NCBI GenBank assembly: GCA_043809315.1
Contig: JAZDDX010000038.1
Location: forward strand, 14,159-78,158
Source of the DNA: Pseudomonadota bacterium
Lineage (GTDB): Bacteria; Bdellovibrionota_G; JALEGL01; DATDPG01
DNA: 64,000 bases
Direction of reading: 5' to 3'
A model generated the notes under the pieces. It did no database searches, was not told the origin of the DNA, and was given only the letters and a program-made list of their open reading frames with translations. Positions within the stretch are counted from its first letter, which is position 1; each line of letters begins with the position of its first letter. Below are positions 1 to 64,000 of the stretch, one piece after another. The position numbers were made by a program, and so were the translations under genes.

Positions 1-48
1 CTTCGTTCAAAGATTGTACGGCGATGCCGGCCAGAACCCGGTGGCGGC

Positions 49-1182
49 TCAGGGGCGCAAGTAGTAGTTCTCCGGCTGGTCCGGTTCGCTCTTGCGCACA
101 AAGAGCCGGTAGCGGGCCGGAATCCCGAGCAGAACCCCGTGGATGTCGGTCAAGATCGGACGGGAGGCGTAATAGCCATGCCCCAGGCCACCGACCCCGA
201 GCGAAGGGGCGTCGATCTCCCCGACGTTGATGACGTCGATCCCCGACATCCTCTCGCACATCCCCATCCGCTGCTCGCCATTGTACCGCTCCGAAGCGGC
301 TAGGGCATTGTCGTTCCGCGAGCAGTAGAGCGTGATCCGATCCACGACGTTCAGGATCGAAACGGTGAGACTCTGAAACGCCCGGATCCCGATGTCCGGG
401 GCATTCAGGATCAGCTCCCCGACCCAGCGTTCCGGATCGGTTTGGGAGAGTTGGGCGAGCGCGGGGAGAACCACCTGGTGTCCCATCGAATGGACAAAGA
501 TATGAGCCCGCATGAGGTGGAACGACTTCAGCAATCGTAAGAGCTGAGCCAAGGCCGCGATACTCGCCTCGGCGTTGGCGCGGTTCAATCGATAGGTCTT
601 CGTGATCTTCATCCCCTCGAGTCCCCCGCTCGAGGCACCAGCGGGCCAGGAAAAGAGAAGCACCGGTCCCTGGAACTTGAGGTCGTATGCGAGCTGCGCC
701 GCGCGAAAGACCGCCTCCTCGAACTTGACGTTGAACCCGTGAACGAACAGGAGGAGGTCCGCCGGCTGCCGTTGCTGCAGCACCAGCTTTAAGGAGTTCT
801 CGCTCAGGTTGTCATGCGAGATGATTTGAAAGGTCCGGTCGGCTTCGGCCGAGGCACCGGTTTCGAGATTCCCCACCACGTGACGCTTCGGAACGTTCAC
901 GTGGCAGATCCCCATCACGATCTTCGAACCGGCTTCCGAGCCGAAGGTGTCGTCCGTGCAATCTCCGCGTCCCCCTGCAAGCACCCGGTTGGTCGCGAAG
1001 ATCACCGGCACCTCCCGGCTTTCGTCGTAGGAAGATCGCAGGAGCGGATCGAACCCCTCCCGCAACAGGCTCGAGCCGTAGATGCGATCGACGGAGGAAG
1101 GAGGAGACAGCGGAGCCTTCCCGGCACACGAAACCGCTAAAGCGAGAAGGAGGGAAAGAATGGACGGAGCGATGATGCGCAT
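49..1182 (-). CDS. DUF900-family alpha/beta hydrolase, lipoprotein-type signal peptide (LALAVSCAG), GHSMG nucleophile elbow
   Basis: 377-aa ORF with an N-terminal lipobox. It carries an HGFNVKFEEA...FVHSMGHQVV alpha/beta-hydrolase core typical of DUF900 esterases. Confidence 0.6.
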   Translation of the reverse strand: MRIIAPSILSLLLALAVSCAGKAPLSPPSSVDRIYGSSLLREGFDPLLRSSYDESREVPVIFATNRVLAGGRGDCTDDTFGSEAGSKIVMGICHVNVPKRHVVGNLETGASAEADRTFQIISHDNLSENSLKLVLQQRQPADLLLFVHGFNVKFEEAVFRAAQLAYDLKFQGPVLLFSWPAGASSGGLEGMKITKTYRLNRANAEASIAALAQLLRLLKSFHLMRAHIFVHSMGHQVVLPALAQLSQTDPERWVGELILNAPDIGIRAFQSLTVSILNVVDRITLYCSRNDNALAASERYNGEQRMGMCERMSGIDVINVGEIDAPSLGVGGLGHGYYASRPILTDIHGVLLGIPARYRLFVRKSEPDQPENYYLRP

Positions 1183-1274
1183 CGTTAGAACTCATACCCT
1201 GTCTCTAACCCATGGAAAATACAATACCCAGTTGACGGAGGGCTCCCCTTCTGGTCATCTGCTGCCCTTTCGAA

Positions 1275-2435
1275 ATGGACCGAATCTACCTCGACCACAA
1301 CGCCACCAGCCCGCTGCGTCCCGTTGTAACAGATGCGGTTACGAGCTTCGTTTCTCAACCGTTCGGAAACCCTTCGAGCATCCACGAAGAGGGGCGAAGA
1401 ACGCGGCAGGCGCTCGATCGGGCTCGTGAAGAGGTGGCCGCGTTTCTCGGGGTCCCGCCGGGAGAGATCGTCTTTACGTCGGGAGGGACCGAGGCAAACC
1501 ACCTGGCTTGGAATTCGTTCGCACGCCCAGACGCACGGATCGCAACCACGGCGGTCGAGCATCCGTCCATTCTCGCGGCGGCGGAATCTGCGGCGAAACG
1601 GGGAGCAACCATCGTTCACCTCGGCATCGACCGAAACGGTAAGCTGGACGAGGAAGCTCTTCGAAAGCTCATCGAAACCGGAGCCGACCTCCTCTCGATC
1701 CAGGCCGCCAACAACGAAACCGGCATTCTCTTCTCCGTCGATGAGATTATTCAAAAGGTTCGCGGAAAGGTCCGAACGATCCATGTCGACGCGGTCCAGG
1801 CGGTCGGGAAGATCGATCTCGACGGCACTGCCCTCGGCGCCGACCTGATCTCGATCTCCGGGCACAAGCTGGGGGCCCTGCCGGGAACCGGTGCACTTTA
1901 CGCACGCAAGGGGAGCCCGTTCGAGTCGATCTGGCAGGGAGGGCATCAGGAGAGGGGAAAACGGACCGGCACGGAGAACATTGTCGGGATCGTCGCGCTG
2001 GGAGCAGCCTGCCGTCATCTGTCGACTCACCGGGCGGAGGAAACCGAGCGGATCCAACGACTCCGCGACCGGTTCGAATCGGAGGTCCTCCGGAAGATTC
2101 CCGGCGCTCAAGTGACGGGGTTCGGCCGACCCCGCCTTCCCAACACCTCGCACATTCGGTTCGACGATCTCGACGGCGAATCGCTCCTGATCGCGGCCGA
2201 TCTTGAGGGGATTTCCTGCTCGGCGGGGGCGGCCTGCTCCTCCGGTTCGATCCAGCCTTCCCATGTTCTTCTCGCGATGGGGATGACCGAGGCCGAAGCG
2301 CGCGGCTCGATCCGTTTCTCCCTCGGGTGGAGCACGACGAAAAAGGAGGTGGCCCGGGCTTTGGAACTCCTCCCGCGACTGGTCACTCAGGTTCGCGAAA
2401 AGACGGAAAAAAGGGTACGAAAGGCGGCTTTATGA
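1275..2435 (+). CDS. Cysteine desulfurase (NifS/IscS, class V aminotransferase)
   Basis: The PLP-lysine motif SGHKLGALPG and the active-site Cys loop SAGAACSSGS are present. The stop overlaps the ccmE ATG (ATGA at 2432-2435). Confidence 0.85.
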   Translation: MDRIYLDHNATSPLRPVVTDAVTSFVSQPFGNPSSIHEEGRRTRQALDRAREEVAAFLGVPPGEIVFTSGGTEANHLAWNSFARPDARIATTAVEHPSILAAAESAAKRGATIVHLGIDRNGKLDEEALRKLIETGADLLSIQAANNETGILFSVDEIIQKVRGKVRTIHVDAVQAVGKIDLDGTALGADLISISGHKLGALPGTGALYARKGSPFESIWQGGHQERGKRTGTENIVGIVALGAACRHLSTHRAEETERIQRLRDRFESEVLRKIPGAQVTGFGRPRLPNTSHIRFDDLDGESLLIAADLEGISCSAGAACSSGSIQPSHVLLAMGMTEAEARGSIRFSLGWSTTKKEVARALELLPRLVTQVREKTEKRVRKAAL

Positions 2436-2860
2436 AAATACGGCAGACGAAATGGGTGATCGGGATCGCGCTTCTCGCGGTCGGGGTCGGAATCGTCCTC
2501 GCCACCAGCCTCCCGAAATCGATGCAATATTATGTCACGGTCGATGAACTCCTCGGTGCCAAGACGAAGTATGCCGGCAAGCCGATCAAGGTGGCCGGAA
2601 AGGTTGCGGCGGGATCGATCGAGAAGGTCGACAAGAACCTCCGGATGCGATTTCGAGTCGAGAACGGCGATCAGCAGGTTTGGGTGAACTACCGCGGACC
2701 GGTTCCCGATACGTTCAAGGAAGGGGCCGACGTGGTCGTGACCGGGACCTTCGCGCCGAACGAAGAGGTCGTGGCGACGGAGCTTTTGGCGAAGTGCTCT
2801 TCTAAATACGAGGAGAAGCTCGAGCCCGGGCTCGGGCAACCGGCATCAAAGGGACGCTGA
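2432..2860 (+). CDS. ccmE: Cytochrome c-type biogenesis haem chaperone CcmE
   Basis: N-terminal TM anchor followed by an OB-fold CcmE core (VNYRGPVPDTFKEGADVVVTGTF). The real ATG is at 2432; the track ORF at 2327 is an upstream extension overlapping nifS. Confidence 0.85.
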   Translation: MKIRQTKWVIGIALLAVGVGIVLATSLPKSMQYYVTVDELLGAKTKYAGKPIKVAGKVAAGSIEKVDKNLRMRFRVENGDQQVWVNYRGPVPDTFKEGADVVVTGTFAPNEEVVATELLAKCSSKYEEKLEPGLGQPASKGR

Positions 2861-2862
2861 TC

Positions 2863-4836
2863 ATGCCGTCGATCGGGAACATCCTCCTTCATCTGGCGCT
2901 GGTTGTCTCTGTCTACTCCGCCGTCCTATCGTTCGTCGGGGGGAAACGATCGATCCCCTGGCTGATCCGGAGCGCCCGGCAGGCGCTTTGGGGTTCGGCT
3001 GCGCTCGTCGTTTTCGCCACCTCTCTCCTTGTCGTCTGTTTCCTTCGGAACCGGTTCGACGTGCAGGCTGTCGCGGAATACTCCGACACCACGATGTCGA
3101 CCAGCTTCAAGGTGGCGGCCCTCTGGGGAGGAATGAACGGATCCCTCCTCTTCTGGGTCATGGTTCTGATGGTCTATGCCTCTCTCGTCGTCTACCAGCA
3201 CCGGAACCGGGGTTCTTCTATCCAGCCGTACGTCGTGACGACGCTCATGACGATCGCCACTTTTTTTCTCCTTCTCCTGGTCTTCACCTCGAACCCGTTC
3301 AAGACCTTCCCGTATGACGTGACCGAGGGGCGGGGGTTGAACCCGCTCCTTCAGAACTACTGGATGCTGATCCACCCTCCCGCCCTCTATCTTGGGTACG
3401 TCGGAATGAGCGTCCCGTTCGCCTTCGCGATCGCGGCGCTGATCGGAAAACGACTCGACAATCAGTGGATCCTCGACATCCGGAAGTGGACGCTGGCCGC
3501 CTGGTTCTTCCTGTCGCTCGGGAATCTCCTCGGCGCTCTCTGGGCATACGAGGTTCTGGGCTGGGGCGGGTACTGGGGTTGGGACCCGGTCGAGAACGCC
3601 TCCTTCCTCCCGTGGCTCACGGCGACCGCCCTCCTCCACTCGGTGATCGTCCAGGAGAAGCGCCAGATGCTCAAAGTCTGGAACATGGTTCTCGTGATCC
3701 TGTCGTTTCTCTTAACGATCACCGGGACGTACCTCACGAGATCGGGGGTGGTCTCCTCCGTCCACTCGTTCGGTCAATCGTCGATCGGGAACTATTTCTT
3801 GATCTTCATTTTCTTGTCTCTCGGGCTTTCCGTCGTCCTGCTCGTTGTCCGCCGGAAAGAGTTGCGGGGAGACGGCGAGCTCGACTCGTTCTTTTCCCGG
3901 GAAGCGGTGGTTCTTTTGAACAACCTCGTCTTCGTGGGGGCGACGGCCGCCGTTCTCTGGGGAACCCTTCTCCCGCTCATCACGCAGTGGACCCGGGGCG
4001 AGAAGATCGCCGTCGGCCCCGAGTATTTCAATCGGATCATGACGCCGATCGGTCTCCTGCTTCTCCTCTTAACCGCCGTCGGCCCGATGATCGGCTGGCG
4101 GAAGAATACGGTGGGAAAACTGGGGCGGGCTCTTCGTTGGCCTTTCGCCGCGGGACTCGCGACGGCGGTCGCCGTCCTGATCTTCGTCACGCAGTCGCCG
4201 TACGTCGTCCTCTCCTTCTCGCTCTGCACCGTCGGGATCGCGATGATCGGCCTCGAATACTGGGATGGAATCCGGTTCCGGATGCGCACCGCCCAAGAGA
4301 AGCCATGGACCGCCTTGGCGGCTCTTTTCGCCACCACCCCACGCCGGTACGGCGGGTACATCGTGCATTTCGGCGTGATCCTTCTCTTCATCGGCTTCAC
4401 CGGGAACTTCTTCCAGAAGGAGACGGAGCTTTCGCTGAAACCGCGTGAGATCACGACGTTCGGGTCGTACCAGATCCGGTTCGACGGCCTCCGATCCACG
4501 GAAGACCGGCAGAAAGAGAGCGTCATCGCGACCCTCGCCGTCTGGAGAAACAACCGACCGTACGCTTTCCTTCGCCCCTCCCGGTCGTTCTACAAGAACA
4601 AGATGGAGGGCGCCGAGCCGCAACAGAGCACCTTGGTCGCAATCAAGCGGTCGCTCTCCGAGGATCTCTACGTCGCTTTCATGGGGTACGACAACGACGA
4701 GCAGAAGCTCCTCGTGAAGGCGTTTATCAATCCCCTCGTGCAGTTCGTCTGGATCGGAGGGCTGATCCTGGTCCTCGGCCCCGTCCTTCTGATGTGGCCT
4801 CAAAAAAACGGGGGGCAGGAGTCGGGCCGTGCGTAG
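2863..4836 (+). CDS. ccmF: Cytochrome c-type biogenesis haem lyase CcmF
   Basis: 657-aa polytopic membrane protein. It contains the WWD motif WGGYWGWDPVENASFLPWL. Confidence 0.9.
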   Translation: MPSIGNILLHLALVVSVYSAVLSFVGGKRSIPWLIRSARQALWGSAALVVFATSLLVVCFLRNRFDVQAVAEYSDTTMSTSFKVAALWGGMNGSLLFWVMVLMVYASLVVYQHRNRGSSIQPYVVTTLMTIATFFLLLLVFTSNPFKTFPYDVTEGRGLNPLLQNYWMLIHPPALYLGYVGMSVPFAFAIAALIGKRLDNQWILDIRKWTLAAWFFLSLGNLLGALWAYEVLGWGGYWGWDPVENASFLPWLTATALLHSVIVQEKRQMLKVWNMVLVILSFLLTITGTYLTRSGVVSSVHSFGQSSIGNYFLIFIFLSLGLSVVLLVVRRKELRGDGELDSFFSREAVVLLNNLVFVGATAAVLWGTLLPLITQWTRGEKIAVGPEYFNRIMTPIGLLLLLLTAVGPMIGWRKNTVGKLGRALRWPFAAGLATAVAVLIFVTQSPYVVLSFSLCTVGIAMIGLEYWDGIRFRMRTAQEKPWTALAALFATTPRRYGGYIVHFGVILLFIGFTGNFFQKETELSLKPREITTFGSYQIRFDGLRSTEDRQKESVIATLAVWRNNRPYAFLRPSRSFYKNKMEGAEPQQSTLVAIKRSLSEDLYVAFMGYDNDEQKLLVKAFINPLVQFVWIGGLILVLGPVLLMWPQKNGGQESGRA

Positions 4837-5806
4837 AGCGATTCCGATCGCGGCTCTTCTGACGCTCTTTACCTCCGCTTCATTCGCGGCGGAGATCACC
4901 GGTCGAGTGGTGGAACGGGCACAAAAAGGGGAGCGGCCGGTGGGAAACCAGTCCGTCCGCCTCCAGATCCTTCGTGGAGAATCCGACCTCCAGTGGGCGG
5001 AGACGAAAACGTCGGCGGATGGCTCCTTCCGTTTCCGCAATCTCGTGCCGGATCGCGAACACATCCACGTCGTTCATCTCGACTATCAGGGGGTCCCGTT
5101 CAGCGCTCTTCCGGTCCGCTTCTCCGAGACCGATCGAACGATCCCCCTCCCCCCGTTTCGCGTTTACCCGGCCGTCGGGAAACCAGATCGGGTCGAAGCG
5201 AACGAGAAGTTGGTGATTGCGAGCGGCCGGGGTGACTCGCTCAAGCTCATCGAAACGATCACGTTCGTCAATCGCGGGGATCGGACCTACACGCCGCGCG
5301 CTCAAGGCGGGGTACCGATCGAGATCTCCCTGATCCGCGGCGGATTCGGCCTCGAACTGCTCGAAGGGTTCACCGAGGATTCGTTCGACATCGACTCCTC
5401 CGGGAACACCCTGCTCTTGAAGAAACCGATCCCCCCCGGCGATGAGAACCGCCTGCGGATCCGGTTTGCGTACTCCCTCCCGTACGAGACAAGAAATCTT
5501 TCGCTCTCGTTCCGGGCGAACATCGCCCGTTCCGGCCTGGACTTGATCCTAACGGGAGGTCCCTCGGGCCTTTCCAGCCTGCAACTCCACGTGCAGCCGA
5601 CGGCCCCGCAGGGGAAGAACGCATCCCGTGTCTATTCCGGAGGACCATTCCCGGCCGGGGAAATCATTCGCGCGGAGCTCACCGGTCTCTGGCCGGCGAA
5701 CCATGTGGGCTTTCTTTTCGTGTCTCTGGGAATTCTCGCGGTCTTCGTTTCGGCTGTCTTCCTTTGGTTCCGGGGCAACCGGAAAGGATCACGAAAGGGC
5801 TCATGA
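4829..5806 (+). CDS. Hypothetical periplasmic protein with N-terminal CarboxypepD_reg-like (transthyretin-like) domain and C-terminal TM anchor, embedded in the ccm operon
   Basis: Signal peptide, ITGRVVE...TSADGSFRFRNL fold signature and a C-terminal hydrophobic helix. It overlaps ccmF by 8 nt and ccmA by ATGA, and contains no cysteine. Confidence 0.55.
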   Translation: MRRAIPIAALLTLFTSASFAAEITGRVVERAQKGERPVGNQSVRLQILRGESDLQWAETKTSADGSFRFRNLVPDREHIHVVHLDYQGVPFSALPVRFSETDRTIPLPPFRVYPAVGKPDRVEANEKLVIASGRGDSLKLIETITFVNRGDRTYTPRAQGGVPIEISLIRGGFGLELLEGFTEDSFDIDSSGNTLLLKKPIPPGDENRLRIRFAYSLPYETRNLSLSFRANIARSGLDLILTGGPSGLSSLQLHVQPTAPQGKNASRVYSGGPFPAGEIIRAELTGLWPANHVGFLFVSLGILAVFVSAVFLWFRGNRKGSRKGS

Positions 5807-6438
5807 GCGGAACCGTTTCCCTTCGGAACGTCACGCGCATCTTCTCCTCGCGGTTCGCCCTGCGCGGGGTGAATCTGGAGGTCGCGCAGGGGGAGGCGGT
5901 GGCGTTGATCGGACCGAACGGGTCGGGGAAGACCACGCTTCTGCGGCTGATCTCCACCCTGCTCCGCCCGACCTCCGGTGAGATCCGGATCTTCGACCGG
6001 AATCCGACCCAAGAAGCGGCGGAGATCCGCCCGAAGATCGGAGTTCTTTTCGTCGAACAGTATCTCTACGGAGATCTGACCGTCCGGGAGAACCTCGAAC
6101 TTCATGCCGAGCTTCATCACATCCCCTCGAAGGAATCGACGATCTCGGGTTGGTTGGAACGGCTGAACCTCCGTCCTTTATCCCCGGAACCGGTGCGAAA
6201 CCTCTCGAAAGGGGAGAGACAGCGAACCGCGCTGACCCGCTGCTTGCTCCACGACCCCCCCCTGCTTCTCTGGGACGAACCGACGAGCGGCTTGGACGAA
6301 GCCGGCCGCACACTCCTGCGCGAGATCGCCCTTGAATCGAAGAGGAAAAAGACGGTGTTGTGCGCGACCCACGATCTCGAATCGATCGCCGGATGGGCCG
6401 ACCGGACGCTCACTCTAGAGGGGGGGCGCCTGCGATGA
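5803..6438 (+). CDS. ccmA: Haem exporter ABC ATPase CcmA
   Basis: Walker A GPNGSGKTT and the ABC signature LSKGERQR followed by LLLWDEPTSGLD. ATG at 5803 overlaps the upstream stop. Confidence 0.8.
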   Translation: MSGTVSLRNVTRIFSSRFALRGVNLEVAQGEAVALIGPNGSGKTTLLRLISTLLRPTSGEIRIFDRNPTQEAAEIRPKIGVLFVEQYLYGDLTVRENLELHAELHHIPSKESTISGWLERLNLRPLSPEPVRNLSKGERQRTALTRCLLHDPPLLLWDEPTSGLDEAGRTLLREIALESKRKKTVLCATHDLESIAGWADRTLTLEGGRLR

Positions 6439-7109
6439 GAGAGTTCTTGCGCGTGGTCCTCACCCTTTCGGAAAAAGATGTCCGTCTCGAGCTCCGCTCC
6501 AAGGAAGCGCTCTACTCGACGCTCCTGTTCGTCGTTCTGACGCTCTTCATCCTCAATTTCAGCTTCGGCTCAGCCGCCGAAACGGTCGAACGCCTCGCTC
6601 CCGGCATCCTCTGGGTCGTGATTTCTTTCGCCGGGACGATCGCCCTCTCTCACCTCGCCTCGCGCGACCGGGAGGACCGGGTGCAGGAGGGGATCCTCCT
6701 GTCGGGCGTCGGCGGAACTGCGATGTTCTGCGCGAAGTTCGTGAGCGCCCTCGTGTTCCTCCTTCTGATCGAGCTGATCACGGTCCCGTTGTTCGTCGTC
6801 TTCTTCAACTTCGACTTCGGAGCGACCCTCCCCCTGTTCCTGTCGGTCCTCGTGCTCGGAACGATCGGGTACGCGGCGGTCGGAACCCTCTTCGCCTCGC
6901 TTCTGTCCCAAACCCGGCTCAAAGAGCTGCTGCTCCCGGTCGTCTTTTATCCGGTGATCATCCCGCTCCTGATCGCCGCGGTTCAAGCCACGGCGAAGGT
7001 GTTGGCGGGAGAATCGGCCCGGGAACTGCTCTTCATGATCGGCTTTGACTTGATCTTGGTCACCGCCTCGGCCCTTCTTTTTGAATACGTGGTGGAGGAT
7101 CCCTCGTGA
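6435..7109 (+). CDS. ccmB: Haem exporter permease CcmB
   Basis: About 6-TM protein starting MREFLRVVLTLSEKDVRLELRS, typical of CcmB. ATGA overlap with ccmA. Confidence 0.8.
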   Translation: MREFLRVVLTLSEKDVRLELRSKEALYSTLLFVVLTLFILNFSFGSAAETVERLAPGILWVVISFAGTIALSHLASRDREDRVQEGILLSGVGGTAMFCAKFVSALVFLLLIELITVPLFVVFFNFDFGATLPLFLSVLVLGTIGYAAVGTLFASLLSQTRLKELLLPVVFYPVIIPLLIAAVQATAKVLAGESARELLFMIGFDLILVTASALLFEYVVEDPS

Positions 7110-7765
7110 AACTGAAACTTTCGGCCATCGCCGCCCTCTTCGTGGCATTCGGAACGATCTTTTTCTATGCGCCGGTCGAGGCGCAGCAGGGGATCGTGCA
7201 GAAAATTTTCTACGTCCATGTCGCCTGCGCCATGACGATGTACGTCGGGTTCGCCACGGCCTTCGTCTCCTCCCTTCTCTATCTCGCCGACCGCCGCGAG
7301 AAATATGACGAAATCGCCGTCTCGGGGGCCGAGGTCGGCTTTTTCTTCTGCACGATCGTTCTCTCAACCGGTCTGGTTTGGGCGAAACCGATCTGGGGGG
7401 CTTGGTGGACCTGGGATCCGCGCCTGACGACGACGCTCCTCGTCTGGCTTCTGTACGCGTCGTATCTCGTCCTTCGCGGATACCTCCGGGACTCGCCGCG
7501 CAAGGGAACGGTGAGCGCCATCGTGGCGATCATCGCCGCACTCGACATTCCGCTCCTCCATTTCTCCGTCCGGATCTGGCGCGGCATGCACCCGACCGTC
7601 GTGTCCGGTCAGGGGGGCGGGATCTCCCCCGCGATGAAGCTCACCCTTCTCGTGACTCTGGGGGCAATGCTTCTCCTCTTCGCGGCTCTCTTTTCCCTCC
7701 GTCTCCGCCTGGAGCGGAGCCGGAACCATCTCGCGCGGATCCAACTCGAACGGCAGGAGGTCTGA
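7106..7765 (+). CDS. ccmC: Haem exporter protein CcmC
   Basis: WWD domain WGAWWTWDPRLTTT in a 219-aa polytopic protein. Confidence 0.85.
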   Translation: MKLKLSAIAALFVAFGTIFFYAPVEAQQGIVQKIFYVHVACAMTMYVGFATAFVSSLLYLADRREKYDEIAVSGAEVGFFFCTIVLSTGLVWAKPIWGAWWTWDPRLTTTLLVWLLYASYLVLRGYLRDSPRKGTVSAIVAIIAALDIPLLHFSVRIWRGMHPTVVSGQGGGISPAMKLTLLVTLGAMLLLFAALFSLRLRLERSRNHLARIQLERQEV

Positions 7766-7903
7766 ATGGAAAAACTCAACTACCTGATCGCCGCCTATTT
7801 CATCTTTTGGCTCGCGACGGCGGTTTACCTCGTGACGATCGGCCGGAGGCAGAGGGAAATCGAACGTGTCATCCATCGTCTGTCGGGGGAGAAGAAAAGC
7901 TAG
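7766..7903 (+). CDS. ccmD: Haem exporter protein CcmD (45 aa, single TM)
   Basis: ATG follows the ccmC stop directly. MEKLNYLIAAYFIFWLATAVYLVTIGRRQREIE matches the CcmD pattern of a hydrophobic helix then RRQ. It is below the 60-aa cutoff of the ORF track. Confidence 0.6.
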   Translation: MEKLNYLIAAYFIFWLATAVYLVTIGRRQREIERVIHRLSGEKKS

Positions 7904-7924
7904 AAAATCCGGGCCGTCACCGTC

Positions 7925-17715: not shown

Positions 17716-18580
17716 CGATCCGTTCGACTTCCTTCCGGAACTGCTCGATCACCCGTCCGGTTACCGTTCCCGGCTTGCCGCTCCCGACCGAAACTCCGTC
17801 GATCGTCGCGACCGGCATGATCTCCTTCACCGTCCCGGTCAGGAACACTTCGTCCGCGGAAAGAAACTCCTGTCGCGAGATCCTCCGTTCTTCGAACGGA
17901 ATCCGCTCGCGATGGAAGATCTCCTTCAAGAGCCCGCGTGAGATCCCGTCCAGAATTCCGCTCTCCATCTGCGGCGTCTGAATCACTCCACCCTTCACCA
18001 TGAAGATGTTCGACGCCGTCGCCTCCGCGATGCAATCCTCGACGTTCAACATCACCGCATCGGCCGCTCCCCGCTTTTTCGCCTCGATGATGGCGATGAC
18101 GTTGTTCAGATAATTCCCGGACTTGATGTTCGGATCGAGCGCCTGACGCGGGTTCCGGCGGATCGAGACCAGCGCCACACCGACCCCCGATTCGTAGTAC
18201 TCCTTCGGGAACACCTTGATCCGGTCGACCAGGATCACCGTACGGGGAACGAGCTTCTCCTGGGGATAGAGATCGAACCGGTCGTCCTCCCCACGGCTCA
18301 CGATGATCCGGATGTAATGATCGGGATGGGGGCTCCCCACCATGCAGTCCACAAGGTGCCGATCGAGCCGCTCGAAGGAGAACGGGATCCGGAGGCCGAT
18401 CTGTTCCGCGGAGTGGAGAAGGCGCCGATAGTGCCGGTCGAGAAGGAACGGGATCTTCCCCCGGTAGGTCCGGACCACCTCATAGACGGAGTCGCCGTAC
18501 AGAAACCCGCGATCCATCACCGGAACGACCGCCGCCTCGGGGGGGACTTTTTGGAAATCGATGCTGAAAACGGGTGTCAT
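17678..18580 (-). CDS. PLP fold-type IV aminotransferase (branched-chain/D-amino-acid aminotransferase or ADC lyase family)
   Basis: About 300 aa with Gly-rich PLP-binding segments (EVFLTGTVKEIMPV). The probable ATG at 18580 overlaps the upstream ZIP stop (ATGA). Confidence 0.75.
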   Translation of the reverse strand: MTPVFSIDFQKVPPEAAVVPVMDRGFLYGDSVYEVVRTYRGKIPFLLDRHYRRLLHSAEQIGLRIPFSFERLDRHLVDCMVGSPHPDHYIRIIVSRGEDDRFDLYPQEKLVPRTVILVDRIKVFPKEYYESGVGVALVSIRRNPRQALDPNIKSGNYLNNVIAIIEAKKRGAADAVMLNVEDCIAEATASNIFMVKGGVIQTPQMESGILDGISRGLLKEIFHRERIPFEERRISRQEFLSADEVFLTGTVKEIMPVATIDGVSVGSGKPGTVTGRVIEQFRKEVERIVSSRGPGSSRTT

Positions 18581-19317
18581 CCTTCCAACCATTTCGCCAG
18601 GAGAGTGAACCCGATTCCGAGAGCAAAACCAAGGATCGCTTCGACCCGCCCCCCTTCGCGGGAGTGAGTTCCGGGAAGAAGATCCCCCGTGGCCAGGTGC
18701 AGGAAAGTCCCGGAAGAAAGGGCGACGGCGATCCCGATCATCCGTTCCCCCAGCGTCGGAAGCTCGAAGACCGCGACAATAATCCCGAGCGGAACCATCA
18801 GAGAGAAGCAGGAGATCAAACCGTACAGACGGGATCGGGACTGTTTTCCGAGAACCAGGAGGGAGGTCAACGAGAACGCCTCCGGTCCTTTGTGAATGGC
18901 GGTCGCCATGAAGACCGCGCCGGCCAGTCCGGGGACCAGTATCGCCGATCCCAACGCGACCCCTCCCAGGAACGAATGGAGGGAGAAGCCGGCCAACGCC
19001 GCCAACCCGAGGGTGTGATAGTCACACCCCCCCTCGTCGCACGGGTGAACCATCACGAACCGCTCAAGGAGGAAGATCGAAAAATAACCGAGGAGGATGA
19101 ACAGTCCGGCGTGGGAAGGGCCGAGACGTTCGTACGCCTCCGGCATCATGTGAATCAACGCAACGCCGAGGAGAACGCCGGCGGAGACGCTGATCGCGAT
19201 TCGGGCGAACCAGGTCGACCGGAATCCCCAGATCGCGAGCCCGGCCCCAAGCCAGATGATCGCGACGATCGAAAAAGCGTAAAAAATCGCTCCCGGGGGA
19301 AGAGTCACGGAGGGCAA
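18577..19317 (-). CDS. ZIP-family divalent metal (zinc) transporter, ZupT-like
   Basis: Eight predicted TM segments with the HSFLGGVALG and HKGPEAFSL metal-binding motifs of ZIP/ZupT. Confidence 0.8.
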   Translation of the reverse strand: MPSVTLPPGAIFYAFSIVAIIWLGAGLAIWGFRSTWFARIAISVSAGVLLGVALIHMMPEAYERLGPSHAGLFILLGYFSIFLLERFVMVHPCDEGGCDYHTLGLAALAGFSLHSFLGGVALGSAILVPGLAGAVFMATAIHKGPEAFSLTSLLVLGKQSRSRLYGLISCFSLMVPLGIIVAVFELPTLGERMIGIAVALSSGTFLHLATGDLLPGTHSREGGRVEAILGFALGIGFTLLAKWLEG

Positions 19318-19386
19318 TTCCTAAACCAAATCAACCTCCTAGTAAAGAACAGGGACGAAACGACACCGGTGTCATTAATTCACAGG

Positions 19387-19407
19387 GAAAATAAACGTTT
19401 AAAATTC
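19387..19407. promoter_or_regulatory. AT-rich imperfect palindrome GAAAATAAACGTTTAAAATTC about 70-90 nt upstream of the ZIP gene (candidate Fur-family/Zur operator)
   Basis: Centred on the perfect palindrome AAACGTTT with partially symmetric AT-rich flanks. It is the only such AT-rich dyad in the leader. Confidence 0.25.
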
Positions 19408-19810
19408 GCAAGCCATTAGAATCATTGATGTCTGTGGTTTTCCCAACATTGGCACGCGTCCTGCTGTAACGAATGACCGAAGGAGAAGAGAAACAGGAGG
19501 ACGCCATGATGAACGAGAGACAAAAGAAGATGATGGGCGATGCCGGATACGCTCTTTCTCCGCTGATGTAATGGAGCGATATCCACAAAACCTGGGGATA
19601 ACCACGATGAAAAAGAACCCAATCTTCGGTCACTACTCGATCTGGCGCGGCTCCGAGCGAAATGCCTCATTCTTGGGCATCAAAAAGATCGGCCAAAATC
19701 AACCGTTTTTTCCTGTTCTGCGACATGGGATGACCCCCATGGATTCGAGTTGAGGCGCGACACGGAATATCCCCAGATGGGGATAGAATCGGCCCTTAAC
19801 GTAGTGTCAC

Positions 19811-20173
19811 CTACGTTCGCAGGCCGGTGGTAGCGCGAGTCGAAACGTACCGCGCGATCTCGGTTCGGATCTCCGGAGTGGCGTCGAGGAACTCGAGCGC
19901 CAGACGAGGACTGGTGTCATTTCGCTCCACCCGGACGACCTTTCCATAGACCGTAATGACCAGATCGCTCTTCGGAAGCTTGAACTGCATCCGGATTTTG
20001 GTCCCGACGAGCGGGACGACTTTTTCGTTTGCAAGAGCCTGAGCATCGACCGCTAGACCCTGCTCGGAAATGTTGAGGGCATAGCCGAAGCCGATCGCCT
20101 CCCCTTCGGCGGAGCCGATTCGCATCGAAACCGGAACCCGCGGCGCGCGCCGCTTTTCGTCTTTGATGACCAT
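19811..20173 (-). CDS. PilZ-domain c-di-GMP receptor
   Basis: RRAPR (RxxxR) and NISEQG (D/NxSxxG) motifs at the correct spacing. Confidence 0.7.
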   Translation of the reverse strand: MVIKDEKRRAPRVPVSMRIGSAEGEAIGFGYALNISEQGLAVDAQALANEKVVPLVGTKIRMQFKLPKSDLVITVYGKVVRVERNDTSPRLALEFLDATPEIRTEIARYVSTRATTGLRT

Positions 20174-20192
20174 CGTCCGGCAACCTAAAATT

Positions 20193-20266
20193 TGGCTCCG
20201 GGACAAGGATTCGAACCTCGATAAGCAGGTTCAGAGCCTGCTGTCCTACCATTAGACGATCCCGGA
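20193..20266 (-). tRNA. tRNA-Gln (anticodon CTG)
   Basis: Manual fold gives a 7-bp acceptor stem TCCGGGA/TCCCGGA, 3-bp D stem, anticodon loop CTCTGAA and T-arm CGAGG-TTCGAAT-CCTTG. The 3' G-CCA end is encoded. Confidence 0.85.
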
Positions 20267-20374
20267 GCGACCGGGGGTTTGTGACCGAAAGGGGGTTCTT
20301 TGTCAAACGTCGCTCCTTGACGGAGCGGCGGCGGTATGGTTGAAACGCCATTCTTAAGTTCCTCGAAGACCGTT

Positions 20375-20449
20375 GGTCCCATCGTCTAACGGTTAGGACA
20401 TGGCCCTCTCAAGGCTAAAATACGGGTTCGATTCCCGTTGGGACCGCCA
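20375..20449 (+). tRNA. tRNA-Glu (anticodon CTC)
   Basis: Manual fold gives acceptor GGTCCCA/TGGGACC, anticodon stem TGGCC/GGCTA with loop CTCTCAA, T-arm ACGGG-TTCGATT-CCCGT, discriminator G and CCA. Confidence 0.85.
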
Positions 20450-20468
20450 CTTGCAGCTACGTAGAACC
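20437..20468 (+). repeat. Direct repeat copy 1 (tRNA-Glu 3' end plus 19 nt downstream), att-like
   Basis: GTTGGGACCGCCACTTGCAGCTACGTAGAACC recurs at 21682-21713 with one mismatch. Confidence 0.7.
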
Positions 20469-20618
20469 CCACATCACACTAATATTGGGGTCATGGGTAA
20501 CACCCCATCCCTCCGACCAACGACGGAGCCCGGATTGGGATCGCCAAGGACAGCATCGTAGAACCGTGCTTGATCCCAGAACCTCGACAGATCTGAATCC
20601 CTCGGACATGAGAGCCAT

Positions 20619-21608
20619 ATGATTTGGACTCTCTTAATTCTTTTCTTGATCCAGCAAGCATCAGCCGGATCGTTCCCAGGCACCACCACTGACTTTCACG
20701 TGGGCATCAAGACTCTGAAGTTCACAGATGTGGCAAGAACACGAAATATCGATATGCGGATTTGGTACCCCGTCGATACCGTTAACCCGGCCAAGGTGCT
20801 TTTTGATGGACCGGTATTCCTGCCAGTGAACGCGATCGAAGATGCTCCGATCGCAAAGGCACCAACGAAGTTCCCGTTGATCATTCTATCCCACGGCTCC
20901 GGAGGCCTAGGAATTCGGCTTTCGTGGCTTGCAGAGTTCCTTGTCCGGCATGGATACATCGTCGTCACTCTCGATCACCCCGGCAACCGTGCACAGGACA
21001 ACTCGCCGGAAGGCTTAATGCGTGTCTGGGAACGGCCGAAGGACGTGTCGTTTGTGTTGAGTCAAACACTCAAGGACAGGGAATTCGCTAATCACATTGA
21101 CGCGACAAGAATTGGAGCCGCCGGACATTCCGCTGGGGGTACCACGGTCCTTCTCTTGGCAGGAGTGCGCCTCGACAAAAAGAGGCTTGCAAATCCAATA
21201 CCCGGGTGTGCGGGTTCAGATCCGTATTTTCTTCAACTGTGCGAGGGTATGAAGAAACTAAATCCGAAGAAATACGCCACTGAAGACGTTGAATGTTCAT
21301 ATCGCGACGATCGTATACGCGCGGTGGCCTCGTTCGACCCCGGCTTCGGGCCTTCCTTCAACCCCGAAAGCTTCAAATCGGCCAAGACGAAGATACTGGT
21401 TCTTGCTGCCGGAACACTTCATGACCCGGCGGATGAACTGTTCACCGCATCTCTCAGGGATTCCTTGGGTCTCGGAAGTTTCGAATTGATAAAGGAAGCG
21501 GACCACATGACCTTTCTCACGCCTTGTAAACCAGGTGTGGAAGTCACAATTCCTGATGTGGCTGACGTGTGTTGGCGGAGCGTCGATCGGGCTCGCTTAC
21601 AGGAATAA
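20619..21608 (+). CDS. Secreted alpha/beta hydrolase (dienelactone hydrolase / PAF-acetylhydrolase-like), lower-GC gene between the direct repeats
   Basis: Signal peptide, LSHGSGG and GHSAGG (GxSxG) motifs. Codon usage is visibly more AT-rich than the neighbouring genes. Confidence 0.65.
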   Translation: MIWTLLILFLIQQASAGSFPGTTTDFHVGIKTLKFTDVARTRNIDMRIWYPVDTVNPAKVLFDGPVFLPVNAIEDAPIAKAPTKFPLIILSHGSGGLGIRLSWLAEFLVRHGYIVVTLDHPGNRAQDNSPEGLMRVWERPKDVSFVLSQTLKDREFANHIDATRIGAAGHSAGGTTVLLLAGVRLDKKRLANPIPGCAGSDPYFLQLCEGMKKLNPKKYATEDVECSYRDDRIRAVASFDPGFGPSFNPESFKSAKTKILVLAAGTLHDPADELFTASLRDSLGLGSFELIKEADHMTFLTPCKPGVEVTIPDVADVCWRSVDRARLQE

Positions 21609-21681
21609 GTTAGGGCCCGCGTTTTGAAATTCTTTCAAGAATCGCTCTAGCTGGATCTGATGTGGGGTTCAATTATCTACA

Positions 21682-21713
21682 GTTGGGACCGCCACTTGTA
21701 GCTACGTAGAACC
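21682..21713 (+). repeat. Direct repeat copy 2 (degenerate tRNA-Glu 3' end), att-like
   Basis: GTTGGGACCGCCACTTGTAGCTACGTAGAACC, preceded by a degenerate T-loop-like GGGGTTCAATT. Confidence 0.7.
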
Positions 21714-21801
21714 ACCAAGCCCAAAGGCTCAAAGCTCGAGCCGACCACCTCTCCCCTTCTTCTCTGGCTGCACAGGGTCAAGTTGGGTATGCTTTTCCCG
21801 A

Positions 21802-22818
21802 ATGGCACTCAAGATCGGCGGGCTGCTCGTCTCCATGGGCCTTGTGAGCCCCGACAAGGTCGATCAAGCGTTGGAACACCAGAATACACATGGGGGAAGG
21901 TTGGGGTCGATCCTGGTGGGGTTGGGGTTTGTCTCCGACCACGACTTGGCCCGTGTCCTATCCGAACAGCTGCATCTCCCAGCCGCGAAATACGATGAGT
22001 TCAAAGCGATTTCAGAGTCTGCGATCAGGGCCATGTCAGCCGATTTTGTTAAGGAGCACCAGTGTATCCCTCTCGTTCTGCGCCATCGCATCCGCGTGGC
22101 GATCGCCGATCCATGGGAAATCAAGGCAATCAACGAATGGGGATTGCAAAACAGTTTACAGGTACAGATGGTCCTCGCGCCGGAAATCTGGATCATCGCG
22201 GCGATGGAGCGATACTATCGAATCACACGTCCGGACCGCTTCAATGCTGCGGAATCAGCCGAGACTTTGCCTGGAGATGAAAACAAGGGGAGCCGTCCCG
22301 CGGAGGTGATCGCAAACAACACTATCTCCTTTCCGGTTTTTCAAAAACAGCTGGCCGAATCTCGATCCAAGGAGGAAATCTTTGACGTTCTTTTGAACTA
22401 TCTCGCGCCCATCCTCCCCCAGATCGCCGTCTTTGTGCTGCGGAAAGGGTTTGCCGTGGGCTGGCTGGTGCATGGTCTTCCGGTGCGCCCGTCTGTTTTC
22501 GGTAAGATCGAGATCCCCCTTTCGGTTGCGACGTCGTTGGCAACCGTGGTGAATTCCAGGGAGCCCTTCCAAGGCATAATCGCCCAGGATGCCGCCACTC
22601 GAATGAGGTTTGATTTGTTGCAGATCGACCCCGGTCAGCAGATCCGTCTTTGCCCGATTGTGTTCCGCGGCCAGGTCGCCACGGTCTTGCTCGGCATACC
22701 GAATCAACCACTTTCATCCGACCAAGAAAAGGTTGTGTTCCAAGCCTGCGGGAAGATGGAAGCCGCGATCGAAATGCTCGTTTATCGGAAAATTATTCTG
22801 GCCCCCTTCCTGGAATAA
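21802..22818 (+). CDS. MshEN-domain (T2SS GspE N-terminal-like) c-di-GMP-binding protein with uncharacterised C-terminal half
   Basis: RLGSILVGLGFVSDHDLARVLSEQ fits the 24-residue MshEN motif RLGxxLxxxGxVxxxxLxxxLxxQ at every position. Confidence 0.7.
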   Translation: MALKIGGLLVSMGLVSPDKVDQALEHQNTHGGRLGSILVGLGFVSDHDLARVLSEQLHLPAAKYDEFKAISESAIRAMSADFVKEHQCIPLVLRHRIRVAIADPWEIKAINEWGLQNSLQVQMVLAPEIWIIAAMERYYRITRPDRFNAAESAETLPGDENKGSRPAEVIANNTISFPVFQKQLAESRSKEEIFDVLLNYLAPILPQIAVFVLRKGFAVGWLVHGLPVRPSVFGKIEIPLSVATSLATVVNSREPFQGIIAQDAATRMRFDLLQIDPGQQIRLCPIVFRGQVATVLLGIPNQPLSSDQEKVVFQACGKMEAAIEMLVYRKIILAPFLE

Positions 22819-23139
22819 GGACCGCCAATTGAATCAGTAGTTCATCCGTAATGACCTCTATTGGAAACGTCGCCCAACTCGTTCGCGCTGGCGTTCCGCT
22901 CGAGTCTTTCTGGCCTTCAGGTAATGGGGTAGAGAGAGCACTCCGTAACGACCTCAGAGATTTGCACAAGGGATCCGCAACCTTTTTGAAGGCCAGATCC
23001 CTACGGATGAATGTTCCTTTCGGGGATATGGACCGAAAGGTGTGCGAGAAACTCTAACGGGATAAATGTAAGATGGAGGCCGCTCCGGGTCGAAAAAAAC
23101 ACCCGGTCCTGGGCATACGAGAGCCGCGGCAAGAACTTC

Positions 23140-23156
23140 CGTTCGAAATTCGAACG
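23140..23156. promoter_or_regulatory. Perfect 17-bp palindrome CGTTCGAAATTCGAACG about 30 nt upstream of the gatE start
   Basis: 8-bp arms with a 1-nt spacer. It shares the GTTCGAAC core with the tandem repeats at 55128-55171. Confidence 0.3.
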
Positions 23157-23187
23157 AGTACAATGCCGCACCCGGACAAGAACCACG

Positions 23188-25317
23188 ATGCCCGACGCGA
23201 ATCAAAACGGGATCTTCTCCCCCTTGAGCGGAAAACTGCGCGAGCCGGAGTTCTACGAGGCCCTCGGCTTCCGCTCCGGTCTCGAAATCCACCAGCAGCT
23301 CCTGACGGAAAAGAAGCTCTTCTGCCGCTGCCCGGCGGGGAGGTACACCCGGACGCACGACGCGGTGATCCTGCGCCACATGCGTCCCACTCTATCCGAA
23401 CTCGGCGAATACGACGGAACGGCGCTCATGGAGTTCAAGACGAAGAAGGACATCGTCTACCTCCTGAACCGCGAAAACGTCTGCACGTACGAGATGGACG
23501 ACACGCCTCCGTTCCTCATCAACGAGACGGCGATCGACATCGGGATCGAGATCGCACTCCTTCTCAAGTGCCAGATCGTCAACGAGATTCACGTCATCCG
23601 GAAACAGTACCTCGACGGCTCGATCCCCACCGGTTTCCAGCGGACCGCGATCCTCGGAGTGGACGGAAAGATCCCGTTCCGAGGCCGCGAGATCTCGATC
23701 GTTCAACTCGCCGTGGAGGAGGACTCCTGCCGGGAGGTCACCGACGAACGCCACCGGATCACCTTCCGAACGGACCGCCTGAGCATGCCGCTTTCGGAAA
23801 CGGTGACCGGCCCCGACATGCGAACACCCGAGGAGGTGGCGGCCGTCTGTGACCTCCTCGGGCGAGTCGCTCGGGTGACGGGGCACGTGCGCCGGGGGAT
23901 CGGAAGCGTCCGACAGGATGTCAACGTCTCCATCACCGGCGGCCTGCGGGTGGAGATCAAAGGGGTCAGCCGCATCCCTTTTATCCCCGAACTCGTGCAC
24001 AACGAGGCGCTCCGTCAGTCGAGACTCCTCGGAATCCGTGAGCATCTTCGCAGCCTGGCGCTTACGCGGGAAAATCTCGCGGGCGGACAACACGAGGTAC
24101 GGGAGTTCTTGGCGAAGACTTCCGCCCCCCTCCTTCGGAAGGCGGTGAACGAAGGCCTCAGCATCCGGGCGCAGGTGTTGCGCGGATGCCGGAAGGTCTT
24201 GCTCGCGAAGACACAGCCCGGCTTGGTCTTCGCGCAGGAACTCAGCGGGCGCGTGCGCGTGATCGCCTGTCTCGACGACCCGGTGAATCTCTTCGTCCGC
24301 GACGAACCTCACGGATTGGGTCTGGCGCGCCAGCGGTGGGAACAGGCCCCCCGCGATCTTTGCGCGGGCCCCTCCCTGGATGAGTGGAAGCGGCTGGCGA
24401 AGAGACTTCATGTCACGGAGGAGGACGGAGTCGTCCTGACCTTCGGTTCCGCGGAGGACACACTCACGGCCGCGAACGAGATCCGGAACCGGATGGTCGA
24501 GGCTCTCGAGGGGGTCCCCCACGAAACGCGGATGCCGTTCCCCTCCGGCACAACCGACTTCGAACGGATCCTCCCGGGACCGGACCGAATGTATCCCGAC
24601 ACCGACCATCCCCCGGTCGCCCTGAAGGACGAGCGTTTCGCCGAGATCGCCTCCCGCCTTCCCGAACTCCCGTGGACGAGAGAGGCCGCGCTGAAAGAGA
24701 TCGGACTGAACGGGACGGTGATCCGCGCCCTTGCGATCTCCCCCCACTACCCCCTCTTCCGCGAGTTCGTCTCCCGCCCCGGAGGGCGGGCCCGGGCCGC
24801 CGTCCTGGCCTGGCTCTTCGTCGAGCTTCTGAAGTTTCTGCGCCGCGACGGTGTTCCGGTCGAAACCCTCCGGGAGGCCGACCTTCGGTATGTCACGGAG
24901 CTGTATCTTTCGGGCCGGCTGCAACGCGAGGGGCTCCAGATCGTCCTGACACGGCTCGCGAGGCGCCGGGTCGCGATCGCTGGAACCCGGGAGGAAACCG
25001 ACCGCCCGGAGACCGTTCTCGTCGCGATCCTGAAGGAGGAGTTCCCCGAAGTGGCCGAGAAGAAAACGCCGCTCGGTGCGCCGTTCGTCGATCTCCCCCG
25101 TTTGATGGAAACCACGCTTCGCCTGGCATTCCCGGGGGAACCTCAGCGGCTCCGAACGCTCATGGGGGTCGCCATGCACCGGTATCGGGGCGTGGCTCCG
25201 GGTAGAGAGATCGGCCAGGCGGTCGAGGCGTGGTGCAAGAAACACCCGGATCCATCGGCCAAAGAGACCCTCGTGCGACTTTCCGCGCAGGGAAAAAAGG
25301 GAGCGAGGAAGAGATGA
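23188..25317 (+). CDS. gatE: Glutamyl-tRNA(Gln) amidotransferase subunit E, archaeal-type GatE
   Basis: N-terminal GLEIHQQLLTEKKLFCRCPAG is the GatB/GatE family signature. At about 709 aa it has the GatE-type insertion. Its stop overlaps the ATG of an asparaginase-like GatD (ATGA). Confidence 0.8.
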   Translation: MPDANQNGIFSPLSGKLREPEFYEALGFRSGLEIHQQLLTEKKLFCRCPAGRYTRTHDAVILRHMRPTLSELGEYDGTALMEFKTKKDIVYLLNRENVCTYEMDDTPPFLINETAIDIGIEIALLLKCQIVNEIHVIRKQYLDGSIPTGFQRTAILGVDGKIPFRGREISIVQLAVEEDSCREVTDERHRITFRTDRLSMPLSETVTGPDMRTPEEVAAVCDLLGRVARVTGHVRRGIGSVRQDVNVSITGGLRVEIKGVSRIPFIPELVHNEALRQSRLLGIREHLRSLALTRENLAGGQHEVREFLAKTSAPLLRKAVNEGLSIRAQVLRGCRKVLLAKTQPGLVFAQELSGRVRVIACLDDPVNLFVRDEPHGLGLARQRWEQAPRDLCAGPSLDEWKRLAKRLHVTEEDGVVLTFGSAEDTLTAANEIRNRMVEALEGVPHETRMPFPSGTTDFERILPGPDRMYPDTDHPPVALKDERFAEIASRLPELPWTREAALKEIGLNGTVIRALAISPHYPLFREFVSRPGGRARAAVLAWLFVELLKFLRRDGVPVETLREADLRYVTELYLSGRLQREGLQIVLTRLARRRVAIAGTREETDRPETVLVAILKEEFPEVAEKKTPLGAPFVDLPRLMETTLRLAFPGEPQRLRTLMGVAMHRYRGVAPGREIGQAVEAWCKKHPDPSAKETLVRLSAQGKKGARKR

Positions 25318-26720
25318 GCCAGGGCCCGACCGTCGTAACGCACGACCCGCAGCAAGGGTACCGACCGCCTACGCTCGACGTCTTGCGGGAATACGGCGCG
25401 GCGGTCTGGAACGACGTGGAGATCGCAACGAAAAACGGAACGTTCCAGGGGATCATTCTTCCCCGTTCCGAGACCGCCGACGCGAATCACATCGTGATCA
25501 AGCTTCACAACGGCTACAACGTCGGTCTGCGCGCCGATCTCGTCGAGAAGATCACGGTCCGCGGCACCCGGGAAGCCAAATACAAGATCAAGGAGAAGGT
25601 GTTCCCGATCGATCCGGGGAAGCCGGCCGTCAGCCTGCTCGGGACCGGAGGGACGATCGCCAGCCGCCTCGACTACCGGACCGGGGCCGTGATCCCCGCT
25701 TTCTCGCCGGGGGAGCTGTACGGCGCCGTCCCCGAACTGGCGGACCACTGCAACCTGAAAACCAAAAAACTTTTCGGAATCTTCAGCGAGAACATCGCCG
25801 CGGAGCACTGGGTGGCGATGGCCAAGGCGGTCGAAGAGGAGATTCGGGACGGGGCGGACGGCGTGATCATCGGGCACGGCACCGACACCATGCACTATTC
25901 CGCCGCAGCGCTCACGTTCATGGTGCAGAATTCTCCGGTCCCGATCATCTTTGTCGGCTCGCAACGGAGCTCCGATCGCCCTTCTTCGGACGCCGCACTC
26001 AATCTGATCACATCCACCCACGCCGCGGGCCGGTGTGACATCGCCGAGGTGATGGTCTGCATGTTCGGACCGACCTCCGACCAATACGCGCTGCTCCACC
26101 CCGGGACGAGGGTCCGGAAGATGCACTCCTCCTACCGCTCCACGTTCCGCACGATCGGGGACATCCCGCTCGCCACCGTCTCCCCCACCGAGATCAAGCT
26201 ACTCCGGACGGACTACAAGTCGCGCCGGAAGGACCGGAACGTTTCGGTGAACACGGCGTACGACGACCGGGTTTCGATCGTCTACTACTACCCGAACATG
26301 AAGCCGGACATCATCGACTCGCTGGTCGACAACGGCTACCGCGGGATCGTCATCGCCGGGACCGGCTTGGGGCACATCAACAAGCCGCTCTACCCATCGA
26401 TCCGGCGTGCCGTGGAGCGAGGGGTCCACATCTACATGACGGTCGAGACGCTCTGGGGGTACGTGCAGATGTACGTCTACGACACCGGTCGGGACTTGAT
26501 GGAGCTCGGGATCATCCCCGCCGCGAACATGCTCCCGGAGACCGCCTACGTGAAGCTGATCTGGGCGTTGGGGCAGTCGCAGGATCGCGAGAAGGTGAAG
26601 GAGATCATGCTCACGCCGATCTGCCGCGAGATCACGGAACGGGAACCCCACGACGGCTATCTCATCCTCCAGGGGGGGATCCCCGAGGTGCGCGAGATGA
26701 TGTCGCATCTCTGGAAGTAG
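25314..26720 (+). CDS. gatD: Glutamyl-tRNA(Gln) amidotransferase subunit D, GatD (asparaginase-like)
   Basis: About 100-aa N-terminal extension followed by an L-asparaginase fold containing LLGTGGTIAS. Confidence 0.8.
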   Translation: MSQGPTVVTHDPQQGYRPPTLDVLREYGAAVWNDVEIATKNGTFQGIILPRSETADANHIVIKLHNGYNVGLRADLVEKITVRGTREAKYKIKEKVFPIDPGKPAVSLLGTGGTIASRLDYRTGAVIPAFSPGELYGAVPELADHCNLKTKKLFGIFSENIAAEHWVAMAKAVEEEIRDGADGVIIGHGTDTMHYSAAALTFMVQNSPVPIIFVGSQRSSDRPSSDAALNLITSTHAAGRCDIAEVMVCMFGPTSDQYALLHPGTRVRKMHSSYRSTFRTIGDIPLATVSPTEIKLLRTDYKSRRKDRNVSVNTAYDDRVSIVYYYPNMKPDIIDSLVDNGYRGIVIAGTGLGHINKPLYPSIRRAVERGVHIYMTVETLWGYVQMYVYDTGRDLMELGIIPAANMLPETAYVKLIWALGQSQDREKVKEIMLTPICREITEREPHDGYLILQGGIPEVREMMSHLWK

Positions 26721-27070
26721 CGGTTCCAGATCTCGGAAGCGTCCATCTCGGACAGCAGTTTCGGCATGGTTCCCGCTGGGAAAGGGTCGGGAAAGAGCGG
26801 CCGATCCAGCGCCTCTTCGAACAGCGCCATGAGAGGGATCAGCCCGAGCCACGAGAGAGGCCCCCACGCCACCATGATGACGGCGAGGGGAATCGATGTG
26901 CTGATCGTGAGACCGACCTTCAGCCCGAGGTAGGCGTTGGCCGATCCCAGGATCGCACCGTCACGCACCGATTTGGAGAAACGATCGAGAAGCTTCCCCA
27001 GCCGATTCAGTGGCTGTCCGATCTGGGAGGGCAATACATCGCCGAAGAGACGCGGCAGTACGGTCAAGAC
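26657..27070 (-). pseudogene. Remnant of an OPT-family oligopeptide transporter (internally deleted and truncated)
   Basis: AILGSANAYLGLKVGLTISTSIP resembles the N-terminus of the intact OPT at 37976. EMDASEIWNRY resembles its EMSAADIWSRY segment about 250 aa in. The ORF is only 151 aa. Confidence 0.55.
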
Positions 27071-27319
27071 TTGGGCTTCGAGGTCATCAACACGCCGGCC
27101 TACAGTCCGCAATCAAACGGCATGGCCGAGGCCTTCGTGAAGCTGTTCAAGCGGGATTACGTGTACGCCAACGATCTGTGGACGGCGGAGTCGGTGATGC
27201 GGATGGTCCCGGGTTGGTTCGACGACTACAACCGAAACCACCCTCATTCGGGCTTGGATTTTCGGTCGCCGTTGGAGTACAGAAATGAGGCCTTTTTAGA
27301 GCAACAACTGTCCGTTTAA
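27071..27319 (+). mobile_element. C-terminal fragment of a DDE (rve) integrase-type transposase, IS481/IS3-like; 5'-truncated
   Basis: YSPQSNGMAEAFVKLFKRDY and YNRNHPHSGLDFRSPLEY are the conserved C-terminal motifs of rve-family transposases. Only about 80 aa are present. Confidence 0.6.
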
Positions 27320-27582
27320 TTCGGGGTCACTCCACCTCGGGTCGGACTCGGAATCCGACCTGGGAAACCTGATCCCGGAGGGATCGGTAGAGCAACGTCG
27401 ATGATTCCTGTTAAAGAATTCTTCGATCCGCTTCTGCCCGGACAACCCCGCAAATAATAGCCGGTTCGCAATTTTGTTCTGGCCACCGCCCATTCTGCGG
27501 TCCCCTGCGCAAACGCAACCCCTTGAAGTCCCAACATTCCTGTTGCTCGTGGGCTGGACCACGGTTTGCATGAGAGTCCGGC

Positions 27583-29898
27583 ATGCGTGTCCGATCCCTT
27601 CTGGTTGGTGTGTTTTTGATCCTCGGCGGTGCCTGCGGGGATTCGGGGGTGAGTGGCGACCATCATAACGATTCTGTTCGCACGCCGACACCAACCCCGA
27701 CGGCTACTTCGACGGTCAAGCCGGGATCGGCCCGGCTGGTCGTCTCGCCCAGTTCTTTTGACTTCAGCGTGGTCACGACCGGGGATTCTGCGAACCAGGT
27801 CTTCACGGTAACCAACGACGGCTTCGTCCCGGCGACCGGCATGACGTTTTCCTCTCCCTCCGCTCCGTTTTCAATTCAATTCAACAGTTGTGGGGGGACG
27901 TTGGCCGCGGGTTCCAATTGTACGATCGGCTCGCGGTTCGCCCCCTCGGCAGTGAAATCGTTTTCAGTCACGCTGACGATTTCGTACCAGGACGGAAGCG
28001 GCACCTCCGTTCTTCACGTCGTCCTGTCCGGGGAAGGAACGAACGTCATCGCCACCCCGACCGCAACCCCCACGAGAACCCCGACGCCGACCCCCACTTC
28101 CACCGCTTCTCCAACTCCGACGGAGACGCCGATTTCCGGCTCCGATCTGGTGATCTATGACGATAGCCTGGCGCCCGGCTGGAACACCTCCTCTTCCTGG
28201 AGCGTTTCGTCGGTCACCCTCGCCAGCACAGAGCAGGTCTACCAGGGAAATTTCTCGATCAAGTTCGTCTCCTCCGCCACATGGGGGGCCCTTGCCGTCC
28301 AGAATTCCTCGCTTCTGGACCCGGCCCTGTACTCGGCGTTCGAATTTCAAATCCGGATCGCGTCTGTTTCGCAACAGATCCTGGTCGACATTTACAACGG
28401 CGAGACGTTCCTGAATCAGAGGGACTTGGGGACCGTGACGGCGAATTCGTGGCAGAAGATCTCGATCCCGATGGCGACGCTCAATCCGGGATCCGCGCAG
28501 TTCGACCGCCTCGCGATCCTGACCAATACCGCCTCCGGGACGTACTTCGTGGACAACATGCGCCTCGTCAGTTCCGGTTCAAACCCGACGCCGACCCCCA
28601 CTCCGACGAGCACCCCAACGCCAACCCCCACAGCCACTCCGACCGGGCCGACGCCGACTCCCACTCCGACCGGTACCCCCGGGGGGACGAATATCTGGAT
28701 CACGGCCTATCTGGAGTCCTGGAATCTGAACGTTTCCGGTCGTGAGGCCACTCTCGACAGCAAGGTGGGGGTGCCGATCCCGATCGGAAACATCGACTGG
28801 AACGCCTTCACGCATCTGGCTTTCTTCGCGGTCGGCCTGACCTCGGACGGAACAGCCATCGACCACACGGACAACTGGAGCGATGAACGGGTCCAAGCCA
28901 TCGTTCCGGCGGCTCATGGCGGCAATTCCCAAGGGGTTCAGAGACCGATTATCTTCACGATCGGAGGGGAAGGCGGGAGTACCTCGTACATCGGCTCGGA
29001 CACCAGCCGCAGGGCCGCCGTCCAGACCATCATCAATTACATGAACCAGAAGGGGTTCGACGGCGTCGACATCGACATGGAACCGATCGACGATACGCTC
29101 GGATACGTCGCCTTCATCACGCTCCTTCGAAGCGAGTTCGACAAGATGGTCCCGTGGTATCGAGGAGGCGTGAAGTGCCCCGTTCTGACGGCGGCCGTGA
29201 TGGACAATCAGGACGTCGAGGGCACAAGCACCCCCCTATTCAAGTACCTCGAGAACAAGTTCGACCAGATCAACGTCATGTCGTACGACATGGGCGGATA
29301 CGGGAGTCCCGACTGGTCCGTCAGCTGGCACAACGCCGCCCTTTACGTGGCGGACGGAAACGGGAACGTCTTTCCCGCTGATGCGGGGATCAACAGCGAA
29401 GGGATGTCGGTCGCGATTCAGAAGAAGGTGACGGAGAAGATCATGAACCGGGGAAGCACTCCGATCGCGAAAACCAAGCTGGGGCTGGGCATGTCATTCC
29501 ATGGCCACCTCTGGTCGAGTTCCTCCAAGTGTTTCACTTCGCCCCGTCAGCCCTCTTCCGGAGGGTCCCTTACGTACACGAGCTATTCCGAGATCCGGGT
29601 CAACTACATCGACAAGCTCTCCAGCTTTCCGGGGGCTCAGGTGATTTTTGAGTCGAACGAATTCGTCCCGTACGTGAGCATCCCGAGCGCTTCGAACTCG
29701 AATTGCCATTTCATCTCGTACCAGGACGAGAGAACGTTAACGGAGTTGGTGAAGTTCGCCCGGGGGAACTCGACGAGTCATCCGGGGACTCCCTGGGGCG
29801 GGATCATCATCTACGATCTGGGAGAAGGGTATCTGCCGGCCAACTACGCCGTCCGCGATCCGCTCCTCCAGGCGGTCAAAGCCGCGGCGTTCCCGTAA
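27583..29898 (+). CDS. Secreted lipoprotein with ASH/HYDIN-type beta domain, carbohydrate-binding-like domain and GH18 (chitinase-like) catalytic domain, joined by Pro/Thr linkers
   Basis: Signal/lipobox ILGGAC and FDFSVVTTGDSANQVFTVTNDG (ASH-like). The GH18 motif GFDGVDIDMEP matches DGxDxDxE. Pro/Thr-rich (PTPT) linkers. Confidence 0.65.
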   Translation: MRVRSLLVGVFLILGGACGDSGVSGDHHNDSVRTPTPTPTATSTVKPGSARLVVSPSSFDFSVVTTGDSANQVFTVTNDGFVPATGMTFSSPSAPFSIQFNSCGGTLAAGSNCTIGSRFAPSAVKSFSVTLTISYQDGSGTSVLHVVLSGEGTNVIATPTATPTRTPTPTPTSTASPTPTETPISGSDLVIYDDSLAPGWNTSSSWSVSSVTLASTEQVYQGNFSIKFVSSATWGALAVQNSSLLDPALYSAFEFQIRIASVSQQILVDIYNGETFLNQRDLGTVTANSWQKISIPMATLNPGSAQFDRLAILTNTASGTYFVDNMRLVSSGSNPTPTPTPTSTPTPTPTATPTGPTPTPTPTGTPGGTNIWITAYLESWNLNVSGREATLDSKVGVPIPIGNIDWNAFTHLAFFAVGLTSDGTAIDHTDNWSDERVQAIVPAAHGGNSQGVQRPIIFTIGGEGGSTSYIGSDTSRRAAVQTIINYMNQKGFDGVDIDMEPIDDTLGYVAFITLLRSEFDKMVPWYRGGVKCPVLTAAVMDNQDVEGTSTPLFKYLENKFDQINVMSYDMGGYGSPDWSVSWHNAALYVADGNGNVFPADAGINSEGMSVAIQKKVTEKIMNRGSTPIAKTKLGLGMSFHGHLWSSSSKCFTSPRQPSSGGSLTYTSYSEIRVNYIDKLSSFPGAQVIFESNEFVPYVSIPSASNSNCHFISYQDERTLTELVKFARGNSTSHPGTPWGGIIIYDLGEGYLPANYAVRDPLLQAVKAAAFP

Positions 29899-29926
29899 TC
29901 CGTCGAGAGTCTGAGGCGGGGCCATT

Positions 29927-29996
29927 GCCGGAGGATGGCTCAGTTGGGCAGGGAATTGACGCCGTGCGGCCTTTCTTCGACGGTTGACTCCCCCGC
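29927..29996 (+). repeat. Conserved 70-nt element, copy A (upstream of the BNR-like pseudogene)
   Basis: 66/70 nt identical to 33618-33687. Flanks diverge immediately on both sides. Confidence 0.5.
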
Positions 29997-30670
29997 CGAC
30001 ACTTGCTTCACCCACATCCTGTCTCGGCGGCTTGTCGATTTCGACGGACGGCGGTGCAACCTTCACAAACCGAACCACGGCGGACGGGCTCGGGGACAAC
30101 GATGTGAACGGTGTTTTCGCGGTCGGTTCGACGGTCTATGCCGCTACGGATGGCGGCGGCCTGTCAATCTCGACCGATGGCGGAACAACATTTACGACCT
30201 GAACCCTCGCAAGCAATTTTGTAAGAGCCGTTTCCGCAGTTGGCTTGACGGTCTACGCCGCGACGTGGGCCGGTTTATCGATTTCGACGGATGGTGGATC
30301 GATGTTCTCACCCTTCCCCAAAACCACGGCGGATGGACTCGGGGGTTCGGACGCGGGCGACATTTTCGCGATTGGTTCGACGGTCTACGCCGCAACGGGA
30401 AACCTGTCGATTTCGACGGATGCCGGCGCGACATTTACGACCCGAACCACAGCGAACGGTCTCGGAAGCGATCAGGTGGAGAGCGTTTACGCGGTCGGTT
30501 CGACGGTTTACGCCGGAACCTATGATCGTGGCTTGTCGATCTCCCACGACGGCGGTCTGACATTCACACGCCGAACCACGGCGGACGGACTCGGAAGCAA
30601 TTGGGTGTGGAGTATCTTCGCGACCAGCTCGACGGTTTACGTCGGATTGTATCCATACTGCTTTCCTTGA
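29984..30670 (+). pseudogene. Truncated paralogue of the Asp-box/BNR repeat lipoprotein, lacking signal peptide and N-domain, interrupted by an in-frame TGA at 30200-30202
   Basis: GGLSISTDGGATFTNRTTADGLG repeats continue in the same frame across the stop (TFTT*TLASNF...VYAATWAGLSISTDGG). Confidence 0.5.
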
Positions 30671-30831
30671 TCGCCCGCGCTTCCGTCTGACGATCTTCAG
30701 GCTATGCAAATAGTTAAGGGCTCGTGAAGTTCTTGCGCACTTCTTCGGACGGCGACCGAGACATTCTTCTTTAAATACGGTGGGTTGTCTCCCTGGGCCG
30801 CGGGAACGAACCTTGCTTTTCCTTCTTCTAT

Positions 30832-33501
30832 ATGCGGAATCGTCATCTCCTCCAGGCGGCCCTGCTCTCCCTCTCGGCCCTCGCCTGCAGCTCTCAGATT
30901 GATGGCGCCAACCAGCCCCCGTCCTCCTCCGACCTCGCCGTGGCTCTGGCTCCTTCCGCTCCCACCACCGCAGATTTAGTCACGCTCAATGTGAGCTTCG
31001 CCCTTTCGAGCGCGAATTCCGTCGCGCTCTCGGAGATCCGGATTTACGTCAACGACACCGTTCTCAAGACCTGCAGCTTTTCCCCCGCCTGTTCCTCGGC
31101 GTCCTGCCTTTGTGCCAGTAATGCCGTCCATTTCTCAGCCGGCGTGCACACCTACTACGCGACGGCCGTCACGAGTTCCTCTCCCGCGGTGGACTTCTCG
31201 ACGGTGACGGAATCGTTCAACGTCACGAACCCGGGACCGGCATTGCACGGAACCTTGCAGACCTATGCCGTCAACCCGGTCAGCGCCAAAACCACCGCCG
31301 TCGACCGCGAGTTCACGTTCACGACGGGCGTCCGATGCGTGGGTGGAAACTGCGGGAACGTCAGCGCCACGCTCGATCCGACCATCGATCTCGGCGTGAA
31401 AAGCGCCCAGGATGTCACAACGACCGCGGACGGTTCAAGACCCGAGGAGATCTCCGTACTCATTTCCACGGGCCAACTGACCGTTGCAGACGAAAATACG
31501 GTCGACGGAATCTACTCATCCATCTCTCTGGACAACTTTGGATTCACCACCGCTGTCGGAGACCCACAACTCCCGGTCATCCGAAAGAACATTGAAGTTC
31601 CTTTCGGAGCCACCTACGAGCTCATCGTCGGGAACTTCAGCTTCGAGGAACTTCCCTTGAGCGACTTGGGCGTCACCGGAAAACTGATCCCGGTCTTCGA
31701 GTTGGTCCCCTCCCCCATCCGGGGCGACAAAGACCGGCGTCAGTTCAAGATCAATCGCGGGACGTACGCCAGAAACGAATACCTCTTAAACCAGATCGCG
31801 AAAGTAACCTCCGAGGGCGTTCTTCGAGGACACCGGTACGTTTCCATCGAAGTCTTCCCCGTCGACTACAACCCGGTCACTAACAAGGTCAAGGTCTACC
31901 GGACGCTCACGCTCAAGATCTCCCTCAAGAACTCGGATCTCATCCGGACCCAGGAGCAGACCCGAAAGTACGATTCTCCCGCCTTTGCTCCGGTGAGCCA
32001 GAGTCATTTCCTCGAGTACACCGCGAACCCCTATCGTGCCACTTCCCTTGCGGTTTCGAGGGGCAAGGGGAGCAGCCTCCCGAACTATCTGATCATCACC
32101 GCGCCCGCTTTCAAATCGAACGTGATGTTGGCGCAATTCGTGACGGAACGATCCAAGACGTTCAACGTTTCCCTGGTCGATACGACCCAGACCGGGGGGT
32201 CGACCAAGGAACAGATTCAGACGTACATCAAGAACGCATATCTGGGCATGAATCCTCCAACCTACGTTCTCCTCGTCGGAGACACGGACACCATTCCCGG
32301 ATGGTCGGGAAACAGTGCGAAGACGGACCTGAGCTATTCCACCGTAGACGGATCCGATCTTGTGCCCGACGTTTTTCTGGGCAGGTTCTCCGTCCGGACG
32401 CAGGAACACCTAAACAACATCATTACGAAGACATTGGCGACCAGCAATCTGAAGAAAGCGGGCATCACGGCCTCGGCCGACAAATCCTCCGTGACCGAAG
32501 GCACGGCCAATTGGGTGATCCAGAACTACTTCGCTCCGAACGGCTTTCAGACCGCGACGATTTTCGGCCGGTTGGGTGAGGGATATTCCAAAACCATCAG
32601 TGTCATCAACGGTGGCGTCACATTCTTCAACCATAACGGTCATGGAGCTCCCCAAGCCTGGCTGGATCCGGCCTTTGATACGTCGGATTTCGACCAACTG
32701 ACGAACACGGTCTATCCCTTGCTGCTGGCAAATGCGTGCGACTCCGGGGATTACTTCGACTATACGGAGGCGTTCGCCGAGACCTTCACGATCTATCCCA
32801 CAGGCGCGGCCGTTTATATCGGCTCATCCACCACTTCTTCCTGGAACGAGGACGACGTCTTTACAAAGGCGTTTATGCCGGTTCTCTTTGATGCGAACTT
32901 GAACTCCGCCGCCGCTGCCATGAACGCAGCAAAAGCTGCGGTCGCCGCAAAGTACAGCAATTCAGCCCAAAGATACTATGAGGAGTACAACCTGCTTGGA
33001 GATCCTTCGAGAACCCTGTTAGGGGCGAACGTTACCCCGCCTCCGACCACGCCGACCCCCACACCTACCGCCACTCCGACTCGTACTCCGACGCCGACAC
33101 CGACCCCGACCCGCACTCCCACCCCAACCGCGACGCCGACTGGCCCAACACCCACTCCGACCGCGACGCCGACTCGTACCCCGACACCGAACGGCCCGAC
33201 GCCGACTCCGACCGCCACTCCGACTCAAACTCCAACGCCCACCCCCACCCCGGTTCCCGCGAAAGGCGTCATCCCGATGAACTCGGGTTCTCCCTTCTAC
33301 ACCACCAGCCAGAACCCGGTGGCTCCGTCCGATCTCAGTTGCCTGAAGAACATGAAGGAGGGAAGCACCTGCGAACAGACCTGGACGGTGAAAGTGACGG
33401 GCGGACGTGGCGCCACGTTCGACTTTTTCACGATCTACAACTCGGACGCATCCGGCGTGAGTGAAGTCCAGACGACGTCAATTCCAATAACGGTCCAATA
33501 A
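30832..33501 (+). CDS. Peptidase family C25 (gingipain-like cysteine peptidase) lipoprotein with Pro/Thr-rich linker and C-terminal domain
   Basis: Signal/lipobox [22 protein letters not shown], the His motif [11 protein letters not shown] and the Cys motif [10 protein letters not shown] are present. The PT linker is [11 protein letters not shown]. Confidence 0.65.
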
Positions 33502-33617
33502 GGGGCACTCGGGACCGGCTCGCCGGATTTGGCCGGCCCAACATCCGCTGGTTCCGTCGGATCCGTAACGATCGAGTAACCGAAACGTTTCCTCCGAAAC
33601 CGGGCGGTGAAGACGGC

Positions 33618-33687
33618 GCCGGAGGATGGCTTAGTTGGGCAGGGAAATGACGCTGTGCGGCCTTTCTTCGGCGGTTGACTCCCCCGC
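33618..33687 (+). repeat. Conserved 70-nt element, copy B (about 110 nt upstream of the BNR-repeat lipoprotein start)
   Basis: GCCGGAGGATGGCTTAGTTGGGCAGGGAAATGACGCTGTGCGGCCTTTCTTCGGCGGTTGACTCCCCCGC. Non-coding here, with a TAG in the frame used in copy A. Confidence 0.5.
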
Positions 33688-33793
33688 GCCCGGAAGCCCG
33701 TGGGATTTCCCAATCATTTCAGGCCACTTCCGTGCGACCGGAAATCCCGAGCCCTGGCATGCTTTCTGCTCTCTGACCTTCCCGGGGGATCCA

Positions 33794-35425
33794 ATGAAAG
33801 GACGTCGACGTCTCTTCTCTCTTATGATCGCAACGCTCGGTCTTTCCGGGTGCGGCGATGATCAAGGCTTCCTCATCAATGCGCGACGCGTTGTGGATTC
33901 GTCGCTCGTCGCGGACAAGGCCGAGTTCAGTTTCGTTTGCGTGAATCAGGTCCCTTCCCCCTCGCAAGACGCGTTGACGCTCTCCAGCTCCGACAGCGAC
34001 ATCCGGCTCAGCTGGAAGCTCAAGAGCGAGCTGCCCTGGCTTTCGGCGACCCCTCAGAACGGGGAGACTCCCGCCCAAATCAATCTCAACGTGGCTTGTG
34101 ACCATGTCGGCGTGGGATCCTATGAAGGAACGATCCTGATCGAATCCGAGAAGGTTTCCAATTCCCCTCTGGCTCTCTCGGTTCACCTGACCGTCCGAGA
34201 GGAGTCTCTGACGCTTACTCCGACACCCACGCCGACGACGACCGCAACGCCGAACGCGACCGTGACTGCAACGGCCACGCCGACTCCGACACCCACGTCG
34301 ACGACGACTGCAACGCCGACCGCGACCGTGACCGCAACTGCCACCGCAACCGCGCCGCCGACGGCAACCGTTACCCCGACCGCAACTGCCACCGCAACCG
34401 CGCCGCCGACGGCAACCGTCACCCCGACAGCAACGGCCACGCCGACCCCGACCCCGACGGGTCCTTGCGGTGGTTTGTCGATTTCGACGGATGGCGGCGC
34501 GACATTTACGAACCGAAACAGCGAGAACAGCGGGCTACCGAACAATCGGGGGTCTAGCGTTTACGCGGTCGGTTCAACGGTCTATGCCGGGACGTATTGT
34601 GGCGGATTGTCGATTTCAACGGATGGCGGCGCGACATTTACAAACCGGACCTACGAGAACGGGGAGCTTGGGGGCACTTCGTCAACCAATTGCGTGAATG
34701 ACATCTACGTGGTCGGCCCGACGGTCTACGCCGCGACGTGGAGCGGCTTGTCGATTTCGACGGATGGCGGCTGGACATTTACAAACCGAACCAGCGAGAA
34801 TAGCGGGCTTGTATCCAATTTCGTAACGAGCGTCTACGCAGTTGGTTCAACGGTCTACGTCGCGACGCGGGGCGGCTTGTCGATTTCGACAAATGGCGGG
34901 GCGACATTTTCAAGCCGGTCCGGCGAATACACAACGAGCGTCTACGCAGTCGGTTCGACGGTCTACGCCGGGCAGTGGGAATGGAGCCCCGGCACCGGCG
35001 GCGGCTTGTTGATTTCGACGAATGGCGGCGCGACATTTACAAACCGAACCTACGAGGACAGCGGGCTTGGCGCCCCTGGCACATTTGTCGGCCATGACGA
35101 CGTAGCAAGCGTCTACGGGGTCGGTTCAACAGTCTACGCTGGGATGGCGCTTACCGGCCTGTCGATTTCGACGGATGGCGGCGCAACATTTGCGAGCCGA
35201 ACCCATGGGAACAGTGGGCTCGGGGGAGACAGTGTAATGAGCGTCTACGCAGTTGGTCCAACGGTCTACGTCGGGACGCAAGGCGCCGGCTTGTCGATTT
35301 CGACGGATGGCGGCGCGACATTTACAAATCGAACCGCCGAGAACAGCGGGCTTGGGGCCAACATGGTGTACGACGTATACGCGGCCGGTTCAACGGTCTA
35401 CGCCGCGACGATGTGTTATCGCTAG
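33794..35425 (+). CDS. Lipoprotein with about 13 Asp-box/BNR-like repeats (predicted beta-propeller)
   Basis: Lipobox LGLSGCGDD, a PT/AT-rich linker, then repeated GGLSISTDGGATFTNRTxENSGLG...VYAVGSTVYA units (SxDGGxTF Asp-box). Confidence 0.7.
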   Translation: MKGRRRLFSLMIATLGLSGCGDDQGFLINARRVVDSSLVADKAEFSFVCVNQVPSPSQDALTLSSSDSDIRLSWKLKSELPWLSATPQNGETPAQINLNVACDHVGVGSYEGTILIESEKVSNSPLALSVHLTVREESLTLTPTPTPTTTATPNATVTATATPTPTPTSTTTATPTATVTATATATAPPTATVTPTATATATAPPTATVTPTATATPTPTPTGPCGGLSISTDGGATFTNRNSENSGLPNNRGSSVYAVGSTVYAGTYCGGLSISTDGGATFTNRTYENGELGGTSSTNCVNDIYVVGPTVYAATWSGLSISTDGGWTFTNRTSENSGLVSNFVTSVYAVGSTVYVATRGGLSISTNGGATFSSRSGEYTTSVYAVGSTVYAGQWEWSPGTGGGLLISTNGGATFTNRTYEDSGLGAPGTFVGHDDVASVYGVGSTVYAGMALTGLSISTDGGATFASRTHGNSGLGGDSVMSVYAVGPTVYVGTQGAGLSISTDGGATFTNRTAENSGLGANMVYDVYAAGSTVYAATMCYR

Positions 35426-35541
35426 CAAATCCAGGGACACACGACTGGACCCGAATGACCCTAGGTTCAAACTTTTCAAGTTATTTAGGACCCTACTGAC
35501 GAGGAAGTGGGTCCAGAAGAGTAGTTCTCCCAAGTTCCATA

Positions 35542-37878
35542 ATGAGATCGGATGGGAATAACGGTGCGGCCAAACCCTGGAAACGATATTTTGATGGTTT
35601 GAGAAGAATCATTTTTCCGTTTTTGGTCTTCTTCTCGGGCGGCTGCGCGTTGATGTATGAAATCACGTGGGGCCGGATGTTTTCCGTTCTGTTCGGGAAC
35701 ACCACGTACGCTCTCTCCGCCGTCGTTGCCGTATTCATGGGCGGCCTCGCGCTCGGCGGTGTGGTCCTGGGCCGCAAGGCCGATCAGATTCATCGCCCCT
35801 TGCTCATGTACGCCGCAGTAGAAACGGGGATCGGAATCACCGCGTTCCTGGTCCCGCTTCTGTTGAAAGCGGCGGATCCGTTGCTCGCCATGCTCTACAC
35901 CTCAGGCAACATCGCCCCTTGGAAGCTTCTCGCCGTTCGTCTGGCCGTGAGTGTGCCTGTCCTGATCGTCCCCACGATGTTGATTGGGGCGACGTTTCCC
36001 GTGGTCAGCAAGTTGGCCGTGCGAAGCGCCGAAGAGGTCGGCCGAAGGATCGGGCTCTTTTACGCCCTCAATACTTTCGGCGCCATGATCGGCTGCGCGC
36101 TGACCGGCTTCTATCTGCTGCCCAGTCTTGGCGTCATCGGCTCCTCGTATCTCGCAGCCGTCATGAATCTGGCAATCGGCGGTGCGGCGTTCCTCCTGCA
36201 CACCCTTGAAACAAGAACGGAGCAAGCGACTTTCGATCCCGAGACAAACTTCTCGAACGAATTCCCGACATCTCCAAAAGCCGCCCGGCTGATTCTCGTC
36301 GCGCTTTTTGTCTCGGGGTTTGCGTCTCTTTCGTACGAGCTTCTCTGGTCGAGGGTGCTTGGAGCTGTCTTCCTGACGGGAATGAGCATCGTGGCGTTCA
36401 CGGCTGTGGTGACGATTTTCTTGGGAGGAATCGCCGCCGGCAGTTTTCTGTATTCCCAAACGGCCCGCCGCATCCGAAGCCCCGTCCACACCCTGGGCCT
36501 ACTCCACATCGTGATCGCATGCAGCGTCTTCGTTTTCTTCTGGTTGATCGCTCAGGAGCGCTTTGCGCCCCCGCCCCTGGGCTTTCAAAACTGGAGTGCA
36601 AGATATGTCAAGGCGATGGTCCTGATGGCCGTTCCGACCCTGCTCCTGGGGTACGTGTTTCCCATGGCGTGCGACCTGGTGACGGACAACCGGAAGGTCC
36701 TGGGGCGGACGGTGGGAAGGGCTTACGCCGTCAACACCGCCGGCTGTGTCCTGGGACCGTTGGTCACCGGCTTTTTTTTGATTCCCCGCTTTGGAAGCGA
36801 AGCCACGCTGAAGGGGATGGTCGCCGCGGGTTTGGTCGTGGGAGTCTTGCTGCTGTTCCACGACGGTTTTTTCTTCGAGCATCGGCGCTTACGCATGGCA
36901 GGCGCGCTCGCGTTTCTGACCCTGTCGTTCCTGCTCATCGAAGGCCCACGAGGGATCTTGGTCCGCCTCATGAACTCGCTCAACGCACCCGTCGTGTACT
37001 TCAGCGAGGGGCCGTCGGGCACCTATCTTGCTTATCAAGCTAAGGACGGTATCAAGTTGCTGGTGGGAGGAATGTACGGGGCCGGCAGCACTCCCAAGTT
37101 GGCCACGGGCAACGAAATGGCCGCGTATCTCCCTTTGCTTCTGCATCCCTCCCCCACGGATGTGGCCGCGATCTGTTTCGGAACCGGGCGCACGTCCGGC
37201 CTTTTCGCCCGGAATCCGCGCGTCCGGCGTGTGGATATCGTGGAGATCATGGAAGAGACGATCAAAGGAGGAGAGGTTCTTTTTTCGTCCTACAATCAGG
37301 ACGTCCTTCACTCTCCTAAAGTGAACGTTTTCCTGGACGACGCATTCAACTTCATCAAACACACTCCGCGCCGGTATGACGTCATTTCTGTCGACGCCTT
37401 CATGCCGCGCCACGCGGGATCCGCCCGACTTTACACGCGCGACTTTCTGGAATTCGCCCGCAGGCAGCTGAAGCCCAAAGGGCTGGTCACTCTCTGGGCC
37501 GGTCCCGGCCTCATCCACAGGCGGGCCTTTCTTCTCGCACTAAAAACATTCCGAAGCGTTTTTCCGCACGCGACCGTCTGGCGTTCGCCCGACAACGCGT
37601 TCCTTTTCTTCGTGGGTTCGATGGAGCCGATTCATCTGGACGCCAAAGAGATTCAAAAACGTCTGTCGGCCCGGCCCTCTTCCGGCGAATACCCCTACCG
37701 CATCACCGATGCCTCTCAATTCGCGAACCTCCTGGTGATGGACGAGAGTGCGGCCGAAACATTTGCGGACTTGAACGAGCTTCCTCTCTTCACCGTGGAT
37801 CGCCCCAATTTGGAATACCTCTTCCTGCGTGGTGGAGCCCCCGGGTTGAACGAAAAATCGCCCCTTCTTGTGCGGTAG
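35542..37878 (+). CDS. Fused polytopic membrane domain / spermidine-synthase-like aminopropyltransferase
   Basis: The N-terminal multi-TM domain begins FFSGGCALMYEITWGRMFS. The C-terminal segment RRVDIVEI...YDVISVDAF is a Spermine_synth-type methyltransferase-fold core. Confidence 0.6.
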   Translation: MRSDGNNGAAKPWKRYFDGLRRIIFPFLVFFSGGCALMYEITWGRMFSVLFGNTTYALSAVVAVFMGGLALGGVVLGRKADQIHRPLLMYAAVETGIGITAFLVPLLLKAADPLLAMLYTSGNIAPWKLLAVRLAVSVPVLIVPTMLIGATFPVVSKLAVRSAEEVGRRIGLFYALNTFGAMIGCALTGFYLLPSLGVIGSSYLAAVMNLAIGGAAFLLHTLETRTEQATFDPETNFSNEFPTSPKAARLILVALFVSGFASLSYELLWSRVLGAVFLTGMSIVAFTAVVTIFLGGIAAGSFLYSQTARRIRSPVHTLGLLHIVIACSVFVFFWLIAQERFAPPPLGFQNWSARYVKAMVLMAVPTLLLGYVFPMACDLVTDNRKVLGRTVGRAYAVNTAGCVLGPLVTGFFLIPRFGSEATLKGMVAAGLVVGVLLLFHDGFFFEHRRLRMAGALAFLTLSFLLIEGPRGILVRLMNSLNAPVVYFSEGPSGTYLAYQAKDGIKLLVGGMYGAGSTPKLATGNEMAAYLPLLLHPSPTDVAAICFGTGRTSGLFARNPRVRRVDIVEIMEETIKGGEVLFSSYNQDVLHSPKVNVFLDDAFNFIKHTPRRYDVISVDAFMPRHAGSARLYTRDFLEFARRQLKPKGLVTLWAGPGLIHRRAFLLALKTFRSVFPHATVWRSPDNAFLFFVGSMEPIHLDAKEIQKRLSARPSSGEYPYRITDASQFANLLVMDESAAETFADLNELPLFTVDRPNLEYLFLRGGAPGLNEKSPLLVR

Positions 37879-37975
37879 CCGGAGGGACGGTTTCTTGCGG
37901 TTGAGATTTTCCTTGTCGCCAGCGAGGCACTGCCGATAGAACTCCAAAAACCTCAAACGCGGAGGAGCTTGCTGC

Positions 37976-39844
37976 ATGAATACTCGTTCTGAACCTTTGG
38001 CTGAATTCACCCTGAAGGCGGTCGTCGTCGGCGTGATCCTCGGGATCGTCTTCGGCGCCGCCAACGCCTACCTTGGACTCCGCGTCGGAATGACGGTCTC
38101 GGCCTCGATCCCGGCAGCGGTGATGACCGTGGCGATCTTCTCCGCCCTGCGGATGCGCGGGACGATCCTGGAAGCGAACCTCTCCCAGACCATCGGCTCG
38201 GCTTCCACCGCTCTGGCAACCGGAACGATCTTCACGATTCCGGCGCTCTTCCTCTGGGGGATGGTTCCCTCCTATTTCCAGGTGGTGGTCCTCTGTTTCC
38301 TGGGCGGAGTGCTCGGGCTCGCAGCGATGATCCCCCTGCGCCGACTGCTGATCGTGGATTCGCATAAGGAGCTCCCCTACCCGGAAGGGACGGCGTGCGC
38401 CGTAGTGCTGCGCGCAACCACGGCAGGAGGAGGTGGGAGCGCTTGGATTTTTCGGGGGATGGCCATTGGAGCAGCGACCAAGCTGGGCCTTGCCCTTCTC
38501 TTTCTCCTCCCAAGCGTCATCAAGTGGGAACTCCCCTTTCTGCCCAAGGCCGAGCTCGCCCTGGAGTTGGCGCCGGCTCTGCTTGGAGTCGGCTTCATCC
38601 TCGGTTACCGCCAATCCGCTGTCATCGTGGCGGGATCGATCGTTTCTGCCCTCGCCCTCATCCCGTTGATCGCATGGATCGGCGGTTCCTTGACCGTTCC
38701 TCTGGCGCCGGAAATGACTCGCTTGGTATCGGAAATGTCAGCCGCGGACATTTGGTCGCGCTATGTTCGATACATCGGCGCCGGCGCGGTGGCCATCGCC
38801 GGGATTGTAACGGTGCTGCGCGGCCTGCCGACCATGGGAAAGGCCTTCCTGGCTGTAGCCCGGGGAGTCCGTAAAAGCAGCGGGACCGCCGCTTCAGCAG
38901 AAATCGAACGAACGGATCGCGACCTGCCTGGCTCATTCGTGTTGGGTTCGATTCTTTTCGTGGTGGCGGTTGCAGCGCTCGTTCCGGGGGTTTTCGCGGG
39001 CGGGATGAGTCTCGTGCCCCGCATGGTATGCGCCGCAGGTGTGGGGCTGTTCGGGCTCCTGTTCGTGGCTGTAGCCGCGCGCATCGTCGGCATCGTGGGA
39101 GTCTCATCACAGCCCACCTCCGGAATCACCCTGGTGACACTGCTCGGGGTCGCTTCCATCTTCGCCGTGGTGGGCTGGGTTGACGCTTCCGCCCGGGCTG
39201 CCGTTCTGACCGTGGGAACCATCGTTGCGATCGCGGCCTCCAAGGCCGGCGACATCTCTCAGGATCTCAAGACCGGCTGGCTGGTCGGCGCCACGCCAGC
39301 ACGTCAACAGTTCGGACAGTTGATCGGAGCCTCCTTCGCCTGCTGGGCCGTTGCTGCAACCGTTCTGCTTTTGGGGGCGGCCTACACGTTCGGATCCAAG
39401 GACCTTCCGGCACCGCAGGCCACTCTGATGAAGACGATCATCGAAGGGGTGCTTTCCGGTTCCCTCCCCTGGAATTTGGTCTTGACCGGCGGAGGAGTCG
39501 CACTGTGCGGACTGCTGTGCGGCGTCTCAGGGCTCGCGTTCGCCATCGGCGTCTACCTTCCGCTCTCCTCCATGGCGACGATCTACCTGGGAGGATGCAT
39601 GCGCGCACGGGTAGAGAGAGGGAGGAAGAACGAAGATAAACGGGAGAGCGATCCCGGCATCCTTGCGGCCTCGGGCCTCGTGGCCGGTGAGGGGCTGGCG
39701 GGAGTTCTGGTGGCCGCCTTGGTTGCGACCGGACTCGCGCCACGCTCGATGGACCCGCACGTGGGGGGAATCGCCGGCGAGCTGCTGGTCGTCGCGGCTT
39801 TCGTCTTCATCGGCTGGTTCCTGATCCGGGCCGGCAGGAAGTAA
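37976..39844 (+). CDS. OPT-family oligopeptide transporter
   Basis: 622 aa with 14-16 TM segments and the OPT N-terminal motif GAANAYLGLRVGMTVSASIPAAVM. Confidence 0.85.
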   Translation: MNTRSEPLAEFTLKAVVVGVILGIVFGAANAYLGLRVGMTVSASIPAAVMTVAIFSALRMRGTILEANLSQTIGSASTALATGTIFTIPALFLWGMVPSYFQVVVLCFLGGVLGLAAMIPLRRLLIVDSHKELPYPEGTACAVVLRATTAGGGGSAWIFRGMAIGAATKLGLALLFLLPSVIKWELPFLPKAELALELAPALLGVGFILGYRQSAVIVAGSIVSALALIPLIAWIGGSLTVPLAPEMTRLVSEMSAADIWSRYVRYIGAGAVAIAGIVTVLRGLPTMGKAFLAVARGVRKSSGTAASAEIERTDRDLPGSFVLGSILFVVAVAALVPGVFAGGMSLVPRMVCAAGVGLFGLLFVAVAARIVGIVGVSSQPTSGITLVTLLGVASIFAVVGWVDASARAAVLTVGTIVAIAASKAGDISQDLKTGWLVGATPARQQFGQLIGASFACWAVAATVLLLGAAYTFGSKDLPAPQATLMKTIIEGVLSGSLPWNLVLTGGGVALCGLLCGVSGLAFAIGVYLPLSSMATIYLGGCMRARVERGRKNEDKRESDPGILAASGLVAGEGLAGVLVAALVATGLAPRSMDPHVGGIAGELLVVAAFVFIGWFLIRAGRK

Positions 39845-39906
39845 TCGTCCGTGTCTTGTTGACTCACGGAGATTGTAGAACCAGCATTATTTCGGAGATA
39901 TGAGAT

Positions 39907-40308
39907 TCAGCTGCAGCCGAGTGTCCGGCACAGCTTCTCGATCTGCCCTTCCTTCGCCCATAAGATCGCGCGGAACTTTCCGCCGACCGCCATGGCACAG
40001 CAGGCATCGAGATCCACGCCGGCTTTTCCGATTCGATCTAGGAGTTCGTAATAGGCTCCGAGACGATCGCTCTCTTCATAGAGACACGCCTGGGTCACAG
40101 TGTATTTGTATCCCGTCTTCTTCAGGGCGGCTTCCGTCTCCGTCGGACTCTCACCCAACATAAACGAGTACGCTTCGTTCCCCTCTGTCCAGGCCCACGT
40201 TCCGATCTGATTGGCTCGCGCCTCGCGAAGATGTGCGAGAACCTTCGCCAATCCCCCCGGTCGGCTCTCCACGTTCACCTTACATATGCTGACGGTTTTC
40301 GATGTCAT
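39907..40308 (-). CDS. Hypothetical small cytoplasmic protein, ACT-like N-terminal half
   Basis: 133 aa. SICKVNVESRPGGLAKVLAHL resembles an ACT-fold beta-alpha-beta start. Confidence 0.4.
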   Translation of the reverse strand: MTSKTVSICKVNVESRPGGLAKVLAHLREARANQIGTWAWTEGNEAYSFMLGESPTETEAALKKTGYKYTVTQACLYEESDRLGAYYELLDRIGKAGVDLDACCAMAVGGKFRAILWAKEGQIEKLCRTLGCS

Positions 40309-40446
40309 CGGATTACCTCCATTGAGGAGGGATCAGAACACCGGGGACGCCCAACGGTCAACCCCAATCCTCTTAGGGGTGCTAGGGGTACCAAAAAAGG
40401 CGTTATTTAACGGCTCCTCTTCACCACTACGACCGTGCCAAACTCT

Positions 40447-41016
40447 TCAATGATCTCCCAACCCGGAACCGTGTTGTTCCCGCGGAATAACGCATTCACG
40501 ACTCTCGTCGGACCCTCCCATCCTTCCCACGAGGTTCCGTCCCCTCTTCCTTTTCTGCCATCGTGAAACAGCACTACGCCACCCAACCTTCACGAACCGT
40601 GACCAGTCATCCCAATCGCGGCGACAGGATTGTTCCAAATGATCCCCGTCAATAAAGAGGAGATCGATCGGTTTGTCCCAGGTTTTGACAACGTTCCAGC
40701 TGTAGTTTTCATGCCACACGATTTGTCCGTTGGAAACGGCGCCTACGCTTCGAATCGTAAATTCTTTTCGCGCAACGAGATTCCGATTCATGCTGTCAGG
40801 AACAAATGGATCAATCAGATGTAGCGTCGCATCCCTCGACATTGCCTTTCGGAACACCGCCGCGGAGGCTCCCTCAAACACGCCGATTTCCACCAGAACC
40901 GTCCTCCCGCGTGCATACTTCTCAAACAATGGTTTCTCGGTGGGGAACGTAAGATCCCTGGGCTGAGGATAATGGAGGGAACGCTTTGGATCCCTATCGG
41001 AATCTCTTACTTCCAT
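40447..41016 (-). CDS. Class I SAM-dependent methyltransferase (O-methyltransferase-like)
   Basis: Motif I VLVEIGVFEGASA, LIDPF and LLFIDGDH are present. The last ~40 aa do not resemble the family. Confidence 0.5.
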   Translation of the reverse strand: MEVRDSDRDPKRSLHYPQPRDLTFPTEKPLFEKYARGRTVLVEIGVFEGASAAVFRKAMSRDATLHLIDPFVPDSMNRNLVARKEFTIRSVGAVSNGQIVWHENYSWNVVKTWDKPIDLLFIDGDHLEQSCRRDWDDWSRFVKVGWRSAVSRWQKRKRGRNLVGRMGGSDESRECVIPREQHGSGLGDH

Positions 41017-41125
41017 AACCTCCTACGTATCATAACCCTGCCGCCAACGGGTTCAATCAACTACACGTGAGCGAGCATCGTGCCCTGTTGGCAAAGCCTT
41101 CGGTGCCAAATATACTAACCATCTC

Positions 41126-42037
41126 ATGCGCACGAAAATGTCTTCCCTTTTGCTTGTTTCGTTGTTCTTTTTCGCCTCCTGCAGAGGTGACGAATCCTCG
41201 GGAAGCGGAGGAACTCCGAACGTAGCCACAATCAACGACGAACTCGGGCAACAGGTGGGGGATACGATGGCTTCCGTCGACGAGAGCGGAGGAAGCAGCG
41301 GAAACCTCGCTCGGGCGGTCCGCCGAACGTTCGATCGATGGGCACCGAGTGAACTGCGGCCCTCGCCTTTCTCCTATCTCCTCCCCGAGGCTTTCGCGGC
41401 CAGCTGCGCCTCGCTCACCACTTTTTCCTCTTGTGTGAACAATGTCATCACGCGAACGTTCGATGACTGCACCCTCGGTCGCGGGACGTTCTCCGGAACG
41501 ATCACCCTCACCTTTGTTGACGACGCCGTGGACGACACCTGTCGAATGACTGCCGAGGGACATTCAATCGCTCGCGATCCGGAGTTCGCCGTGACCGGCC
41601 TTCGGGGAGCCACGCTGACCGTGGCAAAGACCGGCGCCGTCGGACAGAAAGTCACCCGCTCCGCCACCGCGGGAACGTTTGCCTTCTCGAACGACGGAAT
41701 TCGTCGGACGTTCAAAAGTCCTGCCGGAACGACGCTGTTCGATTTCTCCACACAGACGGTCGACCCGATCACACTGACCGGAACGTCACGCCTCAATCGG
41801 ACGCTGAACGGCGGCACACTCCGGGTCACGAATGAATTGACCGGGGTCTCCTGCGACATGGTCCCGACGAACGTCACTTACGCTGCGACCTGTAACTGCG
41901 CCGTCTCCGGAACCTGGGAGGGAAATTGCACGGATGGAGAAATAGCCAAGGTCGAGATCACCGGCTGCGGCGAAGCAACGCTGACCAAGGACGACCGCGT
42001 GCAGACTGTTGACTTCGATCGCTGCGAACGAATCTAG
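41126..42037 (+). CDS. Cysteine-rich hypothetical lipoprotein
   Basis: Lipobox LFFFASC, a Gly/Ser-rich tether and multiple Cys pairs. Confidence 0.5.
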   Translation: MRTKMSSLLLVSLFFFASCRGDESSGSGGTPNVATINDELGQQVGDTMASVDESGGSSGNLARAVRRTFDRWAPSELRPSPFSYLLPEAFAASCASLTTFSSCVNNVITRTFDDCTLGRGTFSGTITLTFVDDAVDDTCRMTAEGHSIARDPEFAVTGLRGATLTVAKTGAVGQKVTRSATAGTFAFSNDGIRRTFKSPAGTTLFDFSTQTVDPITLTGTSRLNRTLNGGTLRVTNELTGVSCDMVPTNVTYAATCNCAVSGTWEGNCTDGEIAKVEITGCGEATLTKDDRVQTVDFDRCERI

Positions 42038-42043
42038 GAATCG

Positions 42044-43522
42044 GTGGCGTTCGGGATCCAGCACGGGCGTGCGTGGTTTGCGATTGCGTTCCTCGCCACG
42101 GCTCTCTACCTGAACGGGATCTTTCACCCGTTTATCCGATACGACGACGGCTTGATCGTCCACAATCCGGCGATCTCCGGTTGGCTGAGCCTGTCCGGTA
42201 TTGCGCAAACCTTTTTCGACCTGTCGCTTCCGACGAGGACGGAGCACGGGGGAGAGTACCTTCCGGTGCGCGATCTCTCGGCGGCCCTGCAATCCCGGAT
42301 CTTCGGTGACCATCCCGCGCCGTACCACCTCGTCGCGATCCTCCTCTACGCTCTGGTAGCCATCACGCTCTTCGAAACGCTTCTCTCACTGTCCGTGGCT
42401 TTCGGAACCGCGTTTCTCGCGACCCTGCTCTTTACGGCACACCCGGTCCACGTCGAGTCGGTGACATGGCTTTCTGGGCACAAAGACCTCCTCTCGCTCC
42501 TCTTCTTCCTACTCTGCTTGAAGAGCTACGCCGACCGCCGGCCGGGACGGTCGATCGTCTCATACCTCCTCGGAATCGGATCCAAGTACACCACACTCGT
42601 CGCTCCCGTCTTCCTGCCTGCCGTGGACTGGTCCAAGAGGCGTCCTCTTTCCTGGCGACTTCTTTCGGTCATTCTTGTTCTGGGGATCGGCGTCTATCAA
42701 CTCATCGGTCATGTCGCCTCGAGTGTTTCGTACCCTCACCTCGCGATCACGGGGGGATGGTTGGACTGGCTGCGAAACCTTCCGGTGGTCCTGGACACGG
42801 CCTTTTCGCGGCTCTTGGTCCCTCTCCACCTTCGGCTTTTCTACACCTTCAAGCCTGCAGACCATTGGTTCGATCCCCGGTTTCTCCGCGGGACCGCTGA
42901 GTTTCTGCTTTTGCTCCTTCTGGCGGTCCGTTTTGGCCGCACTCTTTCCTGGCTTCCGTTCGCCGCAGGTCTGTTTCTTCTGAACCTCGCTCCGATGTTC
43001 CGGGCCCCCACCTACTGTTTCCTTGCAGATCGATATCTCCTTTTATCTTCCGTGGGATTCGTCCTGCTCTTGGCGGAGGGCTTACTTCGGATCCCATACC
43101 GGGCGACCCGGTTCTGCCTGATCGCCCTTTTCCTCGTCGGCTATTCCTTGGCTACGATTGCACAAAATCGAGTTTGGGCTTCCGACCAGGCGCTTTGGGA
43201 GAACGCCGCCCGTGCGGAGCCTCCGGTTCATCCGATCGTCTGGAACAACCTCGCGGCCATCTACTATCAGCAGGAGAACTGGGCCGGAGCCATAAGAGCC
43301 GACGAACACTGCTTGGCGTCCCTACCCCTCAAAGACCCTTCGCGCCTTCCGTTTCTCCTCTCTTCCGGCTACAGCCGTGCACGGCTTGGGGATTTCAAGG
43401 GAGCCGAACAGGACTATCTTGAGGCGCTGCAAATCGATCCCGGGAACACGGCCATAAAGAAGAACCTCCAAGCGGCGCGACGCTTCCTCGCCAAGAAGGG
43501 TAACCCCGGCGCGTCTCTCTAG
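42044..43522 (+). CDS. Polytopic membrane protein with C-terminal TPR repeats (TMTC/PMT-like GT-C family candidate)
   Basis: About 11 TM helices followed by TPR repeats (NLAAIYYQQENWAGAI...GAEQDYLEALQIDPGN). Confidence 0.5.
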   Translation: MAFGIQHGRAWFAIAFLATALYLNGIFHPFIRYDDGLIVHNPAISGWLSLSGIAQTFFDLSLPTRTEHGGEYLPVRDLSAALQSRIFGDHPAPYHLVAILLYALVAITLFETLLSLSVAFGTAFLATLLFTAHPVHVESVTWLSGHKDLLSLLFFLLCLKSYADRRPGRSIVSYLLGIGSKYTTLVAPVFLPAVDWSKRRPLSWRLLSVILVLGIGVYQLIGHVASSVSYPHLAITGGWLDWLRNLPVVLDTAFSRLLVPLHLRLFYTFKPADHWFDPRFLRGTAEFLLLLLLAVRFGRTLSWLPFAAGLFLLNLAPMFRAPTYCFLADRYLLLSSVGFVLLLAEGLLRIPYRATRFCLIALFLVGYSLATIAQNRVWASDQALWENAARAEPPVHPIVWNNLAAIYYQQENWAGAIRADEHCLASLPLKDPSRLPFLLSSGYSRARLGDFKGAEQDYLEALQIDPGNTAIKKNLQAARRFLAKKGNPGASL

Positions 43523-44391
43523 TTTCGGTTAGCCTTGGCCCACTTTAGTGCTGCGCGGATCGCCTGTTCCAAAGCCTTGCCCTTTGGATCCTTTTTCTGC
43601 AGCTCTCCCTCCCGCACCTCACAGTACGGCATCGTGAGATCGGGCCGGATCACACAAATCGTCGGGATGGCGGTCACGCCGAAATCTTTCCGGACATTTC
43701 CGGTGGCATCAAAGAGGAGCATCGAGTCGTCGTTGTCGGCTGCGTACTTCTTCGCCGTCTCCTCGGTGTCCCCTTCCCAGGGGGTCCAAAGCGAAAGAAA
43801 GACCACCTGTTTGGTTTCGGAGAATTTAGCTTCAACCTTTTTCAGGACCGGTGCCGCCGCCGTACAATCCGGACATTTCGGGTTCATGACCTCGAACACC
43901 ACCACATCGTAATCGGCCAGCAGATGACTCAACGGCCCGGTCTCCTCTCCGGCGGCGGTCTTGAAGCCGAGGTTGAGAGCCATCGAAGTGCAACGGATCG
44001 CCTTCGGTTTTTCCTCCCCCTTCAGGCAACAGGCCTTGGTGTTTTCGTCGGCGGAACACCCTTCCTCCTTCTTCTTGGCCGTGCAGATTTTTTTCAACGT
44101 CCAGGTTCCGTCCCTTGCGTGGATGAGAGTGAACTGATCCGCCGCGTCCTCTCCTTTGTAGGAAAGCGGGATCCCCCCTTTCTTGAGGTCCCACCATTGG
44201 TCCCAAGCCAAGGGGGTGGAGATCCGGCTGTTCGTCTCGGTGTAGCTCTCTTCCACGACGATCGCGGGCTGGCCCTCCTCCGCCGTCTTCAGGATTTCAA
44301 TCTTCGATATCTGGCCGGGAATCGGATCGGTGCAGGTCAAGAGAAGCTCGGCCGTACCGGCGAGCCCTCGGCCCGTTCCGAGAAGAATCAA
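43519..44391 (-). CDS. Thioredoxin-fold protein with CPDC motif (thiol-disulfide oxidoreductase-like)
   Basis: VVVFEVMNPKCPDCTAAAPVLKK gives a CxxC motif in a Trx-like context. Its stop overlaps the start of the upstream TMTC-like gene on the other strand. Confidence 0.45.
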   Translation of the reverse strand: MILLGTGRGLAGTAELLLTCTDPIPGQISKIEILKTAEEGQPAIVVEESYTETNSRISTPLAWDQWWDLKKGGIPLSYKGEDAADQFTLIHARDGTWTLKKICTAKKKEEGCSADENTKACCLKGEEKPKAIRCTSMALNLGFKTAAGEETGPLSHLLADYDVVVFEVMNPKCPDCTAAAPVLKKVEAKFSETKQVVFLSLWTPWEGDTEETAKKYAADNDDSMLLFDATGNVRKDFGVTAIPTICVIRPDLTMPYCEVREGELQKKDPKGKALEQAIRAALKWAKANRN

Positions 44392-44465
44392 CGCGAATTA
44401 ACGCAATGAGTCCTAACGAGATTCTTGTTTCGCGTCAAAGAAAAATGACCGGCCGGGAGTCGCGG

Positions 44466-46703
44466 CTACGGGATCTGACTTAAGCAGGGAAGGTCCGAGC
44501 GCGTGAACGACGTCAGGTATTTGGCGACCTGTCCGGCGAGCGTGGCGTTGACCGGAGAGAGTTGCAGGACATCGTTGAGTTCGAAACGCCGGTCCTGGTC
44601 GTAATCCGGGCGGTTATTGGCGGTTGGGTCACCGCAGAACGTGAACATCGAGGTTGAGCCGTACGGGTCCGGCCCTCCATAGGCACCGGTCTCGGCTGTA
44701 CAAGCGACCGCCGTTCCCGGTTTGAGGGTCGAGCAACGGTTCAATGCGGTTCCGCCCCCCGTCTTGGCCGGATTCGGCGTGGCGTGAAGAACGTAGGAGA
44801 CCGCCTGATCCCAGGCACTGCCGTTGTACGCCGTTCCGGTATCGGTCAGACCGTTCGTCCAGGAATAGGAGCAACGATATTCCGGCACGCCCTGCCGTGT
44901 GTCGTACGGAGCGTTACCGAACGTGAAGTTATACTGCAGATCGATTCGTGCGGCGGCCGGCAGAGGTGCTGTGCAGGAGGAGGAATCCCAAGCACTGCTG
45001 ACCCCGAAATCCCCCCCTTCGAAGATGTTGTCGGTGACGTACGCCCCCTCCCCCCAGGTGTACGAATAGATGTGCGCGACGAGAAGCTTGGCGTTCACGC
45101 CGGTCTTCACCATCTTGATCGAATTGTTGTGGATCAGGTTCTTGGTGCCGCTCCCCTCGCCGAGGAAGATCGCGGCGACCGGGATCCACCCGGTCGGTGA
45201 TCCTGAGACCTCACCCGCATCGACATAGATGATGTTATTCCGGACGACGGAGCGGGTCGATTGACGGCGGATCACGACGGCGTCGGAGTTGCTGTTCCCG
45301 CGCAGGACACCGTACAGAAAGTTCCTCTCGATGAGGCTTCCGCCGCCGCTGTCGACTTCGATCAGGTGATACGGCGCGGTGGTTCGGTTGGTGTGCGTGA
45401 TCGTGTTGCCGCGGATGACGGAGTAGGAGCCGCTCAGGACGTTCACGTACGAGTAGCCATCCGCCGTGGCGTTGGTGAAGTCGATGTTGTTGAACGTGTT
45501 CCCCTCGATCACGAACCCTTCATTGTAGCTCGCCGCCGAGGCGATTCCGTTCAGATAGACCGCGCTCTTGTTGACGGGCCACCCCGGCCCGGTCCCCGCA
45601 ATCGATCCGGTGAACCGGTTGTTCCGGATCACGATGCCGTAGGAGACCCCTTCCCCCGCAATCAAGTGCGGCGGGGTAACGGGAAGGGATCCGGCCCTCG
45701 TCCACGGGCCGCCGTTCTGGAGCGTCATCTTCTCGATGATCCAGTACGAGAGCCCCTCACCCAGGCCGAGAACCGCCTTTCCTCCGCCGTCGAGGATCAC
45801 CTCCCCCGGTCCGCCACCGCTAAGAACGATCGGAACCCCCAAAACACCGCTTCCGCAGGTCGACGGCGTGATCGCCACCGTGGAGGAGAGATTGTACGTA
45901 CCGGGTTGGATCACAATGACATCCCCCGGCACGAAGTGATTCTGGCAGAGATTCGCGAGCGAGGTCGCGTCGCTGATTTGAATTGTTCGGGCCCCGGCGA
46001 GGCCGGTCCAGACGGTGAGGAGGAGGCCCCAGATCCAAGCCGGCCCTCCGAGGCCCGAAGCTTTTCTTCGCAGGAGAAGAAGTCCGACTCCCGCGAACAG
46101 AAACCAGAAGAATGAGGTCGAGGCTAGATTCTGAGCGGCGGCACAACCCCCCAAGGCTGCGCCCGTGCGGTCCGTGGAGGCGTCTCCCGATCCGGGGTTG
46201 TTCGGATCGTTCGGATCCGGTGTCGGCGCGGTGACCGTTACGAGCGGCACCGGCGTCGGGACGTTCACGCTGACCGGCGCAGAGGTAGAGGTGGCGATGA
46301 TCCAACCGGTCGAGCCGAACATCTCGAGGATGTTCGGTTCGATCGTCACGCTGGAAGCTTTTGCCGGGGAGGCGACGGCATAGGTCACGCGCGCCAGCTC
46401 GTGGCCGGTTCCGCTCAAGCCTCCGGCGTTCGCCCAAACGATCCGGTTCGTTCCCGGCGCCCCGAAGAAGGGGGAGGCGGAAGCCGTACCTTGGGCCACG
46501 CTGACGACATGGAGAGCGGTGCTCGGATTGACGGTCATTTCAAGATAGGCTCCGGTCAGCGAGCCCAGGTCGAGATCGGCGATCACGGAGACCGTGAACT
46601 GGTCGTATCCGTTCAAGGTTCCGATGGGGACGTTCGTCAGACGGATCCCGGAGGCGAAGACGGCCGGAGCGAGGAAAACGATCAGGAGGGCGAGCCTATT
46701 CAT
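44466..46703 (-). CDS. Secreted right-handed parallel beta-helix repeat protein with N-terminal Ig-like region and an internal sorting-signal-like hydrophobic segment
   Basis: Signal peptide MNRLALLIVFLAPAVFASG and beta-helix repeats (NNIIYVDAGEVSG..., IHNNSIKMV). The start overlaps the upstream gene's end by 8 nt. Confidence 0.6.
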   Translation of the reverse strand: MNRLALLIVFLAPAVFASGIRLTNVPIGTLNGYDQFTVSVIADLDLGSLTGAYLEMTVNPSTALHVVSVAQGTASASPFFGAPGTNRIVWANAGGLSGTGHELARVTYAVASPAKASSVTIEPNILEMFGSTGWIIATSTSAPVSVNVPTPVPLVTVTAPTPDPNDPNNPGSGDASTDRTGAALGGCAAAQNLASTSFFWFLFAGVGLLLLRRKASGLGGPAWIWGLLLTVWTGLAGARTIQISDATSLANLCQNHFVPGDVIVIQPGTYNLSSTVAITPSTCGSGVLGVPIVLSGGGPGEVILDGGGKAVLGLGEGLSYWIIEKMTLQNGGPWTRAGSLPVTPPHLIAGEGVSYGIVIRNNRFTGSIAGTGPGWPVNKSAVYLNGIASAASYNEGFVIEGNTFNNIDFTNATADGYSYVNVLSGSYSVIRGNTITHTNRTTAPYHLIEVDSGGGSLIERNFLYGVLRGNSNSDAVVIRRQSTRSVVRNNIIYVDAGEVSGSPTGWIPVAAIFLGEGSGTKNLIHNNSIKMVKTGVNAKLLVAHIYSYTWGEGAYVTDNIFEGGDFGVSSAWDSSSCTAPLPAAARIDLQYNFTFGNAPYDTRQGVPEYRCSYSWTNGLTDTGTAYNGSAWDQAVSYVLHATPNPAKTGGGTALNRCSTLKPGTAVACTAETGAYGGPDPYGSTSMFTFCGDPTANNRPDYDQDRRFELNDVLQLSPVNATLAGQVAKYLTSFTRSDLPCLSQIP

Positions 46704-48345
46704 ACCGTTTGAACCTCGTGTCCTCGTCCGGTTTGACTTCGATCGTGTGGCCGGGGGGGACGATCTGTCCGCTCCCCAGGTATTGGAACTCCAGGCAGCC
46801 GGTGCGGAGAATTCCGTGATCCTCGTTGGTGGCATCGCGTGAGGCTTCGAGAATGTCGACGCAGACATTGTTGACGCCGGCCCGTCCGTCCGCCCCGGTC
46901 AGCGTCTGACCGAGGGAGATGTTGGAGACCGTGAAGCTGTAACACTGCCGGTGATCGTTGGTCAGGCCGGCGTCCTTGATGTCGTACTCGTAGGCCGTCG
47001 TCGGCCGGTTCGCCGGGTCAGTGGTCATCGGGAGCGTGTGCTGGATCACTTCGTCCCGGTTGTTCACGCCGTCCATGTCGGTGTCGATCAGGCTGTCGTC
47101 CACGTTCGGGCTCGTTCCCGCCGAAAACTCCATCCCGTCGGCTAACCCGTCCAGGTCCGAGTCGAACGAATACTCCTTCGTTCCCAGGAGGATCTCCTCG
47201 CAGTCGAGCAGGCCGTCCCCGTCCGCGTCCCCCTGTTTGTCCACCTCGCAGACACTGTCCCCTCTCACCAGGGGATCGGCGCCGATCGTGAGTTCCACGA
47301 AATCGTTCACGAGATCGCCATCGGTGTCCGGATTCCTGGGATCGATCCCCAACTCGACCTCCTGGTCGTCCGTGAGGCCGTCCCCGTCGCTGTCCAGAGA
47401 GATGGTTCCGTCCGCTTTGGCCACGACATTCTTGTTTCGAACGACCAGCGACTTGAGCAGGAAGGAGCGGACGAACGAGGCGAAGTCGAACGAGCGGAAC
47501 GTGACCTGACTTCCCGGGGTTCCGTCGAACTGGGCGAAAACGCCGTCGCCGATCTGGGCGAGATCGAGCATCAACTGTTGGGCGTCCTGGATCCGGGTGT
47601 TGGTCATGCTCGGATCACCGGTCATGAACGACGTGTTCACCGTGACATCGCCGAGATGGTACAGACGCTGGAGTTCTTTGATGTCCCGCGCCACCTGCTT
47701 GATGTCTCCGGGGAGTTCGTCGACCGCGATGCCGAGATTCGTGTCTCTCTGTTGTGGGAAGCCGTCGGAGAAGAGAATCACGACGTAGCGCAACCGGACC
47801 CGTTTGGCCGGCTCCACCTTCAGAAGATCCTGGAGAATCTGGCGCTTGGCCTCCTCCAAGGCGTTCTTCATCGGCGTTAAACCGACCGGGTTCTGCATCA
47901 GCCGGAAATAGCTGTCGCCCGATCCCTGGACGAACCCGTTGGTCGGGTGGGCCGGATCGTTTGTCGAGGCATTGGCCGGGAACTGGATCAGGGACAAGTA
48001 ATAGTTTTCGCTGTTTTGGTACCGCTCCCAGATGTCCCGCACCGCTCGTTGCCGCTGGTTCGTGCAGTCGACGCAGACGAAGTCGACCGGCTTCTTGGTG
48101 ACGCCGTCCGAATAGTAATCGGGATCGGTCTGATTCAGGGAGTCGGAGTTGTCCACGACGAAGAGGATCTTTACGGGGAAGTCGAGTTCGGTGGGGCTCG
48201 TCGTGCAGAACGACCCGGTGAATTCGACTTTGTTATCCTGGATCATCCGGTCGTTCTTGAGCTCTTTGAGCTGAGCATTGCTGCAGGCGACCGCAAGCGC
48301 GGAGAAAGCGACCGGTAAAACTACTCGCAGGTTCAGACGTCGCAT
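46696..48345 (-). CDS. VWA-domain lipoprotein with thrombospondin type-3-like calcium-binding repeats
   Basis: Lipobox LAVACSNAQ, MIDAS motif ILFVVDNSDSL and TSP3-like repeats DSDGDGLTDDQE, DTDGDLVND, DADGDGLLDCEE. Confidence 0.7.
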   Translation of the reverse strand: MRRLNLRVVLPVAFSALAVACSNAQLKELKNDRMIQDNKVEFTGSFCTTSPTELDFPVKILFVVDNSDSLNQTDPDYYSDGVTKKPVDFVCVDCTNQRQRAVRDIWERYQNSENYYLSLIQFPANASTNDPAHPTNGFVQGSGDSYFRLMQNPVGLTPMKNALEEAKRQILQDLLKVEPAKRVRLRYVVILFSDGFPQQRDTNLGIAVDELPGDIKQVARDIKELQRLYHLGDVTVNTSFMTGDPSMTNTRIQDAQQLMLDLAQIGDGVFAQFDGTPGSQVTFRSFDFASFVRSFLLKSLVVRNKNVVAKADGTISLDSDGDGLTDDQEVELGIDPRNPDTDGDLVNDFVELTIGADPLVRGDSVCEVDKQGDADGDGLLDCEEILLGTKEYSFDSDLDGLADGMEFSAGTSPNVDDSLIDTDMDGVNNRDEVIQHTLPMTTDPANRPTTAYEYDIKDAGLTNDHRQCYSFTVSNISLGQTLTGADGRAGVNNVCVDILEASRDATNEDHGILRTGCLEFQYLGSGQIVPPGHTIEVKPDEDTRFKRYE

Positions 48346-49940
48346 CAGAGCACCTCCCCGTCCAGCTCCGCTTTCAGACCGTCCGCGGGCTCTTTGTGAC
48401 CGGACCCGAGATAGCGGGCTTTGAAAACCTGCCGGTGCCAAGTCCCCAGATCCTCGGGAACGTCGCTCGGCGTCGTGCTGAAAAAGAGATGGATCTTGTT
48501 CTCCCCTTGCAGGAGCTCCAGCGCCGGGACCGGAAGAGTGATCCCGAGAGTGATGTTCTCGACCTTGTAGTCGAAGCATTCGCGCTGATCGAGCGTCATG
48601 CGGCGATTCGAAAACGTATATTTGTAGGCGTACGCGTTCCGTCCGGCGCCGTCCGCTTTGAACGGGTTGGTGTGTTCCGCGACCTCCTTGAGATTCGGGA
48701 CTCCGTCCCCGTCCGGATCCCCCTGGGCATCATCCCGGAGAGGATCGGTGCCGGCCCACAGTTCGATCCCGTCGGTCATTCCGTCCCCGTCGGTGTCGGG
48801 AAGTTCCCGGTTCGTCTTGAGGATATCCTCGTCGCAGTCGCTCAGCCCGTCCTTGTCGCTGTCGATCCCCGGCGTTAGGCAGCCGCAGTCGACCACCTTC
48901 GGGTCGAACCCGGCGATCCGCTCCGCCTTGTCGCTGCATCCGTCGTGATCGGAATCGGGATCCCGGGGGTTCAAGCCGGTCGATGCCTCTTCGTCATCGG
49001 GGATTCCGTCGCCGTCGCTGTCGAGTTGGGCGCCGTCCGGTTCGTTGTGGACGTGGTTGTCGGTGACGAAGAACGTCTTGAACCGTTCCACCGCGGCGAT
49101 CGAGGTCTGGATGAACTGGAGGAAGTTGAGTTGCGAAGCATTGGGGGCATTGACGTAATTGCCGTTTCCGCGCGCGGCGATCTGCGCAAGCAGATCGGTG
49201 GCGATGTTGTAGTCGTTGCTTCCGGTCGCCATCACCCCCTGGAGGAAGACGGAATGGATCCGGATCGAGCCGGCCCCGCCGTTCGCCGGATCCAGGAGGG
49301 ACATCACCTCCCCGACGCGGAGAAGGATGTTGACCGGCATCTCCTCCGGCTTGTCGATCACCGGCGGGTTCTGCCCGTCGGTATTCGGGATTCCGTCGGA
49401 GAAGAAGATGATCTCGTAACTCGTCCGCCGCGCGGTCCGGGGATCGAGATCCAGAAGATCGGCCCGGATCAGGTTGTACGCCTCCACGAACGCGGAATAC
49501 ATGTCGGTCGTGTTCTGCCCCTCGACCAACTGGCGCAGACAAGCGTTCATGTCCCCTTGAATGAACCAGGGTGCGGAGAGAGGGCAACGCCAAACGTTGG
49601 TGTTGAAATAGATGAAGCTGAACGAGTAGGCGGGGTCGGTCTGGAATGCTTGGACCACCGCGCGTGCCGCCCGCTGGCGATTGCTGACTCCGTCGACGGT
49701 CGGATCGTTCTCGGCGTTCAAGCTCCCCGATTGATCCATGATGAACAGGATCTTCTTCGGAAGGATCGTCGTCCCCGGCTTTGCCGTGCAGGCGGTCCCC
49801 TCGACGCTCATCCGGCTGTTCTCGAGAAGGGTCAGGTTCTCATTGACGAAGGGAACCAGCTCGGGGGAGCTGCAGGAGGAGAGAAACAGGAGTGCCACGG
49901 CATGCAACAGGAACACTCCTCTGTTTTCTCTCCCCCTCAC
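48345..49940 (-). CDS. VWA-domain lipoprotein with TSP3-like repeats (paralogue of 46696-48345)
   Basis: Lipobox LFLSSCSS, MIDAS ILFIMDQSGSL and repeats DSDGDGIPDDEE, DSDHDGCSDK, DTDGDGMTDGIE, DPDGDGVPN. Confidence 0.7.
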   Translation of the reverse strand: MRGRENRGVFLLHAVALLFLSSCSSPELVPFVNENLTLLENSRMSVEGTACTAKPGTTILPKKILFIMDQSGSLNAENDPTVDGVSNRQRAARAVVQAFQTDPAYSFSFIYFNTNVWRCPLSAPWFIQGDMNACLRQLVEGQNTTDMYSAFVEAYNLIRADLLDLDPRTARRTSYEIIFFSDGIPNTDGQNPPVIDKPEEMPVNILLRVGEVMSLLDPANGGAGSIRIHSVFLQGVMATGSNDYNIATDLLAQIAARGNGNYVNAPNASQLNFLQFIQTSIAAVERFKTFFVTDNHVHNEPDGAQLDSDGDGIPDDEEASTGLNPRDPDSDHDGCSDKAERIAGFDPKVVDCGCLTPGIDSDKDGLSDCDEDILKTNRELPDTDGDGMTDGIELWAGTDPLRDDAQGDPDGDGVPNLKEVAEHTNPFKADGAGRNAYAYKYTFSNRRMTLDQRECFDYKVENITLGITLPVPALELLQGENKIHLFFSTTPSDVPEDLGTWHRQVFKARYLGSGHKEPADGLKAELDGEVL

Positions 49941-49965
49941 CTTTGGTCCCCTCGTCGTCCGACGA

Positions 49966-51150
49966 TTACCGTTCTCTCCGGATCATCCCGATCGCCAAGA
50001 GCAGAAGTACGGCCATCGTGGCTGCGCTTCCGCCGGTGGTGGCACACCCCCCCGCCGACGCTTTCGCGGCGGAGAAGTCGATGTCCAGCGTGCTCACCGA
50101 CTCCGTCGTGTCGGGGAAGAGCGAATCGCCGTCCACGAGCGTCGACTTGACCAGCAGCTTGTGGATCCCCGTCGACGCGGCCTGGATCTTCGTGATCGAG
50201 GTCCCGAAGACCGGCAGGCTCGCGACAACGCCGGTATGCCCACCGACGTAATCGACAGCCGGGCTGACCGTGCTCTCGAACCGGATCGGGCCGCTCCGAT
50301 TGCAGAAGAGGAGGACGCCGTTCGGCTCCCCGGCTTTCGGCGTGTTGTGGTCCAGCCAGGTGTAGCACTTGAAGGCGAGCGTCGGATCCAGACAGCTCTC
50401 CAGGACCGGCCCATGGTCATCGAACTCCCAGACGAAACAGTTCCGGGAGCTGCAGGCGTCGCCGATCTGGTCCCGGTCGGTATCTTTCTGGTCGACGTTG
50501 ACGATGGTAGGACAATTGTCTCGGTTGTTCCCGATCCCGTCCCCGTCGGTGTCAGCGTCACACTCGTCCCCGATCCCGTCTCCGTCCACGTCGTGCTGGA
50601 GCGGATTGGCGATTTCCGGACAGATGTCTTTGTCGTCGGAAATCTTGTCGCCGTCCGTGTCCAAGCCGGCGTATTTCGACCGGTCCGGGTCGCACGCGTC
50701 GGCGATCCCGTCGCTGTCCATGTCGTGCTGGCTCGGGTTGTAGACGGTCGGACAGTTGTCCGATCCGTTCGCGATTCCGTCTTCATCGATATCGGGGTCG
50801 CAGGCATCGCCGATCCCGTCCACGTCGATGTCGGATTGGTCGGGGTTCGCCGTGCCCGAACAGTTGTCGCAGGCGCTACCGATCCCGTCCCCATCCGTGT
50901 CCTCTTGCGCCTGGTTCCGGAAGTACGGGCAGTTGTCGTTCCGATCGGCGATCCCGTCGAGGTCGATGTCGTCCTCGGGGAAGATGATCGGATCGTCGTC
51001 GGAGGCGCCACCGCCCCCGCCGCCTCCGGCACCGATCGGCGGGTTTCCGCACGGTCCGATGCACTCTTGGGCCGCAAAGGTGGCTTGGGTCGCCCACAAG
51101 GTCAACCCGGTGAAAATGGCGAGAAGGACTAGACATTTGGTTTTGTTCAT
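49966..51150 (-). CDS. Secreted thrombospondin type-3 repeat protein with C-terminal MYXO-CTERM/GlyGly-CTERM-type sorting signal
   Basis: Signal peptide and a Gly7 run, then at least eight DxDxDGxxDxxDNCP TSP3 repeats. The C-terminus is SAGGCATTGGSAATMAVLLLLAIGMIRRER. Confidence 0.7.
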   Translation of the reverse strand: MNKTKCLVLLAIFTGLTLWATQATFAAQECIGPCGNPPIGAGGGGGGGASDDDPIIFPEDDIDLDGIADRNDNCPYFRNQAQEDTDGDGIGSACDNCSGTANPDQSDIDVDGIGDACDPDIDEDGIANGSDNCPTVYNPSQHDMDSDGIADACDPDRSKYAGLDTDGDKISDDKDICPEIANPLQHDVDGDGIGDECDADTDGDGIGNNRDNCPTIVNVDQKDTDRDQIGDACSSRNCFVWEFDDHGPVLESCLDPTLAFKCYTWLDHNTPKAGEPNGVLLFCNRSGPIRFESTVSPAVDYVGGHTGVVASLPVFGTSITKIQAASTGIHKLLVKSTLVDGDSLFPDTTESVSTLDIDFSAAKASAGGCATTGGSAATMAVLLLLAIGMIRRER

Positions 51151-51160
51151 ATGACCCCCT

Positions 51161-53041
51161 TTAGAAGGTGGCGTTCTTGAACACGAATGGATACGAAACT
51201 AGGACGATGCCGCCGTCCCGCGGTTTCGGGAATTTCCAATCTCGGACTTCGCCAACGAGACACCTGTGAACGTTCGCGTTTTTCAACGTCGATGACCCGA
51301 TCCCGGTCGCGGTCACCAGACCAACGGAGGAGATGGACCATTTCAACACGACCTGGCCCCCGAGTTCCGGGTCGTCGAGCAAACTCTTTTCATAGCAGTA
51401 GCGGATCGCCGAAAGGTTCTCCTGAACGACCCGTGCGATCTCCTCCCTCGTCAAGCCTCCTTGGATCGAGACCGAGAGAGGGGGCGGATTGATGTCCACG
51501 ACATAGCCACTGACCTGACGGTCTTGCTTCGTGCCGACGCTCGCGTTGCCGAAGCCGTCCCCCTTGGGAGTTCCGCCGGCGAGTGCTTTGCTGGAGCTCA
51601 CGCTCGCGAGACGCACCTCCTTGCCCGGCATCGCCTTCAAGAGATTCCCGACCCGGAAGGTTTGAACTCCGCCGGCCGCCCGTACGGCGTCGAGATTCGA
51701 GGCGGCTGCGACGAGTCCCCGGGTCGACATCTTCGTCGGGGAGAAGAGACCGGTTCCGCCCAGTTTGCCAAGGGCGCCCACCTGCGAGAGGTCCGCGATC
51801 TTTCCCTCGGTCGGGCCGGCCCGGCGGGGGGAGGCCACTTGCTTCGCGACTTTGGTCGGGGCTTTCCGGGTCTCTTTCTTGGGTTTCTCTTTCGGCTCTT
51901 CGCGTTTGACCACCTTCTCCTCGACCGGCTCCGTGACCGCCGGTTTCTTGAGATCCTGAAGAGCGACATCCACGAACTTTTCGAGCTCGGCGCTCGGAAG
52001 CCGGGCCGCCCGGACGTCGGTGATCGGGGAGCTGAAGATGCTCAGAATCCCCACGACCACGATGTGAATCCAGGTGGCGGCGCCAAAGATGTTGACGGTC
52101 GTTTTGTCCACTTCCGTCTTCTGATGGCGGATCCGTAACGTTTCCGGGGTGTCGGGGTGGATCAGGTATTCGATCCCGTCGTAACGGACGACCAATGTTT
52201 CCGAAGTGAGAGGAAGCCATGAGGTCCGGCGTGATGGGCGGGATTCCGGTGCCACGGGGGAGAACTGATTGAAATCGGGGCCGGCGGCGACGTCGAGTTC
52301 GGGAATCGCCGCGACCTCCACCTTCCGGTCCCGGGTGATGCGCAGGATCGGCTTCCGGCCGTTCACTTCGCGCAACTGCCGGCCGGAGGTAAGCCAGGTC
52401 ACTTCGTGAATCAACTCCCCGCGGAGGCGGGTTACCTTGAACGCGACCGCGGCATGCGAGCGAGAAGCCTTGAGCGCCTGTTCGAAGACCCTCTCCCTCA
52501 CCGAATAAGCGGGGACCTGGTCCTCGGCGTCTTCCTCCTCGTCGTCGGACGGAAGCGGCAGGGTTTCCGACGAAACCTCCACGGCGGGCGGTTCCGGGTC
52601 GGCGACGACCTCTTCCGGCTTAAGCTCGTCGCCATGCTGGAGCACCTTCTCGATCTGGTCCCAATCCGGAATGGATTGGGCCTCTCGGTGCGTCGGTTCC
52701 TCGGCGGTCGGAAGAGAGGCTGCCGCATGAAATTCTTTTCCGTTGAGTGAGGGCCGGAACACCGTTCCGTTGATCGCGAACTCCTGCTCCTGCTTCAGGA
52801 TCGCCCGGTCCACAATCTGCCGGTCGACTCGGATCCCGGACGGGCGGGCCAAGGCGATGATCTCGAATTCATTCTCACGCGCGATCAGGATCGCGTGGCT
52901 GCGGTCGCCCGACGGATCCTCGATGACGAGGTCGTTTTCCGGCGCCTTCCCGATTCGGACGGTCCCGAGCTGGAACGACGCGAAATTCTCCGACCCGTCC
53001 TTGTGTCGCATGCGGATGATGATGTGGGGGGTTTCGGTCAT
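51161..53041 (-). CDS. FHA-domain / single-TM / Lys-Pro-rich linker / TonB-C-like (AgmX/PglI-type) C-terminal domain protein
   Basis: N-terminal FHA (FQLGTVRIGKAPENDLVIEDPSGDRSHAILI), a TM helix (IFGAATWIHIVVVGILSIF), a KPKKE-rich linker and a C-terminal GGIVLVSYPFVF end. Confidence 0.7.
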   Translation of the reverse strand: MTETPHIIIRMRHKDGSENFASFQLGTVRIGKAPENDLVIEDPSGDRSHAILIARENEFEIIALARPSGIRVDRQIVDRAILKQEQEFAINGTVFRPSLNGKEFHAAASLPTAEEPTHREAQSIPDWDQIEKVLQHGDELKPEEVVADPEPPAVEVSSETLPLPSDDEEEDAEDQVPAYSVRERVFEQALKASRSHAAVAFKVTRLRGELIHEVTWLTSGRQLREVNGRKPILRITRDRKVEVAAIPELDVAAGPDFNQFSPVAPESRPSRRTSWLPLTSETLVVRYDGIEYLIHPDTPETLRIRHQKTEVDKTTVNIFGAATWIHIVVVGILSIFSSPITDVRAARLPSAELEKFVDVALQDLKKPAVTEPVEEKVVKREEPKEKPKKETRKAPTKVAKQVASPRRAGPTEGKIADLSQVGALGKLGGTGLFSPTKMSTRGLVAAASNLDAVRAAGGVQTFRVGNLLKAMPGKEVRLASVSSSKALAGGTPKGDGFGNASVGTKQDRQVSGYVVDINPPPLSVSIQGGLTREEIARVVQENLSAIRYCYEKSLLDDPELGGQVVLKWSISSVGLVTATGIGSSTLKNANVHRCLVGEVRDWKFPKPRDGGIVLVSYPFVFKNATF

Positions 53042-53048
53042 CGCGTCC

Positions 53049-53282
53049 TTACTTGAACATCGTCTCCAGGATTTCCTTGCGATAGTCCTTCCGCTGCGTC
53101 GTCAGGTCCTTCTGGGTGAGACTCCCCCGGTCGAAGACGTAGACGGCGTCCGCCTTCTTCGTCTGGCCATGCACGACCAGCTCATCGAAATTCACGCGGG
53201 TCTTCCTGCCAGTCTCCGCCAGCGCGCTCCAAGGGAGAAACGCCGCAATCAACGCCAGGAGAACGATTCGTCGCGCGTTCAT
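53049..53282 (-). CDS. Small secreted/periplasmic hypothetical protein
   Basis: Signal peptide MNARRIVLLALIAAFLPWSALAE. ATGA overlap with the upstream exbD. Confidence 0.45.
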   Translation of the reverse strand: MNARRIVLLALIAAFLPWSALAETGRKTRVNFDELVVHGQTKKADAVYVFDRGSLTQKDLTTQRKDYRKEILETMFK

Positions 53283-53788
53283 ACTTCCCTCCGGAAAACC
53301 GCCAGGCGACATTTGGGGTAGCCGGCCATGCCGGCCGATTTGAGGACCATGTCGATCAGGCGGTACGGCGTCCGCTTGTCCGCCTGCAGGAGGACGATCG
53401 TGTCCTCTTCCTTGAGCGTGATCCCCGCTTTCTTCACGCGGAACGCCGTGATCGCCTTGTGGCGTCGGAGTTCCTCGTACAGCGGCTGGATCCTGTTTCC
53501 CTGGACCTTGGTGTTCACGATCCGTCCGTCTCGGATCGTCGCGACCACCTTGTCGTCGATCGAGATCGAATCCAGGCTGATGATGATCCCCGGCGCTTCC
53601 CGGAAGCGGACCTGCGAGCTCGAGTACGGAAGCTCGAGCTCCTTTTGGAGCTTGAGCGTCTGCTCGTCCGGAACCATATGATAGAGCAGGAAGACGAGGA
53701 TGATCGTGAACATGTCCATCATGGACGTGAGCATGACCTTCGCTTCCGGAGCCCGCCGGACCGAGCCGCCAAAACCGCGCCCGAGCAT
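53279..53788 (-). CDS. Biopolymer transport protein ExbD/TolR
   Basis: Single N-terminal TM (MMDMFTIILVFLLY) plus a periplasmic ExbD fold. Confidence 0.8.
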   Translation of the reverse strand: MLGRGFGGSVRRAPEAKVMLTSMMDMFTIILVFLLYHMVPDEQTLKLQKELELPYSSSQVRFREAPGIIISLDSISIDDKVVATIRDGRIVNTKVQGNRIQPLYEELRRHKAITAFRVKKAGITLKEEDTIVLLQADKRTPYRLIDMVLKSAGMAGYPKCRLAVFRREV

Positions 53789-54330
53789 CAGCCGTTCTCC
53801 TTCACGAGGCTCGAGAGAACCACCTCGGGGTAAAGGGTTTTCCGCTCCGCGGCGCCGGTCGGAAGAACCTGCGTGTCCGGAAGCCAGCGGGTGGCGTCCA
53901 TCGTGGTGACGATCTCCTCGTACGGGATCTCGTTGTCCGGGACGAGGATGACCGTCTTCCCGCGCGGAAAACGGTTTTTGACCATGGTGAGCGCCTGGGT
54001 CAGGCCCTTCGTGTCGAAACTGCCGCCCCGTTTCGGGATGTTGTTCCGGACGGAGGCGACTTCGGCTGCCGTGACGTTATCGCCGTTCCCCATGATGTGG
54101 TACCCCTGGTCGTCCATCTGGAGGATCACGTTCATCACCTTCTCCGACTGATCCGGCCCGACCGGCGCCTCGTCCGAGATCGTCGGGACCGAGGCGTTGA
54201 TGATGCTGATCTGGTAGAACGCGGTGCACATCAGAAGGAACGGGATCATCGCCACGAACAGGTTCATGACGGGGGTGAGGTTCACTTCCGCATCCGGGGA
54301 GGCGCGTCCCTTGAGGTTGCCGAAAAGCAC
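53788..54330 (-). CDS. Biopolymer transport protein ExbD/TolR (second paralogue)
   Basis: NLTPVMNLFVAMIPFLLMC TM, then an ExbD periplasmic domain. Confidence 0.8.
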   Translation of the reverse strand: MLFGNLKGRASPDAEVNLTPVMNLFVAMIPFLLMCTAFYQISIINASVPTISDEAPVGPDQSEKVMNVILQMDDQGYHIMGNGDNVTAAEVASVRNNIPKRGGSFDTKGLTQALTMVKNRFPRGKTVILVPDNEIPYEEIVTTMDATRWLPDTQVLPTGAAERKTLYPEVVLSSLVKENG

Positions 54331-55013
54331 TACGACCTCCGGCCCTGCTCCGTTCCCGCGACCCGTTTCAGGGTGGCGGTGCGCGATTCACGATTCGAGG
54401 CCGACACGACGTTCATGACCTGGTTCGCCCCGAACTGGATCGAGTCGAGGATCAGGTTCTGCCGGTTGACCAGCATGTAGTAGGCAACCAGGCAGGGGAT
54501 GGCGACCACAAGACCGAAGAAGGTGGTGAACATCGCGACCGCGATTCCTTTCGCCAGGATCTCTTGTTTCAAAGCCGCATCCGCCGCGGTGACGCCGCGG
54601 AATGCCATGATCAAACCCTGGATCGTCCCCAGAAGCCCCAAGAGAGTCGAGACGTTGGCTAGCATCGAGAGGGCCCCGGTCCGTTTCTGGATCACCGGAG
54701 CCGCTTCGAGGTAGGCCCCCTCCATGGCGCCTTGGATCTCTTTGTCGCCGCGGTTCCCCTTCAGGAGGCCCGCGCTCAAAACTTTCGCCAGCGGGTGGTA
54801 GAGGTACTGGTTGCAGTAGTCGAGAGCGCGCTGCACATGCCCCCCCTCCACCGCGTGCGCGATCTTGGAGACGAACTCCTTGGAATTCAGGCGGAGTTTG
54901 AAGAAGAGGAAGAACGCCCGCTCCACGGTGATCGCCAGGCCGATGATCGAGCAAAGGAGGATTGGGTACATGAAGAAGCCACCCTGGTTCAAAATCTGAA
55001 AGTACTTGGACAT
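54330..55013 (-). CDS. MotA/TolQ/ExbB proton-channel protein
   Basis: 3-TM MotA_ExbB core (LGTIQGLIMAF...LSMLANVSTLLGLLGTI). ATG at 55013. Confidence 0.85.
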   Translation of the reverse strand: MSKYFQILNQGGFFMYPILLCSIIGLAITVERAFFLFFKLRLNSKEFVSKIAHAVEGGHVQRALDYCNQYLYHPLAKVLSAGLLKGNRGDKEIQGAMEGAYLEAAPVIQKRTGALSMLANVSTLLGLLGTIQGLIMAFRGVTAADAALKQEILAKGIAVAMFTTFFGLVVAIPCLVAYYMLVNRQNLILDSIQFGANQVMNVVSASNRESRTATLKRVAGTEQGRRS

Positions 55014-55127
55014 GCCGCTCTCCTTGGAAAAGGTGTATTCGGGGCTAGTTGTGCAACGACGGTGCCAGGACAAAAGGTCAGCAATACCCATACTTAGAAA
55101 CGGGTCCCGCCTGCCGAGAATCGATCC

Positions 55128-55171
55128 GGTTCGAACCTTTTTGCGTAGCGGTTCGAACCTTTTTGCGTAGC
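55128..55171. repeat. Two tandem 22-bp units GGTTCGAACCTTTTTGCGTAGC, each containing the perfect 10-bp palindrome GGTTCGAACC
   Basis: Exact tandem duplication in the 115-bp leader upstream of tolQ. A further half-site CCGGTTCGAACC immediately precedes unit 1. Confidence 0.6.
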
Positions 55172-55174
55172 GGA

Positions 55175-55678
55175 TTAGAGGTTCGTCGGGTCGCCGACTT
55201 CGAGCGGTGCGCTGAAATCACCGAGCAGCGTGTCCCCGGTGGCGAAGATGATCTGAAACTGGCCTGCCATCACATTCCCCGGGGTCAGCGTGAAGGTGTG
55301 GAAGACGATCGATCCGGTCTGGATCGCCGGGAACGGGCGCCGATCCTCCTGCGATCCGCCCGAAGAATCCTTTACGATCCCGAAGCGCCGGATCGTTCCG
55401 TGCTGGACCAGATCAATCGGAACCTCCTGTGCGATCGACACACCGGAGTTGTCGACGAAGAGGTTCACGGCCTGCTGTTCTTCGGTCGATCCGGAGATCG
55501 GCGTGACGTAGAGAATCTGAATCCCGCGATCGAGGTAAACGAGAACCTTCGTCTTCTGAAAGGAGAGCGGAAAAATCAGACCGATGCTTCCATCGAGGGC
55601 ATTCCCGTTGGAAGCGCAGCCGCCGAATGCGAAGAGCCCCGCGAGGATCAGGGCTGCACATCGGGCGGCCACGCGGAC
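55175..55678 (-). CDS. Hypothetical lipoprotein (start uncertain; possible GTG)
   Basis: AARCAALILAGLFAFGGCASNGN lipobox-like segment. The ORF-track start lies inside the upstream gene. Confidence 0.4.
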   Translation of the reverse strand, partial: VRVAARCAALILAGLFAFGGCASNGNALDGSIGLIFPLSFQKTKVLVYLDRGIQILYVTPISGSTEEQQAVNLFVDNSGVSIAQEVPIDLVQHGTIRRFGIVKDSSGGSQEDRRPFPAIQTGSIVFHTFTLTPGNVMAGQFQIIFATGDTLLGDFSAPLEVGDPTNL

Positions 55679-56853
55679 CCCGTGAAAACCGAGTACATCA
55701 AATCCGCCTGGGCGCCGTCGGAATAGGTCGTCACCGGTTTCCCGTCGGACCCGAATGCGATCGACGGAAACTGGCCGATGCGCGATCCGCGGACGATCGA
55801 CTTCGCAATCCATGTGTCCCCTTTCTTCCATGCGATCTTTAAGCCCTCTCCCTGGCCGTAGTCGGTGCCGTCATAATACACGATCGCGGCGTGACCATCC
55901 TTGTCGAAAGCGAGAGCAGAGTACGTTCCGATGTCGCCGAGCCGGTCGACCAGCTCCGCGGCCGACCAGGTCAACCCCCCGTCGGTCGATTCGGTGTAGT
56001 AGAGATCTTTTGCGGCCGGCTCCTGGTACGTCATCGCGACGAGGCCCGTGGAGCTCACCGCCAGGGCCGGGATCGAATCTCCACCGCGCGCCGTCGCGAC
56101 GGGAATGATCTTCCACGACGCGGTGTTTTCCAGAACGCCGCCCAGAAACTTGGCCACCTTGATCGCCGCTTGCGTCCGGTTGTAGAACGCGACGATCGGG
56201 CTCCCCCCGACCATGGCGACCTTCGTGTAGAAGCCGCTGTTCGAGTTGTAATCCCCGGGCTCGACGAGACCGGTCGTAAAGGTCGTCCCGTTGTCAGAGT
56301 AAGCGATGCGGAGCTCACGGCGGATCTCGGAGGTCGTGTCGTTGCAGAGGGGACGATCGTCGTAACAGCGCTGGAAGGAGATCAGGATCCGGCCGGCGGG
56401 GGAGATCGCAAGCGACGGCCAGTCCCCGGTCACGCCCAACGATTCGACGGTGGCGGCGATCCCGTTCTCGAAATACCGGAGATCCGACCCGTCGAAGAAC
56501 GAGACCACCGGTTTGCCACTCCGCAAACCAAGTCCTGTAGAGCCCAAGCGGTTGGATGTCCCGACGACACTGTCGGTCCAGGCGCCCGTCGGTCCGCTGG
56601 AAAGATGAACTTGATACGGATCCGAGATCTCCATGTGCGTGACGATGGGGATCCCCGTGGAATCGAGGAGGAGGTTGGTCCATTCCCCGACCAGGCCTTC
56701 GGTCCGCGCTCGTTCGGTGGTCCAGAAAAAATTGTCGACCCCCGATCCACCACCCTCCCGGGCCGCCAAAATCTCTTTGGAATCGTTGCCTCCGCTGTTG
56801 GCACACGCGGCGAAGATCAGTACACTAACCCCTGTCCAAAAAACGCTACGCAT
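55648..56853 (-). CDS. Lipoprotein with BNR/Asp-box repeats (beta-propeller)
   Basis: Lipobox VSVLIFAACANSG. Asp-box motifs YSDNGTTFT and YYTESTDGGLTWS. Confidence 0.6.
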   Translation of the reverse strand: MRSVFWTGVSVLIFAACANSGGNDSKEILAAREGGGSGVDNFFWTTERARTEGLVGEWTNLLLDSTGIPIVTHMEISDPYQVHLSSGPTGAWTDSVVGTSNRLGSTGLGLRSGKPVVSFFDGSDLRYFENGIAATVESLGVTGDWPSLAISPAGRILISFQRCYDDRPLCNDTTSEIRRELRIAYSDNGTTFTTGLVEPGDYNSNSGFYTKVAMVGGSPIVAFYNRTQAAIKVAKFLGGVLENTASWKIIPVATARGGDSIPALAVSSTGLVAMTYQEPAAKDLYYTESTDGGLTWSAAELVDRLGDIGTYSALAFDKDGHAAIVYYDGTDYGQGEGLKIAWKKGDTWIAKSIVRGSRIGQFPSIAFGSDGKPVTTYSDGAQADLMYSVFTGSAWPPDVQP

Positions 56854-56871
56854 ATTCGCCCGGAGGAACCA

Positions 56872-57495
56872 ATGCAATCGGCGTGCCACCTGAAAAGAAT
56901 CACTACCTTAGTGATTGCGCTCTCCCTTCTGGGAGCGACCTCGGCTTTTTCGCAGGAGATCGACGAGTCGGCATTCGCCCTTCAGGCGCGCAAGTATCAC
57001 CTCAAGCACGAGTTTTACGTCGCGCCGGGGTTGCTTCCGCTCGATGCGTTCAAGAAATCGGTGATCGCGAACGTTTCGTACACCTATCATATTAATGATG
57101 GCTGGGGGGTGGAGATGGCCCAGGCGGCGTACGCCTACAACGTCGACACCGGGCTCAAGAAGAACCTGGAGCGCCTGTTCGGGGCGACCACCGCCGCCGA
57201 GAATCCGCTCAAGTACTTCGCTTCGGCGAATGTCGTGATCAAGCCGATCTACGGGAAGATGATCTTCTTCAACCGCACGATCCTGCACGGCGAGACGTTT
57301 TTCGTGGCCGGCGGCGGCCCGTTCAAGTTCCGGGACGGGTTCAAGGCGACCGCCGACGTCGGAATCGGCTTCCGGATCTTCCTGAACGACTGGGCTTCCC
57401 TTCGGTTCGATGCCCGGGATTACGTCACCGTGAAGGGGTTCAAGAACATCCTCATACTGGCGTTGGGCATGAGCTTCAATCTCGGAGGGGGATAA
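56872..57495 (+). CDS. Small putative outer-membrane beta-barrel protein
   Basis: Strong RBS GGAGGAACCAATG, signal peptide ITTLVIALSLLGATSAFSQE and alternating aromatic/aliphatic beta-strands. Confidence 0.5.
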   Translation: MQSACHLKRITTLVIALSLLGATSAFSQEIDESAFALQARKYHLKHEFYVAPGLLPLDAFKKSVIANVSYTYHINDGWGVEMAQAAYAYNVDTGLKKNLERLFGATTAAENPLKYFASANVVIKPIYGKMIFFNRTILHGETFFVAGGGPFKFRDGFKATADVGIGFRIFLNDWASLRFDARDYVTVKGFKNILILALGMSFNLGGG

Positions 57496-57496
57496 G

Positions 57497-58957
57497 ATCG
57501 TCGGCCCACGAACATCGGGGCGTTTCCTGCTCCTCGCGACTCTCTTCGCGATTTCCGGCTGCGCCGGACACGAACCCCCCGCGACGGCGTCGGCAAAAGG
57601 GGGAGCGGTCAGTTTCGGACCGGTCCGGAGCGCGCTGGAGAGTGACGATTTCGAGGATGCCGCTTTCTACGCCTGGAGTTACATCAAGGGCCACTCCTCT
57701 GCGGGGGAGGACTACCAGGGGGCCGAGTTCGCGCTCGCGCGATCCCTGGACCGCCTGAAACTCCATCACGCGGGGATCGAACACTATCTGGAGGTACTCG
57801 GGCACGGCGGCGCCAGCGAGTTGATCGTGGAAAGTCTCTCCTCGGCCCTGGAGACGATCGAGAAGCGACCGTACGACGAGTATTTGGTGGAGACACAGTT
57901 GATCGCAGGTTCGGATTTCGATTTTCTCCCCGATCGCGAGGCCAATCAGATCCGCTTCGTCCGGGGGAAGAGCGACTTCGGTCACGGGGATACCGACTGG
58001 GCCCGCCGGTCGTTCGACCAGATCGAACCGAAGAGCGATGCCTGGTTCAAGGTTCGCTATGCGATGGCGGTGCAGGAGCTGAAAGAGGGGCGGCCGGATC
58101 AGACCGTGACGTCGTTCGAGGAGGTCTCGGGGGGGGCCCCGAAGGGGAGCGAAATCCGGAACCGTGCGCTGCAGTCCTGGGCCCGGATGCTCTACGAGCA
58201 GAAGAAATACAAGGAGGCCCTGGAGATCTACGACCGGATCGATAAGTCGGTCCTCCTCTGGGACGACATCTTCCTCGAAAAGGCGTGGAACGCGTTTCAA
58301 CTCGGGATGTACGAGCGGGCTCTGGGCCACCTTCACGCGCTGCACGCTCCGATCTTCGCGCGGGCGTTCCAGCCCGAACGGTACCTGCTCCTCGGGATGA
58401 TCCTGCGTCAGCTCTGCCGGTACGAGGACGTGCGAGGGGCGATCGCCGCGTTCCGCGACAAGTACGGGGCTGCGATCACTCACATCCAGAAGGGACTTCC
58501 GCTCGAAAAATTCCCGATGATCGCGCAGGCGGCCCGGACCCGGAAAGTCCTCAAGAACCGAGGGGATTTCCTGGAGAGCCTCAAGACCGAGCGCGCACGT
58601 CTCACAAAGGATGCCCCCCGCCGCTGGAAATCGAACGGGCTCTTCGATCACTTGAGTTCACTGTACGACCTGAAGCTGCACGAGATCGAGACCTCGATCC
58701 AGTCGTATCAGACCAAAGCGCTGGAGGAGGTGGCCGCCGAACTCCTCTACTACAGCGAACAGATGAACTTGATGGAGTACGAGGTCCGGATGGACGAATT
58801 CCGGCGCAGCCGCTTCTACGAAGCCAAAGCCTCGGAAACCACCCCGTCCGCCGGCGGGCTGACCGCCAAGGTGATCCATTGGCAGTACAAGGGGGAGTTC
58901 TGGATCGACGAACTGAACCGATTCGCCGTGAAGGTGGAGAGCCAATGCAACCAGTGA
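57497..58957 (+). CDS. TPR-containing lipoprotein; in-frame signal peptide upstream of the first canonical start (start codon uncertain)
   Basis: The frame is open from 57473 and encodes RTSGRFLLLATLFAISGCAG (lipobox) with no ATG/GTG/TTG before the TTG at 57821. Downstream TPR-like helices follow. Confidence 0.5.
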   Translation: MVGPRTSGRFLLLATLFAISGCAGHEPPATASAKGGAVSFGPVRSALESDDFEDAAFYAWSYIKGHSSAGEDYQGAEFALARSLDRLKLHHAGIEHYLEVLGHGGASELIVESLSSALETIEKRPYDEYLVETQLIAGSDFDFLPDREANQIRFVRGKSDFGHGDTDWARRSFDQIEPKSDAWFKVRYAMAVQELKEGRPDQTVTSFEEVSGGAPKGSEIRNRALQSWARMLYEQKKYKEALEIYDRIDKSVLLWDDIFLEKAWNAFQLGMYERALGHLHALHAPIFARAFQPERYLLLGMILRQLCRYEDVRGAIAAFRDKYGAAITHIQKGLPLEKFPMIAQAARTRKVLKNRGDFLESLKTERARLTKDAPRRWKSNGLFDHLSSLYDLKLHEIETSIQSYQTKALEEVAAELLYYSEQMNLMEYEVRMDEFRRSRFYEAKASETTPSAGGLTAKVIHWQYKGEFWIDELNRFAVKVESQCNQ

Positions 58958-61900
58958 ACTCCCGCCATCCGGCTCTCTATCTGCTTCTTTTCGCGGCCCT
59001 TACGTTCACCGTCGGGTTCACCTTCCCGAAGAAGAAGGGCCCGGGAGAATTCGTCGCGGAATTGAAGGAGAACATTCGGAAGACCGACGGCGCGATCGCG
59101 GTCGTCGACGACGAGATCCGCAAATCGATCAAGAAGTCGATCGTCCCGGGTTTGATGCTCCGCCTGGCGGAACTCCGCGTGGAAAAGGCGAGGTACCTCT
59201 ACTTCCTGGCACGCGAACAGAATCCCGGCTCGGTCAAGAAAGTCTCCGACGTGGCCGCCGCGGTCACGGAAAAGGAGAAGGCGATCGAGGTCTACCGGAA
59301 GATCCTGCAGAACTACCCGCAGGACCTCAACAGCGACAAGGTCACCTTCTTCATCGCGCAGGAATACGGGCAGCTCGGCCAGGAGACGGAAGAACTCCGC
59401 TACTACCAGAACCTGATCCGCCACTACCCGGGGACCGAGTTCCGGAACGACGTCCTCCTGATCCTCGGAGATAAGGAGTTCGACGCGCGGCGGATCAACG
59501 AAGCGGCCAAGTACTACGCGAAAGTGCTCGAGGGGGAGGAGACCCCGATGCACAACATGGCGCGCTACAAGCTGGCCTGGGTCCGGATCAACCAGCAGAA
59601 CTGCGGCGAGGCGTTGGCGCTGTTCGAGGCGGTCGCCAAGAGCCGGAAGAGCACCGAGCGACGACCCGGAGAGGTCGGGAAGAAGCAAGGGGGACTCCAG
59701 CGGGAGTCTCTCGTCGACAGCGTGATCTGTTTCACCAAGGTGAGGAAGCCGGAGGACTCCGTCACCTACTACCGGAACCTCGCCACCAGCAATAAAGACC
59801 TGGTTGCGGTGTTGGACAAGCTGGCGAACCGTTATTACATCCAGAAACAGGTCAAGGAAGCGGTCCCGATCTATCGAGAGTTGGCCCGCCGGACCTCCGA
59901 CGTGGAGCTCGAGAACGAATACCTTCTCCGTCTCTTCGGGAATCTCCGCCTCATCGATTACGCCGGGCCGATCGATCAGGACGCCGTTCTCCTGATCGAC
60001 CATCTGACCCGCTACTTGAATTCGTGGAGGATCCCGAAAAAGGAACGGCAACAAGCCGCGCTCCAGTTCGAACTCTACCTCCGGGATGCCGCCACCCGTC
60101 TCCAGATGATGGGAAAACAACGGAACGACGTGGCCCTTCTTCGCAGGGCGGCCGCCACCTACGAACAGTACTTGAATCTTTTCAAGAGCGCCCCGAAAGC
60201 GCCGCAGATGATCCTGGATCGCGCCGAATCGCTGTACGCGACCGGCGACTATCTCGGGGCGGCGAAGGGGTATCTCGAGCTGGCGGAACGGGGGAAGAGC
60301 GGTACCGAGGTGAGCGATTGGACCCACTCCGCCGTCGCCGCCTACTTCGAAGCGCTCAAGAAACCGGACTCTCTGTCGAAGGTGGAATTGATCCAGGCAC
60401 GGCATGGTTTCTTGCGGAGCGCGGACCTGTTCCTGACGCGTTTTCCGACCTCGTCGCAGGCCCCCGACATTCAGTTCACGATCGGGCGGATTCATTACGA
60501 CGAGAACAACTGGGATCTCGCCATCGAGCATCTCTCCCGCTTCGTCTTCCGGTATCCGACGGACAAGAACGCCGTCACGGGGGGCCGCCTCCTTCTGGAT
60601 GCGTACAACATGAAGGACAATCTGCAGGGGATGGTGGGGGCCGGGAAACAGATCCTCGCCCAGGGGGCGATCCGCGATCCCCGTTTCCTCTCCGATGTCC
60701 GGGACGTCGTTTCGAGAGCCGAGTTCAAGAAGGTGGAGGAGTCGTTGGACCGTCCGGGCGGGGCTTCGTCCGATACGAGCGTCGCCTTCTTCAAGATCTC
60801 GGAGGAGTACAAAGGGACGGAGGTCGGGGAGAAAGCGCTCTACAACGCGTTCGTGACGGCGAAACAGATGGCGCGGCCGATCCTGATGGCGCGCTCCGCC
60901 GAACAGCTGCACAAACAGTATCCAAGTTCCAAGTTCCTTGAGGAGGTGTTGCCGATCCTCGCCCAATCGATGGTGGAGGCCGGGCAGTTCGAACTCGGCG
61001 CCCAGCGATTCGAGGAGTTCCAGGCGAAGTATCCGCGCTCGCCGGCCGGAGGGAACGCGCTCCTGACCGCGGGGCGCATCCGGGGGGCCCTGCGACAGTA
61101 CGGGTTGGCCGCGCGGGATTTCACGGCGGCGTTGCAGTCGCCGCAGGTCGACCGTTCCGAGGTGTTACGGTCCTGGGCGGGGATCGCCAACGACTCGGAG
61201 AGTTGGCGGGAACTCGAGGCGACGGCGGGGCGGTTACGGGCCGCCGATCCGTCCGATCCCAAGGGACTGGTCTGGCTCGTCAAGGCGCAGATCAAGGGGG
61301 GAAAGACGGCGGAGGCGCTCCGGACGATCCCACAGGCCCGAACGTACGTCCAAAGGATCGCGGATCCCGCGGAGCGCACGACTCTCTCGGCGGAGCTGGC
61401 GTATTGGGAGGCGGAGGTCACGTACCAGAAGTTCGAGCGGGTTCAGGTCGTCAAAGGGCACCGCGAGGACTCGGTTGTGGAACAGAAAGCGAAGCTTCTC
61501 GAGGCGGTGGAAACGAAATACACGAATGTCGCCGGGGCCGGTAGCGGGACTTGGGCGATTGCGGCGATGTACCAGGTGGCGAAAGCATACTCCGAATTCG
61601 CCCGGTTCCTGGGAACGACCTCGGTCCCGAAGGGGCTCGCCCCTTCGCAAGCGGCGCAGTACCGGGCTTTGATCCGGGGGAAGGTCGACGAGGTCGATCG
61701 CAACGCCAAGACGCTGTACGCCGCCTGCAGCCAGAAGGCGCATGAGTTCAAACTGTATACGGAGGAAGCGTTGGGGTGCGCGATGGGACGGAGGATTTCG
61801 AAGCCGGCGATCCCGGCCGCGCGGAACTTCGGAGGAGCCGATCTGGCGAGACTCCGCGCCCTGGTGAGCCGGCTGATGGACAACCCGCGGGACATCGACG

Positions 61901-62238
61901 CCTTGAACAACCTGGCCCGCCTCAATTTGGACACGGGGAACATCCCCCCCGCCCTCTTGATCTTGGCCCGAGCCAGCGAAATCGACAATTCCCGCGCCGA
62001 TACGAAGAACCTGATGGGGGTCGCGTTCGAGCGGCTCGGAAAATACCAGGACGCGTACGTCGGTTACTCCACGGCCGTGGAGCGGGATCCGAGACTCAAG
62101 AGCGCCCGGGCCAATCTCGCGGCTTTCTGTGTCCGTCATCAGGACCGGGTGTGCGCCCAGAACGCGATCTCGGGCGTCTCGCGCGATGACTTGAAGAGGA
62201 TTCCGCGCTCCGACCTGGCCCCCGACGCCCGTCCGTAG
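58945..62238 (+). CDS. Large (about 1097 aa) TPR-repeat protein with N-terminal membrane anchor/signal
   Basis: ATG at 58945 with ALYLLLFAALTF. It has more than 15 TPR-like repeats throughout (AKYYAKVLEGEE..., AIEHLSRFVFRYP..., ALRTIPQARTY...). Confidence 0.7.
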   Translation: MQPVNSRHPALYLLLFAALTFTVGFTFPKKKGPGEFVAELKENIRKTDGAIAVVDDEIRKSIKKSIVPGLMLRLAELRVEKARYLYFLAREQNPGSVKKVSDVAAAVTEKEKAIEVYRKILQNYPQDLNSDKVTFFIAQEYGQLGQETEELRYYQNLIRHYPGTEFRNDVLLILGDKEFDARRINEAAKYYAKVLEGEETPMHNMARYKLAWVRINQQNCGEALALFEAVAKSRKSTERRPGEVGKKQGGLQRESLVDSVICFTKVRKPEDSVTYYRNLATSNKDLVAVLDKLANRYYIQKQVKEAVPIYRELARRTSDVELENEYLLRLFGNLRLIDYAGPIDQDAVLLIDHLTRYLNSWRIPKKERQQAALQFELYLRDAATRLQMMGKQRNDVALLRRAAATYEQYLNLFKSAPKAPQMILDRAESLYATGDYLGAAKGYLELAERGKSGTEVSDWTHSAVAAYFEALKKPDSLSKVELIQARHGFLRSADLFLTRFPTSSQAPDIQFTIGRIHYDENNWDLAIEHLSRFVFRYPTDKNAVTGGRLLLDAYNMKDNLQGMVGAGKQILAQGAIRDPRFLSDVRDVVSRAEFKKVEESLDRPGGASSDTSVAFFKISEEYKGTEVGEKALYNAFVTAKQMARPILMARSAEQLHKQYPSSKFLEEVLPILAQSMVEAGQFELGAQRFEEFQAKYPRSPAGGNALLTAGRIRGALRQYGLAARDFTAALQSPQVDRSEVLRSWAGIANDSESWRELEATAGRLRAADPSDPKGLVWLVKAQIKGGKTAEALRTIPQARTYVQRIADPAERTTLSAELAYWEAEVTYQKFERVQVVKGHREDSVVEQKAKLLEAVETKYTNVAGAGSGTWAIAAMYQVAKAYSEFARFLGTTSVPKGLAPSQAAQYRALIRGKVDEVDRNAKTLYAACSQKAHEFKLYTEEALGCAMGRRISKPAIPAARNFGGADLARLRALVSRLMDNPRDIDALNNLARLNLDTGNIPPALLILARASEIDNSRADTKNLMGVAFERLGKYQDAYVGYSTAVERDPRLKSARANLAAFCVRHQDRVCAQNAISGVSRDDLKRIPRSDLAPDARP

Positions 62239-62340
62239 GCAAGAATCGTTCGAGATGTTTGGCCTTGCCATCCTATGGGCGCATCGCCATATTTTCGGCA
62301 TGCACTCAAAGGGACTTTCGCCCTTGTTGGGGATTCTTTC

Positions 62341-63750
62341 ATGCGCCGGCAGTTTCTTTTAGCGACCGTCTTCTGTAGCGCGGCTTTGGCGATCGTTCTT
62401 GCATCGTACGATGCCGCTTTTTATTTCAGAACTTTTTCGCAGTTTTTTGCATCGGGGCTGACGTTCTTCAAGGAGTATCTGTTCCTGCTTTGGGGGACAC
62501 TTCTGTTTACTCTTCTCGCGAGTCCTCTGCGGATAAAGCCCAAGAAAGGCATCTGGGTCTGGGGCTCGATCCTGCTTGCACAAGGGTTGGTCCTCGTGGC
62601 GCAGATTTACTACTCCGAACAAACCCGGACGCAGTTCGGCACCTCAACGACCCTCGTCTCGGGAATCTCCTTTTCTCAGAATAGGCTAACGCATCTGCAT
62701 GTCGGCAAGGCAATGCTGACCTTTCTGTTTCGGACAATCGGCATTTCGATCGGATCCCCTCCCCTGGATACCGGGGCTCCGTTCCAGGCCATATTACCTC
62801 CCCCTCTGGTCGGGTTGATGTTGGTTTTCAGCATCGTGAGCCTGGTGCTGATCGTCGTAGCAATTCTCGGAAAGAAGGAGGTTTGGTCCGGGCGACAATA
62901 CTGGTGGTGTTGGATCGGCCTCGTTGTGAGCTCGTTCGCCGTCCTGCGGAGCATGATCGATGGGGGACCGTTCTCATCGGAATTCCTGGTTTACCTCCCG
63001 CTGTTCCTTCTCCTGCTGTTGGGTGTCCCGGACTCGCCGCTCTCCTTGGTACGGAAGCTTGTCCCCTGGTGGGTCGCGGGGTTCATTCTCCTTGTGGGCG
63101 TAACTCATCTGTCGGGAGGTCGGATCGGTCACGGACTGTTCCTCCGCCATGTATTCTTCATCGTCTTCTGTCCCACGCTTCTCCTTCTGACCGATTTCCT
63201 GACATCCGGACGGTTCGTTCGCAGACAATTGAATCTATTGTGGTTGATTCCGATTCTAATCGTCATGAACACGGGTCGTTTCTGGGGTAAGTCACTGTGT
63301 TACTTTCACACGAACCTGCCGGCGGGAACTCTGGTCCGCATTGCCATCTGGAACCGAATGATTCCACTCCATGCCCTGGCAACGGAAGGTCCACTCACGA
63401 TCTACGAAATTCGGCTATCCACAGCCACGACCATCGGGACGATTCACAAAATGTACGGCATTCCGCCTGGGTATGAGGTCGTCGCGGCGGAAGGAAGGAA
63501 TTGTGAAACGAGCGCTTTCGGAAGAAACAAGGGAAGGATCACGATTCTGGCCGCCCGCCCGGAGTCGACGCCACCTCTCCCGCCGGTCTTCCGATCCTTC
63601 ACACTGGAGCCTTGTCGGGCGGATGAAAGGTGCAATCGCCACTTCGAAACCGTGATCAACGGCTGCATGCCCGGTGGTTCTTACCAACTCTCCATCGCTC
63701 GGCTGATTTCGATGGGATTCGAATCATTTGTGGTTTCCAGCGACAGGTGA
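62341..63750 (+). CDS. Hypothetical polytopic membrane protein with soluble C-terminal domain
   Basis: ATG at 62341 (MRRQFLLATVF). About 10 TM segments. No recognisable motif. Confidence 0.5.
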   Translation: MRRQFLLATVFCSAALAIVLASYDAAFYFRTFSQFFASGLTFFKEYLFLLWGTLLFTLLASPLRIKPKKGIWVWGSILLAQGLVLVAQIYYSEQTRTQFGTSTTLVSGISFSQNRLTHLHVGKAMLTFLFRTIGISIGSPPLDTGAPFQAILPPPLVGLMLVFSIVSLVLIVVAILGKKEVWSGRQYWWCWIGLVVSSFAVLRSMIDGGPFSSEFLVYLPLFLLLLLGVPDSPLSLVRKLVPWWVAGFILLVGVTHLSGGRIGHGLFLRHVFFIVFCPTLLLLTDFLTSGRFVRRQLNLLWLIPILIVMNTGRFWGKSLCYFHTNLPAGTLVRIAIWNRMIPLHALATEGPLTIYEIRLSTATTIGTIHKMYGIPPGYEVVAAEGRNCETSAFGRNKGRITILAARPESTPPLPPVFRSFTLEPCRADERCNRHFETVINGCMPGGSYQLSIARLISMGFESFVVSSDR

Positions 63751-63820
63751 GCATGAGAGCCCCCCCTGCGGATCGACGAATCTCAACACCTCGGAACGTC
63801 TCCATGAGCAAACTCCGATG

Positions 63821-63982
63821 TTACTGCTTACAGACCGGGCAGTCCCGGCACGGTTTCCGCATGTAGAACGAATCCTCCAGGCACTTCTTCTGCTCTTCGG
63901 TCAGCATGACGTCGAAGGGGCTTCCGATGCTTGCCCGGATGACCGGCTTCATGGGAGGAGTTCCGCAAATCGAGATCGGCAT
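63821..63982 (-). CDS. Small Cys-rich protein (53 aa), CxxC-type
   Basis: RBS AAAGGGGAGACC precedes the ATG. The peptide is MPISICGTPPMKPV...MRKPCRDCPVCKQ. It is below the ORF-track cutoff. Confidence 0.3.
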   Translation of the reverse strand: MPISICGTPPMKPVIRASIGSPFDVMLTEEQKKCLEDSFYMRKPCRDCPVCKQ

Positions 63983-64000
63983 GGTCTCCCCTTTGTGTTT

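Follow-up and report, generated by a model that had tools for sequence, protein, structure and literature searches.

A small integrase-less islet at the 3' end of a tRNA-Glu(CUC) gene, probably the remnant of a mobile element

Cis-mobilizable elements (CIMEs) are decayed remnants of ICEs or IMEs that keep attL and attR and have lost their genes for integration and transfer (Guedon et al. 2017, PMC5704250; ICEberg 2.0, PMC6323972). Integrase-less, att-flanked remnants and their tandem accretion at tRNA and tmRNA genes are well documented (PMC5704250, PMC3146451, PMC9897764). Here we describe an islet in a 64-kb stretch of bacterial DNA (the window) that resembles a CIME: the direct repeat at its borders takes in the 3' end of the target gene, it holds cargo only, with no integrase or transfer genes, and its internal third att-like copy fits the CIME-IME tandem accretion model (PMC5704250). 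It differs in being very small (1.2 kb, one gene), and its descent from an ICE or IME and its mobilization in cis are putative. Further, no integrase-bearing cognate element is known for it, and the CIMEs described so far are mostly from Firmicutes.

The ssrA islands of Dehalococcoides (PMC3146451) share several of these properties, including a target at the 3' end of a small-RNA gene, a far direct repeat (20 bp there), several repeats in a row, and low-GC cargo; some of their units lack an integration module and have been suggested to be cis-mobilizable. In contrast to the islet, they span several to tens of kilobases, and many keep a serine-recombinase module beside attL, whereas here there is no recombinase and the target is tRNA-Glu. 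Integrating elements are also described as leaving partial tRNA genes behind (van der Gulik et al. 2023, PMC9897764). Two of the repeat copies reported below (copies 2 and 3) are likewise noncanonical 3' fragments beside an intact gene, although that study concerns annotation errors, mainly in archaea, and the fragments of the islet are too short for tRNA calls. Like an integron cassette, the islet is a single-gene unit of about 1 kb with recombination-site-like repeats and no recombinase of its own. We rejected this assignment because the boundaries have no attC-type imperfect palindrome, there is no intI or attI nearby, and the repeats are direct and tRNA derived.

In our assessment, positions 20469 to 21681 are probably what is left of a mobile element that inserted site specifically at the 3' end of tRNA-Glu(CUC), now an integrase-less, CIME-like islet (Table 1). 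The first-pass annotation had reported a divergent tRNA-Gln/tRNA-Glu pair at this position, and ARAGORN and Rfam confirm both genes. The islet lies directly 3' of the intact tRNA-Glu, with foreign DNA from 20469 on, and within this reading tRNA-Glu(CUC) would be the integration target. On the other side of the pair, tRNA-Gln is the final element of a synteny block common to the window and its relatives; the block tRNA-Gln-PilZ-ZIP-aminotransferase IV-DUF547 is kept in L086-L089. The PilZ gene, 19 nt from the 3' end of tRNA-Gln, served as the synteny anchor. We also considered a functional tie between the tRNA pair and the neighboring GatDE genes, which was rejected because the linkage is not conserved. 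The best GatE relatives are 44 to 56% identical, and a tRNA-Glu or tRNA-Gln is nearby in 0 of the 60 loci scanned.

Table 1. Features of the islet and its immediate flanks (positions in the window)
Feature	Position	Strand	Basis or remark
PilZ-domain protein, left-flank host gene (context only)	19811..20173	-	Pfam; homologues and synteny
tRNA-Gln(CUG)	20193..20266	-	ARAGORN (ctg); Rfam tRNA, 62.2 bits
tRNA-Glu(CUC), intact, CCA encoded	20375..20449	+	ARAGORN (ctc); Rfam, 64.7 bits, full-length model match
Repeat copy 1, attL-like	20437..20468	+	Final 13 nt of tRNA-Glu (including the encoded CCA) and 19 nt downstream
60-nt spacer	20469..20528		Shares no homology with the 5' half of the tRNA; no ORF here matches a family
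Repeat copy 2, degenerate tRNA-Glu 3'-end fragment	20529..20565	+	CCCG upstream, then 24/32 identity (20534-20565)
329-aa alpha/beta hydrolase, cargo	20619..21608	+	Pfam PAF-AH_p_II, Abhydrolase_6, PETase-like; PDB sequence search; homologue alignment
Ancestral 3' end of the hydrolase ORF	21609..21650	+	Encodes VRARVLKFFQESL*; tblastx match to L081 continues to 21650; alignment
Repeat copy 3, attR-like	21665..21713	+	Degenerate T-arm (21665-21681), then 32-nt repeat (21682-21713)
MshEN-domain protein, right-flank host gene, outside the islet	21802..22818	+	Pfam; codon usage z=-0.9, within the window range

The 32-bp direct repeat of the tRNA-Glu 3' end described in the first-pass annotation is real. 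Its outer copies (copies 1 and 3), which read GTTGGGACCGCCACTTG(C/T)AGCTACGTAGAACC, lie 1,245 nt apart and are identical at 31 of 32 positions. With up to three mismatches allowed, these 2 sites are the only ones in the 64 kb, whereas 100 dinucleotide-preserving shuffles give an expectation of 0.00, and a chance repeat was rejected on this ground. The distal boundary of the islet is thus a direct repeat of the tRNA-Glu 3' end, and at the sequence level both attL and attR appear to be retained as two near-identical 32-nt copies, the putative att sites. Copy 1 contains the 8-bp palindrome CTACGTAG. A degenerate T-loop had also been proposed to precede the second repeat. Indeed, GGGTTCAATT (21665-21674) aligns with GGGTTCGATT of tRNA-Glu, with two 2-nt indels between GGGTTCAATT and the repeat. 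The score of this stretch is equaled in 227 of 2000 shuffles, which is not significant by itself; it carries weight solely because it is contiguous with the repeat of copy 3.

A third copy, unnoticed in the earlier reading, starts 97 nt after copy 1 does (copy 2; repeat from 20534), and its identity of 24/32 exceeds the maximum of 23 found among 200 random 64-kb sequences. All three copies are 3'-end fragments rather than whole pseudo-tRNAs. Copies 2 and 3 start within the T-arm or beyond it and have no likeness to the tRNA 5' half, and a low-threshold Rfam scan gave no partial-tRNA call for either. The right boundary is sharp and common to all three copies (...GTAGAACC), and the left side fades gradually. 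The 3'-fragment nature of the copies points to an integration product, since duplication of a whole gene would not yield fragments, and where the copies begin and end would be consistent with att sites. Copy 2 is far more degenerate than the outer copy, so one simple accretion history does not account for all three copies together. It may be an older or internal att remnant. The spacer between copies 1 and 2 may be all that is left of an earlier element, or it may be the islet's left arm; its alignment with the 5' part of the tRNA is no better than that of shuffled sequence (1142 of 2000 shuffles reach the score).

These features suggest the following origin. The attP of the element would have matched tRNA-Glu from the T-arm through CCA, together with the 19 nt that follow. 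On recombining with the chromosome at this site, the element would have left tRNA-Glu intact at the attL-like junction, and a copy of the tRNA tail would have ended up at the distant, attR-like junction. Because the repeat reaches 19 nt past the tRNA into a nonconserved spacer, an attP adapted to this particular lineage would be required. Later deletions would have removed the integrase and any transfer genes, leaving one cargo gene, a putative exported serine esterase that itself acquired a premature stop. Copy 2 could reflect accretion through two integrations, one after the other, or an old att scar present in the incoming element from the start. We infer both that the junctions were made by an integrase and the order of these events. 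The empty site is predicted to consist of tRNA-Glu followed by CTTG(C/T)AGCTACGTAGAACC-ACCAAGCCCAAAGG..., with the MshEN gene about 107 nt on, and the predicted circular junction would read ...ATTATCTACA-GTTGGGACCGCCACTTGYAGCTACGTAGAACC-CCACATCACAC....

The hydrolase is the sole real ORF between the outer repeats. Pfam and PDB sequence searches identify it as a cutinase- or PAF-acetylhydrolase-like serine esterase, and alignment with homologues shows that the candidate catalytic residues Ser171 (GHSAGG), Asp240, and His296 are invariant in the family and conserved here. The protein is 100% identical to NCBI MFH1263849.1, which comes from a metagenome-assembled genome that encodes MFH1263848-MFH1263850 (locus tag V1495_10480 for MFH1263850.1). 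It had been called a secreted alpha/beta hydrolase; Pfam supports the hydrolase part, and secretion is suggested by a signal-peptide-like, hydrophobic N terminus ending in ASA, common to all aligned homologues, and by four invariant cysteines. The earlier reading missed that the in-frame TAA at 21606-21608 is premature, falling 13 codons short of the ancestral end. The codons beyond it, VRARVLKFFQESL*, match the conserved C terminus of hydrolase homologues. A sigma-70 scan gave no promoter-like site upstream of the gene. Terminator-like matches, no more numerous than shuffles would predict, fall either within the ORF or upstream of the tRNA pair.

As the first-pass annotation had stated, the hydrolase gene is visibly lower in GC, and GC, GC3, and codon usage are all atypical of the window. 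The gene has a GC content of 0.527 and a GC3 of 0.564 (z=-2.5), against a window GC of 0.599 and a mean GC3 of 0.746, and its codon-usage z of -2.2 is the lowest among 39 window ORFs. The flanking PilZ, MshEN, GatE, and GatD genes have typical composition (codon-usage z of -0.9 for the MshEN gene, +0.5 for GatE, and +1.5 for GatD; +0.2 for GH18). Relatives of the lineage range in GC from 0.42 to 0.59 and form a plausible donor pool, and the donor may have been a lower-GC relative. The nearest hydrolase homologue, in L081, is 70% identical in amino acids and has other surroundings, with neither a tRNA nor a repeat nearby; similarity between the two loci is limited to 20687-21650. Since this identity is about that of core genes between these relatives, the hydrolase may belong to the gene pool of the lineage itself rather than to a distant donor.

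Searches for the machinery of such an element were negative. No tyrosine or serine recombinase is present among the approximately 59 window ORFs scanned by family match, and the interval between the repeats, with its single hydrolase ORF, holds no integration or transfer genes. Neither a cognate integrase nor an attP or intact element turned up in viral and metagenome collections: exact matches to the att core number 0 in metagenome and viral contigs, and a scan of viral contigs with the hydrolase profile found none. The sole match in a phage search was the tRNA itself. Matches listed in a plasmid search are at most 35% identical (all 240 below 60%) and lie on large replicons of 0.45 to 2.0 Mb. 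The core of the earlier proposal, a tRNA-targeted element that has lost its integrase, is a probable reading, supported by the anatomy, the atypical cargo, the location of the nearest cargo homologue elsewhere, and the lack of a recombinase among the window ORFs scanned.

The first-pass annotation had further placed the left edge of a larger acquired region at the repeat. This suggestion fails because of the composition and content of the downstream genes, which are typical in codon usage and carry no mobile-element hallmarks; there is also no further att copy downstream of the islet. The only mobile relic found, 5.4 kb off at 27071-27319, is a DDE-transposase (rve_3) fragment of 82 aa, which is a different kind of element and unrelated to the islet. 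The MshEN gene begins 88 nt past copy 3, and when the islet is removed in silico it lies 107 nt after tRNA-Glu. In L083 an MshEN homologue begins 67 nt after a tRNA, and the two spacings fit an insertion.

Relatives were also examined for an empty tRNA-Glu site. None was seen. Synteny (58 to 74% amino acid identity) ends at tRNA-Gln; PilZ relatives show good synteny on the left side only. One PilZ protein, P0164, encoded on a 1,498-nt JGI/IMG contig, is 94% identical to that of the window. A PilZ protein scan of metagenome contigs confirmed no relatives. No tRNA-Gln tail repeats were found around the variable genes beside tRNA-Gln in relatives.

Entry without a dedicated integrative element is the first alternative, either through recombination of the homologous (RecA-type) or illegitimate kind, such as Campbell-type insertion of a DNA circle bearing the tRNA-Glu tail of a relative, or by local duplication of the tRNA tail followed by insertion. 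We consider these routes, taken together, unlikely. They would account for the failure to find an integrase, attP, or intact element in the window or in viral and metagenome searches, and the 19 nt of lineage-specific spacer in the repeat, together with the origin of the nearest cargo homologue in a likely relative, fits exchange within the lineage. The repeat of 32 to 49 nt is near the minimum length for homologous recombination, but recombination is inefficient at such short identity. Further, three 3'-tail fragments with one sharp right boundary are hard to obtain without a site-specific process, and the fragments start at the T-arm, a classic sublocation of integrase crossover (PMC3146451).

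MshEN homologues in L082 and L083 are also just downstream of tRNA genes, and in three distant relatives the MshEN gene lies just past a tRNA gene, each time another tRNA. The window and L082 hold different small cargo between the tRNA and the MshEN gene. The 1.2-kb unit could accordingly be a still-mobile single-gene cassette, with functional tRNA-derived att sites and an integrase that acts in trans from another part of the genome or from a visiting element, in a tRNA-to-MshEN interval that is a recurrent hot spot for cargo; we judge this quite improbable. There is no tRNA-tail repeat in L082, and identity to the MshEN-gene relatives is just 51% and 31%, with synteny not conserved.

A decayed tandem array, in which two of three tRNA-Glu genes were reduced to 3' tails and the hydrolase lay between them, would explain three tail copies in the same orientation, and tRNA genes are commonly tandem, as in the tRNA cluster of L083. 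This history was rejected and is very improbable. The 5' two-thirds of a tRNA are absent upstream of both copy 2 and copy 3 (the shuffle counts of 1142/2000 and 227/2000 given above), and there is no room for them before copy 3, where the ancestral hydrolase stop ends 14 nt before the T-arm-like stretch. The 19 nt past the tRNA are conserved at least as strongly as the tRNA part, unlike in gene decay, and the atypical composition of the hydrolase would go unexplained.

We give equally little credence to an assembly artifact or strain mixture, that is, a contig joined from different strains or genomes at the 32-mer. The window does come from a metagenome-assembled genome, and assemblers struggle at tRNA-Glu: Logan contig L087, which has the divergent tRNA-Glu, breaks inside it just before the T-arm. 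However, a repeat-flanked segment needs two independent chimeric joins, common metagenome assemblers end with k-mers longer than 32 nt, and both flanks run on into coherent genes; an inserted piece would in any case be att flanked in its source, with identical biology. An IS, transposon, or MITE was rejected, as there are no inverted repeats at the boundaries and no transposase inside, and a target-site duplication would be far shorter than the 32-nt repeat.

The islet, a probable element remnant, is an ordinary feature of a known kind and matters little beyond annotation. It points to tRNA-Glu(CUC) as an integration site in this lineage, and genes should not be called at the two short fragments of the tRNA tail. 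With att sites that still function, which is purely hypothetical here, the islet would be an unusually small cis-mobilizable unit. The analysis identifies the hydrolase as a recent acquisition, an accessory gene that is probably decaying, in a bacterial lineage with little sampling.

ARAGORN and Rfam agree on a pair of tRNA genes within the 64-kb window, tRNA-Gln and tRNA-Glu, arranged divergently with 108 nt between them. The 32-mer GTTGGGACCGCCACTTGCAGCTACGTAGAACC comprises the final 13 nt of tRNA-Glu, with its encoded CCA, and 19 nt beyond (copy 1), and it recurs downstream with a single C/T difference (copy 3). Allowing up to three mismatches, these are its only two sites in the whole window, and 100 dinucleotide-preserving shuffles contained none. 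A repeat finder identified a further copy between them (copy 2, 24/32 identity). Composition-matched random sequences (200 of 64 kb each) scored 23 at best, versus 24 for copy 2; given its distance of just 97 nt from copy 1, copy 2 is homologous rather than a chance match. The window holds no copies beyond these three.

Positions of features in the window
Feature	Position	Strand	Remark
RHS/SpvB toxin genes	7925-14880		
ORF	15001-15972		
220-aa ORF	16123-16785	+	
PilZ-ZIP intergenic region	19318-19810		490 nt
tRNA-Gln(ctg)	20193-20266	-	ARAGORN and Rfam
tRNA-Glu(ctc)	20375-20449	+	ARAGORN and Rfam
Repeat copy 1 (attL-like)	20437-20468		
Repeat copy 2	20534-20565		
Hydrolase ORF, 329 aa	20619-21608	+	Sole credible ORF between the repeats
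Repeat copy 3 (attR-like)	21682-21713		In full 49 nt (21665-21713), aligned to 20424-20468
MshEN-domain gene	21802-22818		
GatE-GatD pair	23011-26720	+	
82-aa rve_3 ORF	27071-27319	+	
Methyltransf_24 gene	40447-41016	-	

When the three copies are aligned together with their flanking sequence, similarity ends at the identical base on the right in every one (...CGTAGAACC) and fades gradually on the left. To the left of copy 3 lies a degenerate T-arm, in which GGGTTCAATT aligns with GGGTTCGATT of tRNA-Glu, with two 2-nt indels after it; copy 2 extends leftward by four bases only (CCCG). Neither copy resembles the 5' two-thirds of the tRNA better than shuffled sequence does, and the ancestral end of the hydrolase ORF falls 14 nt before the T-arm-like stretch of copy 3, leaving no room for a 5' part, indicating that copies 2 and 3 are 3'-tail fragments rather than complete tRNA genes that have decayed. 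Within the 19 non-tRNA bases of the repeat is a perfect 8-bp palindrome, CTACGTAG, located where a crossover or core region could plausibly lie. The first-pass annotation is thus borne out in its divergent tRNA pair, its 32-bp direct repeat of the tRNA-Glu 3' end, and its degenerate T-loop before the second repeat, as well as in the single hydrolase gene of lower GC that it placed between the repeats.

The segment between tRNA-Glu and copy 3 (the islet) carries this hydrolase gene as its cargo. In a codon-usage check of 39 ORFs, its GC3 is the second-lowest (0.564 versus a mean of 0.746; z=-2.5), and its fit to the pooled window genes is the worst of all (z=-2.2). A Methyltransf_24 methyltransferase gene elsewhere in the window is as atypical (GC3 0.553; codon-usage z=-2.1) and may be another recent acquisition. 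The cargo matches the PAF-AH_p_II, Abhydrolase_6, and PETase-like alpha/beta-hydrolase families in Pfam and, weakly, solved cutinase/PETase-type esterases and PAF acetylhydrolases. Its N terminus is hydrophobic and Ala-X-Ala-ended, a type usual in exported proteins. Aligned with ten homologues, the protein retains all invariant residues, among them four cysteines and Ser171 (in a GHSAGG motif), Asp240, and His296, the last three of which we take to be the catalytic triad. A premature in-frame TAA (21606-21608) leaves the protein 13 codons short; the codons beyond encode VRARVLKFFQESL and a stop, matching the conserved C terminus of the family, and tblastx homology to the nearest homologue continues past the stop to 21650. 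Judged from its sequence, the gene is truncated, and it may be at the onset of decay.

An identical protein is deposited at NCBI (MFH1263849.1, from a "Pseudomonadota bacterium" MAG). The next-best match in 5.8 billion proteins, P0002, is 70% identical, and the remaining ones reach at most 47%. P0002 is encoded just before a second hydrolase gene on a 2.15-kb Logan contig (L081), which carries no tRNA or repeat and resembles the window, in nucleotide as in translated comparison, over 20687-21650 only. The sequencing run behind L081 also yielded L090, a contig sharing the window's PilZ gene, here accompanied by secreted-protein and membrane-protein genes as in the relatives' contigs L086 and L089; tRNA-Gln was not found on L090. 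GC content across contigs of this lineage ranges from 0.42 to 0.59, and the cargo is most economically explained as coming from within this broad lineage, from a member of lower GC.

A Pfam scan of ~59 ORFs drawn from the whole window detected no tyrosine or serine recombinase, phage gene, or conjugation gene. Outward to the left of the tRNAs lie genes for PilZ, a ZIP transporter, a class IV aminotransferase, DUF547, and then RHS/SpvB toxins; to the right lie those for an MshEN-domain protein, GatE, GatD, a GH18 enzyme, and a C25 peptidase, followed by ordinary genes. The first-pass annotation had also taken the repeat to be where a larger acquired region begins on its left side. Codon usage on the right is unremarkable (z of -0.9 for MshEN, +0.5 for GatE, +1.5 for GatD, and +0.2 for GH18), which, together with the lack of further repeat copies, leaves this claim unsupported. 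The only mobile-element relic in the scan, 5.4 kb past the repeat, is an 82-aa ORF between GatD and GH18 corresponding to the C-terminal portion of a DDE transposase (rve_3, E=4.6e-13), with no recognisable upstream transposase part; it is a 5'-truncated IS remnant, another kind of element than the islet.

On the left, ~1.2 kb from the RHS/SpvB genes and past one intervening ORF, a 220-aa ORF is made up of two pieces of a ~1,610-aa TPR/Ser-Thr-kinase gene, fused together. It is an internal deletion remnant, since the gene is intact in relatives (L086 7544-12376, L087 5917-10734); the FHA-guanylate-cyclase gene that adjoins it there is absent from the window. The region between the PilZ stop and the ZIP start (GC 0.46-0.50) contains no convincing ORF and matches no Rfam family, and relatives have a called ORF of 55-85 aa at the corresponding position.

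GatDE is described as archaeal. The GatE-GatD pair, an archaeal-type Glu-tRNA(Gln) amidotransferase, lies 2.6 kb from tRNA-Glu/tRNA-Gln in this bacterial MAG; the top PDB matches of GatE (768 aa, E 3e-93) and GatD (496 aa, E 3e-125) are to archaeal 1zq1. A genome scan found >550 GatE relatives (44-56% identity) in bacterial MAGs of Planctomycetota, Gemmatimonadota, Ignavibacteria, Myxococcales, and other groups, and a literature phrase search found no occurrence of "bacterial GatDE." Across 60 scanned loci, neither tRNA-Glu nor tRNA-Gln occurs near GatE, and the proximity is therefore not conserved.

PilZ relatives are 54-77% identical, and their contigs have in common a DUF547-aminotransferase IV-ZIP-PilZ-tRNA-Gln block (58-74% amino acid identity); synteny stops at tRNA-Gln. 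In L086 and L089 the place of tRNA-Glu is taken by a membrane-protein gene. L087 has a divergent tRNA-Glu, inside which the contig stops just before the T-arm (L087 1-50); branching of the assembly graph where a tRNA tail is repeated would cause such a break, as would a second tRNA-Glu gene. The closest relative is represented by P0164, a protein encoded on a 1,498-nt JGI contig and 94% identical to the PilZ of the window. Pattern searches of metagenome and viral collections gave 0 exact matches to the att core. Genes directly 3' of tRNA-Gln differ among relatives: a ~300-aa secreted-protein gene in L086 (1626-2586) and L089 (719-1654), two genes in L087 (225-2127), and none in L088 or the window (20174-20192). 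A search of L086, L087, and L089 for repeats of the tRNA-Gln tail found none.

The nearest homologues of the MshEN gene are 51% and 31% identical, in non-syntenic surroundings. Such a gene lies just downstream of a different tRNA in each of three distant relatives: tRNA-Glu in the window; tRNA-Leu, then a 355-aa secreted ORF, in L082 (8597-11029); and tRNA-His in L083 (9967-11248), where tRNA-Arg and a large serine recombinase follow. With the islet removed, the MshEN gene would lie 107 nt after tRNA-Glu, versus 67 nt after tRNA-His in L083, a weak indirect point in favour of insertion.

Taken together, the intact tRNA, the near-perfect copy of its tail at the far end, the fragments that are not whole genes, the sharp common right boundary, the single compositionally foreign and truncated cargo gene, and the lack of a recombinase fit the standard signature of site-specific integration at a tRNA gene and later decay. 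The islet is probably an integrase-less remnant of the cis-mobilizable element (CIME) type: an integrative element would have inserted site-specifically at the tRNA-Glu gene and then decayed, losing its recombinase and keeping one truncated cargo gene. The proposed tRNA-targeted element with a lost integrase is supported by its repeats, its foreign cargo, and the absence of a recombinase among the ~59 window ORFs; a cognate integrase or attP was not found in the metagenome and viral collections. That same result favours recombinase-independent insertion, by homologous or illegitimate recombination via a tRNA tail on incoming DNA, which is unlikely because it accounts more poorly for three fragments with one common boundary. 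We consider it less likely again that the islet represents a one-gene cassette that is still mobile through an integrase acting in trans, with the tRNA-MshEN interval as a recurrent hot spot. Highly improbable are a decayed tandem tRNA-Glu array, given the lack of 5'-half remnants and of space, and an assembly chimera, which needs two independent joins and still implies an att-flanked unit in some genome.

CIMEs keep attL and attR and have lost integration and transfer genes (PMC5704250); the islet likewise keeps attL/attR-like repeats without such genes. Accretion onto the att sites of CIMEs is documented (PMC5704250), and Dehalococcoides ssrA islands show tandem direct repeats of a small-RNA gene 3' end, with some units lacking an integration module (PMC3146451). 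Copy 2 implies that either the element was composite or another event came before. As decay is most advanced in this middle copy, accretion in its simplest order does not account for the arrangement. Fragments of tRNA genes that integrating elements leave behind are known to cause difficulties in annotation (PMC9897764). As a probable CIME-type remnant, the islet belongs with the small integrase-less tRNA-associated islets, a kind already well known and unsurprising to a specialist.

Follow-up and report, generated by a model that had tools for sequence, protein, structure and literature searches.

A gatE-gatD operon that is probably resident in a bacterial chromosome and groups with a large bacterial GatDE clade

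Reviews up to 2022 describe the tRNA-dependent amidotransferase GatDE as exclusively archaeal (PMC8762117, PMC9499178, PMC2811023), and evolutionary arguments on its co-evolution with A1-U72 tRNA-Gln and on the absence of GlnRS in archaea build on this view. The first-pass annotation of the DNA studied here, which cited the same view correctly, placed a gatE-gatD pair (gatED) in a bacterial chromosome next to two tRNA genes and a transposase remnant, raising the question whether the pair was delivered to this site from an archaeon or belongs to the chromosome that carries it. The analysis covered a stretch of 64,000 nucleotides (the window; all coordinates are counted from its first letter) from a metagenome-assembled genome labeled 'Pseudomonadota bacterium' (GCA_043809315.1, JAZDDX010000038.1:14159-78158). 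No paper describing a bacterial GatDE was found in the literature, and the genome papers of Melioribacter and Caldithrix do not mention the enzyme.

The gene gatE (23188..25317, plus strand) encodes a protein of 709 aa, identified by GatE equivalog HMMs, the Pfam model GatB_N and GatE chains in the PDB, and is predicted to specify the tRNA-binding kinase and amidation subunit of GatDE. It scores 476 bits with NCBIfam NF003107 (cut-off 456) and 385 bits with TIGR00134 (cut-off 320), while no GatB model exceeds 127 bits, the cut-off being 338 for the best of them and at least 315 for all. The top PDB matches are the GatE chains 1zq1_C and 2d6f_C. Residues 31-482 align with 271 profile positions of GatB_N (159 bits), a spread that indicates an insertion of the size found in GatE. 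The protein consists of a cradle, a large insertion domain, a helical domain and a putative YqeY-like tail. The motifs GLEIHQQL (position 31), EEDSCRE (177), RRGIGSVRQDVNVS (235) and EIKGV (256) are intact, and the cradle motifs GLEIHQQL, EEDSCRE, RQDVNVS and EIKGV are conserved in the aligned relatives. Pfam GAD (PF02938), present in some relatives, has no match in the window GatE, nor does the Pfam tail model GatB_Yqey at E ≤ 0.001, and the NCBIfam GatE models align only as far as position 551 of 630. The tail motif LMG-x-AM...RG-x-A-x-G is shared and aligns with archaeal GatE, the window tail carrying a lineage-specific insertion; a profile of bacterial GatE can be aligned with 1zq1_C and 2d6f_C up to their C-termini. 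The window GatE belongs to a long-form sublineage of 679-739 aa (with P0002, P0005, P0006 and P0008), whose members share loops that other bacterial GatE lack, an insertion of about 20 aa and an extended tail; the archaeal GatE proteins compared are 619-633 aa long.

The gene gatD (25314..26720, plus strand) encodes 468 aa and is predicted to specify the asparaginase-fold amidase subunit that would supply ammonia. The Pfam domains GatD_N (PF18195), Asparaginase (PF00710) and Asparaginase_C (PF17763) are all found above cut-off, the GatD equivalog HMMs score 522 bits (NF003217, cut-off 310) and 516 bits, and PDB chain 1zq1_A matches with 423 bits. The catalytic Thr nucleophile and the Thr-Asp-Lys triad are present (T114, T190, D191, K269), and an alignment of 141 GatD sequences shows each residue in 137-140 of them. 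The initial identification of a 709-aa GatE, with its GLEIHQQL signature and GatE-sized insertion, and of a coupled GatD with its N-domain is therefore confirmed by the NCBIfam cut-offs and by GatD_N; the Pfam, NCBIfam and PDB matches disagree with the opposite reading, a GatB followed by a plain type I asparaginase devoid of that N-domain.

The gatD start codon at 25314 overlaps the gatE stop codon (TGA, 25315-25317) as ATGA, suggesting translational coupling of gatD to gatE; the same overlap is found in relatives, for example at locus L082. Both starts are identical to those of the NCBI gene calls MFH1263851.1 (709 aa) and MFH1263852.1 (468 aa), which already carry the names GatE and GatD. 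Upstream of gatE, neither a leader RNA or T-box (Rfam; fold z-score -1.0) nor sigma-70-like promoter sites were detected. In about 73 of 80 related loci gatE lies immediately 5' of gatD, and the two are the only gene families conserved across 83 loci; a tblastn comparison of the window flanks with these 83 loci revealed no synteny besides gatE and gatD, so that a local rearrangement or relocation of gatED is possible. The gene upstream, which encodes an MshEN-domain protein (Pfam; 21802..22818, plus strand), is a bacterial-type neighbor that is not kept beside gatED elsewhere. No second GatB/E-like gene occurs within 10 kb on either side of gatED at any of the related loci compared. Glutamine synthetase adjoins gatED in seven related loci, and asnA borders on gatD or gatED in three of 86 (L082, L085 and L086), neighbors that fit a role of gatED in amide metabolism; unlike these loci, the window has no adjacent glnA or asnA.

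Among GTDB species genomes, at least 589 hold a relative of the window GatD; the 80 best are all labeled bacterial, with about 15 phylum-level labels, and every named GatE match is bacterial as well. In public genomes, metagenome-assembled ones among them, the bacterial GatDE clade is found in Aminicenantes, Ignavibacteria/Melioribacter, Bacteroidota, Latescibacteria, Fermentibacteria, Zixibacteria, Calditrichia, Cloacimonetes, Gemmatimonadota, Planctomycetota and others. Within this clade, which has the same gatE-gatD operon and the same NCBI/JGI annotation, GatD is 68-77% identical to the window protein (68-72% for the best 80 GTDB relatives) and GatE 45-65%. A comparison that gave 71-77% identity between the window GatD and bacterial GatD gave 48-49% for the GatD of Pyrococcus and Methanothermobacter, and the archaeal GatE of loci L088 and L089 shares about 30-33% identity. 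In neighbor-joining trees, the only kind computed and one in which deep nodes lack support, the bacterial GatD core including the window received 99% bootstrap support and an extended bacterial clade 93%, the additional members of the latter lying in bacterial contexts (heptosyltransferase, T9SS tail domain). The nearest relatives of the two subunits are congruent; the window groups with loci L081 and L002 for both GatE and GatD. By these comparisons gatED is part of a large monophyletic bacterial GatDE clade, apart from the sampled archaeal enzymes. The bacterial placement of both proteins speaks against an archaeal import at this locus. Restriction to archaea is a taxonomic generalization and not a molecular criterion, and both this locus, with its bacterial flanks and CcmF relatives (see below), and the relatives in at least 589 GTDB genomes fall outside it.

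The bacterial nature of the chromosome, as originally proposed, is borne out by the other genes of the window, which encode a Ccm system, PilZ, MshEN, ExbB and a BamD-like TPR protein. The closest relatives of its CcmF belong to Bdellovibrionota-type metagenome-assembled genomes, and the host is probably Bdellovibrionota-like and not of the FCB group. The 2.92-Mb contig that holds L081 encodes a CcmF 55% identical to that of the window together with a GatE of the same long subtype and a GatD. The GC content at third codon positions (GC3) is 0.81 for gatE and 0.88 for gatD, and their codon fit (-0.98 for gatE, -0.88 for gatD) falls in the range of the host or surpasses it, so that both genes look host-like in composition. 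We therefore consider it likely that gatE and gatD form a resident operon of a bacterial chromosome that encodes a heterodimeric amidotransferase of the GatDE type and was inherited within its lineage, not delivered by a tRNA-associated cassette or an IS element.

By analogy with the archaeal enzyme, GatD would hydrolyze glutamine or asparagine to release ammonia. A non-discriminating GluRS would provide Glu-tRNA(Gln), which GatE would bind, phosphorylating the glutamate side chain with ATP and then amidating the activated glutamate to yield Gln-tRNA(Gln). The bacterial GatDE may replace GatCAB or GlnRS in this host or coexist with them. The presumed substrate class is represented in the window by a single visible tRNA-Gln isoacceptor, tRNA-Gln(CUG) (20193..20266, minus strand; anticodon CTG in the DNA; ARAGORN, Rfam and cloverleaf fold). 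It is of the bacterial type, with U1-A72, G73, an encoded CCA and a D-loop of 7 nt. The neighboring tRNA-Glu(CUC) gene (20375..20449, plus strand; anticodon CTC; ARAGORN, Rfam and cloverleaf fold) has G1-C72 and a D-loop of 8 nt. [quoted passage not shown] The studied archaeal GatDE also recognizes A1-U72 (PMC2330236), a first pair that the local tRNA-Gln does not have, so that substrate recognition is not simply transferable to the bacterial enzyme.

The window enzyme has the two-subunit architecture and the domain set of the archaeal GatDE of Methanothermobacter thermautotrophicus (2D6F) and Pyrococcus abyssi (1ZQ1). One subunit combines GatD_N with the asparaginase fold and has the same catalytic Thr and Thr-Asp-Lys residues; the other has the cradle, the insertion domain, the helical domain and a tail that is probably YqeY-like. 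In both systems, a short basic loop replaces the 3_10 turn of GatB; the window tail, free of the Lys-rich motif, is probably of the GatE type as well. The loop beside the first base pair reads TGK-V-R/K-RG in bacteria and archaea alike, and no bacteria-specific signature was found in it. The archaeal systems differ in their archaeal hosts, in a cognate tRNA-Gln with A1-U72, in the gene order (gatD before gatE at the two archaeal loci examined, against the ATGA-coupled order gatE-gatD here), and in the insertion-domain motif, RVRVIACLD in bacterial GatE versus the GI(F/I)HTDE type. Bacterial GatCAB (e.g. Staphylococcus aureus, 3IP4) brings about, on a Glu-tRNA(Gln) with U1-A72, the net conversion proposed here, rejects tRNA-Glu by the size of the D-loop, and contains in GatB a paralogue of GatE (window GatE against 3h0l_B, 83 bits). 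Unlike GatCAB, the window system has no GatA amidase and no GatC but an asparaginase-fold subunit as ammonia donor; GatB reads U1-A72 through its 3_10 turn, and GatE has neither this turn nor the Lys-rich tail motif (PMC2811023).

From these likenesses and differences a wider proposal emerges, for and against which we see the chances as evenly balanced. GatDE would not be an archaeal signature; a monophyletic gatE-gatD lineage (more than a dozen phyla, with a GatD identity of about 70%) would serve hundreds of bacterial species as Glu-tRNA(Gln) amidotransferase, perhaps also acting on Asp-tRNA(Asn), and would have adapted to U1-A72 without the 3_10 turn of GatB, the window enzyme being a long-form member and maybe the sole route of its host to Gln-tRNA(Gln). 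Such an enzyme would either ignore the first base pair or read it in a way unlike GatCAB and the archaeal GatDE. The large bacterial GatDE clade in public genomes, which would work with a bacterial-type tRNA-Gln, offers an experimental handle on the reading of the first base pair by amidotransferases and on when GatDE displaces GatCAB.

The alternative that survives best accepts a genuine GatDE of altered or broadened specificity, acting on Asp-tRNA(Asn) as well or instead, taking its amide mainly from asparagine made by AsnA, or working as a second, conditional amidotransferase beside GatCAB. Bacterial tRNA-Asn and tRNA-Gln both have U1-A72, and the local tRNA-Gln lacks the A1-U72 pair that archaeal GatDE uses partly against tRNA-Asn (PMC2330236). 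For the Methanothermobacter enzyme, glutamine as well as asparagine has been reported to serve as amide donor (PMC2330236), and the adjacent asnA genes and the divergent insertion-domain motif described above point in the same direction. However, the tail has no Lys-rich GatB motif (PMC2811023) and is probably that of a GatE, the basic loop is the same as in archaeal GatE, and the asnA linkage is confined to the three loci named. We regard this reading as unlikely; glutamine formation by a resident GatDE is preferred.

Less probable still, and largely refuted, is the reading put forward by the first-pass annotation, in which the tract 20375-27319 is a recent mosaic island that was inserted at tRNA-Glu, ends at an IS fragment and delivered an archaeal GatDE. 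The features on which it drew are real: the tRNA-Gln/tRNA-Glu pair, tRNA-derived repeats and a transposase fragment all lie where they had been placed. Two further observations speak for it: the GC content drops to about 0.54 across 19-23 kb, and the flanks of gatED are not syntenic with those of its relatives. Copy 1 of a 32-nt direct repeat (20437..20468, plus strand) comprises the last 13 nt of tRNA-Glu and 19 nt downstream; copy 2 (21682..21713, plus strand), preceded by a partial T-arm copy, matches it at 31 of 32 nt. The repeat has two matches in the window, with none expected by chance. A degenerate copy (75%) is also seen at 20534-20565. Copy 2 is interpreted as the att-like right boundary of a small cassette, as the repeats enclose only 20450-21713 (1.2 kb) with a single alpha/beta-hydrolase gene (PAF-AH/PETase-like by Pfam; 20619..21608, plus strand). 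This gene is compositionally foreign and the only clear outlier of the tract; its GC3 is 0.56, and of 35 genes it has the poorest codon fit (-1.31). Since copy 2 lies upstream of the gatED start at 23188, gatED is outside the cassette: the att-like repeats were correctly placed upstream of gatED, but they do not form an island boundary around it. A third copy with up to three mismatches, which could bound gatED, is absent from the whole window, and a 17-nt tRNA-Gln-like match at 27371-27387 does not stand out from the other chance matches. The IS scar, found 350 bp downstream of gatD (27071..27319, plus strand; rve_3, IS3 model and blastn), is an 82-aa ORF that corresponds to the C-terminal ~66-80 residues of a transposase of the IS3 family. 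It covers rve_3 profile positions 2-67 of 67 and only positions 304-369 of 369 of the IS3 model, and blastn matches to IS3 transposases extend over only ~90-160 bp. No integrase was found in 19-28 kb, where this fragment is the only mobility feature.

The proximity of the tRNA genes, to which meaning had been attached, is treated as coincidental. None of 86 related loci has a tRNA-Gln within 10 kb of gatED, and L080 alone has either tRNA nearby, a tRNA-Glu. Against a single island stand further the host-like composition of gatED beside the outlying hydrolase gene, the bacterial origin of the nearest homologues (57-77% identity versus 43-49% for archaea) and the related genome with the same long GatE subtype; the many-phyla clade and this CcmF-related genome likewise contradict a local lateral acquisition of the pathway. 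Taken with the bounded cassette, these observations imply that any transfer from archaea was ancient and clade-wide and did not take place at this locus. The result for the locus is thus mostly corrective, revealing ordinary resident genes, already annotated, and no fresh transfer between domains. Finally, the joining or binning of an archaeal gatED segment with bacterial contigs is scarcely credible, for although the source is a metagenome-assembled genome with a loose label and some labels among the matches are clearly unreliable ('Eubacteriales', 'Patescibacteria'), bacterial genes flank gatED on both sides in the 64-kb window, whose composition is uniform, the bacterial contigs that carry the relatives measure 1.3-5 Mb, and the gatED sequences are far from any sampled archaeal GatDE.

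The genes gatE (23188-25317, forward strand, 709 aa) and gatD (25314-26720, forward strand, 468 aa) are co-directional open reading frames, and the ATG of gatD overlaps the TGA of gatE as ATGA (25314-25317), the coupling that the first-pass annotation had described. Residues 31-482 of GatE form the GatB/GatE catalytic domain of Pfam; because these 452 residues cover 271 profile positions, the large GatE insertion is present. The protein scores 476 and 385 bits on two NCBIfam GatE equivalog models (curated cut-offs 456 and 320), and the top GatB model gives 127 bits, far short of its cut-off of 338. GatD contains the Pfam domains GatD_N, Asparaginase and Asparaginase_C, and exceeds the thresholds of both GatD equivalog models, with 522 bits (cut-off 310) and 516 bits (cut-off 324). 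These domains and scores confirm the earlier calls of a GatE, made from its signature and insertion, and of a GatD, made from an asparaginase fold with an N-terminal extension. Among solved structures, the two proteins best match the GatE and GatD chains of 1ZQ1 (Pyrococcus abyssi) and 2D6F (Methanothermobacter thermautotrophicus). The GatD nucleophile T114 and the triad T190-D191-K269 are intact, and in an alignment of 141 GatD sequences each of these residues is shared by 137-140 members; GatE retains the cradle motifs GLEIHQQL, EEDSCRE, RRGIGSVRQDVNVS and EIKGV. The NCBI gene calls MFH1263851.1 (GatE) and MFH1263852.1 (GatD), from a 113,412-bp contig of a 'Pseudomonadota bacterium' MAG, are identical to the window proteins in length and sequence and already carry these names. 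Domains, catalytic residues and gene coupling can be read directly from the window, and by sequence criteria the pair belongs to the GatDE family. It departs from the family as hitherto described in its host, which is not archaeal, and in the first pair of its tRNA, which is not that of the single enzyme studied in detail; the archaeal host is a taxonomic criterion, from which the window GatDE is an exception.

The host is a bacterium. Bacterial-type genes flank gatED on both sides within the window, and include those for cytochrome c maturation (CcmF/A/B/C), a PilZ-domain protein, an MshEN-domain protein, ExbB/TolQ, BamD-like TPR proteins, an RHS/Tc-toxin-like giant protein, a C25 peptidase and a GH18 protein. 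The top named relatives of CcmF (52-63% identity) come from Bdellovibrionales, Bdellovibrionota and 'Pseudomonadota' MAGs. The giant protein (7925-14880, reverse strand, 2025 aa) carries RHS repeats, FG-GAP repeats and a TcdB-mid-N region and adjoins a SpvB-domain protein; this is a Tc-toxin / RHS-like polymorphic toxin locus. The GH18 protein adjoins the C25 (gingipain-like) peptidase, which has a propeptide (27583-33501); the long Pro-Thr linkers of the GH18 protein account for the short tandem-like repeats at 27682-28103. A run of thrombospondin type-3 repeat protein genes (TSP_3, TSP3_bac, VWA), followed by an FHA-domain protein, occupies 46696-53041 on the reverse strand.

Peptides of the window GatD, searched against GTDB genomes at one per species, matched at least 589 encoded GatD relatives. 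The best 80 of these share 68-72% identity with the window protein and carry bacterial labels without exception, among them Aminicenantes, Ignavibacteria/Melioribacter, Bacteroidota, Latescibacteria, Fermentibacteria, Aegiribacteria, Zixibacteria, Calditrichia, Cloacimonetes, Krumholzibacteriota and Neomarinimicrobiota; the contigs of several measure 1-2 Mb. Phylum counts drawn from these labels are approximate, since several MAG labels look unreliable ('Eubacteriales', 'Hyphomicrobiales', 'Ectothiorhodospiraceae' and 'Patescibacteria' on near-identical Ignavibacteria-type loci). The best 120 GatE matches in a collection of 5.8 billion proteins have solely bacterial names wherever they are named, among them Gemmatimonadota, Aminicenantes, Eisenbacteria, Acidobacteriota, Elusimicrobiota, Planctomycetota and Polyangia. 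In about 73 of 80 loci the gene immediately 5' of gatD, in the same orientation, is gatE. When the ORFs of 83 loci were clustered, gatE and gatD were the sole broadly shared families, every other family occurring in 12 loci or fewer. A tmRNA gene directly adjoins the pair in two unrelated bacterial loci (L023, 11782-12132; L084, 7554-7903), and a tRNA-Arg(CCT) gene 8-10 kb 3' of gatED in five Aminicenantes-type loci reflects lineage synteny. Hundreds of bacterial proteins, the window pair included, have already been named GatD or GatE by the NCBI and JGI pipelines. No description of a bacterial GatDE was found in the searchable full-text literature, which covers few subscription journals, and the genome papers of Melioribacter and Caldithrix make no mention of one. 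The window enzyme is therefore a long-form member of a known family, in a bacterial clade that is visible in databases and undiscussed in the searchable literature. The gatED locus itself is ordinary; the bacterial clade contradicts the textbook generalisation of an archaeal host and poses a testable question on tRNA recognition.

The phylogeny that had been proposed as a check was carried out for GatD, by neighbour-joining with 100 bootstraps, on an alignment of the window protein with 121 full-length representatives (50%-identity clusters), 15 GatDs from labelled bacterial loci and two archaeal PDB sequences. It places the window protein in a bacterial clade and speaks against recent import. 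Identity to the window GatD is 71-77% for the bacterial GatDs from loci, 58% for the next representative (P0122), 48-49% for the Pyrococcus and Methanothermobacter proteins, and 43-46% for representatives named Thermococcus, Desulfurococcaceae, Nitrososphaerota and Bathyarchaeia. The bacterial core clade has 99% bootstrap support, and a wider clade that adds the representatives P0122, P0125 and P0202 has 93%. The contexts of P0122 and P0202 are clearly bacterial (an LPS heptosyltransferase and a GerE-type regulator; a T9SS Por_Secre_tail protein); P0125, whose 4.5-kb contig shows solely asnA nearby, is of putative bacterial origin. The next sister group (61% support) includes one protein labelled Sigynarchaeota (Asgard), on whose contig (L087) no archaeal marker genes were seen; deeper nodes are without support. 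Rooted on an asparaginase-like sequence, the tree has the bacterial clade falling among archaeal lineages. This placement is compatible with one ancient transfer of GatDE, perhaps from archaea to bacteria. The order is gatD then gatE in two clearly archaeal loci (L088, 2673-5922; L089, 10001-13286), of Nitrososphaerota and Desulfurococcaceae, with TFIIE, fibrillarin/Nop5 and thermosome genes as neighbours, and gatE then gatD in the bacterial loci and in L087 (235-3586). L087 may owe its Asgard label to faulty binning; alternatively, the label may point to the donor or recipient lineage.

The tRNA-Gln(CTG) gene (20193-20266, reverse strand), the tRNA-Glu(CTC) gene (20375-20449, forward strand), the tRNA-derived repeats and the transposase fragment, from which lateral acquisition of gatED at this locus had been proposed, are all present. 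A 32-nt direct repeat lies at 20437-20468 (the last 13 nt of tRNA-Glu and 19 nt downstream) and at 21682-21713, where 31/32 positions match and a partial T-arm copy precedes; a degenerate copy lies at 20534-20565. No copies are expected in shuffles, and no further copy with three or fewer mismatches occurs in the 64-kb window. Between the repeats lie about 1.25 kb, in which the sole gene encodes an alpha/beta-hydrolase (PAF-AH / PETase-like) and is of foreign composition; an integrase is absent, and the cassette (20437-21713) looks like what integration and excision events at tRNA-Glu left behind. The start of gatE is about 1.5 kb past the right-hand copy, with the MshEN gene between. The C-terminal fragment of an IS3-family transposase (27071-27319, 82 aa) represents just the last 66-80 or so codons of its gene. 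The mosaic island of about 7 kb drawn at 20375-27319 does not hold, as the repeats leave gatED outside and an integrase is absent. The hydrolase gene has a GC3 of 0.56 and the worst codon fit of 35 genes (-1.31). The corresponding values are 0.81 and -0.98 for gatE, 0.88 and -0.88 for gatD, and typically 0.70-0.83 and -0.86 to -1.25 for the other window genes, so that gatE and gatD are among the best-fitting. An insertion of about 20 aa and an extended tail, common to the window GatE and the homologues P0002, P0005, P0006 and P0008, mark a long-form sublineage (679-739 aa). The nearest GatD relatives match those of GatE, namely L081 (P0006) and L002 (P0008), with bootstraps of 72% and 84%. On the P0006 contig (2,922,492 bp) there is also a CcmF with 55% identity to that of the window, ranking 12th of 8000; gatED and CcmF, which are unlinked, thus lead to one related genome, the pattern that vertical inheritance predicts. 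Within flanks of up to 10 kb on each side of gatED, a tRNA-Gln gene was found in 0/86 related loci and a tRNA-Glu gene in one (L080). Host-like composition and the occurrence of the long-form subtype in a related genome thus count against acquisition at this locus; the window gatED encodes a genuine GatDE and its host is truly bacterial, and a tiny tRNA-Glu-associated cassette and an IS scar happen to lie near this resident operon by chance.

From homology to the archaeal enzyme (PMC2330236, PMC9499178), we infer the substrate and physiological role of the window GatDE: a GatD dimer would bind two GatE subunits, and GatD would free ammonia from glutamine or asparagine via its Thr / Thr-Asp-Lys site; GatE would bind Glu-tRNA(Gln) at its acceptor end, T-arm and D-loop, phosphorylate the glutamyl side chain with ATP and then amidate it. 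The D-loop has 7 nt in the window tRNA-Gln and 8 nt in tRNA-Glu, and the extra base of tRNA-Glu is the basis of its rejection by both amidotransferase types (PMC2330236); the window D-loops fit this part of the known discrimination rule. The window tRNA-Gln is of the bacterial type, U1-A72 with G73, and differs in its first pair from the A1-U72 recognised by Methanothermobacter GatDE (PMC2330236). Bacterial GatB reads U1-A72 through a 3_10 turn, and GatE is without that turn (PMC2811023). The short basic loop TGHVRRG of the window GatE is indistinguishable from that of archaeal GatE (L088, L089). Bacterial and archaeal GatE differ most clearly in the N-terminal cradle segment RPTLSELGEYDGTALMEFKTK, in the YLDGSIP motif and in the insertion domain (RVRVIACLD versus a GI(F/I)HTDE-type motif, respectively). 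Bacterial tRNA-Asn also carries U1-A72, and for this reason bacterial GatDE may have a broader specificity. A glutamine-synthetase-like gene immediately precedes gatE, or is divergent to it, in seven loci (L082, 7331-13479; L083, 8553-13189; L002, L008, L009, L024 and L066), and asnA (aspartate-ammonia ligase) adjoins gatD or gatED in three (L082; L085, 10001-12657; L086, 502-3829). These recurrent neighbours, which encode enzymes of amide amino-acid synthesis, fit a role in amide supply in some relatives; neither is adjacent to gatED in the window.

Variant forms were observed among the relatives. On the bacterial contig of L085, which also encodes a T9SS-tail protein, a GatE-like gene (5671-7623), with two genes between it and gatD, has the degenerate motifs AAVVIRQPL (for GLEIHQQL) and RGDIRLAV (for RQDVNVS), and its product may be inactive or repurposed. 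P0123 (943 aa) is a truncated GatE cradle domain fused to a complete GatD, and P0274 (606 aa) is a GatD fused to an archease domain; both may be natural fusions, or artefacts of assembly or gene calling.

Follow-up and report, generated by a model that had tools for sequence, protein, structure and literature searches.

The window analyzed here is a 64,000-nucleotide stretch of DNA. Ten minus-strand open reading frames were all found at the positions given by a sequence-only reading of this DNA. The bounds of that reading (43519-55013) were exact, running from the stop of a thioredoxin-like open reading frame (43519) to the tolQ ATG (55013), which is preceded by a Shine-Dalgarno site (AAGGAGAG). 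The system extends further: it also includes two conserved lipoprotein genes on the minus strand (55175-56853) and, on the plus strand (56872-62238), a divergent unit encoding a barrel, a GltC-like protein and a GltD-like protein. The genes and elements are as follows.

43519-44391, minus: thioredoxin-like protein with a CPDC motif, 290 aa, TTG start (Pfam matches all just below threshold)
44466-46703, minus: two-part protein (g9), 745 aa (weak Pfam Beta_helix match)
46696-48345, minus: MtsD-like lipoprotein 2, 549 aa (NCBIfam MtsD, 9.8e-49, below cutoff)
48345-49940, minus: MtsD-like lipoprotein 1, 531 aa (NCBIfam MtsD, 1.8e-41, below cutoff)
49966-51150, minus: MtsC-like protein, 394 aa (Pfam TSP_3, 9e-39; NCBIfam MtsC; TIGR03382)
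51161-53041, minus: GltG-like transducer, 626 aa (Pfam FHA; NCBIfam myxo_SS_tail)
53049-53282, minus: GltF/CglF-like small secreted protein with a signal peptide, 77 aa (NCBIfam CglF)
53279-53788, minus: ExbD/TolR-like paralogue 2, 169 aa (Pfam ExbD, 6.6e-13)
53788-54330, minus: ExbD/TolR-like paralogue 1, 180 aa (Pfam ExbD, 1.9e-12)
54330-55013, minus: TolQ/ExbB/AglR-like proton channel subunit, 227 aa (Pfam MotA_ExbB, 2.4e-23)
55052-55067, minus: sigma-54 -24/-12 element, perfect TGGCAC-N5-TTGCA, ending 38 nt upstream of the tolQ ATG
55130-55173, minus: exact 22-bp tandem direct repeat, two copies of CCGCTACGCAAAAAGGTTCGAA, 63-106 nt upstream of the sigma-54 element
55175-55672, minus: small lipoprotein upstream of tolQ, 165 aa (lipobox FGGC)
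55648-56853, minus: lipoprotein, 401 aa (weak BNR/beta-propeller signal)
56872-57495, plus: GltA/GltB-family outer-membrane beta-barrel, 207 aa (NCBIfam TIGR04565, OMP_myx_plus)
57497-58957, plus: GltC-like TPR protein (NCBIfam GltC, 2.7e-23, 82.6 bits against a cutoff of 450)
58945-62238, plus: GltD-like long TPR protein with a signal or anchor sequence, 1097 aa (TPR families)

The ten genes had been described as packed with overlaps or gaps of at most 25 nt. This held for eight of the nine junctions, from tolQ through g9 (-1, -1, -4, 7, 10, 25, -1 and -8 nt, the first being the overlap of the exbD1 start with tolQ), and failed for the last, a 74-nt gap preceding the thioredoxin gene. The conserved set of eight genes from tolQ to mtsD2 has four start/stop overlaps, and a fifth reaches g9. 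Terminator-like matches did not exceed the background level. In the window, the motor and adhesin genes are packed together and, as judged from the sequence, are fused into one operon.

The sigma-54 motif with at most one mismatch occurred six times, compared with 0.78 expected. Two matches were exact, each upstream of a gene in this cluster. The one preceding tolQ is likely the promoter of a transcription unit from tolQ to mtsD2 (and g9), and the other, at 56873-56888, precedes the 401-aa lipoprotein gene. The 22-bp repeat, present in two exact copies where shuffles predicted none, is a candidate site for an enhancer-binding protein. The sole sigma-54-like match near mtsD1 in the window is mismatched at the GC of the -12 box. 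In related loci, sigma-54-like elements were placed before mtsC or mtsD1, suggesting that Mts modules are normally transcribed as separate units.

The TolQ-like protein contains hydrophobic segments. In the alignment, ExbD1 has Asn in place of the transmembrane Asp (VMNLF), and this Asn is kept in the orthologues of L023, L031, L041, L053, L064, L071, L072 and L081; ExbD2 retains the Asp (MMDMF). The TolQ, TolR, ExbB and ExbD equivalog scores were all far under their cutoffs. The GltF-like protein matched CglF below threshold (2.4e-7, 30.7 bits; cutoff 90), and tblastn located homologues between exbD2 and gltG, or adjoining gltG, in 19 and 27 related loci. In the GltG-like protein, a cytoplasmic FHA domain is connected through a single transmembrane helix (residues 314-343) and a linker rich in Lys, Pro and Glu to an AgmX/PglI (TonB-C-like) domain at the C-terminus. 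This last domain scored 103 bits with myxo_SS_tail, above the cutoff of 40, and the protein scored 137 bits with NCBIfam GltG (8e-40; cutoff 650). Its C-terminus gave weak TonB C-terminal domain signals, but a low-confidence model (pLDDT 50; Foldseek E-values of at least 0.2) did not confirm a TonB-like fold.

The MtsC-like protein has a signal peptide, at least five calcium-binding repeats of TSP type 3 and a C-terminal domain, followed by a tail of MYXO-CTERM type (GGC-TM-RRER). The tail scored above its cutoff (TIGR03382, 18.2 bits against 15.85), and the match to NCBIfam MtsC reached 282 bits (7.5e-84; cutoff 350). Both MtsD-like proteins carry a lipobox, a VWA domain and TSP3 (TSP3_bac) repeats; MtsD1 has the MIDAS DQSGS...T...D and a C-terminal beta domain, and MtsD2 has the MIDAS DNSDS...T...D and a C-terminal beta sandwich. 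Pfam VWA_2 was below threshold in one and gave no match in the other, so the VWA call is based on the full DxSxS...T...D motif, intact with the lipobox in both paralogues (alignment A1), and on the AF2 model of MtsD2. This model (pLDDT 83.8) adopts a VWA fold, and its best Foldseek PDB matches were the VWA adhesins SpaC, ITIH1 and MIC2, the last an apicomplexan gliding adhesin. The window adhesins are closer to the cohesion proteins MtsC and MtsD than to CglD, whose matches span the TSP3 repeats only. All equivalog-level NCBIfam scores were below cutoff, and orthology with the M. xanthus proteins is therefore not established.

Profile searches gave no family match for the 165-aa lipoprotein; weak tblastn homologues were present in six related Mts loci. 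The 401-aa lipoprotein had tblastn matches in 17 related loci and recurs inside Mts modules. The barrel, divergent from the tolQ operon in the window, scored 106.5 bits with TIGR04565 (cutoff 60) and is syntenic with GltG in related loci. The GltC-like protein also has syntenic homologues there. Its open reading frame spans 57821-58957 from a canonical start; the frame is open further upstream, where it encodes a lipoprotein signal (RFLLLATLFAISGC) and contains no ATG, GTG or TTG. The GltD-like protein gave tblastn matches of up to 542 bits, adjoining GltC-like genes in related loci.

The earlier domain calls hold in general, with several scores below threshold, except for the "beta-helix protein", which has two parts. 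It comprises a signal peptide, a domain of about 170 aa, GGC-TM-RRK, a second signal-like helix with an AxA site, and a right-handed beta-helix (20.7 bits, under the 25.9 threshold). A homologue in L083, 55% identical and of the same architecture, follows the MtsD2 homologue. Only seven g9 clusters were found among 1.84 billion representatives and no homologue in 159 related loci scanned. By these searches, g9 is a lineage-specific accessory gene and not a conserved part. No related locus scanned contained a homologue of the thioredoxin-like gene, whose operon membership is uncertain. Both genes had been counted as parts of the system; the former is confined to close relatives and the latter is absent from related loci.

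The architecture had been regarded as unmatched. By sequence, however, the cluster is a member of the Agl-Glt/Nfs family, known from Myxococcota, rather than an orphan: its motor, GltF and GltG form a core of the known Agl-Glt/Nfs "core complex" family (PMC3169522), and its TSP3/VWA proteins match MtsC and MtsD, named Myxococcus proteins of cell-cell cohesion. The cluster shares with Agl-Glt/Nfs a TolQ-like channel, two TolR/ExbD paralogues, GltF-like and GltG-like proteins, a GltA/B-type barrel and GltC/GltD-like TPR proteins. Family membership bears out the idea of an envelope-spanning, proton-motive-force-coupled machine. In M. xanthus, AglR binds GltG, and a 2011 study described the Glt paralogue cluster G5 (MXAN_1327-1331) as having no known function (PMC3169522). 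Cells with a polar insertion in MXAN_1327 showed no defect in motility, and G5, the paralogue class to which we liken the cluster, is dispensable for gliding (PMC3169522). MtsC (MXAN_1334) lies three locus tags from G5. It is tied to cohesion, S-motility and development (PMC12475490; PMC11980579), and mts is cited as important for S-motility (PMC12475490).

We scanned 185,579 species genomes for MtsD and obtained 79 loci. Glt-like or motor genes were present in the fetched DNA of 39 of these. Where flanks of at least 6 kb were available on both sides, 12 of 22 loci contained such genes and 10 did not; 12 is a lower bound because Mts modules are about 8 kb long. In a GltG-anchored scan of metagenomes, 10 of the 13 loci that had GltF and at least 7 kb of upstream DNA carried MtsC and/or MtsD, compared with only one of nine loci without GltF. 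At least three arrangements preserve the linkage (Mts-motor-GltFG-barrel-GltCD, all on one strand; Mts divergent from GltFG...; MtsC-motor-GltFG...), which argues for function rather than inertia. The gap between gltG and mtsC is 10 nt in the window, and mtsC probably also lies 10 nt after its upstream gene in the P0127 contig.

The Mts/Glt-like linkage is therefore recurrent and reciprocal but not universal. Homologous clusters without VWA/TSP3 genes, named in the sequence-only reading as evidence against its proposal, do exist in part, since more distant and some close clusters lack these genes nearby. L099 and L131 have GltF-GltG-barrel clusters with no Mts genes in the 8-10 kb upstream, and the type A loci, the closest relatives of the window motor, have an MtsC-like gene only, with no MtsD nearby. 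Conversely, L003 (686-kb contig) has no Glt-like genes within 10 kb of its Mts module, which adjoins a Pel9A-like beta-helix gene. The reciprocal co-occurrence in several gene orders supports the proposal of VWA/TSP3 proteins as surface cargo, as does the precedent of Agl-Glt. There, the VWA lipoprotein CglB, loaded in GltABH/K, becomes unmasked at focal adhesions (PMC9946355; PMC11761067), and CglD is a calcium-dependent TSP3 and VWA lipoprotein (bioRxiv 10.1101/2023.10.19.562135). From these data we infer a physical or functional coupling of motor and adhesins.

We give somewhat better than even chances to a complete Agl-Glt/Nfs-type machine of the G5 paralogue class, located beside mts, that presents or activates integrin-like adhesins, likely for cohesion. 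The sigma-54 promoter would drive tolQ-exbD1-exbD2-gltF-gltG-mtsC-mtsD1-mtsD2 and probably g9, as suggested by the element and the tight spacing. TolQ-like subunits and the ExbD pair, of which ExbD2 alone keeps the protonatable Asp, would form an inner-membrane motor, possibly a 5:2 heteromeric assembly as in AglR5QS models. The GltG-like transmembrane helix would dock on this motor, with its long charged linker spanning the periplasm, and the TonB-C-like domain and the GltF-like protein would engage a GltD/GltC-like TPR scaffold below the GltA/B-type barrel, by analogy with Agl-Glt two-hybrid data and structural models. The output may act on the MIDAS-bearing MtsD-like outer-membrane lipoproteins and the MtsC-like protein, which would be exposed, activated or moved, much as CglB is unmasked and CglD stabilizes adhesion in gliding. 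By analogy with mts mutants, the physiological output is likely calcium-dependent cell-cell or cell-matrix cohesion, not gliding. This relationship offers a testable function for G5, the Glt-family branch of reportedly unknown role.

An unlikely alternative, although the one we take most seriously, is that two independent neighbors lie side by side: a Glt-like core with other cargo or another role, and an Mts adhesin locus without mechanical coupling to it. Export of the Mts proteins would then rely on Lol and on T2SS with myxosortase, and the linkage would reflect neighborhood or shared control, for instance by a common sigma-54 activator. MYXO-CTERM proteins do reach the surface through T2SS and myxosortase, which suffice for their sorting with no Glt system involved (PMC11980579). 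The Mts modules and Glt-like clusters found apart from each other, the sigma-54-like elements before mtsC or mtsD1 in related loci and the normal motility of the MXAN_1327 mutant also favor independence. However, the linkage is enriched as well as reciprocal across rearranged gene orders, mtsC closely follows gltG behind an exact sigma-54 element upstream of tolQ, and the proven Agl-Glt machine employs adhesins with exactly these domain types (PMC9946355; 10.1101/2023.10.19.562135). We regard as improbable a true gliding apparatus of this uncultured lineage, in which a minimal Agl-Glt would use the MtsD VWA lipoproteins as substratum adhesins in the CglB/CglD role. The core parts are the same, the VWA fold resembles that of MIC2, and Bdellovibrio glides with expanded core complexes without GltH-K (PMC3169522). 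Nevertheless, the scanned cluster ORFs include no homologue of GltH, GltI, GltJ, GltK, AglZ or CglB, the GltG score is far under the equivalog cutoff, the adhesins match MtsC/MtsD better than CglD, and the G5 paralogue is dispensable for gliding.

The right-handed beta-helix gene next after mtsD2, the Pel9A-like gene in L003 and the transport of spore-coat polymer by Agl-Nfs (PMC3858216) are consistent with a motor that moves or organizes surface polysaccharide, with TSP3/VWA proteins binding the polymer in a calcium-dependent way and the beta-helix protein cleaving it as a lyase or otherwise modifying it. We consider this quite improbable, as the beta-helix gene is lineage-specific with a sub-threshold Pfam match, and the cluster contains no polysaccharide synthesis or export genes. 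Least credible, at a very slim chance, is atypical TonB-dependent uptake or a Tol-Pal-like envelope-integrity system. It would account for the homology to TolQ/ExbB and ExbD/TolR, the TonB-C-like tail and the near-cutoff match of the GltD-like protein to the YbgF/CpoB-like TPR model (tol_pal_ybgF, 89.6 bits; cutoff 90.1). The cluster and the neighboring ORFs scanned, however, contained no TolA, TolB, Pal or TonB-dependent receptor, in agreement with the earlier view that the cluster is neither Tol-Pal nor classical TonB; the equivalog scores speak against it as well. The cytoplasmic FHA domain on the transducer, a hallmark of GltG, further speaks against this reading.

We found ten open reading frames on the minus strand between 43519 and 55013, with the gene content that the sequence-only reading had described. 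Start codons were picked by Shine-Dalgarno sites and signal peptides. The junctions from tolQ to the thioredoxin gene measured −1, −1, −4, +7, +10, +25, −1, −8, and +74 nt. Thus, the proposed packing (overlaps or gaps of 25 nt or less) holds for eight junctions and fails at the last gene. The motor genes tolQ, exbD1, and exbD2 are adjacent and overlapping. Terminator-like matches in the window were no more frequent than background. Pfam and NCBIfam supported the proposed domains, except that the beta-helix and thioredoxin assignments were sub-threshold. The proposed extent of the operon was essentially right but too narrow, as a divergent unit of barrel, GltC-like, and GltD-like genes lies outside it, and it included two non-conserved genes.

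Features of the locus, with NCBIfam scores given in bits against the model cut-off.
54330-55013, minus strand: tolQ-like gene (Pfam MotA_ExbB, 2.4e-23)
53788-54330, minus strand: exbD1 (Pfam ExbD, 1.9e-12)
53279-53788, minus strand: exbD2 (Pfam ExbD, 6.6e-13)
53049-53282, minus strand: GltF/CglF-like secreted protein of 77 aa (NF033764, 30.7 against 90)
51161-53041, minus strand: GltG-like protein with FHA, TM, and TonB-C-like parts (FHA, 1.6e-6; NF033768, 103 against 40)
49966-51150, minus strand: MtsC-like TSP_3 protein with a GGC-TM-RRER tail (five TSP_3 repeats, 9e-39; NF047638; TIGR03382 above cut-off)
48345-49940, minus strand: MtsD-like lipoprotein 1, mtsD1 (NF047639; MIDAS motif in the alignment)
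46696-48345, minus strand: MtsD-like lipoprotein 2, mtsD2, locus tag V1495_10565 (NF047639; MIDAS; AF2 model)
44466-46703, minus strand: g9, two-part protein of 745 aa (beta-helix assignment below threshold)
43519-44391, minus strand: CPDC thioredoxin-like protein (weak domain assignment, below threshold)
55175-56853, minus strand: two lipoprotein genes that separate tolQ from the divergent unit (each with homologues in related Mts modules)
56872-57495, plus strand: GltA/GltB-family outer-membrane barrel (TIGR04565, 106.5 against 60)
First canonical start TTG 57821, plus strand: GltC-like TPR protein (GltC model, 82.6 against 450)
Divergent unit upstream of tolQ, plus strand: GltD-like TPR protein of 1097 aa (TPR; syntenic tblastn homologues)

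The motor proteins scored far under the equivalog cut-offs for TolQ (61 against 221) and TolR (18 against 127). The membrane Asp is universally conserved in ExbD/TolR. In our alignments, ExbD2 retains this transmembrane Asp; ExbD1 carries Asn instead, as do eight ExbD1 orthologues. Vulgatibacter-type motors, aligned in the same way, have Asp in both subunits. AglQ and AglS of the gliding machine are both reported to retain the Asp (PMC9389320, citing Sun 2011); the motor in the window differs from the gliding machine in this respect. AglR5QS has been modelled as a 5:2 motor (PMC11761067). Should the two paralogues pair as the heterodimeric plug of such a motor, as in the AglR5QS models, the stator would have a single protonatable site. 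Replacement of Asp by Asn, conserved as it is in one stator subunit, would bear on the working of heteromeric 5:2 motors.

The GltG-like protein has the GltG-type architecture: FHA, a single TM helix (residues 314-343), a Pro/Lys-rich linker (here KPEK-rich), and an AgmX/PglI C-terminal domain. Its GltG equivalog score was 137 bits against a cut-off of 650. PDB profile matches of the C-terminal domain were weak (E 0.04-0.6), and its AF2 model, built from an alignment with only two sequences, had a pLDDT of 50. A Foldseek search with this low-confidence model returned TonB as the top match (E 0.2), together with the C-terminal domains of HasB, TolA, and FusB (E 0.2-4), which are only suggestive of a TonB-like fold. 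A word-indexed homologue search with the GltG-like protein yielded only 4 proteins, and a look-up of contigs by its exact sequence gave no match. The full-length GltG alignment was too divergent for a collection scan; the C-terminal alignment was used instead.

The GltF-like protein has the position and size expected of GltF, and tblastn homologues occur at the same position in related loci. Only one barrel gene is present, and it belongs to the GltA/GltB family. The GltD-like protein gave tblastn matches of up to 542 bits in related Glt-like loci, in synteny. The GltE model matched the tail of this 1097-aa protein with 21.7 bits, and no separate GltE gene was identified in the cluster. Since GltF- and GltG-like genes occur with the divergent barrel, GltC-like, and GltD-like genes (cf. 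Luciano 2011, PMC3169522), the locus is, as predicted from gene content, a full Agl-Glt/Nfs-type machine whose adhesin genes are fused behind the motor and transducer genes. The frame of the GltC-like gene is open for a further 324 nt (57497-57820, plus strand) upstream of its TTG. This stretch encodes a lipoprotein signal peptide (RFLLLATLFAISGC) and contains no ATG, GTG, or TTG; the alternatives are a non-canonical start codon, such as ATC at 57497, or a base error.

We aligned 32 proteins of the MtsD family. The family conserves the lipobox Cys, a VWA domain with intact MIDAS, four to five DxDxDG-type TSP3 repeats, and a Cys-containing C-terminal beta domain. The two paralogues in the window carry the MIDAS sequences DNSDS and DQSGS, with the conserved Thr and Asp present. 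The AF2 model of MtsD2 (pLDDT 83.8) showed a Rossmann-like VWA fold, and Foldseek matched it to the SpaC pilus adhesin, ITIH1, Toxoplasma MIC2, RGLG1, and complement C2a/factor B (E 2e-5 to 1e-3). The modelled VWA fold and the complete MIDAS motif (DxSxS...T...D) are those of integrin-I-like adhesins. The adhesins of Agl-Glt that have been studied by experiment consist of the same modules. One of them, the MIDAS-VWA lipoprotein CglB, is retained by GltABH/K and becomes unmasked where focal adhesions form (PMC9946355; PMC11761067); the other, CglD, is a TSP3 (COMP-like) and VWA lipoprotein required for calcium-dependent gliding (10.1101/2023.10.19.562135). The scores against the MtsD equivalog NF047639 were 142 and 166 bits, with a cut-off of 800, the matches covered only the TSP3 and C-terminal halves, and identity to MtsD-family proteins was only 30-38%. 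The MtsD-like proteins are classed, by these scores, as family-level relatives of MtsD and not as equivalogs. MtsC scored 282 bits against the NF047638 cut-off of 350, and its TSP repeats and MYXO-CTERM tail features are present. Its homologue search was dominated by TSP3 proteins, and M. xanthus MtsC was not among the best 120.

The gene g9, which follows mtsD2, encodes a signal peptide, a domain of about 170 aa, and a GGC-TM-RRK segment; a further signal-like helix, which terminates in AxA, precedes the beta-helix. The product has the look of two joined secreted proteins. No NCBIfam model matched the internal MYXO-CTERM-like segment. A homologue with 55% identity and the same architecture follows the MtsD2 homologue in a relative (L083, 1429-3708), and the family comprises only 7 clusters in a set of 1.84 billion representatives. 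Tests for an assembly artefact or two-gene fusion were negative: g9 is a real single frame, because no in-frame start codon lies at the junction and the architecture recurs in L083 and the few family members. Neither g9 nor the thioredoxin gene had a homologue in any of the 159 related loci. We treated g9 as a lineage-specific accessory gene; the operon membership of the thioredoxin gene is uncertain.

To survey the linkage of these genes, we scanned one genome for each of 185,579 species with the MtsD alignment. The 368 relatives included a best 80 that came nearly all from MAGs labelled Myxococcota, Myxococcales, or 'Deltaproteobacteria'. By tblastn, and as borne out by called genes, a module recurred that consists of MtsC, MtsD, MtsD, a gene of about 700 aa, a lipoprotein in some loci, and a third MtsD-like gene. 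The ~700-aa gene and the third MtsD-like gene are conserved in the other modules, whereas the window is without both and has the two-part beta-helix gene in their place; g9 is not homologous to the ~700-aa gene. Glt-like or motor genes were present in the fetched DNA of 39 of the 79 MtsD-anchored loci. The same linkage was seen in 12 of the 22 loci with at least 6 kb of flank on both sides, which is a lower bound because the Mts module alone spans about 8 kb. Two placements of the Glt-like genes were seen, one divergent and one downstream on the same strand ([TolQ-ExbD-ExbD]-GltF-GltG-barrel-GltC-GltD).

In the reverse direction, metagenome contigs were scanned with the GltG C-terminal domain, and 80 loci were kept. 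MtsC and/or MtsD occurred in 10 of the 13 loci in which a GltF-like gene was present and the DNA upstream of GltG reached at least 7 kb, and in only one of nine GltF-less, core-complex-like loci. The core complex of Gammaproteobacteria and Geobacter (aglRQS-gltCDEG homologues; Luciano 2011) shares with the window a motor, a GltG-like transducer, and TPR proteins in one region; it differs in being without GltF and the GltA/B barrel, and its function is reported as unknown. The closest relatives of the motor in the window have the order MtsC-TolQ-ExbD-ExbD-GltF-GltG-barrel-GltC-GltD on one strand. The order in the window, with mtsC, mtsD1, and mtsD2 after gltG and the outer-membrane/TPR unit inverted, was absent from the other 159 loci; a 4.5-kb contig of a 60%-identical relative is a probable exception. 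The linkage has outlasted repeated rearrangement, which argues for a functional tie. The sequence-only reading had held that homologous clusters lacking the VWA/TSP3 genes would speak against it; as the linkage is recurrent and not universal, they do so in part.

In front of tolQ, a perfect sigma-54 element (TGGCAC-N5-TTGCA) ends 38 nt before the ATG, and an exact 22-bp tandem repeat is located 63-106 nt upstream of this element. The window contained 6 sigma-54 matches with at most one mismatch, compared to 0.78 expected. In related loci from Myxococcota MAGs (L003-L081), sigma-54-like −24/−12 elements with at most one mismatch clustered in the interval 30-150 nt in front of mtsC or mtsD1. This interval held about 29 of the 47 matches in 1.36 Mb, for example at 6622-6637 in L021, 4777-4792 in L036, and 6725-6740 in L050. 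Because of this clustering, the Mts module appears from sequence to be under sigma-54 control across the family, and in the window the control seems to have moved to the front of the motor genes. That position fits a single predicted transcription unit of the motor and mtsC-mtsD genes.

A second perfect element (56873-56888, minus strand) lies upstream of a 401-aa lipoprotein gene (start 56853) and within the first codons of the divergent barrel. The divergent starts at 56853 (minus strand) and 56872 (plus strand) are 18 nt apart, so that coding sequence must extend into their promoters. If the lipoprotein instead starts at GTG 56889, the element is coding. The match at 49882-49897, at the 5′ end of mtsD1, was taken as non-functional, as its −12 GC is mismatched and it falls inside signal-peptide codons. 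An element with one mismatch (AGGCACCGAAGTTGCA) is located at 15988-16003 (minus strand), directly upstream of the frame 15001-15972, which is without a family match.

We somewhat favor a reading in which the TolQ/ExbD1/ExbD2 motor, driven by the proton motive force, would act through the GltG-like transducer. The transducer, GltF, and the TPR scaffold would transmit to the outer-membrane barrel, at which the MtsD VWA/TSP3 lipoproteins and the MtsC surface protein would be presented or activated, resulting in calcium-dependent cohesion. The parts, motifs, operon structure, and linkage are observed; their assembly, the transmission of force, and the phenotype would follow by analogy with Agl-Glt and mts. 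An envelope-spanning, energy-coupled surface machine, as initially suggested, was right in kind; its family is already known, and the model organism M. xanthus has a homologous arrangement.

That arrangement is the Glt paralogue cluster G5 together with the mts locus. MXAN_1327-1331 (G5) are paralogous to GltD, GltC, the G2-cluster outer-membrane protein MXAN_2539, GltG, and GltF (Luciano 2011, Table S3; PMC3169522). The 2011 paper gave the functions of the paralogues G4, G5, and M2 as unknown and the motility of a polar MXAN_1327 mutant as normal (PMC3169522); our literature search found no later paper assigning a function to any of the three. MtsC is MXAN_1334 (PMC12475490), and mts is cited as acting in cell-cell cohesion, S-motility, and development, which mutants would lose (PMC11980579; PMC12475490). 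From the locus-tag numbering, which places mts within three genes of G5, we infer that the two adjoin in M. xanthus. The literature search found no paper connecting G5 with mts and no mechanism described for mts. Going by published locus tags and families, the window shares with G5 and mts a set of GltD-like, GltC-like, single barrel, FHA GltG-like, and GltF-like genes beside MtsC- and MtsD-type proteins, and this type of linkage recurs in many Myxococcota MAGs. They differ in that mtsC, mtsD1, and mtsD2 follow gltG in the window, and that its motor is in the operon, whereas no motor gene is listed with G5 and the locus tag of the Agl-like motor M2 (MXAN_3003-5) is a distant one.

The main rival would have the Mts locus adjoin the motor system, or be co-regulated with it, without mechanical coupling. 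We consider this a possible but rather doubtful explanation: the normal motility of the MXAN_1327 mutant and the incomplete linkage would suit it, and the persistence of the linkage through rearrangement speaks for the cohesion machine. A gliding apparatus is unlikely, despite the many parts shared with Agl-Glt, namely the TolQ-like channel with two TolR-like paralogues (counterparts of AglR, AglQ, and AglS), the GltG-type transducer, the GltF-like protein, the GltA/B barrel, the GltC/GltD-like TPR proteins, and surface lipoproteins that combine a MIDAS-bearing VWA domain with calcium-binding repeats of the TSP3 (COMP-like) type. The domain order is VWA, TSP3, and beta domain in the MtsD proteins, whereas it is TSP3, EGF-like repeats, and VWA in CglD. 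In addition, Agl-Glt has GltA plus GltB barrels compared to one barrel gene here, and its motor, G1, G2, cglB, and cglD are at separate M. xanthus loci, whereas the adhesin genes in the window are in the motor operon. No NCBIfam or Pfam match to GltH, GltI, GltJ, GltK, AglZ, or CglB was found in the cluster and flanking frames, other than GltJ matches to a shared C-terminal domain.

Handling of a polymer, as by the Agl-Nfs spore-coat system, is quite improbable. Agl-Nfs is likewise a Glt-paralogous envelope complex in a single cluster, coupled to a TolQR-type motor via the GltG paralogue NfsG, but NfsA-H are without VWA/TSP3 adhesin genes, the AglRQS motor is borrowed, and the cargo is polysaccharide. 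Least likely by far is a TonB or Tol-Pal system. TonB-ExbBD and Tol-Pal have in common with the window the 5:2-type stator family driven by the proton motive force and a transducer that spans the periplasm, its C-terminal domain being TonB/TolA-like (putatively so in the window), whereas the window has two different ExbD paralogues, a cytoplasmic FHA domain in the transducer, and barrel and TPR scaffold partners. Frames of the cluster and flanks gave no match to TonB_C (PF03544) or a TonB-dependent receptor, and TolA, TolB, Pal, and CpoB were not detected there, the ybgF model matching only the 1097-aa TPR protein (89.6 against 90.1). Both readings were set aside, as no partner genes were detected in these frames.

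To our knowledge, Agl-Glt is the only bacterial machine shown to act like a eukaryotic focal adhesion. As an extension of the cohesion reading, we tentatively suggest that the G5-type Glt class, with many Myxococcota relatives, may be a dedicated machine driven by the proton motive force that loads, exposes, or tensions integrin-like MtsC/MtsD for calcium-dependent cell-cell cohesion. It would be a second 'bacterial focal adhesion', for cohesion and not gliding, and the window would contain its most explicit form, with one sigma-54 operon and an asymmetric stator with one Asp. The window and the reciprocal survey of 159 related loci lead us to propose that one class of Glt paralogues has a concrete cargo and the Mts adhesins a power source. 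If true, integrin-like adhesion coupled to a motor would serve Myxococcota generally, as a modular strategy used both in gliding and in multicellular cohesion.

The Glt-like genes, the MYXO-CTERM-type tail, MtsC/MtsD, and sigma-54 use point to Myxococcota or a related 'deltaproteobacterial' lineage, and away from the NCBI label 'Pseudomonadota bacterium'. For the motor, the nearest homologues come from MAGs that carry the label Thermodesulfobacteriota or just 'bacterium'. Elsewhere in the window, a 2025-aa protein with RHS and FG-GAP repeats (7925-14880, minus strand) is preceded by a SpvB-domain frame, and the two together resemble a locus for a Tc toxin or an RHS polymorphic toxin. Also encoded are a GH18 chitinase-like protein, which is secreted and has an Ig-like domain (27583-29898, plus strand), and a Peptidase_C25 (gingipain-type) protease with a propeptide (30832-33501, plus strand). 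A GatE-like protein of 768 aa with a GatB_N catalytic domain (23011-25317, plus strand) adjoins GatD, which has GatD_N and asparaginase domains (25230-26720, plus strand). This pair is an archaeal-type Glu-tRNA(Gln) amidotransferase in a bacterial MAG, and tRNA-Gln and tRNA-Glu genes (20193-20266, minus strand, and 20375-20449, plus strand) are located a few kb from it.
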